Below are positions 1-64,000 of a stretch of DNA of 64,000 nt, piece after piece. The notes beneath the pieces are model-generated. The model did not search any database, was not told the DNA's origin, and saw only the letters and a program-made list of their open reading frames with translations. Made by a program: the position numbers and the translations under genes. This DNA comes from Myxococcota bacterium. GTDB lineage: Bacteria > Myxococcota_A > UBA9160 > UBA6930. Position 1 is the first letter of the stretch. Each line of letters opens with the position of its first letter. The DNA lies in NCBI GenBank assembly GCA_965223705.1, contig OZ245015.1, forward strand, positions 3,296,001 through 3,360,000, given 5' to 3'.

Positions 1-94
1 CCGGACCGGCGCGGCGCTTCGAGCCACCGCCCAGGCTCGCCGGTGAAGCCATTGTGGCGTAGCGGCAGTATTCCGGGCCCCCGATTCACGATGA

Positions 95-484
95 ATGCCG
101 CAAAAGGATCCCGGTTACGTCACGCGCGCTCAAGAGGCGTTCGGTAGGTTCACCGGCGTATCGGAGGGAATCGAAGGGGGAATCGTGACCGGACCCGTGC
201 TGGCTCGACTCGTGGGCGATGGGCGCTTGTCGAAGCGCGCCATCGATGAGTGCCTCGAAGCTCTGTCCGACCGGAGCGTGCCCCGACCTGCCGGAGACGT
301 GACGGTTCGCTTGGACTCCTGCCTCCGCGAAATTCCGAAACCCGAGCGAGACGAATGGGTCTCCGACTTGTTGCGAGAACATTTCGGTCTGTCTGTGCCG
401 GGAAGCACGCTCGGGCGTGCATCGCAGATCGCGAGACGAAGGCGTTGGAGACGGCGTTCCGCTGGCTCTGCGATTTTTTTGTAA
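95..484 (+). CDS. hypothetical protein
   Basis: 129-aa ORF converging on the next gene; no recognisable motif. Confidence 0.3.
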   Translation: MPQKDPGYVTRAQEAFGRFTGVSEGIEGGIVTGPVLARLVGDGRLSKRAIDECLEALSDRSVPRPAGDVTVRLDSCLREIPKPERDEWVSDLLREHFGLSVPGSTLGRASQIARRRRWRRRSAGSAIFL

Positions 485-491
485 CGCCAGC

Positions 492-875
492 TCAACGGAC
501 CGGCCACAGCCGGGGAACAACCGCCTCCCCGCGCTCGTTCACGTAACAACGTTCGGCAATACTCGCCTCGATGTCGCGCTCGCCCAAGCCCGGGCTCGCG
601 TAGACGAGATCGATGATCTCGAGCAGGGCTCCCAGGGTGCGCTCCCGGTCGCTTACAAACGGGTTGTCCACGCTCTCCCGTGCCATTTCAATCTGCTCTT
701 GTCGCGACTCACCGCGCGCTTTTCCAGCGGCGACGATGCGAAACGCTTGAGCGAGCTCACCGCACACGTCGTCGCGACGCGGCGCCGAGACGTCTACGTC
801 CGCGACCGGCCCAAGGCGCACACAGGCGCCGGTGGCGAGAACCACGCTTACAAGAACGAGCGCGCGAAACATCAT
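492..875 (-). CDS. hypothetical lipoprotein
   Basis: Restarted at ATG 875: MMFRALVLVSVVLATGA-C signal peptide with lipobox; TAGCGT 7 nt upstream. Confidence 0.6.
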   Translation of the reverse strand: MMFRALVLVSVVLATGACVRLGPVADVDVSAPRRDDVCGELAQAFRIVAAGKARGESRQEQIEMARESVDNPFVSDRERTLGALLEIIDLVYASPGLGERDIEASIAERCYVNERGEAVVPRLWPVR

Positions 876-1060
876 CCGTTCGACGCTAGCGCCTATTCCG
901 TGAGGACGAATCCTCTCGCAATGCGCGGTGATTCCGCTTACGAGCCATCGTCTTGCCACACACGTTTCGTAGTCTCACAGCTCCAGAGGGGGGGCGAGGC
1001 GTCGCGGAATGGGGGTTCTGCCGCGCTTTGCGTGCTGTACGAGATCGCACAGTGCTCGAG

Positions 1061-1091
1061 CCGGATCGGTGTTGCGTGACCACCGATCCGG
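1061..1091. terminator. GC-rich hairpin, possible terminator or 3' stabiliser of the tetR-CoA transferase transcript
   Basis: Perfect 11-bp stem CCGGATCGGTG/CACCGATCCGG with a 9-nt loop, 30 nt past the CoA-transferase stop; no U-tract. Confidence 0.35.
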
Positions 1092-1121
1092 TTCACCCCG
1101 CCAACAGCACATATGGCGTAG

Positions 1122-2306
1122 CTAGGAGATCGCTCCACAGCTTCGCAGTCGCTCAATCGAGGCGTCGTCGTGCCCGAGCTCCCGGAGAACCTCATCCGTG
1201 TGCTCGCCCAGCGCAGGCGCCATGAAGCGTACTTCCGAGGGCGTGGCTTCGAAACGGGCGGTCGGTCGGGCCATGCGCATGGGGCCGCCGGCCGGGTGCT
1301 CGGCCTCAAACAGGCTGTTTCGATGGAGGATCTGCGGGTCGGTGTGGACCTCACTCAGTCGTCGAACCTTGGCGAAGGGAACTTCCTGAGCGTCGAGGCG
1401 GGCGCAAATCTCATCGGTCTTCCACTTCGCGAGTTCGCTGTCGAGGAGTTCGACCACTTCGTCGATTCGCGAAATCCGCGCGACCACCGTCGAGTACTTC
1501 GGATCCTCGGCGAGTTCGTCGCGGCCAATCGCCCGGCACATTCCACGCCACTCGTCGTCGGAAACGGTGAGGTACGTGATGCTTCCGTCGAGCGTTCGGG
1601 CGACCCGGTAGATGTCGCCCAGCGAGGGCATCGGGCGGACGCCCTCGCCGAGCCAAGTGTGGTTCCACATGCCGTCGGGCCACAAGAACGCGAGGCCGAC
1701 GTCCATCATCGTGACTTCGAGCGCTTGTCCCCCGGCGCCGCGTTCGCGCGCGTAGAGTGCAGCCGTGATCGCCTGCGCGGCATTCAACGCTGTCGCTTTG
1801 TCACAAACGATGTTCTTCACGAGTTCCGGCCGCGCATCGCCGCGCCTGCTCTGCACGTCGACGAAGCCGGTCAAACCCTGGATCACCGGATCGTACACAC
1901 GGCGGTCCGCATAGGGCCCGTCGGCGCCGAAACCGCTGATCGAAGCGTAGATGATGTCTTCCCGGGCGGCGCGGAGCACGTCGTAGCCGAGCCCCATTCG
2001 CTCCATCGCGCCCGGCCGAAAGTTCTGCACGACCACGTCCGCGGTCTTCACGAGATCGATGAGCAGCGAGCGACCGGATTCTTGGTGCGTGTCGATCACA
2101 ATCGACCGCTTGTTCCGGTTGAGCACCGCGAACATCGCGGCAGCCCCGTTTCGCACGGCGCCCATCTGGCGCGAGATGTCGCCACCCCTGGGCTGTTCGA
2201 CTTTGATGACGTCCGCGCCCTGGTCCGCGAGGACCTGAACGGCCATCGGGCCGGACACAACATTGGAGAGATCGATGATCCTGACGTCCGAGAGCGGACC
2301 GCTCAT
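1122..2306 (-). CDS. CaiB/BaiF family (class III) CoA transferase
   Basis: PLSDVRIIDLS..GP..LADQGADVIKVE, NRNKRS, VQNFRPG, YDPVIQ, APALGEHT motifs. Confidence 0.93.
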   Translation of the reverse strand: MSGPLSDVRIIDLSNVVSGPMAVQVLADQGADVIKVEQPRGGDISRQMGAVRNGAAAMFAVLNRNKRSIVIDTHQESGRSLLIDLVKTADVVVQNFRPGAMERMGLGYDVLRAAREDIIYASISGFGADGPYADRRVYDPVIQGLTGFVDVQSRRGDARPELVKNIVCDKATALNAAQAITAALYARERGAGGQALEVTMMDVGLAFLWPDGMWNHTWLGEGVRPMPSLGDIYRVARTLDGSITYLTVSDDEWRGMCRAIGRDELAEDPKYSTVVARISRIDEVVELLDSELAKWKTDEICARLDAQEVPFAKVRRLSEVHTDPQILHRNSLFEAEHPAGGPMRMARPTARFEATPSEVRFMAPALGEHTDEVLRELGHDDASIERLRSCGAIS

Positions 2307-2932
2307 TGCGCAACTCCTTCACGGTGCCGAAGGGCACCGTAGATCACGGTTTCGAGAAAGCGCTGGACCCGCGCCGGATCTCGTCGCGTGAACATCATTT
2401 GAGCGATCATGTTCCCGGATCCCACGACGAGATAGGCGGCCGCTTCGGGATCCACCGTCCGCATGAGTTCCCCGGATGCCTGGCCTTTGCGGATCACTTC
2501 GACGAAGGACCGGATGACGCGCGTCTGGAAGTCCTCGTAGAGGGGCCAGATCTCGTCCCGAACGGCGGTACTCCAATCCAGCCACACCTTGATGTGATCG
2601 GGGTGGCTCTCCGCGCGATGGGCGAACTCGCGGACGACAGCGAGCAAGGTGTCCGCGGCGCCTTCCTTGCGGGCGACGACATCCTGAATCATTTCGATGA
2701 GGAACCGGTCGACCTCGAGCAGGACCTCCCGGACGAGCTCCGCGCGCGTCGGGAAGTAGGAAAAAACCGTCGGCACAGCGACGCCGGCCTCAGCGGCGAT
2801 GGCCGCGTGGCGAGCCGAGCCGATCCCCTGCCGAGCGAACACGCGAATCGCGCAACCCAGCAGCTGGTCGCGCCTTTCCCCCCGGGGCAGACTCGGTGCC
2901 CTTTTTCGGACGAAAGCGGCGTCTTCGCTCAT
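2303..2932 (-). CDS. TetR-family regulator, HapR/SmcR/LuxR(V. harveyi)-like
   Basis: HTH VFARQGIG..HAAIA..GVAVPTVFSYFPTR; C-domain KVWLDWSTAVRDEIWPLY resembles HapR KVWFEWSASTRDEVWPLF (recalled); ATGA overlap with the CoA transferase. Confidence 0.9.
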   Translation of the reverse strand: MSEDAAFVRKRAPSLPRGERRDQLLGCAIRVFARQGIGSARHAAIAAEAGVAVPTVFSYFPTRAELVREVLLEVDRFLIEMIQDVVARKEGAADTLLAVVREFAHRAESHPDHIKVWLDWSTAVRDEIWPLYEDFQTRVIRSFVEVIRKGQASGELMRTVDPEAAAYLVVGSGNMIAQMMFTRRDPARVQRFLETVIYGALRHREGVAQ

Positions 2933-2935
2933 CGC

Positions 2936-2964
2936 TTGCAGAGTACCCGAGATCGAGTGATAAT
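2936..2964 (+). promoter_or_regulatory. sigma70-type promoter of the SDIMO operon
   Basis: TTGCAG-N17-GATAAT, 31 nt upstream of ATG 2996. Confidence 0.55.
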
Positions 2965-2974
2965 TTTATCATTC
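2955..2974. promoter_or_regulatory. palindromic operator, probable binding site of the divergent TetR
   Basis: GAGTGATAATTTTATCATTC (core TGATAA-TT-TTATCA); AT-rich patch in the 63-bp intergenic gap, overlapping the -10 box. Confidence 0.75.
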
Positions 2975-2995
2975 AACCGTGAAGGAAAGCAGCTG

Positions 2996-4027
2996 ATGTG
3001 CCCCCGTCCCGGACGCAAGCGCGGTAGCCAGCCGCACTTTCGCTACTTCGAACCCGCCAAGAAGCGCGCGTCGCAGTACGAAGAAGTCACCGTCCACACC
3101 CAGTGGGACCCGAAGAACTACGCCGCACAGGGATGGTTCAACCTCGATTCCCAAGGACGGGGAGCTTGGCACGACGATTCGACCGAGCTCCGGTCCGAGA
3201 ACTGGTGGGGCTACCGGGATCCAGGCCAGGAATGGTTCCGCCCGTTCGTCAATCGGCAGGCGTCGGTCGGCGATTCGATTACACAAGCGGTAGACGGCGC
3301 GAAGCGAAGCGGCGTGTTTCACGGCTTCACGCCCAAGTGGATCGAGTTTCTTCGCACTCATTACGCCGCCTACCGTTTCCCCGAGTACGGGCTCTTTCTC
3401 TGTCTGAGTCATGCGCAGCGTGAAGCGCTTTCCGACGTCGTCGCGAGTCCCTTGATGTTCCAGGGCCTCGAGAAGGATCGACACGCTCAGGACATCGCCC
3501 TCTACGGCATGGAGCTCGAAGACGCCATCCCGGGCTTCAGCGACGCGGACTGCAAAGCCGTTTGGATGGAGTCAACGGAGTGGCAACCGCTGCGCCGCTT
3601 CATCGAGGAACTCCTCGCCGCGCGAGACTGGGCAGAAATCAATCTCGCGATCAACCTGATTTACGAGCCCTTGGCCGCGGCACTGTTTGCGCGAGAGCTC
3701 GTGCTGCGTTTTGCGCCGCACCACGGCGACTCGGTCACGCCGGTGATCGTCGCCGGCGCCGAGGCCGACCGCGCGGTACGCGCAGAGAGCACCCGGGAGT
3801 TTGTTCGCTTCATCGTCGCGCAGGACGAAGGCAACCGAGACATCATCGACGGCTGGCTCGCCAACTGGAGCCCTCGGATGATCGATGCTTGCCGAGCCTT
3901 CGAGCCGTTCTTCACCGCTCCTGAGCACCCACCACAATCGTTCACAGAAGCCTTCGCCCGTGTGGTCGATGAGTGGCAAGCGAACCTCGGAGAACTCGGG
4001 CTGACCTGCCCGGCGGAGCGCTCATGA
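2996..4027 (+). CDS. soluble di-iron monooxygenase hydroxylase beta subunit
   Basis: Start moved to ATG 2996 (SD GAAGGA); KRASQYEEVTV, WWGYRDP, RHAQD, WQPLRRFIEE, DWAE..AINLIYEP motifs of AmoA/PrmC/MmoY-like subunits. Confidence 0.9.
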   Translation: MCPRPGRKRGSQPHFRYFEPAKKRASQYEEVTVHTQWDPKNYAAQGWFNLDSQGRGAWHDDSTELRSENWWGYRDPGQEWFRPFVNRQASVGDSITQAVDGAKRSGVFHGFTPKWIEFLRTHYAAYRFPEYGLFLCLSHAQREALSDVVASPLMFQGLEKDRHAQDIALYGMELEDAIPGFSDADCKAVWMESTEWQPLRRFIEELLAARDWAEINLAINLIYEPLAAALFARELVLRFAPHHGDSVTPVIVAGAEADRAVRAESTREFVRFIVAQDEGNRDIIDGWLANWSPRMIDACRAFEPFFTAPEHPPQSFTEAFARVVDEWQANLGELGLTCPAERS

Positions 4028-4323
4028 GCCCCACCGAGCTCCGCGAGAAGCACACGGTCAGCGCCAAGCTCATGGCGGGCGAAGAAGCGGAAGCCATCGC
4101 CGATGCCGTGCTCTCGAGCAACGCAGCCGCCGTCGTCGAGGACCACGGGGCGTACCTCGTGATCGAAGCCGAGCGCGAGCTCGTCTTCGATATGGAAGAC
4201 ATCGCGCTCGAACTCGGCCGCCCGTATGACGTGGCCGCGTTTCAGGTCGTCTTGTCGAGCTACACCGGGGAAGTCGACGTGCAAGATCGACAAGTTCTCA
4301 TCCGCGAAGCAATGAGCGGTTAG
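4024..4323 (+). CDS. SDIMO coupling/effector protein (MmoB/DmpM family)
   Basis: 99 aa from ATG 4024 (ATGA overlap); EDHGAYLVIEAE..ELGRPYD..VLSSYTG. Confidence 0.9.
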   Translation: MSPTELREKHTVSAKLMAGEEAEAIADAVLSSNAAAVVEDHGAYLVIEAERELVFDMEDIALELGRPYDVAAFQVVLSSYTGEVDVQDRQVLIREAMSG

Positions 4324-4342
4324 TGCAAAGGGAGTCCGCGCC

Positions 4343-5869
4343 TTGTCCACATCATTCACGCGTGCCTACGACCGGGTGAAAGCCATTGACTGGGAGCCGA
4401 CCCACATCTCGCCATCCGACAAGATGACGGAGACGACGCGGTTCCATCTCGAAGGCCTGACGCCGGCGGATCCGTTCAAGACGTCTCTGCGCGAGTACTT
4501 CAACATGGAACGCGAAAAGGACAGCCGTCACTACGCGATCCTCGAAGCGGCGAGTCGCCTTCAATCGGGAAGCCCCCATCCGCGTTGGATGGAGAGCATG
4601 AAGTTCGGTCTCTCGAACCTGATCGCCATCGAGTATTCCGCCGGCCGGCAGATGGGCCGGATGGTTCGAAGCGTTGCGCCGATGGAGCTCCGGCAGGGCT
4701 ACATGATGCAAGTGCTCGACGAGATCCGGCACTCGCAACTCGAGATGAACACCTTGCGCCACCACATGAGAACGTGGAGCGATCCGGCGGGCTACGACAT
4801 CGCGCTTCACGCGTCGGGCAACAGCGTGGGAGCGGGCATTTTCCGCTCGCTGATCGAGGACTTCATGACCGCCGATCCGGTGGAGACCTCGCTCGGGTTC
4901 CAGATCTTTATCGAAACGGCGTACACAAACTTCTTTTTCGTCGGGATGTCGACGGCGGCGGCGGCGCACGGCGACAACGCGCTCGCCTCTACCATGTTGA
5001 CCATCCAATCCGACGAGTCGCGTCACATGGCGAACGGCTGGACCACCCTCGCGACGCTCCTGCAGGACGACCGGAACCTGCCGCTCATTCAACAGGTGCT
5101 CGACAAGTGGGCCTGGCGAAGCCATGTGAGTTTCGGCGTCGGCAACGCGCTGTTCGGCGACTATTTTGTGAGAAATCGAACCGAATCGTCGAAAGAGATG
5201 GCCTTGCGCTGGGTCTTCGACGAGTTCTACGGCGCGTTCTACCAGAAGCTCGAGCGCTACGGAATCAAGCCGCCGCCGCACCTCGACCGCATGATTTCGG
5301 ATCTCGACACCATCTCCCACGCAGCGGCGATCTACCTGTTCGGTGCTTGGCCCGCGTTCTACCACCGCTACGACCCGCTGACGCCCGAAGAGATGGACTG
5401 GTTTGAGGAGAAGTACCCGGGCTGGTACTCGCACTTCGGCGGATTCTGGGAAGCCTATAACCAGATGACCGATCCCGACAACGCGACTCTCATCTTGAAA
5501 GAGCTGGGAGGTCTGCCGAACTTCTGCCAGGTCTGCCAACTGCCCACCGTCTTTCCGCGACCCGATGCGAACACCGGCCGCTCGGTGGAGCACGACGGGA
5601 AGACCTACGTCGCCTGCTCCCAAGGCTGCGAAGAGATTTTTCTGAACGATCCACTGCACTACTCGGGATTCAGGAGCTTCTACGATTTGTACAACGGGGA
5701 GGATCTGGCCGATGCGATACGCGACCTCGGCTACCTTCGCTCTGATGGAGAGACGTTGATCGCGCAACCGGTGCTCGAGCCCAAGCGCATGTGGACGCTC
5801 GAAGACATTCGCCGCTGCCAGTATCAAGTCGAAGCCCCGCCGCTTCCCCCGCCCGCTGTCGCGTCCTAG
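4343..5869 (+). CDS. SDIMO hydroxylase alpha subunit (AmoC/EtnC-like, divergent)
   Basis: Di-iron ligands EY, DEIRH, ETAYTN, DESRH; C-terminal CQVCQLP..CSQGC YHS-like region; TTG start with GGGAG SD. Confidence 0.95.
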   Translation: MSTSFTRAYDRVKAIDWEPTHISPSDKMTETTRFHLEGLTPADPFKTSLREYFNMEREKDSRHYAILEAASRLQSGSPHPRWMESMKFGLSNLIAIEYSAGRQMGRMVRSVAPMELRQGYMMQVLDEIRHSQLEMNTLRHHMRTWSDPAGYDIALHASGNSVGAGIFRSLIEDFMTADPVETSLGFQIFIETAYTNFFFVGMSTAAAAHGDNALASTMLTIQSDESRHMANGWTTLATLLQDDRNLPLIQQVLDKWAWRSHVSFGVGNALFGDYFVRNRTESSKEMALRWVFDEFYGAFYQKLERYGIKPPPHLDRMISDLDTISHAAAIYLFGAWPAFYHRYDPLTPEEMDWFEEKYPGWYSHFGGFWEAYNQMTDPDNATLILKELGGLPNFCQVCQLPTVFPRPDANTGRSVEHDGKTYVACSQGCEEIFLNDPLHYSGFRSFYDLYNGEDLADAIRDLGYLRSDGETLIAQPVLEPKRMWTLEDIRRCQYQVEAPPLPPPAVAS

Positions 5870-5877
5870 AGCTCGCG

Positions 5878-6903
5878 TTGGCACACGAGATTACGCTTCT
5901 ACCGTTCGGAATCACCTTCGCGTGCGAAGAGGACGAATCGATTCTCGACGCCTCGATTCGCCAAGGCATACAACTTCGCTACGGATGCAAGCACGGAGGC
6001 TGCGGGAGCTGTAAAGCCCAGATCGCCGATGGAGAGGTGGACGTCGAAGAAGCTTCGACGTTCGCGTTGATGGACTACGAGCGCGCCCAGGGACTCGCGC
6101 TGTTGTGCTCGGCCTATCCACTGTCGGACATCTCGATCGCGCTCGCGGATGACTACGAAGAAGCGGATTTGCATGGCGGAATCCCGGTCGGGGACTTCCG
6201 AGCGCAGGTCCGCGACGTGACGGAGTTGACCCACGACATCACGCACTTAGCGCTCACGGTGACGGACCCTTCTCCCATGGAGTTCCGAGCGGGCCAATAC
6301 GTCGAGATCAACGTGCCGGGAAGCGATGAATGGCGCGCATTTTCCATGGCCAACGCACCGAGCGACGCCGGACAGCTCGACCTCGTCCTCAAGATCCTCC
6401 CGGACGGGCTGTTCTCCCAACACGTCGCATCTGCGATCCGCTCGGGCGATCAGCTGGACCTTCGCGGTCCCTTCGGCCAGTTTGTTCTCACGGAGGGCAC
6501 GGCGCCGATCGTCATGGTCGCCGGTGGCTCCGGCATGGCTCCAATCTGGGCGATGCTCGAACAACTGGTCGCCGAAGGCTCGAAGCGCCCGGTAACGTTC
6601 TTCTACGGCGCGCGGTCCGTGCGCGATCTCTTCTGGACGCGCAAAATCGAAGCGCTGGGAGCCGAACTGCCAGAGTTCACCTACGTCCCGGCAATCTCGG
6701 ATCCGCGTCCGGAAGACGAATGGTCGGGTGAAGTCGGCCTCGTCACCGAGGTTGTCGACCGGCGCTGCGAGAGCTTGCGAGGGAGCGAGGCCTATCTGTG
6801 CGGCCCGCCGGCCATGATCGACGCGGCGATCGACGTACTCCGCGGAAAGGGCCTCTTCTCGACGCGAATTCGCTTCGACAAGTTCGTCAGCTCCGAGAGC
6901 TGA
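5878..6903 (+). CDS. SDIMO NADH reductase (2Fe-2S/FAD/NAD)
   Basis: CKHGGCGSCK..C ferredoxin domain, RAFSMAN, GGSGMAP, YLCGPP, DKF; TTG start inferred. Confidence 0.93.
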   Translation: MAHEITLLPFGITFACEEDESILDASIRQGIQLRYGCKHGGCGSCKAQIADGEVDVEEASTFALMDYERAQGLALLCSAYPLSDISIALADDYEEADLHGGIPVGDFRAQVRDVTELTHDITHLALTVTDPSPMEFRAGQYVEINVPGSDEWRAFSMANAPSDAGQLDLVLKILPDGLFSQHVASAIRSGDQLDLRGPFGQFVLTEGTAPIVMVAGGSGMAPIWAMLEQLVAEGSKRPVTFFYGARSVRDLFWTRKIEALGAELPEFTYVPAISDPRPEDEWSGEVGLVTEVVDRRCESLRGSEAYLCGPPAMIDAAIDVLRGKGLFSTRIRFDKFVSSES

Positions 6904-6923
6904 GTCCGCGGTATGCTCCCGCT

Positions 6924-7328
6924 ATGGACGATCACGCACGCGACGAGTTAGCTCGGGCGACTCGAGAATTCACGGACGCCTTCAACCGAAACGACCTGGA
7001 TTCGGTGTTGTCGCACTTTGCGCAGCACAAAGCGGTTTACGAGCAATTCGATGGTCGGATCGCGGACGGCCTCGAGGCGATTCGCGACGCGCTCGTGCCC
7101 CAGTTCCGGGGTGATTTCGGCGAGATGAAGTTTCTCGAGGAAGATGCGTTTGTCGATCCCGAACAGCGCAAGACACTGATTCGGTGGCGCTGCACCCTCG
7201 ACACTCGACAGGGCCCCGCGAGCTGGCGTGGGCTCGATATCCTGCACTTCGATGCCGACGGAAAAATCCGCGCGAAGCTGACCTACGCCAAGGCGAAGAA
7301 GCTCGCCTTGGAGAACGACCCCGGCTAG
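6924..7328 (+). CDS. SnoaL/NTF2-like protein
   Basis: FTDAFNRNDLD..F...GLEAIR..WRGLDILHFDADGKI pattern. Confidence 0.8.
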   Translation: MDDHARDELARATREFTDAFNRNDLDSVLSHFAQHKAVYEQFDGRIADGLEAIRDALVPQFRGDFGEMKFLEEDAFVDPEQRKTLIRWRCTLDTRQGPASWRGLDILHFDADGKIRAKLTYAKAKKLALENDPG

Positions 7329-8566
7329 AAGAAGACGAACGACCTCACCACGACGTTCTTGCGGCACCGCGCGTCTCCGGGTGCCGTCGGATCGACGCAT
7401 GCGGAGTGGAAGGACCAGCGCGACACCGAGCCGTCGCGAACCGAGTCGTAGCACTTCAGCATGGAGACCTCGGTGGAAGTCTGCTGCGGAATCCAATACC
7501 ACTCGTGGTCGGGGCGGTGCGTGAAGCGCGTCGTTTCTCCAACGCGGTCGTCGTAGATGCGATAGTTCGTAATGTAGGGCTGGTCCGCGAACGAAGGCCA
7601 CGCACACAGCACAAACGGGTACTGCTCCACCGTCTCCATGGGCTTGGCCAAGTTGATCGACATGAACCGGCGCGACATCTTCGCGTCGGCTTCCGCTTCG
7701 GTGTAGTGCTGCTCGCGTCCGAAGTTTCGCAGGTTCTTCGTCAGGAGCTCGCGACAGCGGACGCGCCCGCTGTTGTCGTTGAGATCGTTGTGAACGATGT
7801 TGGCGTAGAAGTTGTTGACGCCCGGATTCTTATTGTCCTGATCCTCGGTGCGGTCGCCCTCGTAATCCTTGTCGAAGACGTCGTGGTTGTAGACGAGCGC
7901 GTCGGTCGCCCCTGGGAAGAACTCGAGGAGCAGCTTCTCCATCTCGGGGTAGAAAACGCGCTCGACTTCCGCGGCGTCGTAAAAGTTCTCGCACTTGGAC
8001 TCGCAGTGGGCCAAAGAGACACCGAGGCGATCCATGCATTCCGGGCTGCTGGGCGAGAGACCGGGATAGTACGTCGCGATCCTTCGCGCGTCGCGCAGGA
8101 CTTGCGGGAAATAGAGACAGCGCCGGTCGTTGTCGCGTTCGTCCTTGCGGAGCGCGTGTGCGTCCGCTTCACGGGCCGGATCCCTCCACAAGGCGTTCGA
8201 CGAAACCACGGAATAGGAAGGTGCCTCGAAGATCGAGTAGCGAAGCGGCAGCACGACGCCGCCCTCCGGCGCGGTCAAGCCACTCTCGCGGATGTAGTCG
8301 ACGCACTCGGCCCATTTGCGGAAGCCGAGGCCCCATTTCGTCTCGATCGGCCCCGGCGGAGCGCTCTCGATCATGTCGGTGACGGCCTGACCCTCCCCAC
8401 TGGCGATCTGGTCGAGCGCCGCGCGGGTCGCCGCTTCCGTGCCTGCGTCGCCGCCTCGGTCGAGGGACATGTACGAGAGCCCACCGTTCGCCGCGATGGG
8501 CGGTGGCTGCCCTTCCGTGAGCTCGAGGGTCGGTACGAATGCCGAGGCTTCTTCGGCGTGATCCAT
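7325..8566 (-). CDS. CmcJ/NvfI (AsaB-like) family oxidoreductase with N-terminal extension
   Basis: FYDAAEVERVFYPE, VHND, HEWYWIPQQ..EVSMLKCYDS, HSACVDP, RKNVVVR; start at ATG 8566 (GGAG SD). Confidence 0.75.
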   Translation of the reverse strand: MDHAEEASAFVPTLELTEGQPPPIAANGGLSYMSLDRGGDAGTEAATRAALDQIASGEGQAVTDMIESAPPGPIETKWGLGFRKWAECVDYIRESGLTAPEGGVVLPLRYSIFEAPSYSVVSSNALWRDPAREADAHALRKDERDNDRRCLYFPQVLRDARRIATYYPGLSPSSPECMDRLGVSLAHCESKCENFYDAAEVERVFYPEMEKLLLEFFPGATDALVYNHDVFDKDYEGDRTEDQDNKNPGVNNFYANIVHNDLNDNSGRVRCRELLTKNLRNFGREQHYTEAEADAKMSRRFMSINLAKPMETVEQYPFVLCAWPSFADQPYITNYRIYDDRVGETTRFTHRPDHEWYWIPQQTSTEVSMLKCYDSVRDGSVSRWSFHSACVDPTAPGDARCRKNVVVRSFVFF

Positions 8567-8655
8567 GAGCGGGTCTCCGATCGGGTGCCCTACATCGTGA
8601 CACAATCGGCGCGGATCGGCCTATCGGGGGCGGGATTGCAGCGCGAGCCCTCGGG

Positions 8656-9354
8656 CTAGTTCGCGGCACCCGTGCGAAACGCCTGTGCGGAGAGCCCCTG
8701 GGCAGTTCCTCCCGCGTAGTGTGCATAACGCGGAATGAAGTACGCGAGATCGTGACAGGTCTCGGCGACGGCGGGCCGTTCCGCCACGACCGCGAGCCAG
8801 CGGCGCAAGCGGGCACAGTCCCCGGGAATCCGTAGGCCACGGTAGTGCTCGAAAACAGGGACGCGCTCGAAGAACGGAAAGAAGGCCGCGTCGACCAAGC
8901 TCATCTGCGGGCCCAGCCAGTACGGTCCGTCGCCCTGAAGCGCCTCGAGGCGCCCCTCGAGAAATCGCATCCCGTCCTCGACCTCACCGCGCAGCTCCGC
9001 CTGCTCCGCGGGCTCTTGCGAGAAGAGCATGCGATAGAGCACCGGCAAGAACACGTTGTCCAAATGTCGGATCTCGCCCCGCATGACGGCCAGTCCACGC
9101 TCATCGCCCGGGCGCAGCGCCTCGCCGGGAAAGCTGCCGTCCAGGTATTCGTTCACGATCGCGGATTCCCACAAGACGAAGTCGCCGTGGCGGATGACAG
9201 GAACGCGGCCCGTCGGCGTGAGCTCGATCAGCCAGTCCGGCTTGTCGTCGAGATCGATCTCGACTTGCTCGTGGGCGATCCCCTTCTCTCCCAGGACAAT
9301 GCGTGTTCGTTGCGCGTAGGGACAGACTTCTGCGGTGTAGAGGGTGAGGCTCAT
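8656..9354 (-). CDS. glutathione S-transferase (omega-like, CPYA active site)
   Basis: CPYAQR, GRVPVI, WESAIVNEYLD, SLVDAAFFPFFER. Confidence 0.9.
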   Translation of the reverse strand: MSLTLYTAEVCPYAQRTRIVLGEKGIAHEQVEIDLDDKPDWLIELTPTGRVPVIRHGDFVLWESAIVNEYLDGSFPGEALRPGDERGLAVMRGEIRHLDNVFLPVLYRMLFSQEPAEQAELRGEVEDGMRFLEGRLEALQGDGPYWLGPQMSLVDAAFFPFFERVPVFEHYRGLRIPGDCARLRRWLAVVAERPAVAETCHDLAYFIPRYAHYAGGTAQGLSAQAFRTGAAN

Positions 9355-9443
9355 CGCGAGGCAGTTTAGCCGAGTTGGATTCCCAGAGACGGTCGGGAGC
9401 CGATTCCCTACAATGGCGTGCGACCCATCAAACGGAGCTCATC

Positions 9444-9914
9444 GTGAACATACCCACGACGCCCGCGCAGTTCGCGGATACGTACGACACCGACAAGCTC
9501 GACTGGATTCGCGTTACGGGGACACCCCGTTTCACGTATCCCATCGACTACTGGGTCGCGGTGCTCGGCGTTGACGAGGCAGCGGGACGGATCGACTTCC
9601 TCTCGCGCTGGGAGCCCGACTCCTATTGTCACTACCACCGCCACTTGGGAGAGACATCGCTTCTCGTCCTCGAGGGCGAACATCACGTCGTCGAGACGAC
9701 CGAGACCGAGACCATTCACAAGACGCGGCGACCGGGATTCTTCACCACGAACCCCGGCGGTGACTTGCATATGGAGTACGGCGGCCCCGACGGCACCCTG
9801 GTCTATTTCAGCTGCCTCGCCGTAGATGGCAAGGTGTTCGACGTCGTCGGGGACAACGACCGGATTCTCAAGACCGCGACCGTCGAAGACTTTACGTCCG
9901 GAAAAATCGCCTAA
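9444..9914 (+). CDS. cupin-domain protein (ChrR-like cupin)
   Basis: GTG start with GGAG SD; YCHYHRH..VLEGEH..HMEYGG. Confidence 0.75.
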   Translation: MNIPTTPAQFADTYDTDKLDWIRVTGTPRFTYPIDYWVAVLGVDEAAGRIDFLSRWEPDSYCHYHRHLGETSLLVLEGEHHVVETTETETIHKTRRPGFFTTNPGGDLHMEYGGPDGTLVYFSCLAVDGKVFDVVGDNDRILKTATVEDFTSGKIA

Positions 9915-9918
9915 CCGA

Positions 9919-10548
9919 CTACCGAAAGACCGTTCGAAGCGTCAGGTTGATCCGCGGGCGGGCGATGCGCTTTCGCTTCGGCAACTGATGGGCCCACCGC
10001 GTCTGTGATCCCCGCCCCATGAGCAGAAGAGAACCGTGGCGGAGAGCGCACTTCACGTGGGGAAGCTCGCGCCGGTAACGGTGCCTGAGCACGAAATCGC
10101 GGGTCTCTCCAAAACTCACCGAGCCGATGATCGGGTCTTCCCCGAACTCCTTCTCGTCGTCACTGTGCCAGCCGACGCTGTCGTTCCCGTCGCGATACAG
10201 CGTGACCAACACGCCGTTGAACGAAACCCCCGTGAGCTTCCGCACGCGCTCCCGAATGGCATTGAGGGGGTCGGTCATGGCAAGGGGCTCGACCTGCAGA
10301 CCCGAGTAGCAAAGCGTCAGGCCCTCCTCCGCATACCAGGCTTGAAGGCGAGGAATCGGCACAAGTTTTCCGTGAATCCGGATCCGATCGCTGCGCCAGG
10401 GAGTCTCGGCGCGGAGCGACTCAAAAAATCGATCGGACTCCGCCGCGGAGAACGCGCGTGGGTAGTAATCCAACTCGGCGTCAGCCAGACCGATCGACTG
10501 TTTCTGTGCGGAAGCAGCCCCCACCGCGAACAGCGATTGCTGAGTCAA
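9919..10548 (-). CDS. AlkB-family Fe(II)/2OG dioxygenase (ALKBH2/3-like DNA repair)
   Basis: PRLQAWY, YRDGNDSVGWHSDDE, H, RINLTLR. Confidence 0.92.
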   Translation of the reverse strand: MTQQSLFAVGAASAQKQSIGLADAELDYYPRAFSAAESDRFFESLRAETPWRSDRIRIHGKLVPIPRLQAWYAEEGLTLCYSGLQVEPLAMTDPLNAIRERVRKLTGVSFNGVLVTLYRDGNDSVGWHSDDEKEFGEDPIIGSVSFGETRDFVLRHRYRRELPHVKCALRHGSLLLMGRGSQTRWAHQLPKRKRIARPRINLTLRTVFR

Positions 10549-10560
10549 CGCGCCGTGCCG

Positions 10561-12150
10561 TCAGCCCAGCTGGAACCCGGCGTAGCCCGAGGCGGCGACT
10601 TCGTCACACTTCTCTCGGTAGACCGCCATACCTCCGATGTACGGCATGAAGATACGCGGCTTGCCAGGGACATTCGCGCCGACGTACCAAGACGCCGCCT
10701 CGGGAAAGAGCGTCGCGTCGGCGACTTGGTTGACGTGATCCACCCAGGATTGCTCGGCGTCGGGGAGTGCCTCGATGACATCGTGCCGGTGATCTCTCAG
10801 GTAGACCAAACAGTCCGCGATCCATTCGACGTGCTGCTCGATCGACAGAATCATGTTCGACATGACCGAAGGGCTCCCCGGTCCCGTGATCATGAACAGA
10901 TTCGGGAATCCCTCCACGGCGAGCCCGAGATAGGTGCGCGGGCCCTCGCTCCATTTTTCCTTCAGGGGGCGCCCGCCCTTGCCGCGGAGGTCGACGTTCT
11001 CCACGGCACCCGTCATCGCGTCGAAACCCGTCGCCAGCACGATCGCATCGTAAGGATGCTCCGCCTCGGACGTCTGCACGCCATCCTCGGTGATGCGCTG
11101 GATCGGCGTCTTGCGAAGGTCGACGAGCTTTACGTGGGATTGGTTGAATGTCGCGTAGTAGTCGGTGTCGAGGCAGATTCTTTTCGTGCCGATCGGGAAA
11201 CTCGTCGGACACAGCAGTTCCGCCGTCTCGGGATCGTGCACGACCTCACGAATCTTTCCCCGCACGAAATCCGCAGCCGTCGCGTTCGCAGCCTTGTCGA
11301 TGAGCAGATCGTTGAACTGCTGCATCACCGCCACGATTTCGCCCCGTTCCCAAGCCGCCTGGTATTTGCGCTCGCGTTCGGCGGCGTCGACCTCGAACGC
11401 ACCCGTATCGAGCGGGGCATCGGGCACGCCGAACGAGGAATGGCGCGAACGGTGACGATGTTCGGGGTAGCGCGCTTTCCAAGCCTCGCGCTCGTCTTCC
11501 GCAAGTTCGCGGTTATAGGCCGGGAGACTGAAAGCCGGCGTGCGTTGGTAGACGGTGAGTTCGGACGCTTGCTTCGCGATCAGGGGAATCGATTGAATCG
11601 CCGAGGAACCGGTGCCGACGACACCGACGCGCATCCCGCTGAAATCGACGCCTTCCTCGGGCCAGCGAGCGGTGTGGTAGACCTCTCCTTCGAAGCTCTC
11701 GAGGCCCTCGATATCGACTTCTTTCGGCACGGAGAGGCAGCCCGTCGCGAACACGCAATACGCCGCTTCGAACGCCTCGCCCGCTTCGGTCCGAATCCGC
11801 CAGCACGTGTTCTCCTCGTCGAAGTGAGCCGATGAGACCCGCGTATCGAATTGGATATCGCGCCGAAGGTCGTAACGGTCGGCGACGTGATTCGCATAGC
11901 GGAGGATTTCCGCCTGGGGCGCGTATTTCTCACTCCAGTTCCATTCGCGCTGGAGCTCTTCGTCGAAGGAGAAGCAGTAGTCCATACTTTGGACGTCGCA
12001 GCGCGCGCCCGGATAGCGGTTCCAGTACCAAGTACCGCCCACGCCGGAGCCCGCCTCGAGCACTCGGACGGAAAAGCCCAGCCCCCGGAACTTGTAGAGC
12101 GAGTACATCCCCGCAAAACCCGCTCCGACCACAATGACGTCGTACTGCAT
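10561..12150 (-). CDS. type I Baeyer-Villiger monooxygenase
   Basis: GAGFAG, GGTWYWNRYPG, fingerprint FEGEVYHTARWP, GTGSS, ATGFDA. Confidence 0.95.
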   Translation of the reverse strand: MQYDVIVVGAGFAGMYSLYKFRGLGFSVRVLEAGSGVGGTWYWNRYPGARCDVQSMDYCFSFDEELQREWNWSEKYAPQAEILRYANHVADRYDLRRDIQFDTRVSSAHFDEENTCWRIRTEAGEAFEAAYCVFATGCLSVPKEVDIEGLESFEGEVYHTARWPEEGVDFSGMRVGVVGTGSSAIQSIPLIAKQASELTVYQRTPAFSLPAYNRELAEDEREAWKARYPEHRHRSRHSSFGVPDAPLDTGAFEVDAAERERKYQAAWERGEIVAVMQQFNDLLIDKAANATAADFVRGKIREVVHDPETAELLCPTSFPIGTKRICLDTDYYATFNQSHVKLVDLRKTPIQRITEDGVQTSEAEHPYDAIVLATGFDAMTGAVENVDLRGKGGRPLKEKWSEGPRTYLGLAVEGFPNLFMITGPGSPSVMSNMILSIEQHVEWIADCLVYLRDHRHDVIEALPDAEQSWVDHVNQVADATLFPEAASWYVGANVPGKPRIFMPYIGGMAVYREKCDEVAASGYAGFQLG

Positions 12151-12258
12151 TCCCTGTCTCCTCCGGCCCGAAAGGCCCCGCTAGTTTACCCGGCCTCTCC
12201 CGACCCCTCGAGTCTGGTAGAATGCTCGGCGCCAATCACCCAAGCCCCGAGGTCCAAG

Positions 12259-12705
12259 ATGACTACCGTCCCTTTCAGCCTCTATGACCAGGAAATCAGC
12301 TGGCAACCCTTCGCCGGGATCGAAAATCTCGAGCTCTCTCTGTGCGACGTCGATCCCAGGCGCGGTATCGTGGACCTGGTGGTGCGCTTTGCACCGAACA
12401 AGACGGTGACGATGCACAATCATCTCGCCCCGACCAATATGTTCATCATTCAAGGGGAGCTTCGGATGTACGAGCCCGACGGCTCGGTACGCGAAGCCCG
12501 TAGTGCTGGACACTACTTCCCGGGTACCACGAACGATGTCCACAGCGAGGGGGGCGGCCCCGATGGCGCCGTCGTCTTCTACAGCGTTCGCTCCGACGGA
12601 AACGCCGCACTGTTCGAGGTGATGAACGACGATCAGACCGTCGCCGCGACCGTGACGATGGACGACGTCATGGCTCTTTGGGAAGCCCAGCAGGCCGCTG
12701 CCTAG
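12259..12705 (+). CDS. cupin-domain protein (ChrR-like cupin)
   Basis: ATG 12259; HNH..IIQGE..HSEGGG; similar to the cupins at 9444 and 29753. Confidence 0.75.
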   Translation: MTTVPFSLYDQEISWQPFAGIENLELSLCDVDPRRGIVDLVVRFAPNKTVTMHNHLAPTNMFIIQGELRMYEPDGSVREARSAGHYFPGTTNDVHSEGGGPDGAVVFYSVRSDGNAALFEVMNDDQTVAATVTMDDVMALWEAQQAAA

Positions 12706-12746
12706 GGTTCTTTAGGGTCCCCTGCGGCGGGCTACACTCCGGCGCG

Positions 12747-13871
12747 ATGAAATTCCACGTAATCGTCTACTGCACGATGGGCACCCGCGCCGAAATTGAA
12801 CTCGGCATGGCGGGTAAGCGCCCCGAACTCTACCAGCGCATGCTCCGCAATTTGCGCGAATACATCGAGATCTGTGATGAAGGGGGCTTCGAAGGCTTCG
12901 GGCACCCCGAACATCACCTGCAGATCGAGGGCATGGAGGCGACGGGAAGCCCAGGCATCCTCAGCATGTTCATCGGCCAGCACGCGAAGCGGATGAAGGT
13001 CGACATCCTCGGTTACGTCATGAGCACCCACAATCCGCTGCGGGTCGCCGAGGACGTCGCGATGATGGACCACATGTTGGAAGGCCGGCTCAACGTCGCC
13101 TTTGTTCGCGGCTACCAAGCGCGTTGGGTGCAGAACTACGCCACGCGCGCCGAGTTTCACCCGGTCGGCCCGTGGAACAAGCAGAGCGAAGACGACCGCC
13201 GCAATCGGCGGGCTTTCGAGGAAGCGGTCGCAATCGTTAAACGCGCCTGGACCGAGGACACCTTCTCTCACCGCGGTGAGTTCTGGACGATTCCGCCGGA
13301 GGGAGCGAAGAACCCGCATCCCATGGATGCGTACACCCGCTATGGAGCCGGGGTCGACGATGCGATGCAGATCCACGAAGTCGGCATCGCGCCCCGGCCG
13401 TTCCAGTCACCGCACCCGCCGCTCTATGCGGGCTTTACACACAGTACGGAGTCGGTCCGTTTCTGGGGACGCGAAGGCGGAAAGCCGATCGTGATTCTGC
13501 TGAACGAAGAACTCTGCGCGAAGCTACGCGACGCGCTCCGCGAAGAAGCGGAGAAGGCGGATCGCTGTGTGACGCCCGGAACGGAGTTGGCGCTCGGCGG
13601 CCAGCTCGTGCTGGCGCGCAGCGACGCCGAAGCGCGTGCGATTCAGAACGACACGGACTGGTTCTGGAGCCAGTGGGGCGTGCCGTTCGGCTTGGGCACG
13701 CCGGAGTACATCATCGGAGACGCCGACACGATTTCCCGGCAAATCGAGCGCGCCGAGAAGATCGGGACCGACGAGATGTTTTTCCTGTTGGGCGATGGGC
13801 TCCTCGACCACGACATTGTGAAGCGTACGCTTGAAACGTTCTCGGAGAGGGTCCTTCCGCGTTTCTCGTAG
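12747..13871 (+). CDS. luciferase-like (LLM class) flavin-dependent oxidoreductase
   Basis: PEHH, HNPLRVAEDVAMMDHMLEGRL, PRPFQSPHPP. Confidence 0.88.
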   Translation: MKFHVIVYCTMGTRAEIELGMAGKRPELYQRMLRNLREYIEICDEGGFEGFGHPEHHLQIEGMEATGSPGILSMFIGQHAKRMKVDILGYVMSTHNPLRVAEDVAMMDHMLEGRLNVAFVRGYQARWVQNYATRAEFHPVGPWNKQSEDDRRNRRAFEEAVAIVKRAWTEDTFSHRGEFWTIPPEGAKNPHPMDAYTRYGAGVDDAMQIHEVGIAPRPFQSPHPPLYAGFTHSTESVRFWGREGGKPIVILLNEELCAKLRDALREEAEKADRCVTPGTELALGGQLVLARSDAEARAIQNDTDWFWSQWGVPFGLGTPEYIIGDADTISRQIERAEKIGTDEMFFLLGDGLLDHDIVKRTLETFSERVLPRFS

Positions 13872-13898
13872 CGATTCGCTACACGCTAAGATCTCGCC

Positions 13899-14789
13899 AT
13901 GTCTGTGCTCCCCGGAATCGTCGGCGTCTCGCGTCCAAACTTTCTGACGCTGTCCGTCATGCTCATCGCTTCGGCGACGGCTGCCGCACGCTGTGCGGGT
14001 CCGTGGTCGCTGGGCTCCGCTTTGCTGGCGCTCATCGGTTTGGTGGCGCTTCACGCCGCCGTCGATGCCATCAACGAAGGCGCGGATGCGATCTCGGGTA
14101 TTGACGATCGAACGGTGCGCACCCCGTTTAGCGGGGGCACCGGAACGATTCAGGCCGGGACGATCAGCGCGCGAGGCGCCTACCTGTGGGGCTTCGTCTG
14201 TTGCGCCATCGGCGCGGGAATTGGTGTCTGGTTCTTGCTGCGGGTCGGCGTTGCCCTACTCCCGATCTTGGCGCTCGGCGCGGTCTCGGTCCTCGCCTAT
14301 ACACACCTCTTGCTGCGAGTCGGCTTGGGTGAAGTCTTTGCTGGCCTGGGTCTTGGTGCACTTCCGGTACTCGGCGCGAGCATGATCCAATCCGGGGTCA
14401 TCCCACAGGAAGCCGCTGCGATCGCGGTTCCGTCTTTCTTCATGACGTTCAACTTGCTGCTGCTCGCGGAGTTCCCCGACACCGAGGCCGATGCTTTCGG
14501 CGGCCGGCGGCACCTCGTCATCCTGTTGGGTCGGCGCTATGCCGCGTGGGTCTACGCCGCTGCAGGTCTCGCTGCGCCCCTTTCGATTGCGGCGAGCGTC
14601 GCGATGGGATGGCTCCCGGCGGTTTGCTTGCTCGCGTGTCTCCCGACGCTGTTTCTAGTCCCTGCGTTTCGCTGGGCGTTTCTCGAGCCGGAACACCCGA
14701 CTCCGATTGCCGCCCTCACGGGCAACGTCATCTGGAATCTCTCAACTCACGCCGTACTCGCCGGTACGCTTTTTTGGGCGTGTTCCTAG
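13899..14789 (+). CDS. menA: UbiA-family prenyltransferase, MenA-like
   Basis: SRP, NEGADAISGID, PFSGG, EFPDTEADAFGGRR; multiple TM helices. Confidence 0.75.
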   Translation: MSVLPGIVGVSRPNFLTLSVMLIASATAAARCAGPWSLGSALLALIGLVALHAAVDAINEGADAISGIDDRTVRTPFSGGTGTIQAGTISARGAYLWGFVCCAIGAGIGVWFLLRVGVALLPILALGAVSVLAYTHLLLRVGLGEVFAGLGLGALPVLGASMIQSGVIPQEAAAIAVPSFFMTFNLLLLAEFPDTEADAFGGRRHLVILLGRRYAAWVYAAAGLAAPLSIAASVAMGWLPAVCLLACLPTLFLVPAFRWAFLEPEHPTPIAALTGNVIWNLSTHAVLAGTLFWACS

Positions 14790-14804
14790 GAGGTAAGGAA
14801 TCAC

Positions 14805-15185
14805 ATGGACCATGACCGTGAGATCCGCGAAATGTTCGCTTGTCTCGACCGAGACGGTGTGCCGGGCCTGTTCCCCTATCTCACCGAAGACGTGCTGTTT
14901 CGCTTCGCCGGCTACCCGGAAGGTCGGGGAAGAGAGACTTTCGCGACCGTCTGGGAGCAGATGTCGCCCAAGATTCGGACCCTGGAACACGCGATCGCCG
15001 AGACCATTCGATCGGGAGACACCATCTATTGCCACGGTACGGTGACGTACCACCTGTTCGATGCCGACCCCATCTGTGTGCCCTTCGCGAACCGGTTCTG
15101 CCTGGCGGGCGATCTCATCAGCGAATATCACATCTACGTCGATGCATCGCCGGTGTTCGGAGCGGCCCCTCCTCCCGAGAGCTAG
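14805..15185 (+). CDS. SnoaL/NTF2-like protein
   Basis: Strong AGGAGG SD; LTEDVLFRFAG..G...ISEYHIYVD. Confidence 0.8.
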   Translation: MDHDREIREMFACLDRDGVPGLFPYLTEDVLFRFAGYPEGRGRETFATVWEQMSPKIRTLEHAIAETIRSGDTIYCHGTVTYHLFDADPICVPFANRFCLAGDLISEYHIYVDASPVFGAAPPPES

Positions 15186-15190
15186 GCCCG

Positions 15191-15991
15191 CTACGCGTCG
15201 ATCAACCAGTCGCGAAGCAGCGCGTTCGTGTGCTCGACTTCCTCCTCCATGAACCAGTGAGAGCCGCGCGGGAGGCAGACGCTCCGTCCGCCGGACTTTT
15301 CCACGATTTCGAGCCAACGGTCGGTGTGAAACATCAGCGGTTTCTTGCCGCCGTACAGGTACAGCACCCGACACGTCGGCGTGTACGCGCCCAACAGGCG
15401 AGAGCGCATCTTCGGCAGCAAGGTCGAACGCCAAAAATAGAAATACGGGTAGTTGCACCGCGACCGAACGCTGTCGGCTTGACGGGCAGGGACGTTCAGT
15501 AGACGAGCGAGGAGCCGGGTCAACCCGGTGCCGACCGCTGGGATCGCGCCACCGATCAGCCAGAAGCTCGCCAACGCCCACTGGTAGCTGACGAACAGGG
15601 CAGCATCCCGGAAAGTCGACGGTTCAAAGTGACCCCCGACGTCCATCGCCACCATCGTTCGAACGCGCTCGGGATACTTCTGCTCGTAGAGGTAGCCGAT
15701 GTATGCCCCCCAATCGTGGGTCACGAGTGTGATCGGCTCTGTCGTCACCGTCGCGAGGGTGGCGTGAAGTCGCGCAATCAGGTCCGGAAAGTCGCAACCG
15801 CCGGATTCGATCGGGGCGCCCCCGAAGTTTGGAAAGGTCGGAACGATACAACGGTACCGATCCCGCAGCGCCGCTACCTGGTTTCTCCACAACGAAGCGT
15901 CATCCGGCCACCCATGCAGGAAGACCAGAACGGGCGCGTCCTCAGGCCCTTCCGTGCAGTAAGTGAGATCGCCGCTCTCGTTGATACTCAT
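15191..15991 (-). CDS. alpha/beta hydrolase, epoxide-hydrolase-like
   Basis: HGWP oxyanion motif, HDWGA Asp nucleophile, SHW catalytic His; start at ATG 15991 (AGGAG SD). Confidence 0.85.
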   Translation of the reverse strand: MSINESGDLTYCTEGPEDAPVLVFLHGWPDDASLWRNQVAALRDRYRCIVPTFPNFGGAPIESGGCDFPDLIARLHATLATVTTEPITLVTHDWGAYIGYLYEQKYPERVRTMVAMDVGGHFEPSTFRDAALFVSYQWALASFWLIGGAIPAVGTGLTRLLARLLNVPARQADSVRSRCNYPYFYFWRSTLLPKMRSRLLGAYTPTCRVLYLYGGKKPLMFHTDRWLEIVEKSGGRSVCLPRGSHWFMEEEVEHTNALLRDWLIDA

Positions 15992-16089
15992 CGCAAGCTC
16001 CTGCTGAGAAGTTACAGAAGTGAAGCCCACGACGCGGAACTTCGCACACCGAGCTATGACATACTGCGGGCAGACGCCACGGAGGAAGC

Positions 16090-16458
16090 ATGCCCTCGAT
16101 CGAACCGACCGCCGAACAACTGCGCGCTTTTGCCGAGTCTCCGGACATCGGCCCTATCGTGATGGTGAACCTGCTCCGATACGACGGGGAGCACGGCCGC
16201 GTGCGCTACGGCGAATACGCCACGGCGGTGACGCCGCTGATTCGCGAGACCGGAGGGCGGATCGTCTACCGCGGCGATGCGGGCCCCGACGTGATCGGCG
16301 AAGACGGGTGGGATGAAGTCATCCTCGTCGAATACCCCGATCGAAAACGGTTCCTCGGCATGCTGCAGAGCGAGGCTTACCAGTCGATCGCTCACCTTCG
16401 AAGCGAGGGACTCAAGGACTCACGCCTCTTTCAGACGTTGCCGACGCTCTCGTCCTAG
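16090..16458 (+). CDS. DUF1330 domain protein
   Basis: PIVMVNLLRY, GGR, WDEVILVEYP, YQSIAHLR. Confidence 0.85.
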   Translation: MPSIEPTAEQLRAFAESPDIGPIVMVNLLRYDGEHGRVRYGEYATAVTPLIRETGGRIVYRGDAGPDVIGEDGWDEVILVEYPDRKRFLGMLQSEAYQSIAHLRSEGLKDSRLFQTLPTLSS

Positions 16459-17483
16459 GGGCGATCGAAGTCGCCCCAGGTGGCGCGCCAGAGAGATCTT
16501 GCGACCTCTCCCACACGGATATTCCTTCTGCGGCCATACCGGACGATCGGGCCTGCGCGGCGACCCTCGGCGTCGTATACCGCGCGGATGCCCCAGATCC
16601 CTTCGCTCGGCCGGTTGTTGGGCCAGCCATAGCGAAGATCGTCGACTTCGACTGTCGCGTAGGGGCCATCCAGCCGGACTCGCCACGTGATCTCCTCCAT
16701 GGCGAACCAGACGAACGTGCGCCCCTCCCAAGTCGCGAGGAGGTCGTCGACGCGCGCGTCCGCAGGAGGGTTCGCGAAGGCGCTTGACGAAGGCTCGCCG
16801 CGACGCCACATGGTGTAGAGACCAACGCGCGTTTCGTCCGGTGTCCGAGCGACGAACCGCCGGAGCCACGGTTGCAGAAGTGTCGGATAGACCCGGATCT
16901 CGAGCGGCGCGGCGTCAGTCGCGAGCGTCTCGCGCAGATCGTTTCCAGCGACGTGATTGAGGAGAACCCCGTATCCCAGATAAGCGGTCGAAACCCCGAG
17001 CGCTAGTGCGGCGGCCAGTCGCCTCTTGCGAACAGACCACCACCCCCCCGCAACGCCCAGGACGAGACACGCGGTGTAGATCGGATCGATGATTCCGATG
17101 CCATTCCACGCGAAGCGTTCGCGGGAAAACGGCGCGAAGAGCTGCGTGCCGTAGGGCGTAAACGCGTCGAGAAGCGGATGGGTAAAGAGCGCGAGGACAG
17201 CGAGTCCAATCCACGCGAGGCGATGTTCCGGCGCACCGTCCCGCCAGCGCCAAAGCAGCCATCCGATTGCAGAACCGACAACGGGACCGAACCAGAGACT
17301 GTGGGTACTTCCCCGGTGATAGACCATTTCGCCGAAGCCGCCGTGCAGCGACGCGGCCAGGATGTCGAGATCGGGGAGAAGCCCGATAAGCGCGCCCCAG
17401 CCGACGGCGCGGTATCCCAAGCGATGCGCGAAGCCGACCTGCCCCACGGCGGCGCCCAACAAAGCCTGGGTAACGGGTTCCAC
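16455..17483 (-). CDS. membrane-bound metal-dependent hydrolase (YdjM family)
   Basis: EPVTQ, PDLD, HRGSTHS, HPLLDAFTPYG, IIDP. Confidence 0.88.
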   Translation of the reverse strand: MEPVTQALLGAAVGQVGFAHRLGYRAVGWGALIGLLPDLDILAASLHGGFGEMVYHRGSTHSLWFGPVVGSAIGWLLWRWRDGAPEHRLAWIGLAVLALFTHPLLDAFTPYGTQLFAPFSRERFAWNGIGIIDPIYTACLVLGVAGGWWSVRKRRLAAALALGVSTAYLGYGVLLNHVAGNDLRETLATDAAPLEIRVYPTLLQPWLRRFVARTPDETRVGLYTMWRRGEPSSSAFANPPADARVDDLLATWEGRTFVWFAMEEITWRVRLDGPYATVEVDDLRYGWPNNRPSEGIWGIRAVYDAEGRRAGPIVRYGRRRNIRVGEVARSLWRATWGDFDRP

Positions 17484-17560
17484 GACCGCGGAAACTACTT
17501 GATCAGCTGGACACTCGCATTGCGCAGCCGGGTGGCAAGCTTCTACCGACGGCGTAAGGT

Positions 17561-18931
17561 TTGCCGACGGTGTCTGGAAGTGATCGTCCGAACGTGTTCT
17601 GGTTTCGCAGAGACTTGCGTCTCGCGGATCACCCGGCCCTCGCGGCCGCAGCGGCCCTCGGCCCCGTTCTTCCCGTGTTCGTCGTCGATGACGCGCTATG
17701 GAAACCGGCCGGAGCGAATCGCCGCTCCTTCCTCGTCGATTCCCTCGCGTCCTTGCGTGACGCGAGCCAGGGCGCGCTCGAGGTGCTCGCGGGGAACCCG
17801 GAGGACGTCCTTCCCGACCGCGCTCAGGCGATCGGTGCCCCGTTCGTCTTCGCGACGGAAGACTTCGGGCCCTACGGCCGCAGCCGCGACGAGCGCGTGG
17901 CGAAAGCGTTAGACGATCGAGGCATTGAGCTTCACCTCCTCGACTCGCCGTATGCGGTACGCCCGGGCTCGATTCGCAGTGGAAGTGGGACCTCGTACAA
18001 GGTCTTCACGCCCTTCTTCCGCGCCTGGAAAGCCCACGGCTGGGAAGCCCCGATCGAGGCTCCGTCGATTTCGTGGCACCGCACCGGGTCGGCGCGATGG
18101 GAGCTTCCGGACGCGCGCGCCGATTCCGCCTCACTTCCCGACGCGGGCGAAGAGGCCGCGGCAGAGGCGGCGAGCCGGTTTCTCGCCGAAAGCGTCGAGC
18201 GTTACGACGAGACTCGAGACCAACCCGGCCGGGATGCCACATCGCGCCTGTCGCCCTATCTCAAATGGGGTGCACTGCACCCGCGCCAACTGCTCCACGA
18301 GCTCGGCGATTCTCCCGGAGAGGAGACTTTCCGCAGTGAACTCTGTTGGCGGGAATTCTATGCCGAAGTGCTTTACGCGCGACCCGATTCGGCCCGGAAG
18401 GCCTACGTCGCGAAGATGAGTCGAATGGAGACCGACACAGGCCCCGAGGCGGACGAAAAGTTCGATGCGTGGTGTGCCGGTCAGACCGGCTACCCGATTG
18501 TCGACGCCGGCATGCGGCAGCTCGCTGCCGAAGGGTGGATGCACAATCGCGTGCGGATGATCGCGGCGAGCTTCCTCTTGAAGGATCTCCACATCGACTG
18601 GACCCGAGGAGCTCGGCACTTTATGAACCTCCTCGTCGATGGAGACCTCGCATCGAATCAGCACGGGTGGCAGTGGGTCGCCGGGACGGGCACCGACGCC
18701 GCGCCCTACTTTCGCGTCTTCAATCCCGTATCTCAAAGCAAGAAGTTCGATCCGGAAGGCGAGTATTTGCGACGCTTCATACCGGAGATCGCACATCTCT
18801 CGGACCGATCGATCCACGCGCCGTGGACCGAAAAAGCAGGAGCGCCGGCGGGCTACCCCGCACCGATTGTCGACCATGCAGCAGAGCGACGCGAGGCTCT
18901 CGCCCGGTACGACCGGCTCAAGTCCGGTTGA
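17561..18931 (+). CDS. phrB: deoxyribodipyrimidine photolyase (class I)
   Basis: WFRRDLRLADHPAL, TSRLSPYL, WREF, TGYPIVDAGMRQL, HNRVRM, FRVFNP; start could be GTG 17570. Confidence 0.93.
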   Translation: MPTVSGSDRPNVFWFRRDLRLADHPALAAAAALGPVLPVFVVDDALWKPAGANRRSFLVDSLASLRDASQGALEVLAGNPEDVLPDRAQAIGAPFVFATEDFGPYGRSRDERVAKALDDRGIELHLLDSPYAVRPGSIRSGSGTSYKVFTPFFRAWKAHGWEAPIEAPSISWHRTGSARWELPDARADSASLPDAGEEAAAEAASRFLAESVERYDETRDQPGRDATSRLSPYLKWGALHPRQLLHELGDSPGEETFRSELCWREFYAEVLYARPDSARKAYVAKMSRMETDTGPEADEKFDAWCAGQTGYPIVDAGMRQLAAEGWMHNRVRMIAASFLLKDLHIDWTRGARHFMNLLVDGDLASNQHGWQWVAGTGTDAAPYFRVFNPVSQSKKFDPEGEYLRRFIPEIAHLSDRSIHAPWTEKAGAPAGYPAPIVDHAAERREALARYDRLKSG

Positions 18932-18945
18932 TTCGTAGAATCCGC

Positions 18946-19467
18946 ATGAGTTCCCGCTTCGCTTCCGCCACCGACTTCGACGCGATCCTGTCCACGATCA
19001 ACGATGCGGCCATCTCGTATCGCGGCGTCATTCCGGACGACTGTTGGCACGATCCGTACATGCCGGAAGACGAGCTGCGTCGCGAAATCGATTCCGGTGT
19101 GGTGTTCCGCGTCTTCGATCACGGGAACGGCATCGCCGGCGTCATGGGACTCCAAGACGTCGACGACGTCGTGCTCATTCGCCATGCCTACGTGAGGAGT
19201 CGCGCGCAGAGCGGCGGGATTGGCGCTGCTCTCCTAGCGGAATGGCGGCTTTCTACCGAAAAACCCATGCTGATCGGAACCTGGGCGGCGGCGCACCGCG
19301 CGGTAAAGTTCTACCGGCGTCACGGGTTCGAGCTCGTCGATCGGGATGAGAAAGACCGGCTGCTGCGCCGTTACTGGACGGTGCCAGAGCGCCAGATCGA
19401 CACGTCGGTCGTGCTGGCCGACGAGCGCTGGCGAGAACTCTCGAACCATCGTCGAAAGCTACGATGA
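18946..19467 (+). CDS. GNAT N-acetyltransferase
   Basis: INDAA..YRGVIP, HAYV..QSGGIG, AVKFYRRHGF. Confidence 0.85.
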   Translation: MSSRFASATDFDAILSTINDAAISYRGVIPDDCWHDPYMPEDELRREIDSGVVFRVFDHGNGIAGVMGLQDVDDVVLIRHAYVRSRAQSGGIGAALLAEWRLSTEKPMLIGTWAAAHRAVKFYRRHGFELVDRDEKDRLLRRYWTVPERQIDTSVVLADERWRELSNHRRKLR

Positions 19468-19555
19468 GCCGATCCATACGGACGTTTGCATAGGTATCGA
19501 GAGGGCCGGGATGCCTCGCGTCGAAAGCGGGATTACGCGATCGCGCAGGGGGTCC

Positions 19556-20431
19556 CTAGACCACGACGGTGCTCATCTGCCGCAGGAAGCGCCTGGCCTT
19601 GGGGTCGAAGCGATCCCGCGCGTGAAGCACTCCGAAGGAATCGAACAACACCATGTCGCCCGCACGCCACCGATGCGAGTAGATAAATTCGGCCCGTTCT
19701 TGGTGCTCGAACAGGGTATGGAGGAGCTCGTCGCTCTCGGCCTCCGCTAGCCCTTCGATGCGCGACGTCATGCCCCGACTCACGTAGAGCACGTCTCGAC
19801 CGGATTCGGGATGGCGGCGCACCATGGGATGCACTTGAGTCCAGTTGCCCCGTTGGCGACGCCCTTCGCGGCGGTGGCGCTCACGCTTCTTGTGGAGTTC
19901 CGCGCCGAGAAACTCCTGATCCTCCTGGGGGACGCTGCCGTCGATGTCATGAAATGCTTTGAGCTCGCGAACGCGTGCAGCCAACGCCGCCGGCAGACTC
20001 TCGAGAGCCGCGTAGGAATCACAGAAATGCGTGTCGCACGGAGCTTCGGGAATCACGAGCGCCTGGAGAAAGGTCTCCTTCGCAGTTTGCTCGAGATAGG
20101 AGTAGTCGTGGTGCCAACTGAGAGCGACCGAACTCGCGGTGCCGACCGGCTCGCCCCGCTCGTTCTGCTCGTTGGTAATCGGAATGATTTCTGGATGCGT
20201 TGAAACATCGCCGAAGATCTCCGCGCCCGGCGCGAGCCGCCCGAATGCTCGGCCGAAGCGCACGAACTCCTCCGCGCTCGGCGTTGCCTGCCCCCGGAAA
20301 ACCAGCACCAGATGTCGACGCAGTGCCCGCATCAGCAATTGCTTGGCGTCGGCGTCGAGAAATTCACCCGGTTCGAAGCCCTCGACACAGGCCCCTAGAG
20401 CTTCAGAAAGGGGATGGACTTCGAGGTTCAT
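19556..20431 (-). CDS. TauD/TfdA family Fe(II)/2OG dioxygenase
   Basis: WHHDYS (HxD), HPMVRRHPESGR, HRW..GD..FD..HAR. Confidence 0.9.
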   Translation of the reverse strand: MNLEVHPLSEALGACVEGFEPGEFLDADAKQLLMRALRRHLVLVFRGQATPSAEEFVRFGRAFGRLAPGAEIFGDVSTHPEIIPITNEQNERGEPVGTASSVALSWHHDYSYLEQTAKETFLQALVIPEAPCDTHFCDSYAALESLPAALAARVRELKAFHDIDGSVPQEDQEFLGAELHKKRERHRREGRRQRGNWTQVHPMVRRHPESGRDVLYVSRGMTSRIEGLAEAESDELLHTLFEHQERAEFIYSHRWRAGDMVLFDSFGVLHARDRFDPKARRFLRQMSTVVV

Positions 20432-20449
20432 CGCCGATCCCTCCACACG

Positions 20450-20917
20450 CTAAGACTTCTTGATGAAACTCACGAGCCCGCAGACGTCACCGGCGTCAGT
20501 GCGCGCGAGAGGCCCATCGGAGTAACTCGCATTGATGATGGTTCCGTCGCCCCTCATCACAAACTCGGTGGGTTGTACGATCTGGCGTCGCTCTTCCCAC
20601 CACGACCCGAGTTTCTCCCCGATCTCGCGACTGACACCCTGAGCGACCGGAAAAGACACCTCCCCGGCGACGTCTTCCGCGTGGTCACCCGTGTCGACAC
20701 TCCCAGCAAAGACGCTGATACCGAGCGCTTCGAGCTCGTCCTTCTTTTGTTCGAATGCGACCAACTGCCGCCGACAAAACGGTCACCAGTGGCCGCGATA
20801 CAAGAGCAGAACAGCGAAATCGGACTGGATGTCGTCCGGAAGCGTCAGCGAGCCACCGCCGACCAGGCCGAGTTCGATCTGCGGGAGCTTCTCACCCGCG
20901 CGTAGTTTCTCGCCCAT
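20450..20917 (-). CDS. selenocysteine-containing peroxiredoxin-like (AhpC/TSA) protein, UxxC
   Basis: ATG 20917 with GGGAGGG SD; reads ..LLYRGHW-TGA-PFCRRQL; TGA (20785-20783) is codon 45, in frame with the ORF-track fragment 20450..20764; 155 aa. Confidence 0.88.
20745..20782 (-). promoter_or_regulatory. bacterial SECIS-like hairpin
   Basis: After UGA: upper stem GCGGC/GUCGC with loop AGUUG starting at +17; lower stem UUUUGU/ACAAAA. Confidence 0.65.
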
Positions 20918-20931
20918 TCTCGATTCCCTCC

Positions 20932-23076
20932 CTAGCGGTAGTGGAGGATACGGTAAGCGTCGAGCTCCATCCGCTTGCCGGGGGGCACGACGACGGTCGT
21001 CATCGGATCGCGGATGATGGCCGGGCCCTCGACGGTATTCCCCGCTGCCAGCTCTTGCATCTCGTAAACGCGGAACGGTGTAAAGGCGCCGCGGTGATAG
21101 ACCTCTCGGGTCCCGACGTAAGCCGAGTCTTTCGGCGTCGCGCCCTCGAGCGGAAGCTCGCGTAGGATCGGCTGCGGCTTCGGAGCGATGGCTTCGAGAT
21201 GAATCGCGGTGAGCGAATAGCCGGCGTCCGGAAAGCGCGCGCCTTCGGGGTAGAGCTTGCGATACATCGTCTCGAACGCTGCAATCATCCGGTCGATGTC
21301 AGCTCGACTCTTCATCTCGCCAAAATCGAGCCGCGTCTCAAAGCTCTCCAACTGCCCGATATAGCGCGCCGAGACGCCGTAGCGGAACGTGACCTTCGAG
21401 GTATCCACCTCCTCTCGTGCCATCTCCTCCCGCGCTTCATCCTCGAGCTCACGCCAAGTCCCATCGATTTCCCGAGCCGCCGCGGCACTCGCTTCGTCGC
21501 TCATCCCGTTTGGCAACAACATGCGAGAACCGCGGTCGTAGCGATGCATGTACTCGGCGCACGCCGCGCCGAAGGCGGAGAAACCCGCCGCCCAGGGCAA
21601 CGTGATGACATCGGCGAAGTCGATGCCCTCGGCGAACCCCCACATGTGCACCGGGCCGGCGCCCCCGTAGTAGAGCATCGTAAACTCTCGTGTGTCGTAG
21701 CCCTTCGATGCGACCATGGTCCGCAGCAGGTCTCCCATCTCGGCGTTCACGATGTCGAGGACACCGGCACCGGCTTGGTACACGTCGAGATCGAGAGGTT
21801 TGGCGACGCATTCTTCGAGAGCGGCGAGCGCGCGCTCCCGGTCGAGCTTCACGTGGCCGCCGAGAAAATAATCGGGATCGACATACCCGAGCGCGACGTT
21901 GATATCGGTGACAGTCAGTCGGTCGAACTCGTAGCAAATGCCGACCTTGGCTCCGGCACTGTCGGGGCCGACATGCAGGCGCTTGTATTCGTCCACGGAA
22001 ACCACGGAACCCGCCCCGCTTCCGACGGAGTCGATCTCCACCATCGGCAGCGCCAGACGGTGTCCCGCGATGTCCGCGCTTTTCGTAATGCCCATTCTTC
22101 GATCGATGAGCAGACCCACATCGAAACTCGTTCCACCCATGTCGGCGGTTACGAGATTGTCGAGCTCGAGCTTCTCGGCGATGAACTGAGCGCCGATCAG
22201 ACCGCCGATGGGTCCGGAAATCATTGTCTCGTAGAGACGCGGGTATTCCATATTGACCGCGCCACCGTACGATAACAGCGTCAACAGTCGCCCGGCGTAG
22301 CCGCGCCCCTTCGCCTCGGTTTCGACACTGAGAAGCGACTCGCGTACCTGTTCTGCAGCGAAACACTGAAACAGAAGACTCTTGAGTCGGTTGTTCTCTT
22401 TGGCGACCGGAGCCACGTCCGCGGAACAAACAACGGGAAGCGATCGGCCGCTCTCGGCCAGAACTTCTTCAACGATCTCTTTCGCGCGGTGTTCGTGTTC
22501 GGGGTTGACAAAGGAATAGACGAAGAGGATTCCGATCACCTCGACCCCGCGTTCGATGAGAGTCCTCGCCCCCTCGCGAACGTGCTCTTCGTTGAGCGGG
22601 ATGAGCGCGTGGCCCGCCGGGAGATGGATGTTTCCCTGATAACAACCCCCGCCGATGCGCTCGGAAACCCCGACGACATCGCCCGGGTCGACGAGCGGCA
22701 CGGTGTGGCGATGCAGCTGCTGATGAAGCGCTTCCGCTTGGCTCTGACCCAAGTAGGTCAAGCCTCCCTCCATCACCGTGATGTCCTCGAAGCCGCGGGT
22801 CACTAGAAGACCGACGCGTCGCCCCTGCCCCGTGAGCACGGTGTTGAGCATCCCCGTACCGCAGTAGATGTCCGCACCGCAGGCGGCATGAACCGCTTCG
22901 GAACTCATTCCGATCGATTGCGCCGCATCAGCTACGGAATCCCGGTAACTGCGGGGCTCGTCATCTTTCCGCGTAATCGACTTGCCGACCGTAAAACTGC
23001 CGTCCGGCAGTACGAGAATGGCGTCGGTCATGGTACCGCCCGCGTCCAGGGCGAGGATGTACTTCCGGTCGGGCAT
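20932..23076 (-). CDS. acetone carboxylase beta-like subunit (hydantoinase A/oxoprolinase family)
   Basis: DAGGTMTD, SGPIGG, DMGGTSFD, GSGAGS, YGGAGPVH; start at ATG 23076. Confidence 0.88.
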   Translation of the reverse strand: MPDRKYILALDAGGTMTDAILVLPDGSFTVGKSITRKDDEPRSYRDSVADAAQSIGMSSEAVHAACGADIYCGTGMLNTVLTGQGRRVGLLVTRGFEDITVMEGGLTYLGQSQAEALHQQLHRHTVPLVDPGDVVGVSERIGGGCYQGNIHLPAGHALIPLNEEHVREGARTLIERGVEVIGILFVYSFVNPEHEHRAKEIVEEVLAESGRSLPVVCSADVAPVAKENNRLKSLLFQCFAAEQVRESLLSVETEAKGRGYAGRLLTLLSYGGAVNMEYPRLYETMISGPIGGLIGAQFIAEKLELDNLVTADMGGTSFDVGLLIDRRMGITKSADIAGHRLALPMVEIDSVGSGAGSVVSVDEYKRLHVGPDSAGAKVGICYEFDRLTVTDINVALGYVDPDYFLGGHVKLDRERALAALEECVAKPLDLDVYQAGAGVLDIVNAEMGDLLRTMVASKGYDTREFTMLYYGGAGPVHMWGFAEGIDFADVITLPWAAGFSAFGAACAEYMHRYDRGSRMLLPNGMSDEASAAAAREIDGTWRELEDEAREEMAREEVDTSKVTFRYGVSARYIGQLESFETRLDFGEMKSRADIDRMIAAFETMYRKLYPEGARFPDAGYSLTAIHLEAIAPKPQPILRELPLEGATPKDSAYVGTREVYHRGAFTPFRVYEMQELAAGNTVEGPAIIRDPMTTVVVPPGKRMELDAYRILHYR

Positions 23077-23111
23077 AGAGGGGGCGCCTCGGCTTGATTG
23101 TGGGAAGGGGC

Positions 23112-23681
23112 TTACCGGCGCTCGGCCCAAGCGCGGGTCTGTTCCGCGCTCGCGTCCCGGTACCAATCCGGGGATTCATCGGGGAGCGGCTCGCCCAAAT
23201 ATTCGCGATAGAAAAGGTCGAGGTCGGGCAACATCTCGAACACCACCGGATAACCGGGCGCCACCACCTCTACCGCGAGTTGTGTAACACAGTCGGGGCA
23301 GAAGAATTCGCGGATCTCTTGCCAGCCCGCTTCGGGCACCGCGGGCGCGGGGTCGTAGACCGCGCTCATCTCTTCCGTCGTTCGGCGCGTCCGGACGCGA
23401 CACCCGAGCTTCCAGTTCTTGCGATAGTCGCCGAAGGAGTGACCGCACTCGCACTTCGTGACGCGCTGGCCCGCGTCGTCTCGCACGATGTAGAGCTTGT
23501 CGGCGAGTCGCAGGAGGATCGTGTCCTCCCAGGAGACGCGCTCTTGCAGTACCTCGAGGTACTTCCAAAAGCGGTCGCGATCCTTACGCTCCATCTTGAG
23601 GAGTCGGTTGGCGTCCTGCGGGTCGATGGTGCCGTCGACCAGCTGCTTCACCAGGCCCTTGTCGACTTCTTGATCGGCCAC
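23112..23681 (-). CDS. acetone carboxylase gamma-like subunit
   Basis: Zn ligands KCECGH..NWK and REFFCPDC..EVVAPGYP..PDLDLFY. Confidence 0.9.
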   Translation of the reverse strand: MADQEVDKGLVKQLVDGTIDPQDANRLLKMERKDRDRFWKYLEVLQERVSWEDTILLRLADKLYIVRDDAGQRVTKCECGHSFGDYRKNWKLGCRVRTRRTTEEMSAVYDPAPAVPEAGWQEIREFFCPDCVTQLAVEVVAPGYPVVFEMLPDLDLFYREYLGEPLPDESPDWYRDASAEQTRAWAERR

Positions 23682-25924
23682 TACGCGTCACCCACGGGCT
23701 CGAACGCGAAGTCGTCGTCCACCTGCCAAAAGCCGCGGAACTCGCGATCGAACTTGTCGAAGGACAAGCTCTGCTCGTACATCTCGTGAACTTCGGGCAC
23801 GAAATTCTTCGCGATAACGCGCTGACGCTCTTCGGCCCACCACTCGTCGGCAGGCCGCGACTCGGCCAGGCGCTCGTCGCGGAGCCTCGCGCGCTCTTCC
23901 CGCGTCGCCTTCGCGTCGAGCTGCCACGCACCCTTTTCGTCCCGACGCGCGACGACGCCGTGCATCGCGCGCACGAACTCGTACTTCGGGGTCATCCCCT
24001 CGTTCAAGTCTTGGATCACCGATGCGGGATCGCGCTCCAGCGGATCGCCCCATCCCCCGGCGGCGCCGGCGGCGTCGACGAAAAGATCGTTGTCCTTGAG
24101 CGCGAGCTCCGGGCAATCGGTCTTCCAGATTTCGAGGTTCCCCACCTCCAGGCGCCCGTCGTCGACCATCTCCAGCAGATCTCGCGCGTCGCGGGGAGTC
24201 TCGCCACTCTCGAGCAGCGTGCCCAAGTTCGTGTCTCGGGCTGAGATCATGAAACAGCCCGGCGCGGGGTACGCGCCGCTCATACCGAGGCCCACTGCCG
24301 CGGTGCAAGACAGCCCGCCGTTCGGCCGGGTGAGCGCGATATGGCGCCCCGGCTCGACGCACCAGTGGACGGCCGAATTGCCCGGGCCGCCCCGGTACTT
24401 CCCGTACCCGAAGTAGCCCTTGAGAAGCTTGCGACCCAGGTAAAAGAGCGGCGGAATCGTGCTCTCGAACTCTTCGGCATCACCGATGGTCGCGAGCTGC
24501 GACCAGGCTGCCCAGACGAGCGGCTCGCCGTCGCGGTAACAGAACGCTCCCCGCCCCGTGCCGCCCAACCACTCGAAGTTGGTAAAGCCGTAGGCCGTGC
24601 CGTCTGCGGCGGTGCCGGCGCCCTGAAACGCGCCCCAGCAACCGTCGACGGTGAACGCCTCCTCGAGGTAGCCGCGGGAGAACATCGCCCGGGAGACCGC
24701 GCCGAACCCGATGCTGTTGATCGACACGGTCTGGGCCCAGAGGTTCGCGTTGCTCGCAAATTCATTGTCGGGGTTGTAGATACTGCCCTTCGGATAGTGG
24801 CGCTTGATCGCCAGGTCGATCCCGCCCGTCACTTTCGTGTTATGTGAGAACGAGTTGATCATGCCGAGGAACACCGCGCAGTCGACACCACCGGGGGTGG
24901 CGTTGTAGGAGTGGTAGCCCCAGCGCGAGCTGCCTTCGGTGTCGAGCAGCAGGCCATCCTGCCCCGGCTCGACCGAACCGCGCACGTGAATCAGCGTGTT
25001 CTTGTTCGCGTGGGACCAGACATTCTGCAGGCCTTCGTATTTCACCAACCGGAAAGCACAACCGTTGTAGGTCCCCGGTACGGTGGTCTCGCGAATGTTG
25101 TCGACGACGCGCCGGCGGCTCTCTTCGACGATCTCACGAATCGCGCGCTTGTAGTAGTCGAGCCCGAACTCTTCGATGAGCTTGTGGGTCGCCTCGTGGA
25201 TCATGGTGCAGCCCGCAAGGCGCATCTTGTCGTCCAAGATGTTCATCGTGGCGGCGCGGGTGCGCCGCTCCCACAACGCCTTCCACCAGGCGGCTTGCTG
25301 AAGGTTCTTCCCCGTCTTCATCGGGGGACACACGAAGCCGTCCATAAACGTGTCGACCGAGAACGTCGCCCAACTGCCGGCGACCGGTGCACCGTTTTCC
25401 ATCAGGTGATTGATGCCGACCGACCAGGCCACGACTTCGCCTTCAATGACGATGGGTACGAACGTGTAAAAGTCGCCTGGGTGGGGAACACCACCGGTCA
25501 GACCGTCGGACACGGCGTAGACATCGCCGTCGTCGATGCCGTCTTTCAGGTCGTAGTCGTTGTCCGCCATGTAGCGGATGGCGACCGGAAGGATCGCCGT
25601 GTGCGAGAGGAAACCGAGCGACACCGCGAGCGCATCGCCTTCGGGTGTGGCCAGCCCCCAGAGCACCTCGCCCATCTCACGAGAGCCGGGGCTCGCAGCG
25701 ACAAAGCGAGCGGACTCGCGAGCCGCGAGCACGGCCGAGTGGATCTTGGAGTAGAAGCGCTCGTATCGGATCGGGTCGGAGTCGCGAAGGGAGAGCTCCT
25801 CGACTCCGTAGTAGTGGCCGGTCTCGTTCGTCAGTGAGTCCCGCCGCTCGAGCTGTTCCCGTAGCGTGGGTCGCACCGGTTCCGGGTCGGCTATCGAGGT
25901 CGGCTCGTGAGCGATCATGGCCAT
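23681..25924 (-). CDS. acetone carboxylase alpha-like subunit (hydantoinase B/oxoprolinase family)
   Basis: ASPGSREMGE, HPGD (HxxD) plus NHLME metal ligands, GKYRGG, GGWGDPLERD. Confidence 0.88.
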   Translation of the reverse strand: MAMIAHEPTSIADPEPVRPTLREQLERRDSLTNETGHYYGVEELSLRDSDPIRYERFYSKIHSAVLAARESARFVAASPGSREMGEVLWGLATPEGDALAVSLGFLSHTAILPVAIRYMADNDYDLKDGIDDGDVYAVSDGLTGGVPHPGDFYTFVPIVIEGEVVAWSVGINHLMENGAPVAGSWATFSVDTFMDGFVCPPMKTGKNLQQAAWWKALWERRTRAATMNILDDKMRLAGCTMIHEATHKLIEEFGLDYYKRAIREIVEESRRRVVDNIRETTVPGTYNGCAFRLVKYEGLQNVWSHANKNTLIHVRGSVEPGQDGLLLDTEGSSRWGYHSYNATPGGVDCAVFLGMINSFSHNTKVTGGIDLAIKRHYPKGSIYNPDNEFASNANLWAQTVSINSIGFGAVSRAMFSRGYLEEAFTVDGCWGAFQGAGTAADGTAYGFTNFEWLGGTGRGAFCYRDGEPLVWAAWSQLATIGDAEEFESTIPPLFYLGRKLLKGYFGYGKYRGGPGNSAVHWCVEPGRHIALTRPNGGLSCTAAVGLGMSGAYPAPGCFMISARDTNLGTLLESGETPRDARDLLEMVDDGRLEVGNLEIWKTDCPELALKDNDLFVDAAGAAGGWGDPLERDPASVIQDLNEGMTPKYEFVRAMHGVVARRDEKGAWQLDAKATREERARLRDERLAESRPADEWWAEERQRVIAKNFVPEVHEMYEQSLSFDKFDREFRGFWQVDDDFAFEPVGDA

Positions 25925-26071
25925 CGGAAAACCCTCTCTCGTCCTCTACCAAACATTGTGAAACAGGCTCTACGGGGGCGCGAGGGTAGCATACGGCCAC
26001 CTTCGTCGGTCCCTGATCCTCGCTATCTTGTAGGGCTCAAACCAGGACCGCACTGGGGAGGATTCCGTCGA

Positions 26072-26644
26072 ATGAAACGAAGCATGACCAAGGAGGAGAT
26101 CGAAGAACGGACCGCTCGTTACACCGATCTCGAGCCGATGAACGTCCCGATCGACCGCGAGGTCGTTTCTCAGGACGCAATGGACGTGATCTTTGCCCGC
26201 ACGATCATGCCGGTCATCATGGAGCGTACGAAGAATCCGTTTGGCGACACCGGCGCAATCTATGGTGCGAACGGCATGACCATGAATATCTCCGTGCTTC
26301 CGCCGAGCCAGGGCCCCTGCCTGCACGCCCACAACGCCACGTTTGAAACTTTCGTCGTCCTCGAAGGGAAAATCACGTTCCGGGTCGGAGACCCCGGCGA
26401 GGAAGAGCAGGTGACGCTTCAACGGTGGGACAGTTTCAGTTGCCCGCCTGAGGTCTACCGCGGATTCACCAATGCGAGCGATACGGATCAGGCCGTGCTT
26501 TTGACCGTGATCAACGGCGACCCCGACGCGCGAGACGACGTGAACGTTCCAGCCGCTATCACGGAGCAGCTTCGGCGCGATCACGGAGAGCCCGTCGTCG
26601 AGGCGTTTCGGGCGATCGCGAGCCTTCCCGACGCGGAAGCGTAG
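26072..26644 (+). CDS. cupin-domain protein
   Basis: GPCLHAHNATFETF..YRGF; GGAGG SD before ATG 26072. Confidence 0.8.
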   Translation: MKRSMTKEEIEERTARYTDLEPMNVPIDREVVSQDAMDVIFARTIMPVIMERTKNPFGDTGAIYGANGMTMNISVLPPSQGPCLHAHNATFETFVVLEGKITFRVGDPGEEEQVTLQRWDSFSCPPEVYRGFTNASDTDQAVLLTVINGDPDARDDVNVPAAITEQLRRDHGEPVVEAFRAIASLPDAEA

Positions 26645-26654
26645 GATCGCCCCG

Positions 26655-27458
26655 ATGTCCGAGACCGTGCTGTACGAAAAAGTGGGGCCTGTGGCTCGGA
26701 TCACGAAAAACCGCCCCCGCTACAGGAACGCGCAATCGCGCGTTCTTCTCGAGGAACTCGACGCGGCGTTCGGCGAGGCCATGCGCGACGAGGACATCCG
26801 CGTCGCCGTAGTCTTCGGTGCGGGCGACCATTGGTCCTCGGGCCACGACCTGGGCACTCCGGATGAAATGGCCGACCGAAAAGAACGGCCTTACCCGCCC
26901 GGTGTCGTCGGCCACCATCAGCGCAGTTGGGACTGGAACGTTGAGAACACGATGCGTTGGCGCGATCTTCCGAAGCCGACGATCGCCGCCGTCCAAGGGA
27001 TGTGCATCTACGGCGGGTTCATGGTGGCGTCAGCGATGGACCTCATCGTGGCAGCAGACGACGCGAAGTTTCTCCCGTTTCTGCTGCAGTACCAGTCGAC
27101 CCCTTGGGATATCGGCGCACGGCGGACCAAGGATCTCTTGTGGGAGCAAGGTCACCTGACCGCCGCGGAAGCGCACAACCTCGGTTTCGTTTCGGAAATC
27201 TGCACATCGGCAGAGCTCGAATCGGTCGCCATGGCGAAAGCCGAGCGAATCGCCAGCCTTCACCCTCTGGCCGCGCAAATGATCAAGCGGCAGGTCAATG
27301 AAGCGCAGGATGCCATGGGCTTTCGGTTGGCGATCTCAGCCGGGCATTCCGCCTACATGGTCGCGAATTTGGGACACGTGTTCTTCGACCGCGACAACCC
27401 GTTCGGCTCCCGCAAGAAGATGCCGTGGGTACAAAACTCGAAATCAAGCGACGAGTGA
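26655..27458 (+). CDS. enoyl-CoA hydratase/isomerase (crotonase) family protein
   Basis: NRPRYRNAQ, SSGHDL, PKPTIAAVQG..GG, DLIVAADDA. Confidence 0.88.
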   Translation: MSETVLYEKVGPVARITKNRPRYRNAQSRVLLEELDAAFGEAMRDEDIRVAVVFGAGDHWSSGHDLGTPDEMADRKERPYPPGVVGHHQRSWDWNVENTMRWRDLPKPTIAAVQGMCIYGGFMVASAMDLIVAADDAKFLPFLLQYQSTPWDIGARRTKDLLWEQGHLTAAEAHNLGFVSEICTSAELESVAMAKAERIASLHPLAAQMIKRQVNEAQDAMGFRLAISAGHSAYMVANLGHVFFDRDNPFGSRKKMPWVQNSKSSDE

Positions 27459-27513
27459 CGCCAACTGCGAGAAACCGTCGGATGCCGCTACACCCCGCCG
27501 GATCGGTGCCGCG

Positions 27514-28392
27514 CTACGCGTCGCCTTCCGCGGGGAGCTTATCCGCTGTACGGGTTTCGAAATCGCTCGCGTCGTGTCGCTCCGGTAATTGGGACTCCGG
27601 TTTCCCCCAAACGCGGTTCACCATGCGTCCTCGCTTCACGGCCGGGCGCTCGGCGATCGCTTGCGTCCAGCGTTGGACGTGCGTGTAGCTCTCCGCCTCG
27701 ATGAACTCGCCGGCTTCGTAGAGAAGCCCCTCGACGAGCGCCCCGTACCAGGGCCAGATCGCCATATCGGCGATCGAGTAGTCCGCACCGGCGATGAACG
27801 GGTTGTCTGCAAGACGCCGATCCAACACGTCGAGCTGGCGCTTCACTTCCATGGTGAAGCGGTCAATGGCGTACTCGATCTTCTCGGGTGCGTACGCGTA
27901 GAAGTGGCCGAAACCACCTCCGAGGTAGGGTGCGCTGCCCATTTGCCAAAAGAGCCAGCTCAGACACTCGGCGCGCTGCGACGGCTCGCTGGGCAGGAAC
28001 GCGCCGAACTTTTCGGCCAGGTAGAGAAGAATCGCCCCCGACTCGAACACGCGCGTCGGGGGGTCGGTGCTGTGATCGACCATCGCGGGGATCTTGGAGT
28101 TCGGGTTTGCCGCCACGAAGCCACTGCCGAACTGGTCACCGTCATTGATCTTGATCAGGAACGCGTCGTATTCCGCGCCGTTGTGCCCCAACGCGAGGAG
28201 CTCCTCGAGCATCACGGTGACCTTGACGCCGTTCGGCGTTCCGAGGGAGTAGAGCTGCAGCGGATGCTTCCCCACCGGCAGCTCCTTCTCGTGCGTCGCT
28301 CCCGCGATCGGGCGATTGATATTCGCGAAACGACCACCGCTCCCAGATTGCCATTTCCATACTTTGGGCGGCGTGTAGGACGTCTCGGTCAT
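27514..28392 (-). CDS. yghU: glutathione-dependent disulfide-bond oxidoreductase
   Basis: YTPPKVWKW, NRPIAGA, LYSLGTPNGVK, NPNSKIPA, GGGFGHFYAYAP, ERHDASDF. Confidence 0.95.
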   Translation of the reverse strand: MTETSYTPPKVWKWQSGSGGRFANINRPIAGATHEKELPVGKHPLQLYSLGTPNGVKVTVMLEELLALGHNGAEYDAFLIKINDGDQFGSGFVAANPNSKIPAMVDHSTDPPTRVFESGAILLYLAEKFGAFLPSEPSQRAECLSWLFWQMGSAPYLGGGFGHFYAYAPEKIEYAIDRFTMEVKRQLDVLDRRLADNPFIAGADYSIADMAIWPWYGALVEGLLYEAGEFIEAESYTHVQRWTQAIAERPAVKRGRMVNRVWGKPESQLPERHDASDFETRTADKLPAEGDA

Positions 28393-28502
28393 GAAAACTC
28401 CTCGGGAAGGGGTGGTCGGGCGAGTAACGAACGGCTGATCCGGTTCGTATGAAAGGTACCATGCACCCTCACGTGGGCAGAGACCTAGTTGGAGCCAAGA
28501 AC

Positions 28503-29756
28503 ATGTCGCGCGAAGTCTTCCAGGATGCCGTCCAACGCGTCGAAACGATCGGAGCCCGGGCGGGAGTCGGCTCTGACGTGCTCGCCGCCTTGCGAGAGCC
28601 TCTCGAGACGCTGTCCGCGAGCTTGCCCGTGCGCATGGACGACGGATCCATGCGCTACTTCCCTGCATTTCGCACTCGCTACAACGATGCGTGCGGACCG
28701 ACGAAAGGCGGCGTGCGCTTTCACCCGAACGTCACCCGAAGCGAAGTCCAGGCTCTCGCACTCTGGATGACCATCAAATGCGCGGTCGTCGGTCTGCCTT
28801 ATGGTGGCGGAAAAGGTGGCGTCGTCGTCGACCCCAGGGAGCTGTCGACCCTCGAGTTAGAACGGCTCTCTCGGGCCTTTGTGCGTGCCATGGCCGATTT
28901 CATCGGGCCCGAACGCGACATCCCGGCGCCCGACGTCTACACGAACGCGCGCATCATGGGCTGGATGGCGGATGAGTACCAGTCCATCCACCGGCGCCGC
29001 GCCCCGGGTGTCGTGACCGGCAAACCCGTGGTCCTCGGAGGGAGCCTCGGCCGCGACGAAGCCACCGGCCGGGGGGCCTTCCTCGTGATCCGCGAGTTCG
29101 CAAAACGTCGCAACATGACGCCCGCGGAGACGCGGGTCGCCGTCCAGGGTTTTGGAAACGCCGGCACCCACGTCGCACACCTTCTCAACGCCGACGGTTT
29201 TCGGGTGGTCGCGGTGAGCGATTCCCGGGGTGGAGTCTACGATGAGAACGGGTTCGACATCCCGAGCCTGATCGAACACAAGCGCGCCAAGGGTGGACTG
29301 GGCGAGCACAAACCTCTTTCGAACGAGGAGCTTCTCGAACTCGATGTCGAGCTCCTCATACCGTCCGCGCTCGAAGGGGTCATCACGGCGGAAAACGCGA
29401 GCCGCATCCGCGCGCAAACCATCGCCGAAGTCGCGAACGGCCCGATCGCGAGCTCTGCCGATCCGATTCTCCGCGAACGCGGCGTGACCGTCTTGCCCGA
29501 TGTACTCGTCAACGCGGGCGGCGTCACCGTCAGCTACTTCGAGTGGGTCCAAAACCGCATCGGCGAAGCGTGGAGTCTCTTTACGGTTCGCGAGCGCCTG
29601 GAAGAGACGATGGTCTCCGCGTTTGACGCGATCTGGGAACTTCACGAAAGCGAAGACTTCAGTGTGCGAGAAGCCGCCTATGTCCGGGCGCTTCGGCGAA
29701 TCGCCGAGGCCATCGAGGCCGGTGGCGCGAGCACGTCACTCGTCGCGGCTCGCTAG
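28503..29756 (+). CDS. gdhA: Glu/Leu/Phe/Val dehydrogenase (glutamate dehydrogenase)
   Basis: GPTKGGVRF, GGGKGG, DIPAPDV, QGFGNAG, NAGGVTVSYFEW. Confidence 0.92.
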   Translation: MSREVFQDAVQRVETIGARAGVGSDVLAALREPLETLSASLPVRMDDGSMRYFPAFRTRYNDACGPTKGGVRFHPNVTRSEVQALALWMTIKCAVVGLPYGGGKGGVVVDPRELSTLELERLSRAFVRAMADFIGPERDIPAPDVYTNARIMGWMADEYQSIHRRRAPGVVTGKPVVLGGSLGRDEATGRGAFLVIREFAKRRNMTPAETRVAVQGFGNAGTHVAHLLNADGFRVVAVSDSRGGVYDENGFDIPSLIEHKRAKGGLGEHKPLSNEELLELDVELLIPSALEGVITAENASRIRAQTIAEVANGPIASSADPILRERGVTVLPDVLVNAGGVTVSYFEWVQNRIGEAWSLFTVRERLEETMVSAFDAIWELHESEDFSVREAAYVRALRRIAEAIEAGGASTSLVAAR

Positions 29757-30199
29757 TCCAAGCGACCCGTGACGAGGTTTTCCACCGTGGCCACGGAAAG
29801 CACGTTCTCATCTTTGTCGAGGATCTCGAAGAGGCGACCGTCAGGAGCGTACATGTTGAACAAGAGTACCGATCCCGACGATCCCGCGTACTCCATATGG
29901 ACGTCGCCCGCGGGCTTGTGCGCATAGTCGCCGGCGAGGCGTACCTTGTGATCGAGCTCGACGCCCTTCGCCATCTCGATGACGTGGTGTTCCCCTCGAA
30001 GTACGGTCGTCGTCGTGTCGACCAGGTGCCGATGAAAGTGGCAGTAGGAATTCGGCTCCCACCGGAAAGCGACGTCGATATGCCCGTCGGGTCGGGCACT
30101 CAAGACGGAGAAGGAATAATCGATCGGGTATTCGAATCCATCCCCTCCTTCCAGACGTACCCAATCCAAACTATCGGTATCCAGTAGTCTCACGGGCAA
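29753..30199 (-). CDS. cupin-domain protein (paralog of 9444..9914)
   Basis: YPIDY, RWEPNSYCHFHRH, GEHHV, HMEYAG. Confidence 0.8.
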   Translation of the reverse strand: MPVRLLDTDSLDWVRLEGGDGFEYPIDYSFSVLSARPDGHIDVAFRWEPNSYCHFHRHLVDTTTTVLRGEHHVIEMAKGVELDHKVRLAGDYAHKPAGDVHMEYAGSSGSVLLFNMYAPDGRLFEILDKDENVLSVATVENLVTGRLD

Positions 30200-30286
30200 C
30201 CTCCGAAGGCGTGTTGTGTCGATTCATTTTAGCAAGCTTCCCGCAGGGGTAACCGTTTTCCGCGCCGCCCGTACCATAGGTGAGTC

Positions 30287-31966
30287 GTGGCTATGACGAG
30301 TACTGCTGACCTGACGACGCACATCCAAGATCCGCTCCGACTCGCAGCGTTGCGTGAAGTCGCCCTGCTCGATTCGCCGGAGGAGGAGGCGTTCAATCGA
30401 CTGACACGCTTGGCCGCCCGCTTCACGAGGGCGCCTGTCGCGCTGGTCACGCTCATCGACTCCGACCGGCAGTTCTTCATGAGCTCTCTCGGGCTGCCGA
30501 CTGAATTCCAGGAGTTGCGGGAGACCCCGCTCGACCTCTCCTTCTGTCAGTACAATCGCTTCGCGGGCCGGCCGATGGTCGTGGAGGATTCCCGTTCCGA
30601 TCCCATCCTGCGGAACAACCCCGCAACGGAGATGCTTCCGCTCATCGCTTACTTGGGCTTTCCCTTGGTCACGTCGGAGGGCCACGTGCTCGGCGCACTG
30701 TGTGTCATTGACACGCGTCCGCGACAGTGGACCGATGAGGAAATCGTTGTGGTTGAAGAGCTCGCACACGCAGCGATGGATGAGATCCGGCTCCGAACGG
30801 AGAGGAACAAACGAGATCTGGCGGAGACGCGCAACCGCGAGCTCGGCGAACCCACCGAGCAGTCGGACAAGTTGCATCAAGACCAGAAGATGGAGGCCAT
30901 CGGCCGCCTTGCCGGTGGCGTCGCACACGATCTCAACAATCTGCTCACTCCGATCTTGGGCTACACGGAGTCTCTCCTCCACGAACCTCAGATCACGCCT
31001 CGTCAGAGACGCTCGCTTGATGAAGTCTTTCAAGCGAGCTTGCGCGCCCGAGATCTCGTTAAGAAACTACTCGCGGTCGGCAGGAAACAGCGCTTGGAGC
31101 TCCGCGCTGTCGACCTGAACACGATCGTTCGCGGCGTGAAAGACTTGCTGCGGCGGACCGTCCCCGAGGACGTGCGGGTCAACACCGAGCTGGCGCCGAA
31201 CCTACGACCGGTTCTTGCCGACGCCGGTGAGGTCGAGCGCTTGGTCTTGAACCTCGCCGTGAACGCGACCGATGCCATGCGCGATGGTGGCGAACTCTCG
31301 ATTGCGACCGCGATGGCCGGTACCGAGAACTCCGGCGCGTCATCCGAGCGCGGTCACGCGGTGTTGTCCGTTCGCGACACCGGTCATGGAATGGACGAAG
31401 AGACTAAGCAACGGGCCTTCGACCCGTTCTTTTCGACAAAAGGCAACGGGGGCACCGGCCTGGGGTTGGCGACCGTTTTCGGTGTAGCGGAGCAACATGG
31501 GGGTAGCGTCGAGTTGGAATCCCGCGAAGGCGTCGGGACGACCGTCCGTGTCTACCTGCCGATTGCCAGGGGGGAGCCGGTCGACCCGGTGCGCCCGACG
31601 TTTCGGAAGGCGGACCTTCGGGGAACCGAAACCATCGTGCTCGTAGAAGACAACACCCAGGTGCGAGAGCTTGTGCGAGGCACTCTCGAGCAGCATGGAT
31701 ACCACGTGTTGGCCCACGCAAACGGTTCTTCGGCGCTCGAACAACTTTCCGCTTACCGCGATGCAGTCCATCTTCTGCTGACTGATGTTGTCATGCCAGG
31801 AATGAACGGTCGAGAACTGTTCGAGCGGTGCACCGAGCTTCGTCCGAGCCTCAAGGCCCTCTACATGTCGGGGTACGCGCACCACTTTGTGACCACCGGC
31901 GTGCAACTCATCGAGAAGCCCTTCTCGACCGAGGAATTGCTGCGGCGGATTCGCGAACTGTTGTAG
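30287..31966 (+). CDS. hybrid sensor histidine kinase (GAF-HisKA-HATPase-REC)
   Basis: RLAAL..LLDSP GAF; AHDLNN; NLAVNATDAM; GTGLGL; LLTDVVMP receiver. Confidence 0.92.
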   Translation: MAMTSTADLTTHIQDPLRLAALREVALLDSPEEEAFNRLTRLAARFTRAPVALVTLIDSDRQFFMSSLGLPTEFQELRETPLDLSFCQYNRFAGRPMVVEDSRSDPILRNNPATEMLPLIAYLGFPLVTSEGHVLGALCVIDTRPRQWTDEEIVVVEELAHAAMDEIRLRTERNKRDLAETRNRELGEPTEQSDKLHQDQKMEAIGRLAGGVAHDLNNLLTPILGYTESLLHEPQITPRQRRSLDEVFQASLRARDLVKKLLAVGRKQRLELRAVDLNTIVRGVKDLLRRTVPEDVRVNTELAPNLRPVLADAGEVERLVLNLAVNATDAMRDGGELSIATAMAGTENSGASSERGHAVLSVRDTGHGMDEETKQRAFDPFFSTKGNGGTGLGLATVFGVAEQHGGSVELESREGVGTTVRVYLPIARGEPVDPVRPTFRKADLRGTETIVLVEDNTQVRELVRGTLEQHGYHVLAHANGSSALEQLSAYRDAVHLLLTDVVMPGMNGRELFERCTELRPSLKALYMSGYAHHFVTTGVQLIEKPFSTEELLRRIRELL

Positions 31967-32015
31967 ATCCCTGCTAAAGACCGAGTAGCCGAGTTCGAAC
32001 ACCCAGGAGGATCCC

Positions 32016-32630
32016 ATGTCTAGCGCCAACAACGGTCGCGTCGCGGCGGGAGAACCGCGCGCTTGGGTCGAGATGCCCGGCGAGGCCGAGCTCTACGAAG
32101 CGATGAGCCAGCATCCTTACTCCAAGGGTTTTGTTCCCGCGATGGGGAGGTTGATCGCCTCCCATCCGAGCATCGGCCCCGCTTTCTCCGCGCTGTACGA
32201 GGCGATCATGTTTCCCAAAGACGGAGCTCTCACGCGTGCGGAACGAGAGATGGTCGCCGCTGCGGCGACCGCGGCCCAGGATTGCTTCTACTGAACGCAA
32301 TCGCACGCAGAGTTTCTGCGTATGGAAGGCGGGACGAAGGAACTTGCCGACGCGCTGCGGACGGGCTCGTGGCGAGAACTACCCGGGTTGGACGAAAGGG
32401 CCCGTGCGCTCATCGCGGTCTCCGAAAAACTCTCGCGTGAGCCCACCAAGATGGTGGAAGGCGACTGGGAGCCGCTTCGTCGCCAGGGCTTCGGCGACAC
32501 CGCGCTCCTCGAAGTCGCTCACATCGTCGGGATCTTCAACCACTTGACCCGCCTCGCGGACGGCATGGGCCTCGAGCTCGACGCCGCGACGTACGCCGCT
32601 TCGCAATCCGACCGACCCCTGGGAAGCTGA
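32016..32630 (+). CDS. selenocysteine-containing AhpD/carboxymuconolactone decarboxylase-like peroxidase, CxxU
   Basis: ORFs 32016..32294 and 32322..32630 share a frame; read-through gives EREMVA..QDCFY-TGA-TQSH (CxxUxxxH), 204 aa. Confidence 0.88.
32305..32321 (+). promoter_or_regulatory. bacterial SECIS-like hairpin
   Basis: Perfect stem ACGCAG/CUGCGU, loop AGUUU starting at +17 after UGA 32292-32294. Confidence 0.7.
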
Positions 32631-32646
32631 TCCGCGAGGGTTGCGG

Positions 32647-33663
32647 TTACCGAAACTTCGGCATGACCTCTTGGGCGAACAGCTCGAGCGAGCGCGTACT
32701 CTTGGCGGGATCCATACCCGCGAAATGTGTCGAAAGGATGAAATCCGTGCACGCGAAGTTCTCGGCAAAAGACGCGAACTTCTCGGCCACCTGATCCGGC
32801 GTTCCGATCATCAGCCCTTCGGCGAGATCCGAGTGTCGGATCTCTTCGGGTCGCAGCGGCGGGAGCGCCTGGTCGTCGCCTTCGACATCGTTCGCCTCAC
32901 CGAGCACCCGGGCGTAGTAGCCGAACACGTGCGCCAGATGCTCCTGGGATTCCGACCAAGCCCGCTCCTCGGTTTCGGCGCAGTACAGCAGACGAAGCTG
33001 CGCGATCTTGAAAGCCTCGGGATCGTGCCCAAGCTCTCGTAAGGTCTCTAAATAGAGCGGTGCCGGATCGGGCCCGAGGGTTGTCATCAGGTTCGCTCCG
33101 AGCTCCGCAGCGCGGCGAATCGCCTTCGGACCGCGTGCCCCGATCCAAATGGGCGGATGCGGCTGCTGTACGGCCCGCGGCATCAGCGTCATGTCTTTCA
33201 CTTGCGTAAAGCGTCCGTCGAAGCTGACGCGTTCTTCCGTGAAGAGCCGACGAATGAGTTCGACGCCTTCTTTCAGCCGCGGCGCCCGCTCTTTGCGATC
33301 CACGCAAAAGGCGTCGAACTCGTCGTGGGTGTAGCCCTGGCCCATGCCGAGATCGAACCGCCCTTCCGACAGGATGTCCGCCAAAATCACATCTTCCGCC
33401 GCCCGGACCGGGTGGATGAATGGCGCGAGCAGGACAAACGTGCCGATCCGGATGCGACGGGTCTTCACCGCGATGGCGGCGGCCATGGACAGCGAGGCCG
33501 GATTGTAGGCGTCCTCTGTAAAATGGTGCTCGGTGAGCCACACGTGGTCGTAGCCGAGGTCTTCGGCCACGACCATTTGGTCGAGCATCGCTCGGTAGAA
33601 CTCCGGTGACGGGATGTGCCACCGGGCCGGGTTCCTGAAGTCGTACATGATGCCGAATCTCAT
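32647..33663 (-). CDS. LLM class flavin-dependent oxidoreductase
   Basis: WLTEHHF, HPVRAAED, GRFDLGMGQGY, QQPHPPIWIG. Confidence 0.9.
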   Translation of the reverse strand: MRFGIMYDFRNPARWHIPSPEFYRAMLDQMVVAEDLGYDHVWLTEHHFTEDAYNPASLSMAAAIAVKTRRIRIGTFVLLAPFIHPVRAAEDVILADILSEGRFDLGMGQGYTHDEFDAFCVDRKERAPRLKEGVELIRRLFTEERVSFDGRFTQVKDMTLMPRAVQQPHPPIWIGARGPKAIRRAAELGANLMTTLGPDPAPLYLETLRELGHDPEAFKIAQLRLLYCAETEERAWSESQEHLAHVFGYYARVLGEANDVEGDDQALPPLRPEEIRHSDLAEGLMIGTPDQVAEKFASFAENFACTDFILSTHFAGMDPAKSTRSLELFAQEVMPKFR

Positions 33664-33762
33664 CGTCGTTTCTCCGAAGGGTCGTGACGCGTTGGACGCT
33701 ACCCTGCCCCATCATCTCACGAAAGCGGGCGCGGCGGGCCGTCCGGCTGGGGAGGCTCCGAC

Positions 33763-34824
33763 ATGACGAACACGAGCGAACTGACCCGAGAGCTCATGGG
33801 TAAAGTCGCGGGGGACATCGCAGGCGCTGGTGCCATCCGCCTGCTGGTCATCGGTGACGAATTGGGCCTGTTCAAGGACCTCGCCGACAATGGGCCGGCG
33901 ACCAGTGAAGAACTCGCCGCCCGCTTGGATTTGAACGAACGCTATGTGCGCGAGTGGATCTACGGGATCAGTGCGGCTGGCTACCTCGCGTTCGACAAAG
34001 TCACGCGTAAAGTAGCGATCCCAGAAGAGAATATTCCGGTGTTGGCGACCGAGTGCGGCCCCCAGTTTATGGGCGGCACCGTCACCGTGGTTCACGAGCT
34101 TCTCAAACCCTACGCCGACGTGATCGAAGCGTTCAAGCGAGGCGGTGGCGTTCAGTACGAAGCGTATGCCCCAGGCATGTGGACGAACTTGGAGCGCCAT
34201 TCCTGTGTCCGATACACCCACCTCCTCACGAAGGAATGGATGCACCTGATGCCGGAAGTCTCCTCGCGGCTCGAGGCCGGCGGGAGCTGTGCGGATTTCG
34301 GCTGTGGCGCGGGGGGATCGACGATCGAGCTCGCAAAGATGTTTCCGGCCGCAACCTTCGTGGGGTTCGATCTCGTGGAGAAAAACGTCGAGCTAGCGAT
34401 GAGAAAGGCCCAGCGCGCGGGACTTTCCGATCGCGTCACGTTCCGCCGTTTTGATTTCGCGGACGGTTCTCCCGGGCGCTACGACGTAGTAGCGACCTTC
34501 GACGTCATCCACGACATGGCCCACCCCGAAGTGGGCCTTCGCGTGTTGCGAGACTCCGTCGAAGACGACGGTGTCTACGTGCTGATGGACGTCGCTTGCG
34601 AAGAGGATCCCGCGGACAACGAGGGGCCGATGGCGGTGTTCAAGTTCTGCGCGAGCCTCCACTTCTGCATGACAACGGCCATGGCCGGCGGCGGAGAGGG
34701 TCTGGGGACCTGCGGCCTGCCGGACTCGAAAGTCGCCGAAATGTGCCGAGACGCGGGTTGGAGCGCAACACGTCGCGTCCCCATCGACCATCCGTTCAAC
34801 TCGCTGTTTGTCGTATCGCCCTGA
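33763..34824 (+). CDS. class I SAM-dependent methyltransferase with N-terminal winged helix (Rv2258c-like)
   Basis: IGDELGLF, ERYVREW, DFGCGAG, FDVIHDM. Confidence 0.88.
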   Translation: MTNTSELTRELMGKVAGDIAGAGAIRLLVIGDELGLFKDLADNGPATSEELAARLDLNERYVREWIYGISAAGYLAFDKVTRKVAIPEENIPVLATECGPQFMGGTVTVVHELLKPYADVIEAFKRGGGVQYEAYAPGMWTNLERHSCVRYTHLLTKEWMHLMPEVSSRLEAGGSCADFGCGAGGSTIELAKMFPAATFVGFDLVEKNVELAMRKAQRAGLSDRVTFRRFDFADGSPGRYDVVATFDVIHDMAHPEVGLRVLRDSVEDDGVYVLMDVACEEDPADNEGPMAVFKFCASLHFCMTTAMAGGGEGLGTCGLPDSKVAEMCRDAGWSATRRVPIDHPFNSLFVVSP

Positions 34825-34889
34825 CGCGAAGTACTGTTGGGTGCGAGGACCGCGATCAGCCACGATGTGTGGGCATCAAAGGAGTGACG

Positions 34890-35402
34890 ATGGACGCCGC
34901 CGAACTTCGAGCGCGACAAGCGCCGATCAAGAAAAGCTTCAGGGACGAACCCGAGCGCGCCCGCGTCGTATCGCGCGCCGAGGGCCGCTTCGAAGGTGAC
35001 GACATCACCTGCACGGTAGACGGGTGGGCGGGGCCGGTGGTCGCGGGGATTCACTCTGCAGCCGGAGGCGACGGCTCGAAAGCGTGCTCCGCGGACATGC
35101 TGCTCGAATCCTTGGTCGCCTGCGCCGGGGTAACCTTGCGCAGTGTCGCCACAGCGATGGGAGTCGCCGTGAGGGACGCACGGATCTCTGCCGAAGGCGT
35201 GTGGGACGCACGCGGCACGCTCGGTGTCAGCAAAGAAGCGCCGGTCGGCTTGACGAACGTGACGCTGCGCTTTGAGCTCGACACGGATGCGGACGCCGCC
35301 AAGAACGAACGGCTGATCGCCCTCACCGAGCGCTACTGCGTGATCTACCAGACCTTGCGGCAGGGGCCGGATCTCGCACTCGAGGTTCCGGACGGAGCCT
35401 AG
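34890..35402 (+). CDS. OsmC family protein
   Basis: LRARQAPIK, CSADMLLESLVAC, ERYCV. Confidence 0.88.
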   Translation: MDAAELRARQAPIKKSFRDEPERARVVSRAEGRFEGDDITCTVDGWAGPVVAGIHSAAGGDGSKACSADMLLESLVACAGVTLRSVATAMGVAVRDARISAEGVWDARGTLGVSKEAPVGLTNVTLRFELDTDADAAKNERLIALTERYCVIYQTLRQGPDLALEVPDGA

Positions 35403-35417
35403 AATACCCGCCTCACG

Positions 35418-36245
35418 ATGAGTTCAGTATCTCACCACAGCGAATCGCTAGAAGACGCCGTCCGGAGGGTGATGGGTGAAGCGGACGACTGGCGCCGCGT
35501 CATGTCGTTACCCGGTGAGAAGTCCGTTGCGGTTTATCTCGACATGAAGTCCCCGCACGCCTACATCGCCGTGCGACCCAGCTTGGAACTTGCCCGCGAC
35601 TACCGGGTCAAGGTTGATTTCCGACCGTATGCGTTGAGCTATACGGAGCTCGGCATCAGTCGCGACGTCGCGCCGGACAAGCAGCGGAGGCCCGCGTCCC
35701 CCGCTGCCGATCGAAAAGCGCGGATGTACTACGCCACAGCGCGCGAGTACACCGCCCTACAGGGCCTCCCTCTTCGCAGTCCGCATCGACTGCTCGATTC
35801 CGCGATGGCTCACCGAGTGTTTCTATTCGCGAAGCGACAAGGCCTGGAAGTGCCGTTTGTGATGAGCGTCTACCTTCGCGGTTGGGGCAGCGGTTGGAGA
35901 GACTACGAGCTCGAGTCGTTCGATAGGCTCCGCGCGTCGCTCGTCGACATCGGTGGTGATGTGGTCGGCCTCGAGGACTTCGTCGTAACCGACGGTCCGG
36001 CCGACCGGGAACTCGCTCGCTACCAAGCCGAAGCCGACTCGACAGGGCTCGTCGGCGTACCGCATTACGTCTTTCGCGACGCGGCCAAGGACCGACAAGT
36101 CGGACTCTTTGGCCGCGAGCACCTTGCGCTGATCCGGTCCAAATTTTCCGCGGAGGGCTTGGCTCGCCGCGAGAACGCGGATCCCGCTTTTTCTCATGCT
36201 TGGCTCGGACCGGCCAACGGAGATCCAATCGATGAAACGGAGTAG
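35418..36245 (+). CDS. DsbA-like / HCCA isomerase (kappa GST) family protein
   Basis: YLDMKSPHAY, GVPHY, FGREHL. Confidence 0.75.
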   Translation: MSSVSHHSESLEDAVRRVMGEADDWRRVMSLPGEKSVAVYLDMKSPHAYIAVRPSLELARDYRVKVDFRPYALSYTELGISRDVAPDKQRRPASPAADRKARMYYATAREYTALQGLPLRSPHRLLDSAMAHRVFLFAKRQGLEVPFVMSVYLRGWGSGWRDYELESFDRLRASLVDIGGDVVGLEDFVVTDGPADRELARYQAEADSTGLVGVPHYVFRDAAKDRQVGLFGREHLALIRSKFSAEGLARRENADPAFSHAWLGPANGDPIDETE

Positions 36246-37455
36246 CCACCGAATCCTGACAACTCACGCCGGTAGCCTCGTGCGCCCGCCCGAAATCACG
36301 GAAGCGATGATCCGCGCTCATCTCGGAGAACCCTTAGATGAAGCGAACTTCCAAGCCGATCTCCGCCGATGCGTCGCCGACGTCGTCCGTCGACAGACGG
36401 AGGTCGGTATCGATGTCATTGACGACGGCGAGTTCGGCAAGAGCAGCTGGATCAACTACCTCTCCGATCGCATCAACGGCCTGACGCGCATTCCGAGAGA
36501 ACGCTCGCCCGAACGAAGCTATTCGCTTTCATGGCCCGACCAGGACCGGTTCGGCGACTTCTACCGAACCTACGATCGCTACGAGACGCTCCAGTGGTTG
36601 CCGGAGACACCTTCGAAAGCACGGTATGACGGAAGCCAAGGAACGGAGTACTTGACCGTCGTCTGCAGCGGCCCCCTCGAATATCGTCCGGGACCGGTAG
36701 AACGCGACATCGAAAACCTGCGCGCGGCATTGAGTGATCGGCCCGCCGAAGAAGTCTTTATGCCGGTCGTCGCGCCAGCGAGCGTCGAAATCGTTCCGGA
36801 CCGCCACTACGGCGATCCGGAGACTTATCTCTTCGCGCTTGCTGACGCGCTGAACGCCGAATACAAGCTGATCGTCAACGCGGGCTTTCTACTCCAAGTC
36901 GACGACGCAATTCTTCCGATGCAACGCTTTATGAAGTTCCGGGATCGCAGCTTGTCGGCGTATCTTGCCTGGGCGGAACTCCGTGTGGACGCACTCAACC
37001 GGGCGCTCGAGGGCATTCCCGAAGAGCGGGTTCGCTACCACGTTTGCTTCGGTAGTCAGAACATTCCACACCTACGCGATCCGGCCCTGGAAGACATCCT
37101 CGATCTCGTCCTGAGGGTGCATGCTTCCGCCTATTCGATCGAGGCGTGCAACCCGCGACACGAGCACGAGTGGACGATCTGGGAGAAGGTCAAGCTGCCC
37201 GACGGCAAAGTGTTGATCCCGGGTATGTTGAGCCACGCGACGAACATCGTCGAGCACCCTGAGCTCGTCGCGCTCCGCATCAAGAACTTTGCCCGCCTCG
37301 TCGGTCGGGAGAACGTCATCGCCGGCTCGGATTGTGGGTTCTCACAGAGCTGGAATTCTCCGCGGGTCCACCCGGAAGTCCAATGGGCGAAGCTCGAAGC
37401 GCTGGTAGCGGGTGCGCGACTGGCGTCCGAGGAATTGTGGGGCGCGCGGACCTAG
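36232..37455 (+). CDS. cobalamin-independent methionine synthase II / epoxyalkane:CoM transferase-like Zn thiol alkyltransferase
   Basis: ILTTHAGSL.RP, DGEFGK, HVC (HxC), EACNPRHEHEW, GSDCGF; single-barrel length (407 aa). Confidence 0.88.
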   Translation: MKRSSHRILTTHAGSLVRPPEITEAMIRAHLGEPLDEANFQADLRRCVADVVRRQTEVGIDVIDDGEFGKSSWINYLSDRINGLTRIPRERSPERSYSLSWPDQDRFGDFYRTYDRYETLQWLPETPSKARYDGSQGTEYLTVVCSGPLEYRPGPVERDIENLRAALSDRPAEEVFMPVVAPASVEIVPDRHYGDPETYLFALADALNAEYKLIVNAGFLLQVDDAILPMQRFMKFRDRSLSAYLAWAELRVDALNRALEGIPEERVRYHVCFGSQNIPHLRDPALEDILDLVLRVHASAYSIEACNPRHEHEWTIWEKVKLPDGKVLIPGMLSHATNIVEHPELVALRIKNFARLVGRENVIAGSDCGFSQSWNSPRVHPEVQWAKLEALVAGARLASEELWGART

Positions 37456-37465
37456 GGATGAATTC

Positions 37466-38725
37466 ATGCTGACGATTCGCTCACTCTTACTGTCTTCAGC
37501 TGTCACCTTTCTCACGGCGTGCACGCCGATCAAGAAGTGCGCCTACGAAGGTTTTGGGCGCGACGACTGGCAACAACCCGAGCGTGTGATCGAGACCCTT
37601 GAACTCGAGCCTGGGGATCGAGTGGCAGATCTCGGAGCGGGAAGCGGTTACTTCACCTTTCGTTTGGCCGAGGCCGTCGGACCGTCGGGTCGGGTCTATG
37701 CAGTCGACGTCGACGAACCGATGCTGGCCTCCCTCGAAGAGCGCCTCGGCGATGCCAATGCCTCGAATGTCGAGACCGTGCTCGCGAGTGCGGACGACCC
37801 GAATATTCCGGAGCCGCCGGTCGATCTCATCATCACGGTCAATACCTATCACCACATCGACGACCGGGTGACTTATTTCCGTTCGCTTGCAGGAAGCCTG
37901 GCACCAGCCGGCCGTCTCGTGGTGATCGACTTCAAGCGCGCCGCTGGACTTTGGCAGCGCCTTCTCCTTCGCGGGCATTTGACGGAGCCGTCCGTGATCG
38001 AGGCCGAACTTGTGGAAGCGGGCTATCGCCGTGTCGCGGCGCACGAGTTCCTATCGCGTCAGAGTTTCCTGGTCTTCGAGCCGGCGAACGTCGAGCAAGA
38101 GAGTGTGCGCCCGGGGATCAATGCACCTTTCCTCGCGGAAAACCTCGATGTTGAAGAATGGGTCGATCGTTTCGAAGTCGAATCCCGCGAGATTTTCACT
38201 CAACGCCGGGAGATCGCGAACGCTCTCGGGATCCGTCCCGGATTCGCCGTCGCCGATATCGGTTCGGGCACGGGTCTTTTCCTATCGCTCTTACACGAGC
38301 GAGTTGGCGCGAGCGGCCGCGTCTACGCCACCGACATCTCCCCGACTTTCGTCGCGCACTTGGAGAAGCGCGTTCAGAACGAGAATCTCGAGCGGGTCGA
38401 AGTGGTGCTCGGCGGCGAGCGTTCCGTTGAGCTTTCGCCGGCGTCCGTCGACTTGGCCTTTGTGTGCGACGTCTACCACCATTTCGAGTATCCGGCGGCA
38501 AGCCTCTCGAGCCTGATGGAAGCCATTCGACCGGGCGGCCAACTCGTGGTCATCGACTTCGAACGCATTCCCGGAGAATCCCCGGAGTGGATCCTCAACC
38601 ACGTGCGTGCCGGTAAAACGACGTTTCGCGCCGAGATCGAGCAAGCTGGATTCTCTTTCCTGGAAGAAGTGGCCGTGCCTGGCCTGAAGGAAAACTACTT
38701 CCTTCGGTTTGAGCGTCCCCAATAG
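37466..38725 (+). CDS. lipoprotein with two tandem class I SAM-methyltransferase domains
   Basis: FLTA-C lipobox; ADLGAGSG..YHH..VVIDF and ADIGSGTG..YHH..VVIDF. Confidence 0.82.
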   Translation: MLTIRSLLLSSAVTFLTACTPIKKCAYEGFGRDDWQQPERVIETLELEPGDRVADLGAGSGYFTFRLAEAVGPSGRVYAVDVDEPMLASLEERLGDANASNVETVLASADDPNIPEPPVDLIITVNTYHHIDDRVTYFRSLAGSLAPAGRLVVIDFKRAAGLWQRLLLRGHLTEPSVIEAELVEAGYRRVAAHEFLSRQSFLVFEPANVEQESVRPGINAPFLAENLDVEEWVDRFEVESREIFTQRREIANALGIRPGFAVADIGSGTGLFLSLLHERVGASGRVYATDISPTFVAHLEKRVQNENLERVEVVLGGERSVELSPASVDLAFVCDVYHHFEYPAASLSSLMEAIRPGGQLVVIDFERIPGESPEWILNHVRAGKTTFRAEIEQAGFSFLEEVAVPGLKENYFLRFERPQ

Positions 38726-38769
38726 CCGCGCGCACGGCGAGCGCTGCTGCCACCTGGGAGCGTCGTCGC

Positions 38770-40023
38770 TTGGGTCCGCTGAGTGTCGCGGCTCTCGTTG
38801 CGGGCAACATGGTCGGTGCGGGCGTTTTTACGACCTCCGGTTTTTCCCTCGCCGAACTCGGAGATCCGCGCTGGGTCCTCGCCGCCTGGCTTTGCGGTGG
38901 CGTGGTCGCGCTCTGCGGCGCTCTCGCTTACGGAGGACTCGCGACGCGAATCCCGCGTTCGGGCGGCGAATACACGTTCCTGTCGGAAGCGCTGCACCCG
39001 GGGATCGGGTTCATGGCGGGGTGGGTGTCCTTCTTGGCGGGCTTTACCGCACCGATCGCGCTGGCCGCGCTCGTTCTCGAGACGTACCTGGGTTCCGCGT
39101 TCGACGGACCACCCGCGGTCGGCGGGGCGTTGATTCTTCTCTTCGGCCTCCTTCACGGGCTCCGTTTCCGCGCCGGCGTTCGCGTACAAAACGCGGCTGT
39201 CTTCTTGAAGATCGCAGGTGCTTTGGGCTTCGTCGCGTGGGCGGTTCTGCGCTCGAGCGCGGTGTCAGCGACGCCCGCGCCCGCGGCCGAGTCCGGAGCC
39301 AGCGTCGCCGGCTTCGCGGTCACCCTTGTCTGGATCTCGTTCGCTTACTCGGGGTGGAACGGCGCGGTGTATCTCGCCGCCGAAATCCGCGATCCCGAAA
39401 GAAACGTCCGACGCGCCATGTGGATGACCACCGTCGTCGTGGCGTTCCTGTATCTCCTACTCAACGCAGTCTTCGTGACACTCGCACCGATCGACGCCGT
39501 TTCGGGCCGACCGGACGTCGCGTCCGCCGCGGCGGCGGCACTGGGTGGTCCGACAGCCGCACGAGGCGTCGCCGTTCTCGTCGCGCTCGCTTTGGCGACG
39601 TCCATTTCCGCGATGCTCATGTCCGGTCCGCGCGTGTATGCCCAAATGGCTCGTGATGGTCTCATGCCGCAGTGGCTCGCGGGCGGCGCCGACACTCCGG
39701 CAGTGGCCGTTGCGCTGCAAACCGGGGTTGCGCTGCTGGTCTACGTGTGGAGCGATCTCGTCTCGCTCCTCGGCTATCTGGGGTTTACGCTCGGGCTCTC
39801 GGCCGCCCTGACCGTTTTCTCTGCCGCGCGTCTCCGCAGACTCGAGGGTCCCGCGCGCGTGCCGATCGCGGGCTACCCGTGGACGCCAGCGATCTTCATC
39901 CTGTTCACGTTGGGGGCGGCCGGCTTCCTCGTCGCGCGCGAGCCCTACCAGGCGCTCTACGGCGGACTCACAGCGCTCATCGGTTGGCCTCTCTATCTTT
40001 TCATGAGAGCTCGCAACCACTGA
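38770..40023 (+). CDS. APC family amino acid permease
   Basis: GNMVGAGVF, PRSGGEY, FAYSGWN, EIRDPERN, GPRVY..MARDG; start uncertain. Confidence 0.88.
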   Translation: MGPLSVAALVAGNMVGAGVFTTSGFSLAELGDPRWVLAAWLCGGVVALCGALAYGGLATRIPRSGGEYTFLSEALHPGIGFMAGWVSFLAGFTAPIALAALVLETYLGSAFDGPPAVGGALILLFGLLHGLRFRAGVRVQNAAVFLKIAGALGFVAWAVLRSSAVSATPAPAAESGASVAGFAVTLVWISFAYSGWNGAVYLAAEIRDPERNVRRAMWMTTVVVAFLYLLLNAVFVTLAPIDAVSGRPDVASAAAAALGGPTAARGVAVLVALALATSISAMLMSGPRVYAQMARDGLMPQWLAGGADTPAVAVALQTGVALLVYVWSDLVSLLGYLGFTLGLSAALTVFSAARLRRLEGPARVPIAGYPWTPAIFILFTLGAAGFLVAREPYQALYGGLTALIGWPLYLFMRARNH

Positions 40024-40057
40024 AGTTCGCGCCCGGAAACACCCGGCGGGAGTCCGT

Positions 40058-40678
40058 TTGCTCGTCTATCTCATACTCTTTGCAATCTGCTTTGGAATCT
40101 CGCTCCTTCACGCGGCGGGCGTTTCCGGAGGTTGGGCTTGGGACGCGCTCAACGGACTCGGACTTCTCGCACTGGCGCTCGTCACCGCCCTCTTCGTCGA
40201 TACCGGCCGAGGTGGTCGCCTGACGATCCACCGGAAGATCGGCTGGGCAGCGGTATTCCTCGTCGTTGCCCACGCCTTCGGCCTCTCGTTGCTTCACCCC
40301 GTCTCTCTTGAGTACTTCTCATTCTCCGGACCGCTCTACATTGGCATGGGCCTACTCTCGGCGCTCCTCCTCTTCGTACTTGCGCAAAGTGCCGAGCCCG
40401 AGCATCGCGGCTGGTTTCGAGGCTTCGAGAACTTCCGATCGATCCACGGGTTGCTGGCCATCGCGGCGCTCGCTTCGGGTCTCTACCACGTGCTCGCCTC
40501 GGGCCTCTACTTCGATCCCACGGAAGCGTTCCTCTTGACGTGTCTCGGCCTCGTCGTTGTCGCCCTGCCCCGTTTGCGTGTGCACCTACGCAGTCTCCGG
40601 TCTGCGACCGGCCAGCGGCTCGTTTGGCTCTCGGCGATGGCCGTGATGGGCTTCGTGTTGTTGAAGGTCGTCGCGTGA
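40058..40678 (+). CDS. membrane protein, ferric-reductase-like (heme b) TM domain
   Basis: About 7 hydrophobic helices; His pairs HRKIG..AH and FRSIH..YH. Confidence 0.6.
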   Translation: MLVYLILFAICFGISLLHAAGVSGGWAWDALNGLGLLALALVTALFVDTGRGGRLTIHRKIGWAAVFLVVAHAFGLSLLHPVSLEYFSFSGPLYIGMGLLSALLLFVLAQSAEPEHRGWFRGFENFRSIHGLLAIAALASGLYHVLASGLYFDPTEAFLLTCLGLVVVALPRLRVHLRSLRSATGQRLVWLSAMAVMGFVLLKVVA

Positions 40679-41004
40679 GGAGAGCTGCCCGGGCCTTGCC
40701 GCTCCTACTGCCGATCGCGTGCGGTGCGCCGCCGGTCGCGGATGCGCCGCTCTTGCCTCTGACGTTTGCGCACCAGGACCACACCGAAGTCAGTTGCATC
40801 GCCTGTCACCACGATTTCGCCGATGATACGGGACCGGGCCTGTGTATCGATTGCCACAAAAGAGACGCCCGCGTCGCCCTGCAAATCGAAGAGCAGTTCC
40901 ACGGGCTTTGCCGAGGCTGCCATGCGAGCCGGCTAGCCGAGGGAGAACCCGCCGGGCCCACGCGTGGGTGCAACGACTGCCACATGCCCGATGTTCTGCC
41001 TTAG
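40675..41004 (+). CDS. small tetraheme cytochrome c3-like lipoprotein
   Basis: GTGA overlap; PIA-C lipobox; FAHQDH; CIACHH, CIDCH, CRGCH, CNDCH. Confidence 0.85.
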   Translation: MRRAARALPLLLPIACGAPPVADAPLLPLTFAHQDHTEVSCIACHHDFADDTGPGLCIDCHKRDARVALQIEEQFHGLCRGCHASRLAEGEPAGPTRGCNDCHMPDVLP

Positions 41005-42194
41005 CGGTGGTTCCATCGCAGGTGGAGTGTCTTCATCGTGCGAAGTTGCCCGCTTTCGAACTCCGGCTCGGTCCCTGACTCGAGATCGAACTCGGGGATA
41101 CGCGCGAGAAACTCTTCGATCGAAACCCTGATCTCGAGGCGCGCCAGGTGCTCCCCGATACAACGGTGCGGACCGATCCCGAATGCCGTGTGCGCGACCT
41201 CCGTCCGGTGGACGTCGAACTTGCGCGGGTCCTCGAAGACCTCGGGATCGCGCGAAGCCGCGGCGAAGTTCAAGGCAACGCGATCTCCTTCCCGCACCGA
41301 AACGCCTCCAACTTCTGCGTCTGCGCGTGCTGTGCGCGCCACGACCACCACGGGGGCGTGGAGACGCACGGTTTCGTCAACCGCTGTGGAAAGACACGCG
41401 GCATCGGCCAGCACGTCGCGGCGAGCCGCGGGATTTCTCGCCAGTTCGTAGAGCGCGCCGCCGATCGCGTGGGTCGTGGTCGCGAGACCACCGAACACCA
41501 CGTCGAGGGCGGTGTGGACCTTGTCTTCCCAGGGACACGTCTCTCCGTCTCGGTCCACGCCCGAGAGCAGAACGTCGACCAAGTCGTTCCGGGCCGGCTC
41601 TTTGCGGCGCGCTTCGAGAAATTTCTGGAGGTAGATGTAAACCCGCTCGAACGCCGGAGTCCGCTCTTCGGGATCTCCGAAGGAATAGGTGTCGACGTCT
41701 TTGAAAAGGCCCGGCAAGTCGTCGACGGGTACCGGAAGAAGGTGCTGGAAGAGCACCAGTCCCGGGAGCTGCGCCGCGAACTCAGAGATGAACTCGCAGT
41801 GCCCACGGTCGGCGAAGGTGTCCATCAGCTCTCCGGCGTAGCGGCGAACGTGACTCTCGATGTCTCCCACCGCGGCCGCGGTGAAGAACGGATTGAGCAC
41901 GCGTCGCCAATTCGTGTGGTACGGGGGATCCGTATCCTCGGGGATGATCTGGAGGTTGCCTTCGGGCGGGTTCAGCATCCAGCCGTCGGTGCTGCTGAAC
42001 GTCCGCCAGTCTCGCCCGCATTGGCGCACGTCCCGATAGCGATTGAAAACCCGATAGCCCGGATCGTTACCCCCGTGCGCCACCGGACATTTCGCTACCA
42101 GGTGCTCCATGACGTCTTCGAAGCGCTCTGCGAACGCCGGGTCCTCGCAATCGAAATTCTCTTTGAAACGGCTGAAGTCGTCACCCTTGGCCAT
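41001..42194 (-). CDS. cytochrome P450
   Basis: DPPYH, ETVR (ExxR), FGIGPHRCIG; start at ATG 42194 (GGAGG SD). Confidence 0.95.
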   Translation of the reverse strand: MAKGDDFSRFKENFDCEDPAFAERFEDVMEHLVAKCPVAHGGNDPGYRVFNRYRDVRQCGRDWRTFSSTDGWMLNPPEGNLQIIPEDTDPPYHTNWRRVLNPFFTAAAVGDIESHVRRYAGELMDTFADRGHCEFISEFAAQLPGLVLFQHLLPVPVDDLPGLFKDVDTYSFGDPEERTPAFERVYIYLQKFLEARRKEPARNDLVDVLLSGVDRDGETCPWEDKVHTALDVVFGGLATTTHAIGGALYELARNPAARRDVLADAACLSTAVDETVRLHAPVVVVARTARADAEVGGVSVREGDRVALNFAAASRDPEVFEDPRKFDVHRTEVAHTAFGIGPHRCIGEHLARLEIRVSIEEFLARIPEFDLESGTEPEFESGQLRTMKTLHLRWNHR

Positions 42195-42259
42195 CGCTCG
42201 CCTCCGAATTCTGGCGGAATCATAAGCCCCGCGCCGAGGGAGCGCCCTCTCGCGGCAGG

Positions 42260-43117
42260 CTATGTCCTGGGCCCGTTCGCCACGAGCACGGAGCAAGATC
42301 CTGCGAGAAGCGTCTGGTACGCCAGGTGTCCTCGTAGCGCGTGGGTGAACCTCGTGTGCGAAGTCGCTCCGACGACGACGAGCCCGCTTCCTGTCTCTGA
42401 GGCCCGATCGGCAATTGCCGACTCTTCAGAGCCCCGCAACACATCGGTCGTACCGTCGACTCCGGCGTTTGCCATGGCTTCCCTCGTTTTCTCGAGTTGG
42501 AGCGCGACCTCGCGGTCGCGTCCCGCGATCGCTGTCGAAGACGCCGGCACGCCGTAGGGGCCGGTGATCTCGCTCGCGGGATTGACAACGTGGACGACTT
42601 CGAGGGACGCACCCAACCGCTTCGCCAGATCGAGAGACAGAGACAATGCGTCGTCGGCCGTGTCGGAGAAATCAGAAGCGAAGAGAATCTTCTCGATCGG
42701 CGCGCGGGCCGCGGTCAGGCTCTCTCCGACTACGAGAACAGGGATCTCGATTTCTCGCATCGCTTTCTCAGCGACACTGCCGACCACGAGTCGATGTACC
42801 TGGCCGTGGCCTCGAGTTCCCAAGACCAGCATCCCGGCGGCATGGTCGTGAGCCGCTTCTTTGAGGCACTCCAGGATGTCGCCTTCCCGAATGTCGGTCG
42901 TTGTGTACACGCCGTGCCGGCCCGCCTCGATCGCGAGCTTCTCGACCTCCTCCCGGATATCGGACTCGCACTCGTCCCAGGTCGCGGGCTTCTGTTTGAC
43001 GTGCACGAGGTGCAACTCCACTCCGAGCTTGCCCGCAATGGTGATTGCGCGAGCCATCGCAGCAGCGGAGGGTGCCGAGCCGTCGACGGCAACAATGATC
43101 GAGGAGATAAACGTCAC
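42260..43117 (-). CDS. tandem universal stress protein
   Basis: IIVAVDGS..LGTRG..GSVAE and ILFASDFS..VVG..CSVLV. Confidence 0.9.
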   Translation of the reverse strand: MTFISSIIVAVDGSAPSAAAMARAITIAGKLGVELHLVHVKQKPATWDECESDIREEVEKLAIEAGRHGVYTTTDIREGDILECLKEAAHDHAAGMLVLGTRGHGQVHRLVVGSVAEKAMREIEIPVLVVGESLTAARAPIEKILFASDFSDTADDALSLSLDLAKRLGASLEVVHVVNPASEITGPYGVPASSTAIAGRDREVALQLEKTREAMANAGVDGTTDVLRGSEESAIADRASETGSGLVVVGATSHTRFTHALRGHLAYQTLLAGSCSVLVANGPRT

Positions 43118-43131
43118 CTTGGCCTCCGTTC

Positions 43132-43147
43132 AGCAAGGTACGTGCCA
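43132..43147 (-). promoter_or_regulatory. sigma-54 promoter (usp)
   Basis: TGGCAC-GTACC-TTGCT, a perfect -24/-12 consensus; implies a very short leader. Confidence 0.7.
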
Positions 43148-43217
43148 GTGAGCGCGCGCTCGGTGTGACATGTGCCCATCTGACACGTACCGTGGCAATT
43201 TGCCCCAACGGCGAAGT

Positions 43218-43233
43218 TGGCCCGGGTGCTGCA
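43218..43233 (+). promoter_or_regulatory. sigma-54 promoter (DASS transporter)
   Basis: TGGCCC-GGGTG-CTGCA, GG-N10-GC. Confidence 0.6.
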
Positions 43234-43265
43234 GCGCAGAATTGTCGTGCAAGCGAGGGACCCCG

Positions 43266-44654
43266 TTGCAACGCTCCGAGAACGCTAGCCGTCCCAAGTT
43301 CCGGATCGTCGTCGTGGTCGTAGCCCTGGCCGCTGCGGTCTTCGGGCCTTTGCCCTTGCCAGCCCTCACACTCGACCAGAGCCTCGTCCGGACCGGGCTG
43401 GCAATCTTGGTTTTGACAGCGGGCCTGTGGCTGACCGAAGCGTTGCCCCTCGCGGTGACGGCGCTCCTCGTCCCGCTCGTTGCGAGTGTCTCCGGGGTTC
43501 TCGATGTGCGATCGGCGTTCGCGCAGTTCTCGCATCCGCTGATTTTTCTCTTCCTCGCCGGCTTCGGATTGGCCGCTGCGCTTTCACACCAGGCCCTGGA
43601 TCGCTGGCTCGCCATGAGCTTGGTTCGATCCGCCCGCGGAAACTTCCTGGCGTCGTCCCTCGCGCTCTTCTGCGTGTCCGCGTTTCTCTCGATGTGGATC
43701 TCGAACACCGCTGCAGTGGCGCTGTTGCTGCCGGTAGCGCTCGCGATCCTCGCAAGTGTGGTAGCGACGGCCGGACAGCAGGCTGCTCAGCGAACGACTC
43801 CGTTCGTGCTTCTCGGTGTCGCCTACTCCGCCAGCATCGGAGGGATCGGAACGCTGATCGGAACTCCACCCAATGCAATCGCCGCGGCCCGCCTCGGCTA
43901 CGACTTCGCCGACTGGCTGAAGATCGGGCTTCCGACGGTGATGATCCTCCTCCCCAGCCTGTTCGCCCTTCTGTGGCTTTTTGCCCGACCTCGCGTCCTC
44001 GCCCCCTTGGAATTCGAAACGCACGAGACTTTTCGGTTCACGAGACCCCGAAGGATGACTCTCGGCGTATTCGGTCTTGCGGCGACAGGTTGGTTGGCCA
44101 GCGGTCCGCTGGGTTCTGCGCTTGGAATCGAGCGATACGTCGACAGTCTGGTCGGTATCGGTGCTCTCGTTCTCCTGGTCGCGCTGCGACTTGTGACATG
44201 GAAGAACATCGACGAGACCGCGGACTGGGGCGTGCTCCTCCTCTTCGGAGGGGGGCTCACGTTGAGTGAAGTCCTTACCGCAACCGGGGCCAGTCGCTAC
44301 TTGGCGTCGCTGCTGACCTCGTCGATCGGCGACGTATCGCCGGTGCTCATGACGGCGGTATTGGTCCTGTTCATCATCTTTTTGACGGAAGTCGCGAGCA
44401 ATACGGCGAGCGCCGCGGTCTTTGTCCCGATCTTCCTGGCGACGGGTGTCGATCTTGGGATGCCCCCAGAAGCTCTCGTAGTTCCGGTGACAATCGCTTG
44501 TTCGTGCGCGTTTATGCTGCCCGTAGCCACACCCCCCAACGCCCTTGTCTTTGCGACGGGCCGCTTCCCGCAGCGGACCATGGTTCGCATCGGGCTGCGT
44601 CTGAACTTGGCCTTCGCGGCAATCGTCACGCTCATCGCGGCGCTTCTGATGTAG
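43266..44654 (+). CDS. DASS/SLC13 sodium:dicarboxylate/sulfate symporter
   Basis: SMWISNTA, GGIGTLIGTPPN, TEVASNTA, MLPVATPPNA; TTG 43266 with GAGGGA SD. Confidence 0.92.
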   Translation: MQRSENASRPKFRIVVVVVALAAAVFGPLPLPALTLDQSLVRTGLAILVLTAGLWLTEALPLAVTALLVPLVASVSGVLDVRSAFAQFSHPLIFLFLAGFGLAAALSHQALDRWLAMSLVRSARGNFLASSLALFCVSAFLSMWISNTAAVALLLPVALAILASVVATAGQQAAQRTTPFVLLGVAYSASIGGIGTLIGTPPNAIAAARLGYDFADWLKIGLPTVMILLPSLFALLWLFARPRVLAPLEFETHETFRFTRPRRMTLGVFGLAATGWLASGPLGSALGIERYVDSLVGIGALVLLVALRLVTWKNIDETADWGVLLLFGGGLTLSEVLTATGASRYLASLLTSSIGDVSPVLMTAVLVLFIIFLTEVASNTASAAVFVPIFLATGVDLGMPPEALVVPVTIACSCAFMLPVATPPNALVFATGRFPQRTMVRIGLRLNLAFAAIVTLIAALLM

Positions 44655-44657
44655 GCG

Positions 44658-44673
44658 CGGCACGAGCTTTGCA
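44658..44673 (+). promoter_or_regulatory. sigma-54 promoter (cytochrome c)
   Basis: CGGCAC-GAGCT-TTGCA. Confidence 0.7.
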
Positions 44674-44711
44674 AAAAGACCCACCACGTCTTCTCGTGAG
44701 TGAGGTGCCCG

Positions 44712-45143
44712 ATGCGTTTGGCTTTTGTTCTCGCAATGGCCCTGCTCGCCGTGACGCTCTCAGCCTGTGAGATCGGGCGGCGGTCGGGCCGTGGATTTCG
44801 CCTTCCCGAAGGCGACCTACAACGCGGGCGAGCGGCTTTTCACGACTTGGGTTGCCCGACCTGCCACGCAGTCGCCGGAACGCCGGATGCCGGTGAGAAG
44901 GAGGGAATCGTGGTTCTGGGCGGGAAAGTCAACCGGGTCGAGACCTACGGTGAGCTCGTCACTTCCATCGTCAACCCCTCGCACGAGATCTCGAGGCGCT
45001 ACCCCCGAGAGGAAGTCGCCGACGGCGACGTTTCCAAGATGAAAAACTTCAACGACCTCATGACCGTGGCGCAGCTCATCGATCTGACGACCTACCTGCA
45101 GTCGAAATACGAACTCATCCAGGAGCCTTCCTACTTCCCCTAG
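44712..45143 (+). CDS. monoheme cytochrome c lipoprotein
   Basis: LSA-C lipobox; CPTCH; SIVNPSH; distal Met candidates. Confidence 0.85.
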   Translation: MRLAFVLAMALLAVTLSACEIGRRSGRGFRLPEGDLQRGRAAFHDLGCPTCHAVAGTPDAGEKEGIVVLGGKVNRVETYGELVTSIVNPSHEISRRYPREEVADGDVSKMKNFNDLMTVAQLIDLTTYLQSKYELIQEPSYFP

Positions 45144-45210
45144 TAGCGGCGCACGGCCCGAGTGACGGGGCGCTTCGCCTCAGGACGTGACAGTGTGCCA
45201 CTGAGACCGT

Positions 45211-45226
45211 TGGCACGGGAAGTGCT
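45211..45226 (+). promoter_or_regulatory. sigma-54 promoter (ABC operon)
   Basis: TGGCAC-GGGAA-GTGCT. Confidence 0.68.
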
Positions 45227-45257
45227 CTAAGAAGCCACGGGAGGCAGACGGAACGTC

Positions 45258-45989
45258 GTGAGCTCGAGCGCGATAGCTCTGGAACCGGGGCCGGTCTTCA
45301 GTGCCCGCGGCATCACCAAGGTCTACCGCATGGGCGAGGTGGAGGTGCACGCGTTGCGCGGGGTTGATCTCGACCTGGCGCGGTCCGAATTCGTCGTGCT
45401 CCTCGGGCCGTCCGGAAGTGGCAAATCCACACTCCTGAATATCCTGGGGGGACTCGACATCCCGAGCTCGGGGACAGTCCACTACGGCTCGCGCGAGTTG
45501 ACGCGGGCTTCCGAAGCAGAGCTCACCCGCTATCGGCGAGACCACATCGGTTTCGTCTTCCAGTTCTACAACCTCATTCCGAGCCTCACGGCCCGCGAGA
45601 ACGTTGCACTTGTTACGGATATCGCGCGCGATCCGATGAGCCCTGAAGATGCTCTCGAGATGGTTCGCCTGACCGATCGGGCCGATCATTTTCCGGCGCA
45701 GATGTCGGGAGGTGAGCAACAGCGCGTCGCGATCGCGCGAGCGATTGCGAAACGGCCGGAAGTGCTCCTGTGCGACGAACCCACCGGCGCCCTCGACATT
45801 CAGACCGGCATCGTCGTCCTCGAGGCCATCGATCGAGTCAATCGCGAGCTCGGCACGACGGTGGCGGTGATCACGCACAATGCAGCGATCGCGGCCGTCG
45901 CGGACCGCGTGCTCTTCATGGCCGATGGGCGCATTGAAAGAGAAACAAGGAGCCAAGCGCGCTCGTCCCCCCGCGACTTGGCGTGGTGA
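45258..45989 (+). CDS. ABC transporter ATP-binding protein (LolD/MacB-like)
   Basis: [24 protein letters not shown]. Confidence 0.95.
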
Positions 45990-45995
45990 CGCGCG

Positions 45996-48368
45996 GTGCG
46001 CGCACTCGATCGAAAGCTCCTCCGCGACCTGTGGCGCATGAAGTCGCAGTCGGCGGCCATTGCCGCTGTGATCGGAACGGGCGTCGCGATGTTCACCATG
46101 TATCTGTCGACGTTCGACTCGCTCGCCCGTTCCCAAGCCTCCTACTACGACACGGGGCGGTTCGCGGATGTCTTCGCGGCGTGCAAACGCGCACCCAACT
46201 GGCTTGTCGAGCGGATCGAGGAGATCCCCGACGTTGCGGAAGTCGAGGACCGCGTCGTCGTCGATGTCACCCTCGACGTTCCGGAAGTCGCCGAGCCTGT
46301 TCGGGGGCGACTCCTGTCGATTCCGGAAGTCGATCGCGCCACCCTCAACGACGTCGTTGTCAGGCGGGGCCGCTATATCGCGACCGAGGCCGACGACGAG
46401 GTCCTCATCCACGAGGCTTTCGCCGATGAATTGCGCCTCGAACCAGGGGACCGGATCGCCGCGGTCGTCAACGGTCGAAGGCGGGAGCTCACGATCGCGG
46501 GGGTGGGCCTTTCTCCGGAGTACATCTACGTCATCGGCCCGGGTGACGTCGTTCCAGATCACCGGCGGTTCGGAATCCTGTGGATGGGCCGTCGTGCGCT
46601 CGCCGCAGCGTTCGACATGGAAGGCGGCTTCAACCACGTAAGCCTGCGCCTCGCTGGCGACACGGCGCGGGGCGGGACGGCGGTGGTGGTTGCGGAGCTC
46701 GACCGCTTGCTGAAGAGGTACGGGGGCCTCGGAGCCATCGAACGTCGTCACCAGCAGTCACACTGGTTCATCGAGAACGAGATGCGTGAGCTCAGAACCA
46801 TGGCCTCGATTCTGCCCGCCATCTTTCTCGGGGTCGCGGCCTTCCTACTGAATATCGTGCTGTCGCGAGCCGTTGCGGTCCAGCGCACGCAGATCGCGGC
46901 GCTCAAAGCGGTCGGCTACGACAATCCGACGATTGCGACGCACTACCTCGCGATCGGCCTGCTCGTCGCAGGGCTCGGCACGCTGGCCGGCTGCCTAGCG
47001 GGGATGAGACTCGGCGAAGGACTCACGGGAATCTACGCCCACTACTTTCGCCTGCCGGACTATACCTACGAGGTCGCGCCTCGCATTCTCCTCGCCGCGT
47101 CGGCGATCAGCTTCGTCGCGTCGTCGCTGGGATCCCTCGGAGCTGTTCGGCGCGCGCTCGCGCTCCCCCCCGCGGAAGCGATGAGACCAGAACCTCCCGC
47201 CCGTTTCCGACCGACCTGGCTCGAGGCGCTTGGCCTCGGCTCGGTTTTGGGTGCTTCCGGACGGATGATGCTGCGCAACATCGCTCGTCGGCCGTGGCGC
47301 TTCGCGCTTTCGTCGTTGGGCGTCGCGATGTCGATCGCTTTGCTCGTGTTGGGTGCGTTCTTCATCGATGCCATCGACCATTTGATCTCCGTACAGTTCG
47401 ATTCGGCCCAACGCCAGGATATGACGGTGACGTTCGTGGAGCCGCGTTCCTGGCGTTCTCGCCACGCGCTGGCGAGGTTCCCAGGTGTGACTCGCGTCGA
47501 GCCGTTCCGCAGTGTCCCGGTCGAGCTTCGACACGATCACCGCACGCGACGCGTCGCGATTCTCGGCCTCGCGGAGCATCCGGAGCTCAATCGGGTGATC
47601 GATCGCAAACGCGGACCGGTTGTGCTTCCGGAGGAGGGCCTCGTGTTGTCTTCCGCGCTCGCGTCCCTGCTCGGTGCGGGTCGTGGTAGTACGATCACCG
47701 TCGAGGTCATCGAAGGGGCGCGACCCATCAAACGAGTCGTCGTGTCCGATGTGGTCGACGACTTTCTCGGGCTTTCCGCCTACATGCGATCCGATGCGCT
47801 GGCTTCGTTGATGCGAGAGGACAGCAGCTTCTCCGGTGCATTCCTTTCTGTGGATCCATCCCTCGAGGGTCCGTTGTTCTCGGCACTCAAGCACACCCCG
47901 GACGTCGCAGGCGTTTCCATGAACCGCGCCGCGATCCTCAGTTTCCGGGATACCATTCGGGCCAACATGATGCGAATCATCGTGTTCAATGTGTTGTTTT
48001 CCTCTGTGATCGCGATCGGCGTCGTCTACAACGCCGCGCGAATCTCGCTCTCGGAGCGGTCCCGTGATCTCGCCAGCCTCCGCGTACTGGGATTCTCGAG
48101 CATGGAGATCTCGGTCATTCTGCTGGGCGAACTGGCCGCCGTGACCCTCGTCGCGATCCCGATCGGCATCGTTTGTGGTCGCGGACTCTCGTGGCTGACG
48201 CTCGCGTTGCTCGACAACGAGCTGTACCGCATCCCGCTCATCATCGAACCATCGACCTACGCGGCGTCGGTTCTCGTCATTCTGGTCGCCTCCCTGTTGT
48301 CCGGAATCCTCGTCCAACGGCGCCTGAGACGACTGGACCTCGTGGGTGCCTTGAAAGTCAGCGAATGA
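45996..48368 (+). CDS. ABC transporter permease (FtsX/MacB-like, duplicated)
   Basis: LDRKLLRDL, IAALKAVGY, LASLRVLGF; two periplasmic/TM repeats. Confidence 0.92.
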   Translation: MRALDRKLLRDLWRMKSQSAAIAAVIGTGVAMFTMYLSTFDSLARSQASYYDTGRFADVFAACKRAPNWLVERIEEIPDVAEVEDRVVVDVTLDVPEVAEPVRGRLLSIPEVDRATLNDVVVRRGRYIATEADDEVLIHEAFADELRLEPGDRIAAVVNGRRRELTIAGVGLSPEYIYVIGPGDVVPDHRRFGILWMGRRALAAAFDMEGGFNHVSLRLAGDTARGGTAVVVAELDRLLKRYGGLGAIERRHQQSHWFIENEMRELRTMASILPAIFLGVAAFLLNIVLSRAVAVQRTQIAALKAVGYDNPTIATHYLAIGLLVAGLGTLAGCLAGMRLGEGLTGIYAHYFRLPDYTYEVAPRILLAASAISFVASSLGSLGAVRRALALPPAEAMRPEPPARFRPTWLEALGLGSVLGASGRMMLRNIARRPWRFALSSLGVAMSIALLVLGAFFIDAIDHLISVQFDSAQRQDMTVTFVEPRSWRSRHALARFPGVTRVEPFRSVPVELRHDHRTRRVAILGLAEHPELNRVIDRKRGPVVLPEEGLVLSSALASLLGAGRGSTITVEVIEGARPIKRVVVSDVVDDFLGLSAYMRSDALASLMREDSSFSGAFLSVDPSLEGPLFSALKHTPDVAGVSMNRAAILSFRDTIRANMMRIIVFNVLFSSVIAIGVVYNAARISLSERSRDLASLRVLGFSSMEISVILLGELAAVTLVAIPIGIVCGRGLSWLTLALLDNELYRIPLIIEPSTYAASVLVILVASLLSGILVQRRLRRLDLVGALKVSE

Positions 48369-48378
48369 GGGATCGACG

Positions 48379-49584
48379 ATGAGAAGCGACGGGCGACGAT
48401 GGGTGACGATCGCGTTGGCCCTCAGCGCACTGCTGGCCGTACTCGCCTGGGCATTCTGGCCTCGCGCAGAGAGCGTCGAAGTCGCCGGGGTGGCGAGCGG
48501 CCCGCTCGTCGTGACGCTCGACGAAGAAGGAACGACGCGTGTTCGCGAACGGTTCGTGATCTCGGCGCCCGTCGCCGGGAAGATTCTGCGGGTCGAACTA
48601 TCGACCGGAGACCCCATTGCCGCCGGATCGACCGTTCTCGCGGTCTTTCAACCGAAGGACCCGACGCCGCTCGATCCCAGAACCCGTTCCGAGGTCGGCG
48701 CGGAAGTCCGAGCGCTCGAAGCCGAAGTCGAGCGCGCGAAACACGAACGCGATCGCGCACGTGCAGAGCTCGAGTTTGCGCGGATGAAGTGCCTCCGAGA
48801 TCGCAATCTCGCGGAGAGGGAAGTGTTGTCCGCGGAGAGGCTCGATATCTCCGAACTCGCTGAGGCGAAAGCCGTCGAGGGGCTCGCCGCAGCCGAGCAA
48901 GCGATCGTGAGCGCGAGACACCGTCTCGCCAGTACCCGCGCGCGCCTGCTCAACCTCGGCGATCCGGGGCGCTCGGCGACCGATCCCCTGGAACTCCGCG
49001 CCCCGATCGATGGCGTCGTGCTCCGGAAGATCCAGGAAAGCGAGTCCGTCGTCTCGGCGGGCCAACCGCTGCTGGAGGTCGGCAATCCGAAAGATCTGGA
49101 AATTGTCGCGGACTACCTGTCGCGCGACGCCGTTCGGATTCAGCCCGGTGCGCGGGTGTTCATCGAGCGCTGGGGCGGCGATGAAACACTTGAGGGGCGT
49201 GTTCAACGCGTCGAACCGTCCGGCTTTACGAAAGTCTCAGCCCTGGGCGTCGAAGAGCAACGAGTGAATATCATCATCGATTTGGTGACGCCCTTTTCAC
49301 GAAGACAATCCCTCGCGGACGGATTTCGCGTGGAGACGCGCGTGGTCGTCTCCGAATGTGAGGACGCGATCCACGTCCCGTCGGGAAGTTTGTTCCGTCG
49401 CAGAGACGGCTGGGGCGTTTTTGTTGTCGAAGCCGGACGGGCCAGGCTTCGCAGCGTCGAGATCGGTGCGAGAACCCCGCGCAACGTGGAGATCCTTCGC
49501 GGCGTCGCTCCGGGCGAAACGGTCATCATGCACCCCGGCCAGGCGATCTCCGACGGGGTTCGCGTCACCGCTCTCACCGAGTGA
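48379..49584 (+). CDS. HlyD/MacA-type periplasmic adaptor
   Basis: N-terminal TM, APVAG, coiled coil, APIDGVV, SALGVEEQRV. Confidence 0.92.
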   Translation: MRSDGRRWVTIALALSALLAVLAWAFWPRAESVEVAGVASGPLVVTLDEEGTTRVRERFVISAPVAGKILRVELSTGDPIAAGSTVLAVFQPKDPTPLDPRTRSEVGAEVRALEAEVERAKHERDRARAELEFARMKCLRDRNLAEREVLSAERLDISELAEAKAVEGLAAAEQAIVSARHRLASTRARLLNLGDPGRSATDPLELRAPIDGVVLRKIQESESVVSAGQPLLEVGNPKDLEIVADYLSRDAVRIQPGARVFIERWGGDETLEGRVQRVEPSGFTKVSALGVEEQRVNIIIDLVTPFSRRQSLADGFRVETRVVVSECEDAIHVPSGSLFRRRDGWGVFVVEAGRARLRSVEIGARTPRNVEILRGVAPGETVIMHPGQAISDGVRVTALTE

Positions 49585-49586
49585 TC

Positions 49587-50498
49587 TCACGAACTCGAAA
49601 TCACCTTGGTTCCCGCGTTCCCCGCGAGAATCTCCGCCGCCTCCGCCAGCGCGCCGATGCCCGCCCGGCCTCCCGTCGCATCGACAAAGCGACACGCCGC
49701 TTCGACTTTGGGCGCCATAGAGCCCGCTTCGAAGGTGAGGGCGCGAAGCTCCTGTGGCGTCGCGACGCGGATGGGTTCCGCTGCCGGTTCCGGCCAGTCC
49801 GCGAATACGGCGGGCTGATCCGTCAGAAGCAGCAGCGCGTCCGCGCCGAGACTCGTCGCGAGAAGTGCCGAAGCGAGATCCTTGTCGATGACCGCTTCGA
49901 CGCCCCGAACCGAACCTTCTGACGAGACCGCGACCGGAATCCCGCCGCCTCCCACGCACACCAGAAGGACCTCGGCGGCAACGGCGAGACGTATGGTCGT
50001 CAATTCGAGAATGGCCTTGGGTTCCGGTGACGCAACCACCCTCCGATGCTGGCCGCTCGCGTCCTCGGCGAACCGCCAAGCGCGCGCTGCCGCGAGAGTT
50101 TCCACCTCGCCGGCGCCGTAGATCGGGCCCACCGGCTTGCTCGGTTCGCGGAAAGCGGGATCGGCCGGATCGACCTCAACCTGAGTGAGCAGGGTCGCGA
50201 CCTCGCGGTCCGGCATCGCGGAGCGGAGTTCCTGCTCGAGTAGGTACCCGATCATCCCCTCGCTCTCCGCTCCCAGCACGTCGAGCGGATACGGTGCGAC
50301 CGCGGGGTAGGCCTCGGATTGAAGTGCGAGTAGTCCGACCTGAGGCCCGTTGCCGTGGGTGACCACAACGCGATGTTCTTTCGTGAGCGAAGCGATGGCG
50401 CGCGCTGCTCGGCCGGCGTTTCGTCGCTGGGTCTCTACGTCCGCCGGCTCGCCTCTTCGGATGAGTGCGTTCCCGCCCAGGGCAACGACGACCAGCAT
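49587..50498 (-). CDS. arcC: carbamate kinase
   Basis: ALGGNAL, THGNGPQVG, KPVGP, RRVVASP, EAVIDKD, GSMAPK. Confidence 0.95.
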   Translation of the reverse strand: MLVVVALGGNALIRRGEPADVETQRRNAGRAARAIASLTKEHRVVVTHGNGPQVGLLALQSEAYPAVAPYPLDVLGAESEGMIGYLLEQELRSAMPDREVATLLTQVEVDPADPAFREPSKPVGPIYGAGEVETLAAARAWRFAEDASGQHRRVVASPEPKAILELTTIRLAVAAEVLLVCVGGGGIPVAVSSEGSVRGVEAVIDKDLASALLATSLGADALLLLTDQPAVFADWPEPAAEPIRVATPQELRALTFEAGSMAPKVEAACRFVDATGGRAGIGALAEAAEILAGNAGTKVISSS

Positions 50499-50504
50499 CC
50501 CGCT

Positions 50505-51845
50505 TCACTCGACGCGAAGGTCGCGCAGAAACGCGTCCACGGCTTCGGTGAGACCCGGTCTTGTCGCTTCCTCGAAGCGATAGCGCGCACGCACGACGGG
50601 CCGGTCGATCTTTATGAGTGCACCCAGGTCGATCGGAGTTCCCGCGACCACGACGTCGGCGCCCGAGCCGACAATCGTCTGGCGGAGAGCCTCGAGTTGT
50701 TGCTCGCTGTAGCCCATCGCCGGAAGAACGCATCCGATGTGAGCGTACGCTGCAAAGACTTCAGCGATCTCGGCGGGGGCTGACTCCCGTGGATCGACAA
50801 ACGATGCCGCCCCAGCGTCCACGGCAGCCACATATCCGGCTCCGTACGACATGCCACCGTGGGAAAGCGTGGGCCCGTCTTCCACGACGATGACGCGTCG
50901 CCCCGTGACGAGTTCGGGTCGATCGAGTCCAACCGGAGATCGCGCTCGGATGATTGAAGCCGAAGGGTTGAGGACGCGGACCGCTTCGGTCACGTGCTGT
51001 ACCTCCCGACTCGATGCCGAATCGACCTTGTTGACAAGAACGATATCGGCGCTCCGCAGACAGGTCTCCCCGGGGTGGTGCGAGTCGACGTCGTTTGGGC
51101 GCAGCGCATCGACGAGGGCGATGTGAAGATCGGGTTGAAGGAAAGGGAAGTCGTTGTTTCCCCCGTCCCAGACAATGATGTCCGCTTCCTCCTCCGCCTT
51201 CGCGAGGATCTCTTGATAGTCGACTCCCGCGTAGATCTGCGCGCCCATCTCCAAATACGGCTCGTACTCTTCGCGCTCTTCTACGGTGCAGTGCGCCTCT
51301 TCGAGATCCTTCCGTGTGGCAAAGCGCTGTGCGCGCTGCGCTAGGAGATCGCCGTATGGCATCGGATGCCGAATCGCAGCCGGACGGCGCCCCTTCTCGA
51401 GAAGCCTCTTGGTCAACCAGCGCGAGACTTGCGACTTTCCGCAACCTGTACGCGCCGCGGACACGGCGATCACCGGAACCCGCGCTTCGAGCATCGTGCG
51501 GCGCGGGCCGAGCAACGTGAAATCGGCCCCCGCGGCCAAAGCCCGCGACGCTCGGTGCATCACTTCGACGTGTGGCACGTCGCTGTATGCGAAAACGACT
51601 TCGTCGACTCGCTCGCTTGCGCAAAGCGCCTCGAGTTCGGATTCCTCCACAATGGGGATTCCGTCGGGATAACCCGGCCCCGAGAGTTCCGCGGGGTAAC
51701 GACGCGACGCGATCCCGGGAATCTGGTTTGCGGTAAATGCGATCACGCAAACCGACGGGTCTCCCCGAAAGCAGACATTGAAATTGTGGAAATCGCGCCC
51801 GGCGGCTCCGAGAATCGCCACGCGACGAACCGAGGATTCGGACAC
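50505..51845 (-). CDS. arcE: arginine synthetase-like P-loop protein (cyclic 2,3-diphosphoglycerate synthase/'GTPase' family)
   Basis: GAAGRDFHNFN, RTGCGKSQ, RHPMPYG, EEREEYE, WDGGNND, EDGPT, PAMGY; directly upstream of arcC. Confidence 0.78.
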   Translation of the reverse strand: MSESSVRRVAILGAAGRDFHNFNVCFRGDPSVCVIAFTANQIPGIASRRYPAELSGPGYPDGIPIVEESELEALCASERVDEVVFAYSDVPHVEVMHRASRALAAGADFTLLGPRRTMLEARVPVIAVSAARTGCGKSQVSRWLTKRLLEKGRRPAAIRHPMPYGDLLAQRAQRFATRKDLEEAHCTVEEREEYEPYLEMGAQIYAGVDYQEILAKAEEEADIIVWDGGNNDFPFLQPDLHIALVDALRPNDVDSHHPGETCLRSADIVLVNKVDSASSREVQHVTEAVRVLNPSASIIRARSPVGLDRPELVTGRRVIVVEDGPTLSHGGMSYGAGYVAAVDAGAASFVDPRESAPAEIAEVFAAYAHIGCVLPAMGYSEQQLEALRQTIVGSGADVVVAGTPIDLGALIKIDRPVVRARYRFEEATRPGLTEAVDAFLRDLRVE

Positions 51846-51864
51846 CTTGGACCCCGATCTGCTT

Positions 51865-52311
51865 TTACGCTTCGGTCTTCACCGCGAGGACGGAACAAGG
51901 CGCCAGCCGAATGGTGCGTTCGGCCACGCTGCCCATCACGACGTGCTTGAGGCCCGTCAGGCCGCGGGTGCCCATCACGATGAGATCTGCGGAAGACCGC
52001 GTGGCTTCGTCCGCGATCGTCTCACTCGGCGTTCCCTCCCTCGCGCGTCCGGTCACCTCGACTCCCGCTCCGCTCGCCTCATCGACGATCTGCGAGATCT
52101 TCCCCTCGGCATGCGCTCGAACACCTTCGAGAAAGCCGTCGGGAAGCGCGAAGCCACCACCCATCGGCGTCGCGATCGGTAGCTCGACGTGGTAGCAGTG
52201 CAATAGCTCAATCCGAGCGTCGAACTTGTCCGCGAGCTCCGTGGCGACTCGAAGCGCCTTGTCTGCATCCTCCGAAAAGTCGGTCGGAACGAGGATCGTC
52301 TCAATCTTCAT
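51865..52311 (-). CDS. universal stress protein
   Basis: ILVPTDFS, MGTRG..GSVAE..APCSVL. Confidence 0.92.
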   Translation of the reverse strand: MKIETILVPTDFSEDADKALRVATELADKFDARIELLHCYHVELPIATPMGGGFALPDGFLEGVRAHAEGKISQIVDEASGAGVEVTGRAREGTPSETIADEATRSSADLIVMGTRGLTGLKHVVMGSVAERTIRLAPCSVLAVKTEA

Positions 52312-52380
52312 CGGTTTTTCACGCCTCCCGGTGGCCATGGTGCCACGTCTTGCGAACCTCGGACTGGTCGTCGTGGAAGA

Positions 52381-53214
52381 CTAGGTGTCCACAGACCCAG
52401 TGCGCGGGCGCAAGTAGACGAACCAATACACCAAGGCCACAAGCCCCCCTCCGCCTACCACGTTCCCCAACGTGACGGCGAGGAGATTGCGGATCGCGCC
52501 GCTGGTTGCGATCGAGCTCACGCCGCTCGCCGCGACGATCCCGGGATCGCCCTGGAGTAGGAATGCGATTCCGAAGAAGTACATGTTCGCCACGCTGTGC
52601 TCAAAGCCTAGAGCGACGAATGCCGTGATGGGGAAGAGAATCGCCCAGACCTTGTCCGTTGTGCCGCGCGCTCCAAAGCACAGCCAAACCGCAAGGCAGA
52701 CCAGGGCGTTGCAGAGGATCCCGAGAAAGAAGGCCGGAATCACCTCGAGATTCGCTTTCGCCGCAGCGATCTTGACCGCGGTCGCCCCGACGCCGTAATC
52801 CGCCGACCGCCATGCGCCCGAGACGCAGACGAGCGCGGCGGTCGCCAGCGCGCCCAGCCCGTTTCCGATGTAGCAACCGAACCAGTTGCGGAGCAGTTGC
52901 CTCCCGGTCACGGAGCCGCTTGCCCAGCCCATCACGATCAGATTGTTCCCCGTGAAGAGCTCCGCACCCGCCAGCACGACCAGGACGAGGCCGAGTGAGA
53001 ACGCGATCCCGGCGAGAAGCCGAACCGCGCCGAACCCAATCCCGTCGAACCCGGTCGATGCGACCGTCGAAAACGCTGCCCCGAGGCCGATGAACGCTCC
53101 CGCCAGAACCGCCAACACCAGCAGACTCGATGCGTCGAGCTCCGCCTTCGCCAACCCGGCCGAGCGGACCCGCTCGGCGATCTCTTTCGGAGCGTAGGCA
53201 TCGATATCACTCAT
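52381..53214 (-). CDS. formate/nitrite transporter (FNT) family
   Basis: LAGAFI, AELFTGN, CNALVC, FEHSVANM, GNVVGG. Confidence 0.93.
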   Translation of the reverse strand: MSDIDAYAPKEIAERVRSAGLAKAELDASSLLVLAVLAGAFIGLGAAFSTVASTGFDGIGFGAVRLLAGIAFSLGLVLVVLAGAELFTGNNLIVMGWASGSVTGRQLLRNWFGCYIGNGLGALATAALVCVSGAWRSADYGVGATAVKIAAAKANLEVIPAFFLGILCNALVCLAVWLCFGARGTTDKVWAILFPITAFVALGFEHSVANMYFFGIAFLLQGDPGIVAASGVSSIATSGAIRNLLAVTLGNVVGGGGLVALVYWFVYLRPRTGSVDT

Positions 53215-53252
53215 CGGTGTCGTCCATGGAAGCTTCCGCCGAACGTCCGAGG

Positions 53253-53268
53253 AGCAAATTGCATGCCG
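53253..53268 (-). promoter_or_regulatory. sigma-54 promoter (fnt-usp-arcE-arcC)
   Basis: CGGCAT-GCAAT-TTGCT. Confidence 0.7.
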
Positions 53269-53343
53269 CCGTGGTGTCGCTGTGCCGCTGAGGCGCACCG
53301 CCTCAAGGGTGAGCCGTTTCGTCTCGCAGGCGAGGGGGACCGC

Positions 53344-53359
53344 GGGCACCGCCTTTGCA
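53344..53359 (+). promoter_or_regulatory. sigma-54 promoter (L,D-transpeptidase)
   Basis: GGGCAC-CGCCT-TTGCA. Confidence 0.68.
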
Positions 53360-53378
53360 GACCGCCCGGAGGGTGAAG

Positions 53379-54281
53379 GTGCGCTCGCTAATCTTGAACC
53401 CTGTTCTCGTGGCGGTGCTTTGCACGGTTTGCGCGTCCGCCGCAGAGCGCCTAGAGCCCGGAGCGACGTCGCCGCTCCGGCGAATCGTCGGCCAGAGTCG
53501 TTCTGAGCTCGTTCAACCCGGCGACACCCTTCTCGACATCGCCGTTCGCCACAACGTCGGATTCGAGGCGTTGTCTCGGCTCAATCCCGACGTCGATTCC
53601 TGGGTCCCCGTGCCCGGCACCATCATCGTGATCCCGTCCCGTGTCATCCTTCCCGCCGTCCAGGAGGTCGGGCTTGTGATCAACATTCCGGAAATGCGTT
53701 TGTTCGACTTCACCGTCGAGGGCGAACCGCGAGTCTTCGCGGCCGCTGTCGGAGACGCCGAAGACCCGACCCCTACAGGCACCTTCGAGATCGGCGAGAA
53801 GCGCAAGGATCCCGTGTGGACCGTGCCGAGTTCGATTCGGCGCGAAAAACCGAAACTCCCGGCCGAGGTTCCGCCGGGTCCCGACAACCCGCTCGGCAGC
53901 CGCTGGATGAGGATCGGCGAGACGTCATGCGGAATCCACGGTACGAACCTCCGTTGGTCCATTGGGCGCGCCGCCACACATGGATGCGTTCGCCTCTACG
54001 AAAAGGACGTCAAGCAGCTCTTCGACCGGACGCCAGAGGGGACACCGCTCCAGATCGTCTACCGGCCCTACAAGTGGGGGCGTGACGGCCCGCGGATATT
54101 TTTCGAAGCTCACCCGGACCGGTACGTCCGCGTACCCGACCAGCTCGCGGCGGCGCTCGCCCCGATTCGCGAGCTCGGCCTCCTCAACGATGTCGACGTC
54201 GCAAAAGTTTGGACAGCGATCGAACGGGCCAGTGGGGTTCCAGTCTTCGTCGGTACGCTTCCGAACCCCGAAGCGCCCTAG
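53379..54281 (+). CDS. L,D-transpeptidase (ErfK/YbiS-like) with LysM domain
   Basis: Signal peptide; GDTLLDIA LysM; PPGPDNPLG; IHGT..THGCVRL; start inferred downstream of the promoter. Confidence 0.92.
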   Translation: MRSLILNPVLVAVLCTVCASAAERLEPGATSPLRRIVGQSRSELVQPGDTLLDIAVRHNVGFEALSRLNPDVDSWVPVPGTIIVIPSRVILPAVQEVGLVINIPEMRLFDFTVEGEPRVFAAAVGDAEDPTPTGTFEIGEKRKDPVWTVPSSIRREKPKLPAEVPPGPDNPLGSRWMRIGETSCGIHGTNLRWSIGRAATHGCVRLYEKDVKQLFDRTPEGTPLQIVYRPYKWGRDGPRIFFEAHPDRYVRVPDQLAAALAPIRELGLLNDVDVAKVWTAIERASGVPVFVGTLPNPEAP

Positions 54282-54290
54282 CCTCGTCGG

Positions 54291-54593
54291 CTACTTCGAC
54301 ACGGACTTATCGAAGATCGCCTCGCTCTTCCGCGCCGCGTCGTCGGCCCTGCCCGCTGCCACATCCGCGCGTTGCGCGGAACGCTCTGCAATTCTCTCGG
54401 CTGCCGTTGCGCGCTCCTCGGCTGCGTGCGCCCCCGCCTCAACGGACTCGATCTTGTTGTCCAGCGCATCGAGTCGCTGACTGATCGTGTCGAGCCGTCG
54501 GTTGATCTGATCGGTATCGCCGGTCGTCGCGCATCCCGCTCCAACGATCGCTGCGAGCAATAACGAAACGGTCGTATAGGTGCGTCTCACCAC
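54291..54593 (-). CDS. Lpp/OprI-like alanine-zipper outer-membrane lipoprotein
   Basis: GAG-C lipobox; heptad/Ala-rich coiled coil; ends IFDKSVSK; GAGGAGG SD. Confidence 0.85.
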   Translation of the reverse strand: MVRRTYTTVSLLLAAIVGAGCATTGDTDQINRRLDTISQRLDALDNKIESVEAGAHAAEERATAAERIAERSAQRADVAAGRADDAARKSEAIFDKSVSK

Positions 54594-54609
54594 GGACTTC
54601 CTCCTCTAG

Positions 54610-54915
54610 TCAGTGCGTTCCTCTGCACTCTCCGTGCCAATCCCATCCTTCACGCCCGATGAGAGGAACGAAGCACACGCCACCGAGATCCTCTCTGCGA
54701 AACTCACACTCGTCGATCCGCGGGATCCGCAGCAGAGATTGGCAGAGGCGTCCGCCAACGGAGAGCTGTTCGCGAAGCGACTCGGGCACCCTCGGTCCGC
54801 CGGCCGCGACAACGATGCCGTCGAACGGCGCTTCCTCGGGCCATCCCAGCGTTCCGTCGGCACATCGCACGTGCACGTTCGCGTAGCCCTCGGCTGCACC
54901 TACCGTGCCGGACAA
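54610..54915 (-). pseudogene. pcm: C-terminal remnant of protein-L-isoaspartate O-methyltransferase
   Basis: GYANVHVRCADGTLGWPEEAPFDGIVVAAGGP..LREQL..GGRL..FVPLIG; N-terminal half absent; VIPVG segment deleted. Confidence 0.8.
54624..54639 (-). promoter_or_regulatory. sigma-54 promoter (lpp-like)
   Basis: TGGCAC-GGAGA-GTGCA. Confidence 0.68.
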
Positions 54916-54966
54916 CGCGCCTCAAGCGAGGCGCTTTGTCCCATGGACCGGGTGACTTCCGAACGT

Positions 54967-54982
54967 TGGCCTCGAAACTGCA
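54967..54982 (+). promoter_or_regulatory. sigma-54 promoter (cytochrome c)
   Basis: TGGCCT-CGAAA-CTGCA, GG-N10-GC. Confidence 0.6.
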
Positions 54983-55011
54983 TTTCGAGTCGGCGAACAG
55001 GAGCGATTCGC

Positions 55012-55455
55012 ATGCCTACCTCACGCCTTGTTTTCTTGATGGGTGGTGTTCTCGCATGTCTCTTCGCGGCGTGTACGCGCGACGTGGAAGTCCCGCTGTC
55101 TGTTGCGACAGGGCCAAGTGGGCCGGGGCGCATGCTCTACGTGACTTACTGCGAAAGCTGCCACGGATCCTCCGGCACCGGGGATGGGCCGGTGGCATCC
55201 GCGCTGAGCACGCAGCCCACGGATCTCACCAAACTCTGGGAGCGATACGGCACGCCGCTCGACCGCGACAGGCTGGCCGAGCACATCGACGGACGCTCCA
55301 TGCTCTTCATGCACAGTCGTGAGATGCCGGTTTGGGGCCGTGACTTTTTCAAGGATGCCGATCCCGCCGGGCCCAACCTCGAATCGCTCAAGGACCAACT
55401 CATCGACGTCCTGATCGAATACATCGAAGGGCTCCAAACCAAGCGGAGCACCTAG
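55012..55455 (+). CDS. monoheme cytochrome c lipoprotein
   Basis: FAA-C lipobox; CESCHG..G.GDGP; PTDLT; MPVWG. Confidence 0.88.
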   Translation: MPTSRLVFLMGGVLACLFAACTRDVEVPLSVATGPSGPGRMLYVTYCESCHGSSGTGDGPVASALSTQPTDLTKLWERYGTPLDRDRLAEHIDGRSMLFMHSREMPVWGRDFFKDADPAGPNLESLKDQLIDVLIEYIEGLQTKRST

Positions 55456-55464
55456 CGCCGGGGA

Positions 55465-55935
55465 CTAGTTCGTCGCTGGGCGCTTGAGTACGAGATGTTG
55501 CATCTCGTAGTGCATGACGACTTCTGCGCGCTGGTTGACGATATCGAAGCGCGAATTCAGCACGCCCTTGTCTCCTTTACTCGTCTCTCGCGCAGAAAGC
55601 ACGGTGACCTCGACGTGGATGGTGTCACCTACCAGGATGGGCATCGGGATGCGCATCTTGTCGACGCCGAGGATGGCGACAAAGGTCTTGTCGTACAGAC
55701 CGGTGCGGATCCCGAGACCCTGCGCCATGCCCCACACCAACGCGGCGGGAGCGAAGCGTCCGCCGCGGATCGGGCTCTCGTTCTCGATGTATTCAATGTT
55801 GCAGAAGAGGTCTTCGTAAAGACCCGCGAGCGCGACGAAGTTGACGACGTCGGTCTCGAAGATCGTCCGCTTCGGTGTCTCGTAGCGGAACCCTTCCGGA
55901 AAGTCTTCGAAGTAGTGCAACAAGGAACTCCTCAT
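55465..55935 (-). CDS. MaoC/hot-dog fold dehydratase-like protein
   Basis: YFEDF, RTIFETDV.NF, PILVGDTI, NQRAEVV. Confidence 0.85.
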   Translation of the reverse strand: MRSSLLHYFEDFPEGFRYETPKRTIFETDVVNFVALAGLYEDLFCNIEYIENESPIRGGRFAPAALVWGMAQGLGIRTGLYDKTFVAILGVDKMRIPMPILVGDTIHVEVTVLSARETSKGDKGVLNSRFDIVNQRAEVVMHYEMQHLVLKRPATN

Positions 55936-56967
55936 TTACTCAAAGTGCGGGATCACGTGGCGAGCGAAGAGGCGCATGGAATGCTCAGTCAGGCGGGGAT
56001 CCATGCCCCCGATTTGCATCCAGAGGACCTGGTGCGTCACCGACGAAGCGGTAGCCGAGCGCTCGAGTTCTCGAATCGCGTCGTCCGGCGTTCCGACGAT
56101 CATCGGTGCACCGTAAAAGTGTAGATCCTTCGCTTCGGCGAGTTCTTCCGGCGCCGGAAGGGGATCGGGGCCGAAGAAACCGCCGGGCGGCGCCGGCACC
56201 CCGGCTTCGTTCAGCTTGCGAAGGTAGGTGGTCAAGATCTCGTGGATGTGAACGGCGGCGTTCTGCCAGGCTTGCTCGCGGGTCTCGGCCACGTGGGCCA
56301 TGCGCAGCGTGCCCTTCGAAAATTCTGACGGGTCGTGCCCGTAGTGACGCAACCGCTCCTCGTAGAGGGCGATGACTTCAGGGCTCCCAGCGCCGGCGAG
56401 ATGACAACCGAAACGCGCCGCGCGGTCGATCGCACCGGGCGCCAACGCGGCGACCCAGATCGGCAGCTCCGAAGTCGTGGGGCGCGGTCGCAACGAAACC
56501 GGTTCGAAGGCGTAGCGCTGCCCCTCGAAGCCGAACGGATCATTCTCCCAGAGACCGCGGATCACGGTGAGCCCTTCTTCGAGGCGCGAAGGTCGCTGAT
56601 TGTGGGGGATGCCGAAAGCGGCGTACTCGTCGACGTAGTAGCCCTGCCCCACGCCGAGATGGAAGCGGCCGTCCGAGAGCGCGTCGAGTGTCGCCGCCTG
56701 CTCCGCGACGCCAATGGGATGGTGGAGCGGCAAGACGACGATGTAGGTCCCGACCTGTATTCGGTGGGTCCTGGCGGCGATCGCCGCTAACACCGGCATC
56801 TGCTGCGAGAAATAGCCATCGCTGAAGTGGTGCTCGGCGGTCCAGATGCCGTTGTAGCCGAGTTCTTCCGCGAGCACCGCCAAGTCGATGGTCGTCCCGA
56901 AAAAGCGCGCCGACGGAGACTGATAGGTCGCCGGATTTCCCCCGGTCATGATGAGATCGAACTTCAT
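55936..56967 (-). CDS. LLM class flavin-dependent oxidoreductase
   Basis: WTAEHHF, HPIGVAEQAATLDALSDGR, GQGY. Confidence 0.9.
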   Translation of the reverse strand: MKFDLIMTGGNPATYQSPSARFFGTTIDLAVLAEELGYNGIWTAEHHFSDGYFSQQMPVLAAIAARTHRIQVGTYIVVLPLHHPIGVAEQAATLDALSDGRFHLGVGQGYYVDEYAAFGIPHNQRPSRLEEGLTVIRGLWENDPFGFEGQRYAFEPVSLRPRPTTSELPIWVAALAPGAIDRAARFGCHLAGAGSPEVIALYEERLRHYGHDPSEFSKGTLRMAHVAETREQAWQNAAVHIHEILTTYLRKLNEAGVPAPPGGFFGPDPLPAPEELAEAKDLHFYGAPMIVGTPDDAIRELERSATASSVTHQVLWMQIGGMDPRLTEHSMRLFARHVIPHFE

Positions 56968-57074
56968 GGGGCAAAGATCTCATGGCGCGGCACCTGGGTC
57001 CAACTCGAAACCGCGGCGATTCGTCCCTGAGCGCTCCGAGCGGTACCCTGACCGGACCAACTCTGAGAGGACTC

Positions 57075-58259
57075 ATGAACGCACCGCTTCGCTTCGGCAT
57101 CTTTCTCGCTCCGTTCCACCCGTCCGGGCAAAATCCGACCCTGGCGCTCGAACGGGATCTCGAGCTCGTCGTACGACTCGACGAACTGGGCTACGACGAG
57201 GCCTGGATCGGCGAGCACCACTCGGCTGGGTTGGAGATCATCGCCTCGCCGGAGATCTTCATTGCGGCGGCGGCCGAGCGAACGAAGAACATCCGCTTGG
57301 GCACCGGGGTGAGTTCCCTGCCCTACCACCATCCGCTGATTCTCGCGGATCGCATGGTTCAGCTCGACCATATGACCCGGGGACGCGCGATGTTCGGGGT
57401 CGGCCCCGGCGCGCTGCCGTCCGACGCGCACATGATGGGGATCGATCCCGCGGATCAACGCCGGCGGATGGAGGAATCCCTCGAAGCCATCATGCTGCTG
57501 TTGCGCTCCGACGAGCCGGTGACCATGGAAACCGATTGGTTCACGCTGCGCGATGCGCGGTTACAACTGCGTCCGTACAGCTATCCGCATTTCGAGGTCG
57601 CCGTCGCAGCCACGGTGTCGCCAGCAGGCCCCCGATCGGCCGGAAGGTTCGGCGCGGGCTTGCTCTCCCTCGGCGCGACGAGCGCCGGCGGGTTCAAGGT
57701 GCTGGGGGACCACTGGCGCGTCTGGAGTGACACGGCGAAGCAAGCCGGGTTCGAAGCGCAGCGCAGCAGTTGGCGCGCCGTCGGCGCGATGCACGTCGCC
57801 GAGTCCCGAGAACAGGCCTTCCGCGACGTCGAGTACGGCATTCACGAATGGATCGACTACTTCAAGAACGTCGTCGTGCTCCCGCTAGGGCCTACCGAGG
57901 ACGATCCCAAGAAATGGGTTCGCGCCTTGGTCGACTGCGGTACGGCGGTGATTGGAACACCTGACGACGCCGCCGCCCAAATCGAACGAATTCAGAAGCA
58001 GAGCGGTGGCTTCGGCGCGTTTCTATGCATGGCCAACGACTGGGCGGAACGCGAAGCCATGCTGCGCTCCTATGAGCTTCTCGCGAAACACGTGTTCCCC
58101 CGCTTCCAGGGATCAGCAGACCGCGCGGTGGCCTCGCGGGAATGGGCGCGGGCGGGGCACGACCGGCTGATGGGTTCCGCGATGGACGCCGTCATGCGCG
58201 AGATTGACCAGCACGAGAGCGCGACGGGCTACCGGGTGGGGCCGGAAGAAGAATCCTAG
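57075..58259 (+). CDS. LLM class flavin-dependent monooxygenase (limonene monooxygenase-like)
   Basis: FGIFLAPFH, WIGEHHS, LDHMTRGR.MFGVGPGALPSDA. Confidence 0.9.
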   Translation: MNAPLRFGIFLAPFHPSGQNPTLALERDLELVVRLDELGYDEAWIGEHHSAGLEIIASPEIFIAAAAERTKNIRLGTGVSSLPYHHPLILADRMVQLDHMTRGRAMFGVGPGALPSDAHMMGIDPADQRRRMEESLEAIMLLLRSDEPVTMETDWFTLRDARLQLRPYSYPHFEVAVAATVSPAGPRSAGRFGAGLLSLGATSAGGFKVLGDHWRVWSDTAKQAGFEAQRSSWRAVGAMHVAESREQAFRDVEYGIHEWIDYFKNVVVLPLGPTEDDPKKWVRALVDCGTAVIGTPDDAAAQIERIQKQSGGFGAFLCMANDWAEREAMLRSYELLAKHVFPRFQGSADRAVASREWARAGHDRLMGSAMDAVMREIDQHESATGYRVGPEEES

Positions 58260-58279
58260 CCCCCACAGAGGATCCTCTC

Positions 58280-59662
58280 GTGCGCGGTCCGGTGACTGCC
58301 CCCGACGACCGGGAGATCGGGACGGGGCAGCTCCTGGCCTACGCGCTTCCCGGGTTCGCCACGTCACTTGCCGCCCTACCTTTGGCGCTCTTCATCCCGG
58401 CATTCTACGGCCGGGATCTCGGGCTCCCGCTGGCTTCGGTGGGGCTGGCGATCGCAGCTTCGCGCATCTTTGACGTGATCACGGACCCGCTCGTCGGTTG
58501 GATGAGTGACCGAGCGTTGCTGCCCGGCGGGCGCCGGAAACCCTGGCTGCTTCTCGGAGTGCCGATCCTGCTGCTCGGTCTGTGGCGACTGTTCGTGCCT
58601 CCGGCCGATGCCGATCAGCGATACCTGTTCGTGTGGGCGGCTGTCTTCTTCTTGGGGACAACGTTAGTCGAGCTGCCCTATCGCGCCTGGGGTGCAGAGC
58701 TGTCAAAGAGCTACGACGGTCGCTCACGCATCACAGGCTGGCGCGAAGCCATGGGAGCCCTCGGACAAGTCGTGGTCCTTTTGGGCCTGGTCAGCCTGAG
58801 CGCGTGGGACCTGACCGGCTCGGCCGCGCAGCTTCGAGCCGTCGCAATTTCAGTCGCGGTGTTGCTTCCTGCCTGCGCGGTTGTCGCCGTCCGCTTTGCG
58901 CCCGAGGGTCGAAACGACAGCTTCGCGAAGGGCCGCCTCGGTCCCGGGCGAGCGCTCGGGCTCATCTTCCGCAATCCGGCATTCCTGCGGATGCTCGGTG
59001 TGGTCGCGTTCTTTGTGTCCGGTGTCGTGATGCAGGGGACGCTCCACCGGATGGTCCTCGCCGACGTCATCAAAGCAGAGGATTGGTTCGCCACCGTGCT
59101 GCTGCTCGAGAACACCGCTGCTCTTGCGTCGATCCCCATTTGGCTCAGCGTGAGCCGGCGCGTGGGGAAACATCGCGCGCTCGCCGGCGCCGCGACTTGG
59201 CTCGCGGCGTGGAGCCTGCCGCTCGTCGCGCTCGGGCCCGGAGAGGTCGGAAGCTACGTGGCTCTGATCGCGATCCGCGGTTCGAGCTTCGGTGCGATCT
59301 TGTTGCTTTCAAACTCGCTGGCGGCCGACGTGATCGACGTCGATACGCTCGCCTCGGGTCGGCAGCGCAGCGGTGCCTACTTCGCTGTCTGGGGCATGGC
59401 GACGAAAACGGCCGTCGGGCTCGGGGTCGTGCTGGGAACCGGACTTGCGGCGTTCGCGGGGTACGACGCCACAGCGCTCCCGCTCACGTCGGACGCACAA
59501 CAGGCGCTGTTGTGGGTGTACGGAGGCGTGCCGGCCTGCTTGATGGCCTTCGGCGCCCTTTTCCTGTGGCAGTTCCCGGTTACGCGTGACACACATCGAC
59601 GCGTCCGCGAGCAGCTCGACGCGACCGCCCTCATCTCACCGCGCCGACGGAACGGCGCGTAG
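58280..59662 (+). CDS. MFS transporter (GPH / MFS_2 family)
   Basis: DVITDPLVGWMSDR, GRRKPW, PYRAWGAELS..RSR, ADVID. Confidence 0.9.
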   Translation: MRGPVTAPDDREIGTGQLLAYALPGFATSLAALPLALFIPAFYGRDLGLPLASVGLAIAASRIFDVITDPLVGWMSDRALLPGGRRKPWLLLGVPILLLGLWRLFVPPADADQRYLFVWAAVFFLGTTLVELPYRAWGAELSKSYDGRSRITGWREAMGALGQVVVLLGLVSLSAWDLTGSAAQLRAVAISVAVLLPACAVVAVRFAPEGRNDSFAKGRLGPGRALGLIFRNPAFLRMLGVVAFFVSGVVMQGTLHRMVLADVIKAEDWFATVLLLENTAALASIPIWLSVSRRVGKHRALAGAATWLAAWSLPLVALGPGEVGSYVALIAIRGSSFGAILLLSNSLAADVIDVDTLASGRQRSGAYFAVWGMATKTAVGLGVVLGTGLAAFAGYDATALPLTSDAQQALLWVYGGVPACLMAFGALFLWQFPVTRDTHRRVREQLDATALISPRRRNGA

Positions 59663-60904
59663 ACGCGAGCGGGGTTTTTCAAAGACGATCTGCGAGACCG
59701 CAATCACGCGTTCGTCGAACCCACCTTCGCAGTAGGCGAAATAAAATGCCCACATGCGCAAAAATTTTTCGCTGAGGCCCGCCTGACGGAGGCCTTCCCA
59801 CTTCTCGGTCAAGCGTTCTCTCCAACGACGTAGTGTCTCGGCGTAGTGCGCGCTGATGTCTTCGAGCGCCGTCAAACGAAGGTCGGTGCTTTCACCCATG
59901 GCTCCGATCAGCGAGCCGACGGAAGGGAGTTGACCGCCCGGGAAGATGTATCGCTTGATGAAATCCACGCTTCGAAGCGACCGCTCGTAGTCTTGATCAC
60001 GATGAAGAATGGCTTGGATCGCCATGGCGCCGTCGGTTTCGAGACGGTCCGAGCAAGTTCGAAAGTACGTGGCGAGGTTATCGTGCCCGACCGCTTCGAC
60101 CATTTCGATCGACACCAAACGATCAAAACGACCCTCGAGATCCCGGTAGTCGCGAAGGAGCACCGTGACGCGCTCGCCGAGGCCAGCCGCGCGAACGCGC
60201 TCGGTCGTCAAGCGGTGCTGCTCTTCCGAGATCGTCGTCGTCGTTACGTGACAGCCGCGAGTTCGCGCCGCGTAGAGCGCGAAGCCGCCCCAACCGGTAC
60301 CGATCTCGAGCAACCGGTGTCGCTCGGCTAGGCCGAGGCGATGACACAGACGCTCATATTTCGCGGCTTGGGCGTCTTCGAGCGATTGAGACCGGTGTGC
60401 AAACAGTGCGCTCGAGTAAGTCATCGAGGGATCGAGAAAGCTGCGGAAGAAACCATTCCCGAGGTCGTAGTGAGCCGCGATGTTCTGACGACTCCCGCGG
60501 CGGGAATTCGATCGCCGCCAATGCACGAAGCGCAGCGCCTGCGCCTGGAATCTCGCAAGTCCCCGGTTGAGACCGACAACGGCCTCGCGATTCCGGGCGA
60601 GGAGGCGGATGATGCCGGGGAGATCTTCCGTGTCCCACCACCCTTCCATCCAGGCTTCGGCGCCGCCCAACGTGCCGCCGAAGACAATCGCGGGCCAAAA
60701 CTGCGGGTTTGTCACACGAAGCGTTGCGTTGGGGTCTGCAGATCCGCCCGCGCCGAGCACGTAGCTCTGATCGCCCTCGTGAAGGCGAATCGCATCGGAT
60801 CGGAGTCCGGCCAACCGGGCGATGACCGCCGATCGACACCGGCTTTCGAGCCAGCTCATACGATGGGTGGCGCGGGGCGCAGACGAGAGGATCCCTTCGC
60901 TCAT
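59636..60904 (-). CDS. cfa: cyclopropane-fatty-acyl-phospholipid synthase family methyltransferase (UfaM/CfaS-like)
   Basis: NIAAHYDLGN, MTYS, EIGTGWG, SIEMVEAVG, YIFPGG, YCEGGF. Confidence 0.9.
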   Translation of the reverse strand: MSEGILSSAPRATHRMSWLESRCRSAVIARLAGLRSDAIRLHEGDQSYVLGAGGSADPNATLRVTNPQFWPAIVFGGTLGGAEAWMEGWWDTEDLPGIIRLLARNREAVVGLNRGLARFQAQALRFVHWRRSNSRRGSRQNIAAHYDLGNGFFRSFLDPSMTYSSALFAHRSQSLEDAQAAKYERLCHRLGLAERHRLLEIGTGWGGFALYAARTRGCHVTTTTISEEQHRLTTERVRAAGLGERVTVLLRDYRDLEGRFDRLVSIEMVEAVGHDNLATYFRTCSDRLETDGAMAIQAILHRDQDYERSLRSVDFIKRYIFPGGQLPSVGSLIGAMGESTDLRLTALEDISAHYAETLRRWRERLTEKWEGLRQAGLSEKFLRMWAFYFAYCEGGFDERVIAVSQIVFEKPRSRLRAVPSAR

Positions 60905-61674
60905 GACGAGCTCCCTAGCGTGCGACTCCTCCGGCGGGGGTGAGGGTGGAAGGGCAATCGCGTCAGGAACAGGCGCAGCGCTCGAAAGTAGATCCCGAGC
61001 AGGACCTGGAGCGTCATCGCGGGAAACCGGAGCCAAGCGGCGGTTCTGCGGAGCGGCAGGCGTCGCATTACGAGTCGCGCCGCGAACACCGTTCGTTGCT
61101 GACCCTCCTCCTCTGCCTCACTCGAGAGGATAGCCAAGCGCAGGCTTTCTTCCGGTTCGTGGACGATCCAGTCGTAGCACTGCTCCATCGGCATGAAGGG
61201 GGAGACATGAAAGGCTTTCGCGACGCGTGCGAATCGGCCCGACAGAGCGACGTCGGGTGTCAACACGTAGCAATGCCGTTCTCCCCACGGCGTGTTGCTC
61301 ACCTCCGCAATCACGGCCTGGAGGGGTCCGTCCGCCGTCTCAAAGCAGAAGAAGAAACTCACCGGATTGAACGCAAAGCCAAAATGGCGGGGATGGGTCA
61401 GCAGACGCACCGGTCCTTCGGGCCTTCGGCCCGTGCGCTCCGCGACGAGCTCTCGTGCGCAGTCGATGAGTGGACGGTGGGGATCCCCGAGGTGATCCGG
61501 TCGATGAAAGGAAGCCCAACCGAACCGACCGCGCCGGAGAAACGGTGTGGTCGCGAGCGCTTCATCGAGGTCCTCGAGGTCGAGGTAGACCATGAGGAGG
61601 CGGTTCGTAAAGGCGGTCGGACGCGGAACGATGCGGCGGTGCCGGACGCGTCCTTCGTAGAGACAGCTCGTCAC
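60901..61674 (-). CDS. DUF1365 family protein (UfaO-like)
   Basis: YEGRVRHRR, FNPVSF, EVSNTPWGERH, KAFHVSPF. Confidence 0.9.
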   Translation of the reverse strand: MTSCLYEGRVRHRRIVPRPTAFTNRLLMVYLDLEDLDEALATTPFLRRGRFGWASFHRPDHLGDPHRPLIDCARELVAERTGRRPEGPVRLLTHPRHFGFAFNPVSFFFCFETADGPLQAVIAEVSNTPWGERHCYVLTPDVALSGRFARVAKAFHVSPFMPMEQCYDWIVHEPEESLRLAILSSEAEEEGQQRTVFAARLVMRRLPLRRTAAWLRFPAMTLQVLLGIYFRALRLFLTRLPFHPHPRRRSRTLGSSS

Positions 61675-61676
61675 GC

Positions 61677-62921
61677 CTAGGCCGTCCGGTTGATTCGCTC
61701 TGCGACGCGTTTCGCGCTCCACAAACCGTCCTCGTGGAATCCGTAGCGCCAGTAGGCTCCGCAAAAGTGCACGCCGCCCCCGCCGTCGATGGCGTCGAAT
61801 CGGGACTGGGCGGCGATGGTGTCCGAATCGAATACGGGATGGTGGTACGTCTCGCGTGACAGCACCTTGGCGGGGTCGATGCGGTCTTCGGCGTTGAGCG
61901 TGACGAGAAGCCGTTGCTGGTTCGGAATCGACTGCAGGCGGTTCATGTCGTAGGTCACAAGGACACGTGGCCGCGCGTCTGCCGTCACCCGGTAGTTCCA
62001 GCTCGCCGATGCGCGCTTGGCGCTCCCGAGAATCGTGTCGTCCGTATGGAGGATCGCATCGTTCTCTCGGTATCGAATGGCCGAGAGCACGCGGACTTCA
62101 TCGCGCGTGGGGTTGGCCAAAAGCCACAGGGACTGATCACTGTGCGTCGCCAAGACGACGCGATCAAAAGTCCGATCGTGCCCGTCCGCGAACAGCAGAC
62201 GAACCCCCGCGATCGACCGAACCACGGATCGAACCGAGTGGTTGAGATGAATTCGACCGGACAGCCGATCGGCGATCGCCTTCACGTAGCTGCGAGAGCC
62301 GCCGACCACGGTGCGCCAAGGGAGGAAGTTCTTGGTTCGAAGCAGCTGATGGTTGTGGAGGAACCGGGCGAAGGTCGAAGCGGGAAAATCGAGAAAGTCG
62401 CCGGGCGATGCGGACCAGATCGCGGCTCCGATCGGCCGGAGATAGAGGTCCCGGAAGCCTGGCGAGAAGCCGCGACCGGTGAGCCACTCTCCGAGCGAGG
62501 CCTTCCCGTCGTTGGAATCGAGCAACTGAGACGCCTCGCGGTTGAACCGAGGCAGCTCCCGCAGCATGTCTCGGAATTCTCGTCGCAGTAGGTTCCCGGG
62601 ACGGGCGAGCACGGACGACAATCCGCGGCTCGCCCACGCAACACCCGTCCGCTCGCAGACGACTCCGAAGCTCATTTCCGTCGGTTGGGTCTCGATTGCG
62701 AGTTCTCGCAGGAGAGCGACGAAGCCCGGATACGTCTGTTCGTTGTAGACGATAAAGCCCGTATCGACGGCGATGAGGCGGCCGCCGGTCTCGACGTCCG
62801 CGGTGTGCGCGTGCCCCCCGAGACGGTCGGCACTCTCGAAGAGGTGCACCTCGTGGCGGTCCCGCAAGGTGTGGGCTGCTACGAGACCGGAGATACCCGA
62901 TCCGACGACAGCGATTTTCAC
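61677..62921 (-). CDS. FAD-dependent oxidoreductase (UfaD-like)
   Basis: GSGISG, GGHAHT, DTGFIVYN, YDMNRLQ, GFHEDG. Confidence 0.9.
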   Translation of the reverse strand: MKIAVVGSGISGLVAAHTLRDRHEVHLFESADRLGGHAHTADVETGGRLIAVDTGFIVYNEQTYPGFVALLRELAIETQPTEMSFGVVCERTGVAWASRGLSSVLARPGNLLRREFRDMLRELPRFNREASQLLDSNDGKASLGEWLTGRGFSPGFRDLYLRPIGAAIWSASPGDFLDFPASTFARFLHNHQLLRTKNFLPWRTVVGGSRSYVKAIADRLSGRIHLNHSVRSVVRSIAGVRLLFADGHDRTFDRVVLATHSDQSLWLLANPTRDEVRVLSAIRYRENDAILHTDDTILGSAKRASASWNYRVTADARPRVLVTYDMNRLQSIPNQQRLLVTLNAEDRIDPAKVLSRETYHHPVFDSDTIAAQSRFDAIDGGGGVHFCGAYWRYGFHEDGLWSAKRVAERINRTA

Positions 62922-63961
62922 GGGGTGGGGTCCGCGCGGCGAAACCGGTAGTGCGACACCCACCACTCGTTTCCGTTTCGGTAGCCGAAGAGTTCGGCGC
63001 AGGCCATGAAGAACATGCGCCACCGCTGCAGCCGGATCTCCGCGTCGTCCGTCCCTGGGACGGCCTCGAAAGCGCGCACGAGCCGTTCGCGACGCGCATC
63101 GAGATTTTGCAGCCACGCTTCGCTGGTCTTCTCGTAGTGCTGTCCGCCGATTCGCCAGTGATGCTCGACCGTGAGTCGCTCCTGAAAATGGAGCAGATGC
63201 GTGTCACTCGGCATCATCCCGCCGGTAAAGAAGTTGCGGGCCATCCAGTCGGCTTCGCCCTTCGTTTCGTACGGGTAGCTCGAGCGGCGGTGGCAAAAGA
63301 TGTGGACGAAGAGTCGGCCCGCTGGCACGAGCCATTGCGAGATTCGCTGCATGAGAAGTGCGTGGTTTCGCACATGCTCGAACATTTCGATGGACACCAC
63401 GCGGTCGAAGCGGCCTTCGGGTTCAAACTGATTGATATCGGCCGTCACGACTTCGACGTTCTCGAGACCCAGGACGGCGCAGCGACCGAGGATGAACTCG
63501 CGCTGACTTTTCGAATTCGAAACCGCGACCACCTGGCAGCTCGGAAATCGCTCGGCGAGCCACAGCGAGAACGATCCCCACCCGCAACCGAGATCGAGCA
63601 CGCGCGCGCCCTCTTCGATCTGCGCCCGGTGCGCCGTCAACGCCAGCATGCTCTCCTCCGCGTCGGCGAGCGTCGTCACGCCGTTCGGCCAATGGGCGCA
63701 GCTGTACTTCAGGCGGGGCCCGAGAACGGCTTCGTAGAAAGCGGCGGGAACTTCGTAGTGCTGTCGGTTCGCCGCGTCTGTCGCGATCGCGATGGGGCCT
63801 CGCGACGCGTCTCGTAGAAAGGCCTCTTGTTCCTCCTGCTCGACTTCGCACCCGTTCGACTGCAGCTCAGTCAACCGTCGAGCGAGGAGCCTGCGGATGG
63901 CGAGCCGAATCCAGGAGTCCGGAATCCAGCCTTTTTCCGCGATTTCAATGGGGGTCACCAC
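62918..63961 (-). CDS. SAM-dependent methyltransferase (CFA/coclaurine N-methyltransferase-like)
   Basis: ANRQHYEVP, KYSC, DLGCGWGS, SIEMFEH, FFTGG, CAELF. Confidence 0.9.
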   Translation of the reverse strand: MVTPIEIAEKGWIPDSWIRLAIRRLLARRLTELQSNGCEVEQEEQEAFLRDASRGPIAIATDAANRQHYEVPAAFYEAVLGPRLKYSCAHWPNGVTTLADAEESMLALTAHRAQIEEGARVLDLGCGWGSFSLWLAERFPSCQVVAVSNSKSQREFILGRCAVLGLENVEVVTADINQFEPEGRFDRVVSIEMFEHVRNHALLMQRISQWLVPAGRLFVHIFCHRRSSYPYETKGEADWMARNFFTGGMMPSDTHLLHFQERLTVEHHWRIGGQHYEKTSEAWLQNLDARRERLVRAFEAVPGTDDAEIRLQRWRMFFMACAELFGYRNGNEWWVSHYRFRRADPTP

Positions 63962-64000
63962 AGATCCTCCGGCCGCTCAGAGGTTGTCTAGCGTCCGCTG

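What the first reader, a model, noticed from the sequence alone, without database searches (positions are those of the whole stretch)
2303..2995. Vibrio quorum-sensing master-regulator (HapR/SmcR/LuxR) homolog with a LuxR-type operator, apparently controlling a hydrocarbon monooxygenase
Seen: a TetR gene lies 63 bp from the SDIMO operon and is divergent from it. The palindrome GAGTGATAATTTTATCATTC (2955-2974) covers the SDIMO -10 box. Known (recalled): the protein's HTH (VFARQGIG..H..IA..V.V.TVF.YFPTR..LV..VL) and its C-domain KVWLDWS..RDEIWPL match HapR/SmcR/LuxR. The V. harveyi LuxR site has the core TGATAAATTTATCA, one base different from the core here (TGATAATTTTATCA). The Vibrio proteins have a pocket that binds synthetic inhibitors, but no natural ligand is established. 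Inference: this is a local, ligand-responsive catabolic repressor with the same DNA specificity. It could show the ancestral role and natural ligand class of the family, possibly the SDIMO substrate or an acyl-CoA made by the co-transcribed CoA transferase.
Basis: partly seen in the sequence, partly recalled or inferred. Interest (0 to 1): 0.88.

Follow-up and report, generated by a model that had tools for sequence, protein, structure and literature searches.

The report
Quorum-regulator cousin controlling alkene monooxygenase
This gene is a distant relative of the protein that runs group behaviour in Vibrio bacteria, but here it appears to switch off a neighbouring hydrocarbon-oxidising enzyme through nearly the same DNA site, which gives a way to hunt for the unknown small molecule that such regulators sense.

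Summary
Confirmed and extended. The TetR (2303-2932, minus) has Vibrio LuxR/HapR/SmcR as its closest characterised relatives by sequence, fold and tree, but scores far below the family cut-off (94.6 vs 350 bits). The palindrome core is unique in the genome. A motif found de novo upstream of 63 homologues matches the published LuxR site at 20 of 22 bases. The divergent operon is a group 7 soluble di-iron monooxygenase (alkene-oxidising Zmo type; inducer and natural substrate unknown). The operator precedes 12 of 14 group 7 operons versus 2 of 65 other SDIMOs, and a family TetR lies in 9 of 14 group 7 loci versus 0 of 66 others. Across the family, 59 of 63 metagenomic members sit beside oxygenase-type genes. 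Best reading: a local repressor of oxygenases, probably released by a hydrophobic substrate or product (inferred, untested). Corrections: specificity is shared only in the core (LuxR Arg9, Arg11, Asn55 are lost); only 3 of 20 pocket residues match SmcR; the CoA transferase is adjacent in 1 of 15 loci; the ancestral role is not shown (AU p 0.43).

The parts
2303..2932 (-). TetR-family regulator of the wider LuxR/HapR lineage (P0001, 209 aa)
   Evidence: NF040929 94.6 bits, cut-off 350; PDB sequence and fold hits; trees
2954..2975 (.). 22-bp palindromic operator (core 2958-2971), over the probable -10 elements of both divergent promoters
   Evidence: unique core in genome; second-best of 4 genome sites at 20 bits or more with a PWM trained without this window; promoter overlap is inference
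2936..2964 (+). probable SDIMO promoter, TTGCAG-17 bp-GATAAT
   Evidence: read from sequence; 8 of 12, below the scan threshold; inferred
2996..4027 (+). group 7 SDIMO hydroxylase beta subunit
   Evidence: PF02332, NF045802 below cut-off
4024..4323 (+). SDIMO coupling protein
   Evidence: PF02406
4343..5869 (+). group 7 SDIMO hydroxylase alpha subunit, both DExRH di-iron motifs intact
   Evidence: 66% identical to the alpha of Zhongshania aliphaticivorans BC9_2A, a strain listed as group 7 in Table S3 of PMC11825192; motifs
5878..6903 (+). SDIMO reductase (2Fe-2S, FAD, NAD domains); probable TTG start
6924..7328 (+). SnoaL-like protein, probably last gene of the operon; not seen in the other group 7 loci at this place
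   Evidence: PF12680; no tblastn hit in other loci; no clear PDB relative
1122..2306 (-). family III (CaiB-type) CoA transferase, overlapping the tetR stop; accessory, not conserved
   Evidence: PF02515; adjacent in 1 of 15 SDIMO-linked loci

Best explanation
The TetR dimer binds the single palindrome between its own gene and the group 7 SDIMO operon and blocks both promoters (location and motif shown; binding and repression inferred). It belongs to a wide, unnamed subfamily that shares ancestry, fold and operator with Vibrio LuxR/HapR but acts locally, mostly on oxygenase genes (association shown). A small hydrophobic molecule, most likely the monooxygenase's substrate (an alkene or related hydrocarbon) or its first product, binds the C-terminal pocket and releases the DNA (inferred from TetR precedent, target genes and an apolar pocket). 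It may also control a second, group 6-type SDIMO about 8.3 kb left of the window.
For: De novo motif from 63 homologue upstream regions, window excluded and no LuxR prior, equals the LuxR motif at 20 of 22 positions. TGA-N8-TCA in 33 of 63 regions, other spacings 2-9. LuxR-consensus match above shuffles in 34 of 64 family regions, 0 of 8 other TetRs. Site of 15 bits or more before 12 of 14 group 7 operons, 2 of 65 other SDIMOs. Family TetR in 9 of 14 group 7 loci, 0 of 66 others; the three Zhongshania genomes with a site but no adjacent tetR encode it elsewhere. Protein-DNA covariation as the LuxR-DNA structure predicts: with Arg at the LuxR Arg11 position T2 is kept in 138 of 142 half-sites, without it in 10 of 32. 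Three of the four best genome sites lie before oxygenase operons. 59 of 63 metagenomic members have an oxygenase-type gene just upstream. Pocket polar residues of SmcR (N136, Q137, H167) are V, I, V here.
Against: No binding, expression or ligand data. The PWM was trained on tetR upstream regions that include some SDIMO-linked loci, so part of the 12 of 14 is circular (the Zhongshania promoters were not in the training set). Two group 7 loci lack a good site (L115, whose genome has no family TetR; L116, 8.9 bits beside a divergent tetR). Four genome sites at 20 bits or more is barely above permuted-matrix controls (0-3), so only their position is informative. The closest relative of the second SDIMO (L144, 80%) has no site. 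The oxygenase link is weaker in other samples: 19 of 31 gammaproteobacterial loci unassigned; 6 of 14 loci in the genome's relatives follow a wax ester synthase and 2 face an acyl-CoA dehydrogenase. The commonest partner is called an oxygenase only from di-iron motifs and weak hits. Rows in the covariation count are kin, and in the window's clade the flank change is confounded with tandem sites.
Confidence: 0.7

Rival explanations
1. Same operator and local repression, but the effector is a general signal shared by oxygenases (oxygen or redox state, metal or cofactor supply), not a substrate.
For: Targets span di-iron, flavin, heme-type and copper oxygenases. Cys27 is present in 52 of 93 aligned sequences.
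Against: One genome can hold 2-4 paralogues beside different enzymes, with diverged pockets, which fits different organic ligands. Cys27 is in DNA-binding helix 1; the ligand domain has no conserved Cys.
Confidence: 0.1
2. The effector is an acyl-CoA, made by the co-transcribed CoA transferase or by beta-oxidation downstream.
For: tetR and the CoA transferase overlap. Some family members neighbour acyl-CoA dehydrogenase or wax ester synthase genes. FadR proteins are the first non-LuxR Foldseek hits.
Against: CoA transferase adjacent in 1 of 15 SDIMO-linked loci. By VIA-align the FadRs are tied with many unrelated TetRs (Z 18-19). The SmcR pocket is small, 468 cubic angstroms (PMC2859563).
Confidence: 0.1
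3. The protein works as Vibrio LuxR does: controlled by its own level or proteolysis rather than by a ligand, possibly also as an activator.
For: No native ligand is known for the Vibrio proteins, and ligand binding there drives proteolysis (PMC12977469).
Against: Symmetric site of the repressed type (PMC3705450) over the probable -10; RNA polymerase contact residues S76, L139, N142 not kept; no Qrr RNA found in the genome, 4 in a Vibrionaceae control; few sites.
Confidence: 0.07
4. The palindrome is bound by another factor, such as Fur (7-1-7 box, recalled), and the tetR is a bystander.
For: The core contains GATAAT and precedes an iron enzyme.
Against: Spacing is N8, with N9 in only 2 of 63 regions; no 7-1-7 box in the genome at up to 2 mismatches; motif tracks the TetR family and its arm residue.
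Confidence: 0.03

Closest known systems
Vibrio LuxR/HapR/SmcR/OpaR/LitR master quorum-sensing regulators (NCBIfam NF040929; PDB 7AMN, 3KZ9, 2PBX, 8ZF2, 8ZF3)
   Same: Fold (Z 21-23, rmsd 1.7-2.9); HTH 29 of 52 identical to a Vibrionaceae reference; KVWxxWS..R..xWP block; operator core; one clade against the 9 other TetRs tested (100/98).
   Different: Ligand domain 25 of 134 identical, pocket 3 of 20; Arg9, Arg11, Ser49, Ala51, Asn55 replaced; RNA polymerase patch absent; one to three sites, not hundreds; no Qrr; divergent from an oxygenase, whereas 30 of 30 Enterobacterales-order loci are divergent from hpt.
Classical local TetR-family repressors (TetR/tetA arrangement)
   Same: Divergent gene pair with one palindromic operator in a short shared promoter region; probable autorepression.
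   Different: Uses the LuxR-type 22-bp operator and belongs to the LuxR lineage; ligand unknown.
Group 7 SDIMO (ZmoABCD of Solimonas soli; PMC11825192 section 3.7)
   Same: Gene order beta, coupling, alpha, reductase; alpha 66% identical to the listed Z. aliphaticivorans BC9_2A enzyme, 45% or less to SDIMOs outside the clade.
   Different: The review names no regulator and lists inducers and physiological substrate as unknown; this work adds a candidate regulator and operator. ZmoC itself was not available for direct comparison.

Membership tests
LuxR/HapR/OpaR quorum-sensing master regulators | Score above the NF040929 cut-off (350 bits) | tested here: not met
   94.6 bits
LuxR/HapR/OpaR quorum-sensing master regulators | Falls inside the Vibrionaceae LuxR clade | tested here: not met
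   Vibrionaceae clade 100/100 excludes P0001, which sits in a separate 9-row clade (96/89)
LuxR/HapR/OpaR quorum-sensing master regulators | N-terminal arm with Arg9 and Arg11 (PMC8034623) | tested here: not met
   Ala12 and Ser14 at these columns; most other non-Vibrio members keep Arg11 (69 of 84)
LuxR/HapR/OpaR quorum-sensing master regulators | 22-bp palindromic site of the TTATTGATA-N4-TATCAATAA type | tested here: met
   Window site 16 of 22, core 13 of 14; family motif 20 of 22. Sequence match only; binding not tested
LuxR/HapR/OpaR quorum-sensing master regulators | Large regulon, with activation through RNA polymerase contact residues | tested here: not met
   4 genome sites at 20 bits or more; S76, L139, N142 not kept
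LuxR/HapR/OpaR quorum-sensing master regulators | Controlled by Qrr small RNAs | tested here: not met
   No RF00378 match in the 95%-complete genome; 4 in a Vibrionaceae control genome
Wider LuxR-lineage TetR subfamily (unnamed) | One clade with Vibrio LuxR against other TetRs; closest solved fold is LuxR/HapR | tested here: met
   100/98 with 9 outgroup rows, 98 with 15. Outgroup is a small sample of TetRs
Local ligand-responsive TetR repressor | Operator in the shared promoter region of a divergent target | tested here: met
Local ligand-responsive TetR repressor | Ligand binding releases DNA | not testable with these tools
   needs EMSA or reporter assay
Group 7 SDIMO | Gene order beta-coupling-alpha-reductase and alpha in the Zmo clade | tested here: met
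   by identity, no SDIMO tree built
Group 7 SDIMO | Oxidises alkenes | not testable with these tools
   reported only for the S. soli enzyme (PMC11825192)

The most novel reading that the evidence does not exclude
Vibrio LuxR/HapR is a derived offshoot of a widespread subfamily of hydrophobic-ligand sensors that repress oxygenase genes through the same operator. Vibrio kept the operator, loosened it into a global regulon and came under Qrr control. The inducer of this group 7 monooxygenase would then reveal both the enzyme's natural substrate and the chemical class that the LuxR/HapR pocket originally, and perhaps still, binds.
Probability: 0.3. Interest if true: 0.9.

Novelty: new variant of a known kind. 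Interest (0 to 1): 0.72.

Why it matters
A 2026 paper still calls LuxR/HapR a 'Vibrio-specific protein family' with no native ligand (PMC12977469), and a 2025 review lists the inducer and physiological substrate of group 7 SDIMOs as unknown (PMC11825192). A one-operator relative beside an alkene-oxidising enzyme, with the operator also present in cultured Zhongshania and Spongiibacter strains, makes both questions testable with one reporter screen. It also shows that the LuxR operator is shared far beyond Vibrio, and gives natural variants of the arm-minor groove contact. The limit: the pocket has diverged, so a ligand found here may give only a class for Vibrio.

Tried and rejected
The search for related loci with the single protein in genome contigs found no relative; the broad alignment was too diverse for it. 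Promoter scan found no consensus promoter. Fur-type box rejected on spacing. Acyl-CoA from the CoA transferase: not conserved. SnoaL gene as a known epoxide hydrolase: no clear PDB relative. A Cys-based covalent sensor in the pocket: no conserved Cys there. Nesting of Vibrio within catabolic members: not established. Fold of the commonest partner protein: low confidence (pLDDT 59.7), only generic ferritin-like hits. No RNA holder listed for the locus. Earlier findings: nothing returned. No SDIMO alpha at E 1e-100 in the 60 relatives searched. Pocket volume could not be computed, as the model's coordinates were not among the files listed in the script box. Literature: ten searches listed no paper describing this subfamily, its operator or a group 7 regulator; three papers asked for by id were not held: the SmcR consensus paper, an id I recalled for the primary Zmo paper, and one I recalled for a TetR family review. 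Any of them may mention these regulators.

Full report
Observation. The ORF at 2303-2932 (minus) encodes a 209-aa TetR. It faces, across 63 bp, an operon of SDIMO beta (2996-4027), coupling protein (4024-4323), alpha (4343-5869), reductase (5878-6903) and a SnoaL-like gene. A family III CoA transferase overlaps the tetR stop, so it follows tetR, not the SDIMO. The palindrome is at 2955-2974; its 14-bp core is the only match in the 4.56-Mb genome at up to 2 mismatches. A promoter TTGCAG-17-GATAAT overlaps it but scores 8 of 12 and was not called by the scan.

Kinship with LuxR/HapR. NF040929 is the best of 15 NCBIfam hits at 94.6 bits (cut-off 350; next 46.1). The top 18 PDB sequence hits, all listed Foldseek rows to rank 43 and the top 20 VIA-align rows are LuxR/HapR/SmcR. 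Homologues are many: 52 at E 1e-15 in one search, 296 cluster representatives at 1e-10 in another; several carry an automatic 'hemagglutinin/protease regulator' name, so the likeness is known to databases. Trees: 96 rows (22 of the 86 dereplicated locus proteins left out, 22 of the 149 other database proteins kept) and 59 rows (37 more left out). The family is one clade against the outgroup TetRs (100/98). Vibrionaceae LuxR (100/100) is sister to hpt-linked proteins (98/94). P0001 lies in a separate clade (96/89) with SDIMO-, copper monooxygenase- and MpaB-linked members. The backbone is open, and a tree with all 31 non-marine-group members as one clade is not rejected (AU p 0.43), so the ancestral state is undecided.

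Operator. PMC8034623 (passages) gives the LuxR motif as TTATTGATAAATTTATCAATAA; PMC2859563 (passages) gives a matching SmcR consensus. An EM search of 63 dereplicated homologue upstream regions, without the window and without a prior, returned tTATTGAtAaaatTgTCAATAa, 20 of 22 the same. The LuxR consensus beat shuffles (p 0.02 or less) in 34 of 64 family regions, 0 of 8 other TetRs, 0 of 7 AT-rich Vibrionaceae and 0 of 3 hpt-linked regions. The window site is 16 of 22 to LuxR. With the family matrix it is second of four genome sites at 20 bits or more; the first precedes a P450 operon holding the paralogue, the fourth a second SDIMO 8.3 kb left of the window, and the third precedes genes with no Pfam match. 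Permuted matrices give 0-3 such sites, so the position, not the count, is the evidence.

Synteny. The alpha subunit heads a clade at 58-88% identity with a gap to 45%. It is 66% identical to the enzyme of Z. aliphaticivorans BC9_2A, which Table S3 of PMC11825192 lists in group 7 (supplement part 4 of 8). Section 3.7 of that review says the S. soli enzyme oxidises C2-C4 alkenes, hexene, octene and isoprene, and that inducer and physiological substrate are unknown. Of 80 genome loci fetched with the alpha alignment (best 80 of at least 595), 14 are group 7. Nine hold a family TetR (6 directly divergent, 1 divergent at 1.5 kb, 1 downstream, 1 at 5-8 kb); 0 of the other 66 do. Of the five without, one is cut at beta, three Zhongshania genomes encode the TetR elsewhere and a Binataceae genome has none. 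A site of 15 bits or more precedes 12 of 14 scored group 7 operons (13 genome loci plus L024; L107 unscored) and 2 of 65 others (L152 unscored); those two genomes have the TetR, but so do two without a site. Four more divergent pairs came from the TetR-side metagenome scan. The closest SDIMO (89%) and TetR (72%) are in a record titled Myxococcota; the window's own taxon is not named. The CoA transferase is adjacent only here, 1 of 15.

What the family regulates. Among the best 80 of 204 metagenomic loci, 63 had 500 bp upstream: 31 face a ferritin-like di-iron protein, 16 a luciferase-like monooxygenase, 7 an MpaB/Lcp-like protein, 4 an SDIMO, 1 a P450, 4 unassigned; after dereplication 18 of 22 (labels). 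The link is looser elsewhere: 19 of 31 gammaproteobacterial loci unassigned, and 8 of 14 loci in relatives beside wax ester synthase or acyl-CoA dehydrogenase. All 30 Enterobacterales-order loci face hpt. The family was found in 3 of 400 Gammaproteobacteria and, by the NF040929 model, 6 of 151 genomes of the window's phylum.

Residues. Against a Vibrionaceae reference whose residues match all 20 SmcR pocket positions named in PMC2859563 and PMC12977469 (passages), P0001 shares 29 of 52 HTH and 25 of 134 ligand-domain residues, and 3 of 20 pocket residues (W114, S118, A163). Of the DNA contacts in PMC8034623 and PMC3705450 (passages) T52 and F54 are kept; R9, R11, S49, A51 and N55 are not. The RNA polymerase residues named in PMC8191795 (passages) are not kept. 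LuxR R11 reads T2. In the family T2 is kept in 138 of 142 half-sites with Arg and 10 of 32 without. Most non-Arg rows are one clade that has tandem sites at a 15-bp period, which confounds the count; L087 (Ala) and L102 (Pro) are further cases, both 0 of 2. This is the best indirect evidence that these proteins read this site.

Mechanism. Shown: arrangement, motif, specificity of co-occurrence, few sites, no Qrr match. Inferred: dimer binding, repression of both promoters (symmetric sites mark repressed promoters, PMC3705450; TetR precedent, PMC2628434 passages), and release by a hydrophobic substrate or product. I put the whole model at 0.7, with binding and repression near 0.85-0.9; rivals are a general oxygen or metal signal (0.1), an acyl-CoA (0.1), ligand-free control (0.07) and another factor (0.03).

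Verdict. It works like a classical local TetR repressor and is kin to, but not a member of, the Vibrio quorum-sensing masters. Ten literature searches (other papers seen as listings only) showed no description of the subfamily or of a group 7 regulator, and PMC12977469 calls the family Vibrio-specific. The primary Zmo paper and a TetR review could not be read and may mention it. New variant of a known kind; interest 0.72.

Noticed in passing
L257:4798-8784 (G000:C1:3283798-3287784), about 8.3 kb left of the window: Second SDIMO operon, alpha-beta-(coupling, inferred from position)-reductase, the group 6 order, with a 20-bit operator-like site 89 bp before alpha. Two gammaproteobacterial relatives (L128, L138) also have one; the closest relative (L144) does not.
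   Followed up: partly
G000:C1:1844072 and C1:2770833: Two more SDIMO alpha genes; the genome has four. Neither is near the top PWM sites listed.
   Followed up: no
L258:1511-6948 (G000:C1:3514511-3519948): Paralogous LuxR-like TetR (40% identical, keeps the arm Arg) inside a run of P450, tetR, unknown, P450 and flavin monooxygenase genes; the best PWM site of the genome precedes the first P450.
   Followed up: partly
L024, L025-L032, L045, L104 intergenic regions: Members of the window's clade (Ser or Lys in place of arm Arg11) have tandem operators at a 15-bp period (10 of 12 loci, one more at 30); none of 71 Arg11 loci shows this spacing. The window has a single strong site.
   Followed up: partly
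L260:2944-6626 (G205:C269): A family TetR is divergent from a complete copper membrane monooxygenase operon (C, A, B); only a weak site (10 bits) lies between them.
   Followed up: partly
L037:6705-7922 and 36 other loci: The commonest divergent partner is a conserved, uncharacterised 405-aa ferritin-like protein with two DEARH motifs and weak AurF/R2lox similarity.
   Followed up: partly
L025:112-1221 and six relatives: The sister clade of P0001 faces an MpaB/rubber-oxygenase-like gene (Atlas features 0.96; no Pfam hit).
   Followed up: partly
L236-L244: hpt-linked LuxR orthologues at about 100-153 bits in 48 of 301 genomes of the order searched (Agarivorans-type); sister to Vibrionaceae LuxR; no Qrr match in the three tested.
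   Followed up: partly
L110:3099-8584, L113:1469-8610: In Zhongshania and Spongiibacter several operator copies also precede a SnoaL-like gene, a TonB-dependent receptor and unknown genes next to the group 7 SDIMO, suggesting an uptake module in the regulon.
   Followed up: partly
L107, L109, L152: MAG records titled Klebsiella pneumoniae carry these SDIMO loci; L109 is near-syntenic with a Gammaproteobacteria MAG (L108), so the titles may be mislabels.
   Followed up: no
window 7325-13871: Cluster of further oxidative genes: CmcJ/NvfI-type oxidoreductase, glutathione S-transferase, cupin, 2OG-Fe(II) oxygenase, Baeyer-Villiger-type and luciferase-like monooxygenases; no operator among the top sites.
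   Followed up: no
G000:C1:2184979: Fourth 20-bit PWM site, before genes with no Pfam match; within what permuted matrices give by chance.
   Followed up: partly

What the first reader, a model, noticed from the sequence alone, without database searches (positions are those of the whole stretch)
2996..6903. Complete divergent SDIMO with alkene-monooxygenase (group 4) gene order in a Gram-negative genome
Seen: an intact beta-coupling-alpha-reductase operon with no gamma subunit or Rieske ferredoxin, and all di-iron ligands present. Known: this order and composition match amoABCD/etnABCD, described mainly from Actinobacteria; propane monooxygenases use other orders. The alpha subunit has DEIRHSQLE, like AmoC DEVRHAQLE (recalled), and an AmoC-like C-terminus. 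Active-site segments differ (LIAIEYSA vs LTNAEYQA; RSLIEDF; NFFFVGMS). No coenzyme M genes flank the operon. Inference: a possible new SDIMO subgroup with a different substrate range.
Basis: partly seen in the sequence, partly recalled or inferred. Interest (0 to 1): 0.85.

Follow-up and report, generated by a model that had tools for sequence, protein, structure and literature searches.

The report
Group 7 di-iron monooxygenase operon
An uncultured Gram-negative bacterium carries four intact genes for an iron enzyme that likely belongs to the recently described "group 7" family and likely turns carbon-carbon double bonds into epoxides; the family's natural substrate is unknown, and the conserved regulator gene beside the operon could be used to find it.

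Summary
The operon is real and intact: beta 2996-4027, coupling protein 4024-4323, alpha 4343-5869, reductase 5878-6903, with all six iron ligands and no room for a gamma subunit or Rieske ferredoxin. The host is a diderm of Myxococcota type, and nothing suggests a chimera. It is not group 4: identity to EtnC/PmoC is 39-40% and the tree test rejects it. It is also unlikely to be a new subgroup. Alpha falls in a discrete clade (58-89% identity) with Nevskia, Sinimarinibacterium, Spongiibacteraceae, Gammaproteobacteria and Myxococcota sequences, which matches published Group 7 (ZmoABCD of Solimonas soli: same gene order, Gram-negative, alkene epoxidation, natural substrate unknown). ZmoC itself could not be fetched, so membership is indirect (about 0.9). 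New here: the clade is far wider than the 14 published sequences; no coenzyme-M transferase lies beside any of 53 loci; 26 of 53 carry a HapR/LuxR-like TetR; and the window's operator equals the core of the Vibrio LuxR repression site. The genome also holds group 2, 5 and 6 enzymes. Look-ups in this scan's earlier notes showed no group 7 on other DNA. Verdict: new member of a known kind.

The parts
2303..2932 (-). HapR/LuxR/OpaR-like TetR regulator, divergent from the operon
   Evidence: Best PDB hits OpaR, HapR, LuxR, SmcR at E 9e-27 to 5e-22, next TetR 4e-9; NF040929 94.6 bits, below its cut-off of 350; homologue in 26 of 53 clade loci
2958..2971 (.). Palindromic operator-like site, pattern TGAYA-N4-TRTCA, in the 63-base gap between tetR and beta
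   Evidence: Pattern occurs exactly twice in the 4.56 Mb genome; read on the minus strand it equals the 14-base core of the LuxR repression site in PMC8034623; binding not tested
2996..4027 (+). Hydroxylase beta subunit (ZmoA/EtnA position), 343 aa
   Evidence: PF02332 E 1.5e-51; 53-69% to clade betas in L001-L024, 34-38% to EtnA
4024..4323 (+). Coupling (effector) protein, 99 aa
   Evidence: PF02406 E 1.5e-21
4343..5869 (+). Hydroxylase alpha subunit with di-iron site, 508 aa
   Evidence: PF02332; model pLDDT 80.4, pTM 0.83; TM 0.85-0.89 to sMMO alpha; tree placement
4631..5026 (+). Stretch of alpha carrying the six iron ligands E97, E127, H130, E191, E225, H228
   Evidence: Alignment to sMMO 1FYZ/4GAM; invariant in 35 of 35 clade sequences
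5878..6903 (+). NADH reductase ([2Fe-2S] + FAD + NAD domains), 341 aa
   Evidence: PF00111, PF00970, PF00175; start matches the L001 orthologue

Best explanation
This is an intact four-gene soluble di-iron monooxygenase, likely a member of Group 7 (ZmoABCD type), that likely epoxidises carbon-carbon double bonds and is likely repressed by the neighbouring HapR/LuxR-like TetR. Shown here: the genes, the ligands, the clade, the regulator and the palindrome. From established SDIMO chemistry: the reductase passes electrons from NADH through FAD and a [2Fe-2S] cluster to the di-iron centre of an alpha2beta2 hydroxylase, the coupling protein gates the reaction, and one atom of O2 goes to the substrate, the other to water. 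Inferred from ZmoABCD: C2-C8 alkenes, isoprene and acrylate would be epoxidised. Inferred from context (about 0.45 on its own): the natural substrate is a non-gaseous unsaturated organic compound sensed by the TetR, and the epoxide is removed by hydrolases or glutathione transferases and CoA-linked steps, not by coenzyme M.
For: Clade: 51 of the 120 listed homologues lie at 58-88%, then identity drops to 46% or less; a profile search returned the same set; one full-length 50%-identity cluster stands for it. Careful tree of 47 rows: 18 clade rows on a 0.50 stem, support 100/99, apart from groups 1-6; the window groups at 100/100 with Nevskia, Sinimarinibacterium, Spongiibacteraceae and Gammaproteobacteria rows. 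Identity to the group references is under the review's cut-offs where tested: 40.2% to EtnC NBB4 and 37.5% to the NBB4 group 6 reference (cut-offs 50%). AU test: window with group 4 rejected, p 1.6e-7; whole clade with group 4 rejected, p 0.019 (26 rows). Group 7 as published has this order, is Gram-negative, and lists Nevskia sp., Myxococcales sp., Spongiibacter, Zhongshania and four Gammaproteobacteria MAGs. The genomes behind L014 and L010 hold one clade member plus two and one group 6 alphas, the numbers that Table S3 lists under neighbouring accessions; the tie between accession series and these records is recalled. Order beta-coupling-alpha in 49 of 53 clade loci, the other 4 cut by contig starts; reductase directly behind in 32 of 39 scorable loci; EtnE in 0 of 53; epoxide hydrolase within the fetched flank in 3 of 53. 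Glu at the sMMO C151 position in 35 of 35, as in groups 4 and 6. Alpha-beta complex model: 0.90 against best control 0.00, runs agree in at least 84% of contacts, partner pLDDT at least 88; the mark was reached by 116 of 157 solved and 2 of 215 mismatched pairs, and this pass probably reflects likeness to solved hydroxylases.
Against: ZmoC was not obtained, so the defining 60% test was not run; no hit was named Solimonas, Zhongshania or Aestuariicella. L010 has no adjacent reductase although the review says all 14 members do, so my match of that record may be wrong. No activity was measured. Pocket residues vary inside the clade (positions 170, 171, 174, 195), so the substrate range may differ from ZmoABCD. 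Neighbours are not conserved beyond the regulator: flavin monooxygenases of the luciferase type 14 of 53, short-chain dehydrogenases 7, Baeyer-Villiger type 6, acyl-CoA synthetases 6, Rieske oxygenases 5, which points to no single pathway. The window's GST gave only one weak match among L001-L024. Sixteen of 36 loci with upstream room lack a divergent TetR. The palindrome pattern was drawn from these same loci, so its enrichment (exact in 5 of 19 against 0.01 expected) is partly circular.
Confidence: 0.85

Rival explanations
1. It is an undescribed SDIMO group, separate from Group 7.
For: ZmoC not compared directly; no Solimonas-named hit. A second beta-coupling-alpha-reductase clade exists (P0056-P0067, L094-L104), so gene order alone does not fix the group.
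Against: Host lists match. The second clade is 49-54% identical to EtnC and 46-55% to the group 6 reference, and its named members are Deltaproteobacteria and Binatia, so it does not fit a mostly gammaproteobacterial group described as distant from all others. The search of 50%-identity representatives shows no other full-length cluster above 39%.
Confidence: 0.07
2. It is a Group 7 enzyme whose natural job is hydroxylation or heteroatom oxidation (a cyclic, aromatic or S/N-bearing compound), with alkene epoxidation only a side activity.
For: No coenzyme M genes in 53 loci or the genome; flavin monooxygenases, Rieske oxygenases and an extradiol dioxygenase are common neighbours; a bulky residue at the G113 position is shared with XamoA and DmpN; the review states that the natural substrate of ZmoABCD was not found.
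Against: The only assayed member oxidises alkenes; Glu at the C151 position and I/V/L at the G208 position (31 of 35) follow group 4; epoxide hydrolases flank 3 loci.
Confidence: 0.35
3. It is a divergent, horizontally acquired group 4 alkene monooxygenase used for growth on ethene or propene.
For: Same gene order as etnABCD; group 4 gives the best named characterised hits; patchy spread, 2 of 193 genomes of the order.
Against: 39-40% identity, under the 50% cut-off; AU p 1.6e-7; no EtnE orthologue or ComA, whereas etnE lies directly upstream in NBB4 and JS614.
Confidence: 0.01

Closest known systems
Group 7 SDIMO, ZmoABCD of Solimonas soli DCY12 (Yang et al. 2024, not held; known to me through the review PMC11825192, sections 3.4, 3.6, 3.7, methods and Tables S1-S3 in part)
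   Same: Order beta-coupling-alpha-reductase, no gamma or ferredoxin, Gram-negative host, clade distant from groups 1-6, matching host list that already includes one Myxococcales sequence.
   Different: Host is of Myxococcota type, in a sub-branch sister to the gammaproteobacterial rows (63-73% identity). The genome holds three more SDIMOs. The HapR-like regulator and operator are not mentioned in the review passages found. No activity data for this branch.
Group 4 alkene monooxygenases (EtnABCD of Mycolicibacterium chubuense NBB4 and Nocardioides JS614; PmoABCD of Mycobacterium M156)
   Same: Gene order, four components, Glu at the C151 position, Leu/Val/Ile at the G208 position.
   Different: 39-40% alpha identity; Ile against Ala at the G113 position, Asn92, Gly163, Phe167, Phe198-Phe199; no coenzyme M pathway; separate clade.
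Group 6 propane-1-monooxygenases (PrmABCD of Mycobacterium dioxanotrophicus PH-06)
   Same: Four components; 38% alpha identity.
   Different: Order alpha-beta-coupling-reductase; separate clade. The genome has its own group 6 operon about 11 kb away.
Vibrio LuxR/HapR/SmcR/OpaR regulators and their repression site (PMC8034623, passages read)
   Same: Nearest solved relatives of the flanking TetR; the window's palindrome equals the 14-base core of the LuxR repression site.
   Different: Far below the family cut-off (94.6 against 350 bits); only two exact sites in the genome, so it looks like a local regulator, not a global quorum-sensing one.

Membership tests
SDIMO (all groups) | Hydroxylase alpha and beta, coupling protein and reductase | tested here: met
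   Pfam
SDIMO (all groups) | Six di-iron ligands (E, DExRH, E, DExRH) in a sMMO-like fold | tested here: met
   TM 0.85-0.89 to sMMO alpha
Group 7 (Zmo) | Order beta-coupling-alpha-reductase, no gamma or ferredoxin | tested here: met
   definition
Group 7 (Zmo) | Alpha in a coherent clade distant from groups 1-6 | tested here: met
   100/99 support, stem 0.50; highest clade-to-outside identity 50.3%, lowest within 53.0%
Group 7 (Zmo) | At least 60% identity to ZmoC WP_051362144.1 over 80% coverage | not testable with these tools
   ZmoC not obtained. Proxy: 67.3% to the Nevskia sp. protein P0017, 63.2% to Sinimarinibacterium P0032, 64.3% to Spongiibacteraceae P0035; lowest to any of 34 clade rows 57.7%
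Group 7 (Zmo) | Clade holds the listed members of Table S3 | tested here: inconclusive
   Host names and counts of co-resident group 6 enzymes fit; accession numbers could not be read, and L010 lacks the adjacent reductase
Group 7 (Zmo) | Epoxidation of C2-C8 alkenes | not testable with these tools
   Needs expression and assay
Group 4 alkene monooxygenases | At least 50% identity to EtnC NBB4 | tested here: not met
   40.2%
Group 4 alkene monooxygenases | Branches with EtnC/PmoC | tested here: not met
   AU p 1.6e-7; tree
Group 4 alkene monooxygenases | Order beta-coupling-alpha-reductase | tested here: met
Group 6 | At least 50% to WP_014805366.1 and order alpha-beta-coupling-reductase | tested here: not met
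   37.5%; order differs
LuxR/HapR/OpaR regulators (NF040929) | Score above the curated cut-off | tested here: not met
   94.6 against 350 bits; it resembles them but is not a member

The most novel reading that the evidence does not exclude
Group 7 enzymes across Myxococcota and Proteobacteria form a regulon with a dedicated ligand-sensing HapR/LuxR-like repressor that binds a LuxR-type palindrome. Its ligand is the unknown natural substrate of Group 7, an abundant non-gaseous unsaturated compound oxidised without coenzyme M. A reporter built from window 2303-2995 would identify it, and could also hint at what the Vibrio quorum-sensing regulators' ancestors sensed.
Probability: 0.3. Interest if true: 0.7.

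Novelty: new member of a known kind. Interest (0 to 1): 0.36.

Why it matters
Group 7 is the newest SDIMO group, with one assayed enzyme and, by the 2025 review, no known natural substrate, inducer, structure or pathway. This locus does not add a new group, but it adds handles: about 50 clusters at 90% identity against 14 published sequences, hosts beyond marine Gammaproteobacteria, a conserved regulator with a predicted operator for finding the inducer, and a pocket signature for mutagenesis. Alkene-epoxidising SDIMOs from Gram-negative hosts are wanted for biocatalysis and for vinyl chloride removal.

Tried and rejected
ZmoC sequence: not among named hits of two homologue searches, plasmids hold nothing at 60% or more (0 of 73 records), the cluster-member look-up could not be made, and the primary paper is not held. 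NCBIfam has no model for the alpha subunit. The protein atlas gave only general SDIMO clusters. No Rfam match in the window. No sigma-70-like promoter found in 2700-7500. No RNA holder listed among 5 runs; this says nothing about expression. Run X3 has no cover over about 6001-7500, which proves nothing. Downstream genes (SnoaL 6924-7328, CmcJ-like, cupins, 2OG oxygenase, UbiA) have no homologue in L001-L024 and were left out of the system. A conserved shared operator for group 6 and group 7 operons was considered and not supported beyond this genome: none within about 1.5 kb of the group 6 alphas of G072, G073, G061, G062, and both exact sites of G072 lie at its group 7 locus. Paper searches: searches found Group 7 only in PMC11825192 and one citation in PMC13471431 (passages read); one search listed 20 of 22 papers, none with HapR or SmcR; two searches found nothing of use; PMC13390413 (passages) had nothing on SDIMOs; PMC5812538 (one passage) confirms only Leu110 as a pocket residue. 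The other sMMO pocket positions are from my own knowledge. bioRxiv supplements are closed and the figures of the review were not seen.
Full report
Observation. The four genes are present as described and intact: beta 2996-4027, coupling protein 4024-4323, alpha 4343-5869 and reductase 5878-6903. The gaps are too small for a gamma subunit or a Rieske ferredoxin. The six iron ligands align with those of sMMO. An AlphaFold2 model of alpha (pLDDT 80.4, pTM 0.83) matches sMMO alpha at TM 0.85-0.89 and the aromatic hydroxylases at 0.72-0.77. A modelled alpha-beta pair scored 0.90 against a best control of 0.00, with at least 84% of contacts shared between runs and partner pLDDT of at least 88; 116 of 157 solved and 2 of 215 mismatched pairs reach that mark, and likeness to solved hydroxylases probably explains the pass.

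Host. The genome is 4.56 Mb, 95% complete, 0.6% contaminated. It encodes LpxC. Of the 120 RecA relatives listed, 11 carry an organism name: 6 Myxococcota or Myxococcales, 2 Deltaproteobacteria, 1 Proteobacteria, 2 'bacterium'. The operon's G+C is 62.1% against 64.7% for the chromosome, in a region of about 62-64%, and its tetranucleotide distance is ordinary. One contig of run X1 spans window 1-7903 with one difference, though that run may be the source. The contig is thus neither actinobacterial nor evidently chimeric. The genome has four SDIMO clusters, which the tree places as this one, a group 6 operon about 11 kb upstream (55.9% to the group 6 reference), a group 5 and a group 2. Among 193 genomes of the same order only this one and G072 hold the clade; none of 32 others of the same family does.

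Placement. Of 120 listed homologues of alpha, 51 lie at 58-88% identity and the rest at 46% or less; a profile search added no further full-length member, and the whole set is one full-length cluster at 50% identity. Named members include Nevskia sp., Sinimarinibacterium flocculans, a Spongiibacteraceae bacterium and Candidatus Binataceae. Genome contigs gave 24 clade loci of 28 and metagenomes 29 of the 79 kept. With named references fetched from plasmids, a quick tree of 86 rows and a careful tree of 47 rows both give the clade a long, well supported stem (100/99) apart from groups 1-6. The window is 40.2% identical to EtnC of NBB4 and 37.5% to the group 6 reference, under the review's 50% cut-offs. 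On 26 rows the AU test rejects the window joined with group 4 (p 1.6e-7) and, more weakly, the whole clade as sister of group 4 (p 0.019).

What is known. The 2025 review PMC11825192 (I read the abstract, introduction, methods, sections 3.1, part of 3.2, 3.4, 3.6, 3.7, found passages, and parts 1 and 4 of 8 of its supplement plus a search in it) defines Group 7 as a coherent distant clade with the group 4 gene order, 14 sequences, almost all Gammaproteobacteria with one Myxococcota, and a 60% cut-off to ZmoC. [quoted passage not shown] I could not obtain ZmoC or the primary paper, so the 60% test was not run. The indirect case: the host lists match; the window is 67.3% identical to the Nevskia protein and never under 57.7% to any of 34 clade rows; and the genomes behind L014 and L010 hold one clade member plus two and one group 6 alphas, as Table S3 lists under neighbouring accessions (the tie of accession series to these records is recalled). 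Against: L010 has no adjacent reductase, whereas the review says all 14 have one, and no hit was named Solimonas. The only other clade found with this order is 49-54% identical to EtnC and has no named gammaproteobacterial member, so it is a poor candidate for Group 7. I put membership at about 0.9.

Pocket. In sMMO numbering taken, the clade has Ile/Val/Leu at G113 (35 of 35; Ala or Gly in the group 3, 4 and 6 references, but Val in XamoA and Leu in DmpN), Glu at C151 (35 of 35, as groups 4 and 6), Ile/Val/Leu at G208 (31 of 35, as group 4), Asn at F109 (33 of 35), Gly at W181 and Phe at I217 (35 of 35), and Thr or Ser at T213. They suggest a differently shaped cavity but do not name a substrate.

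Context and regulation. Across 53 clade loci the order beta-coupling-alpha holds in 49 (4 cut by contig starts), the reductase follows directly in 32 of 39 scorable loci, is displaced in 2 and missing in 5, and no EtnE-like gene occurs. Other neighbours vary: luciferase-type monooxygenases 14, short-chain dehydrogenases 7, Baeyer-Villiger type 6, acyl-CoA synthetases 6, Rieske oxygenases 5, epoxide hydrolases 3. The genome has three epoxide hydrolases of that family elsewhere and a glutathione transferase at 8656-9354. Its nearest solved relatives are OpaR, HapR, LuxR and SmcR, but it scores far below that family's cut-off. The pattern TGAYA-N4-TRTCA occurs exactly twice in the genome, at window 2958 and upstream of the group 6 operon. 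It is exact in 5 and within one mismatch in 8 of 19 tetR-side regions, against 0.01 and 0.45 expected from base shuffles; the pattern came from these loci, so that test is partly circular, but the window's site also equals the core of the published LuxR repression site (PMC8034623, passages read). In G072 both exact sites lie at the group 7 locus and G073, which has no clade member, has none; control of the group 6 operon by the same site seems particular to this genome. Binding and the direction of control are untested.

Mechanism. Established SDIMO chemistry gives the electron path and oxygen activation. By likeness to ZmoABCD the enzyme would epoxidise small alkenes. The lack of coenzyme M genes and the mixed catabolic neighbours make growth on ethene or propene unlikely; I think the natural substrate is more likely a non-gaseous unsaturated compound sensed by the TetR (about 0.45), with hydroxylation or heteroatom oxidation as the main rival (about 0.35).

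Verdict. A real, intact enzyme of a described but barely studied group: a new member of a known kind. Its value lies in the wider clade and in the regulator, which makes the open question of Group 7's natural substrate testable. The link between Group 7 and a HapR-like regulator was not found in the review passages or in the search, but the primary ZmoABCD paper could not be read and may mention it. Interest 0.36.

Noticed in passing
G000:C1:3283795-3287695 (-), about 8-12 kb before the window: A complete group 6 SDIMO operon (alpha-beta-coupling-reductase) with the genome's only other exact copy of the palindrome at C1:3287767.
   Followed up: partly
G000:C1:1844072-1849839 and C1:2768064-2773442: A group 5 operon with GroEL and a group 2 phenol hydroxylase cluster whose reductase lies upstream; four SDIMO groups in one genome.
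   Followed up: partly
P0056-P0067, P0071; L094-L104: A second clade with order beta-coupling-alpha(-reductase), named members Deltaproteobacteria and Binatia, 49-54% to EtnC and 46-55% to the group 6 reference, branching beside groups 3 and 6 (80/94) rather than with group 4. It fits no published group cleanly and may be the better candidate for a new subgroup.
   Followed up: partly
L003, L006, L010, L018, L106: Clade operons with no reductase behind alpha; in the four genomes searched the best reductase match is 41-44%, against 52-70% for cognate ones in L001-L024, so they may borrow a reductase from another SDIMO. MAG gaps are not excluded.
   Followed up: partly
L093 and L103 (one contig); L073:2876-7124: Group 7-type operons lie close to a second SDIMO in other genomes too: about 17 kb apart on one contig, and directly in tandem in L073.
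   Followed up: no
L003, L006, L007, L010, L015, L016, L018, between tetR and beta: A conserved promoter-like block (TTGAC hexamer followed by a conserved stretch ending in an operator half-site) replaces the full palindrome in this branch.
   Followed up: no
L004, L005, L007: Records titled Klebsiella pneumoniae are metagenome bins whose loci resemble those of uncultured Gammaproteobacteria (L007 is syntenic with L008 and L009); the titles are probably mislabelled.
   Followed up: no
G000:C1:3518060-3518641 (-): A second HapR-like TetR paralogue, 40% identical to the window's.
   Followed up: no
window 6924-16030: Cluster of small catabolic or detoxifying genes: two SnoaL-like proteins, CmcJ/NvfI oxidoreductase, glutathione transferase, two ChrR-like cupins, 2OG-Fe(II) oxygenase, Baeyer-Villiger-type and luciferase-type monooxygenases, UbiA prenyltransferase, alpha/beta hydrolase.
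   Followed up: partly
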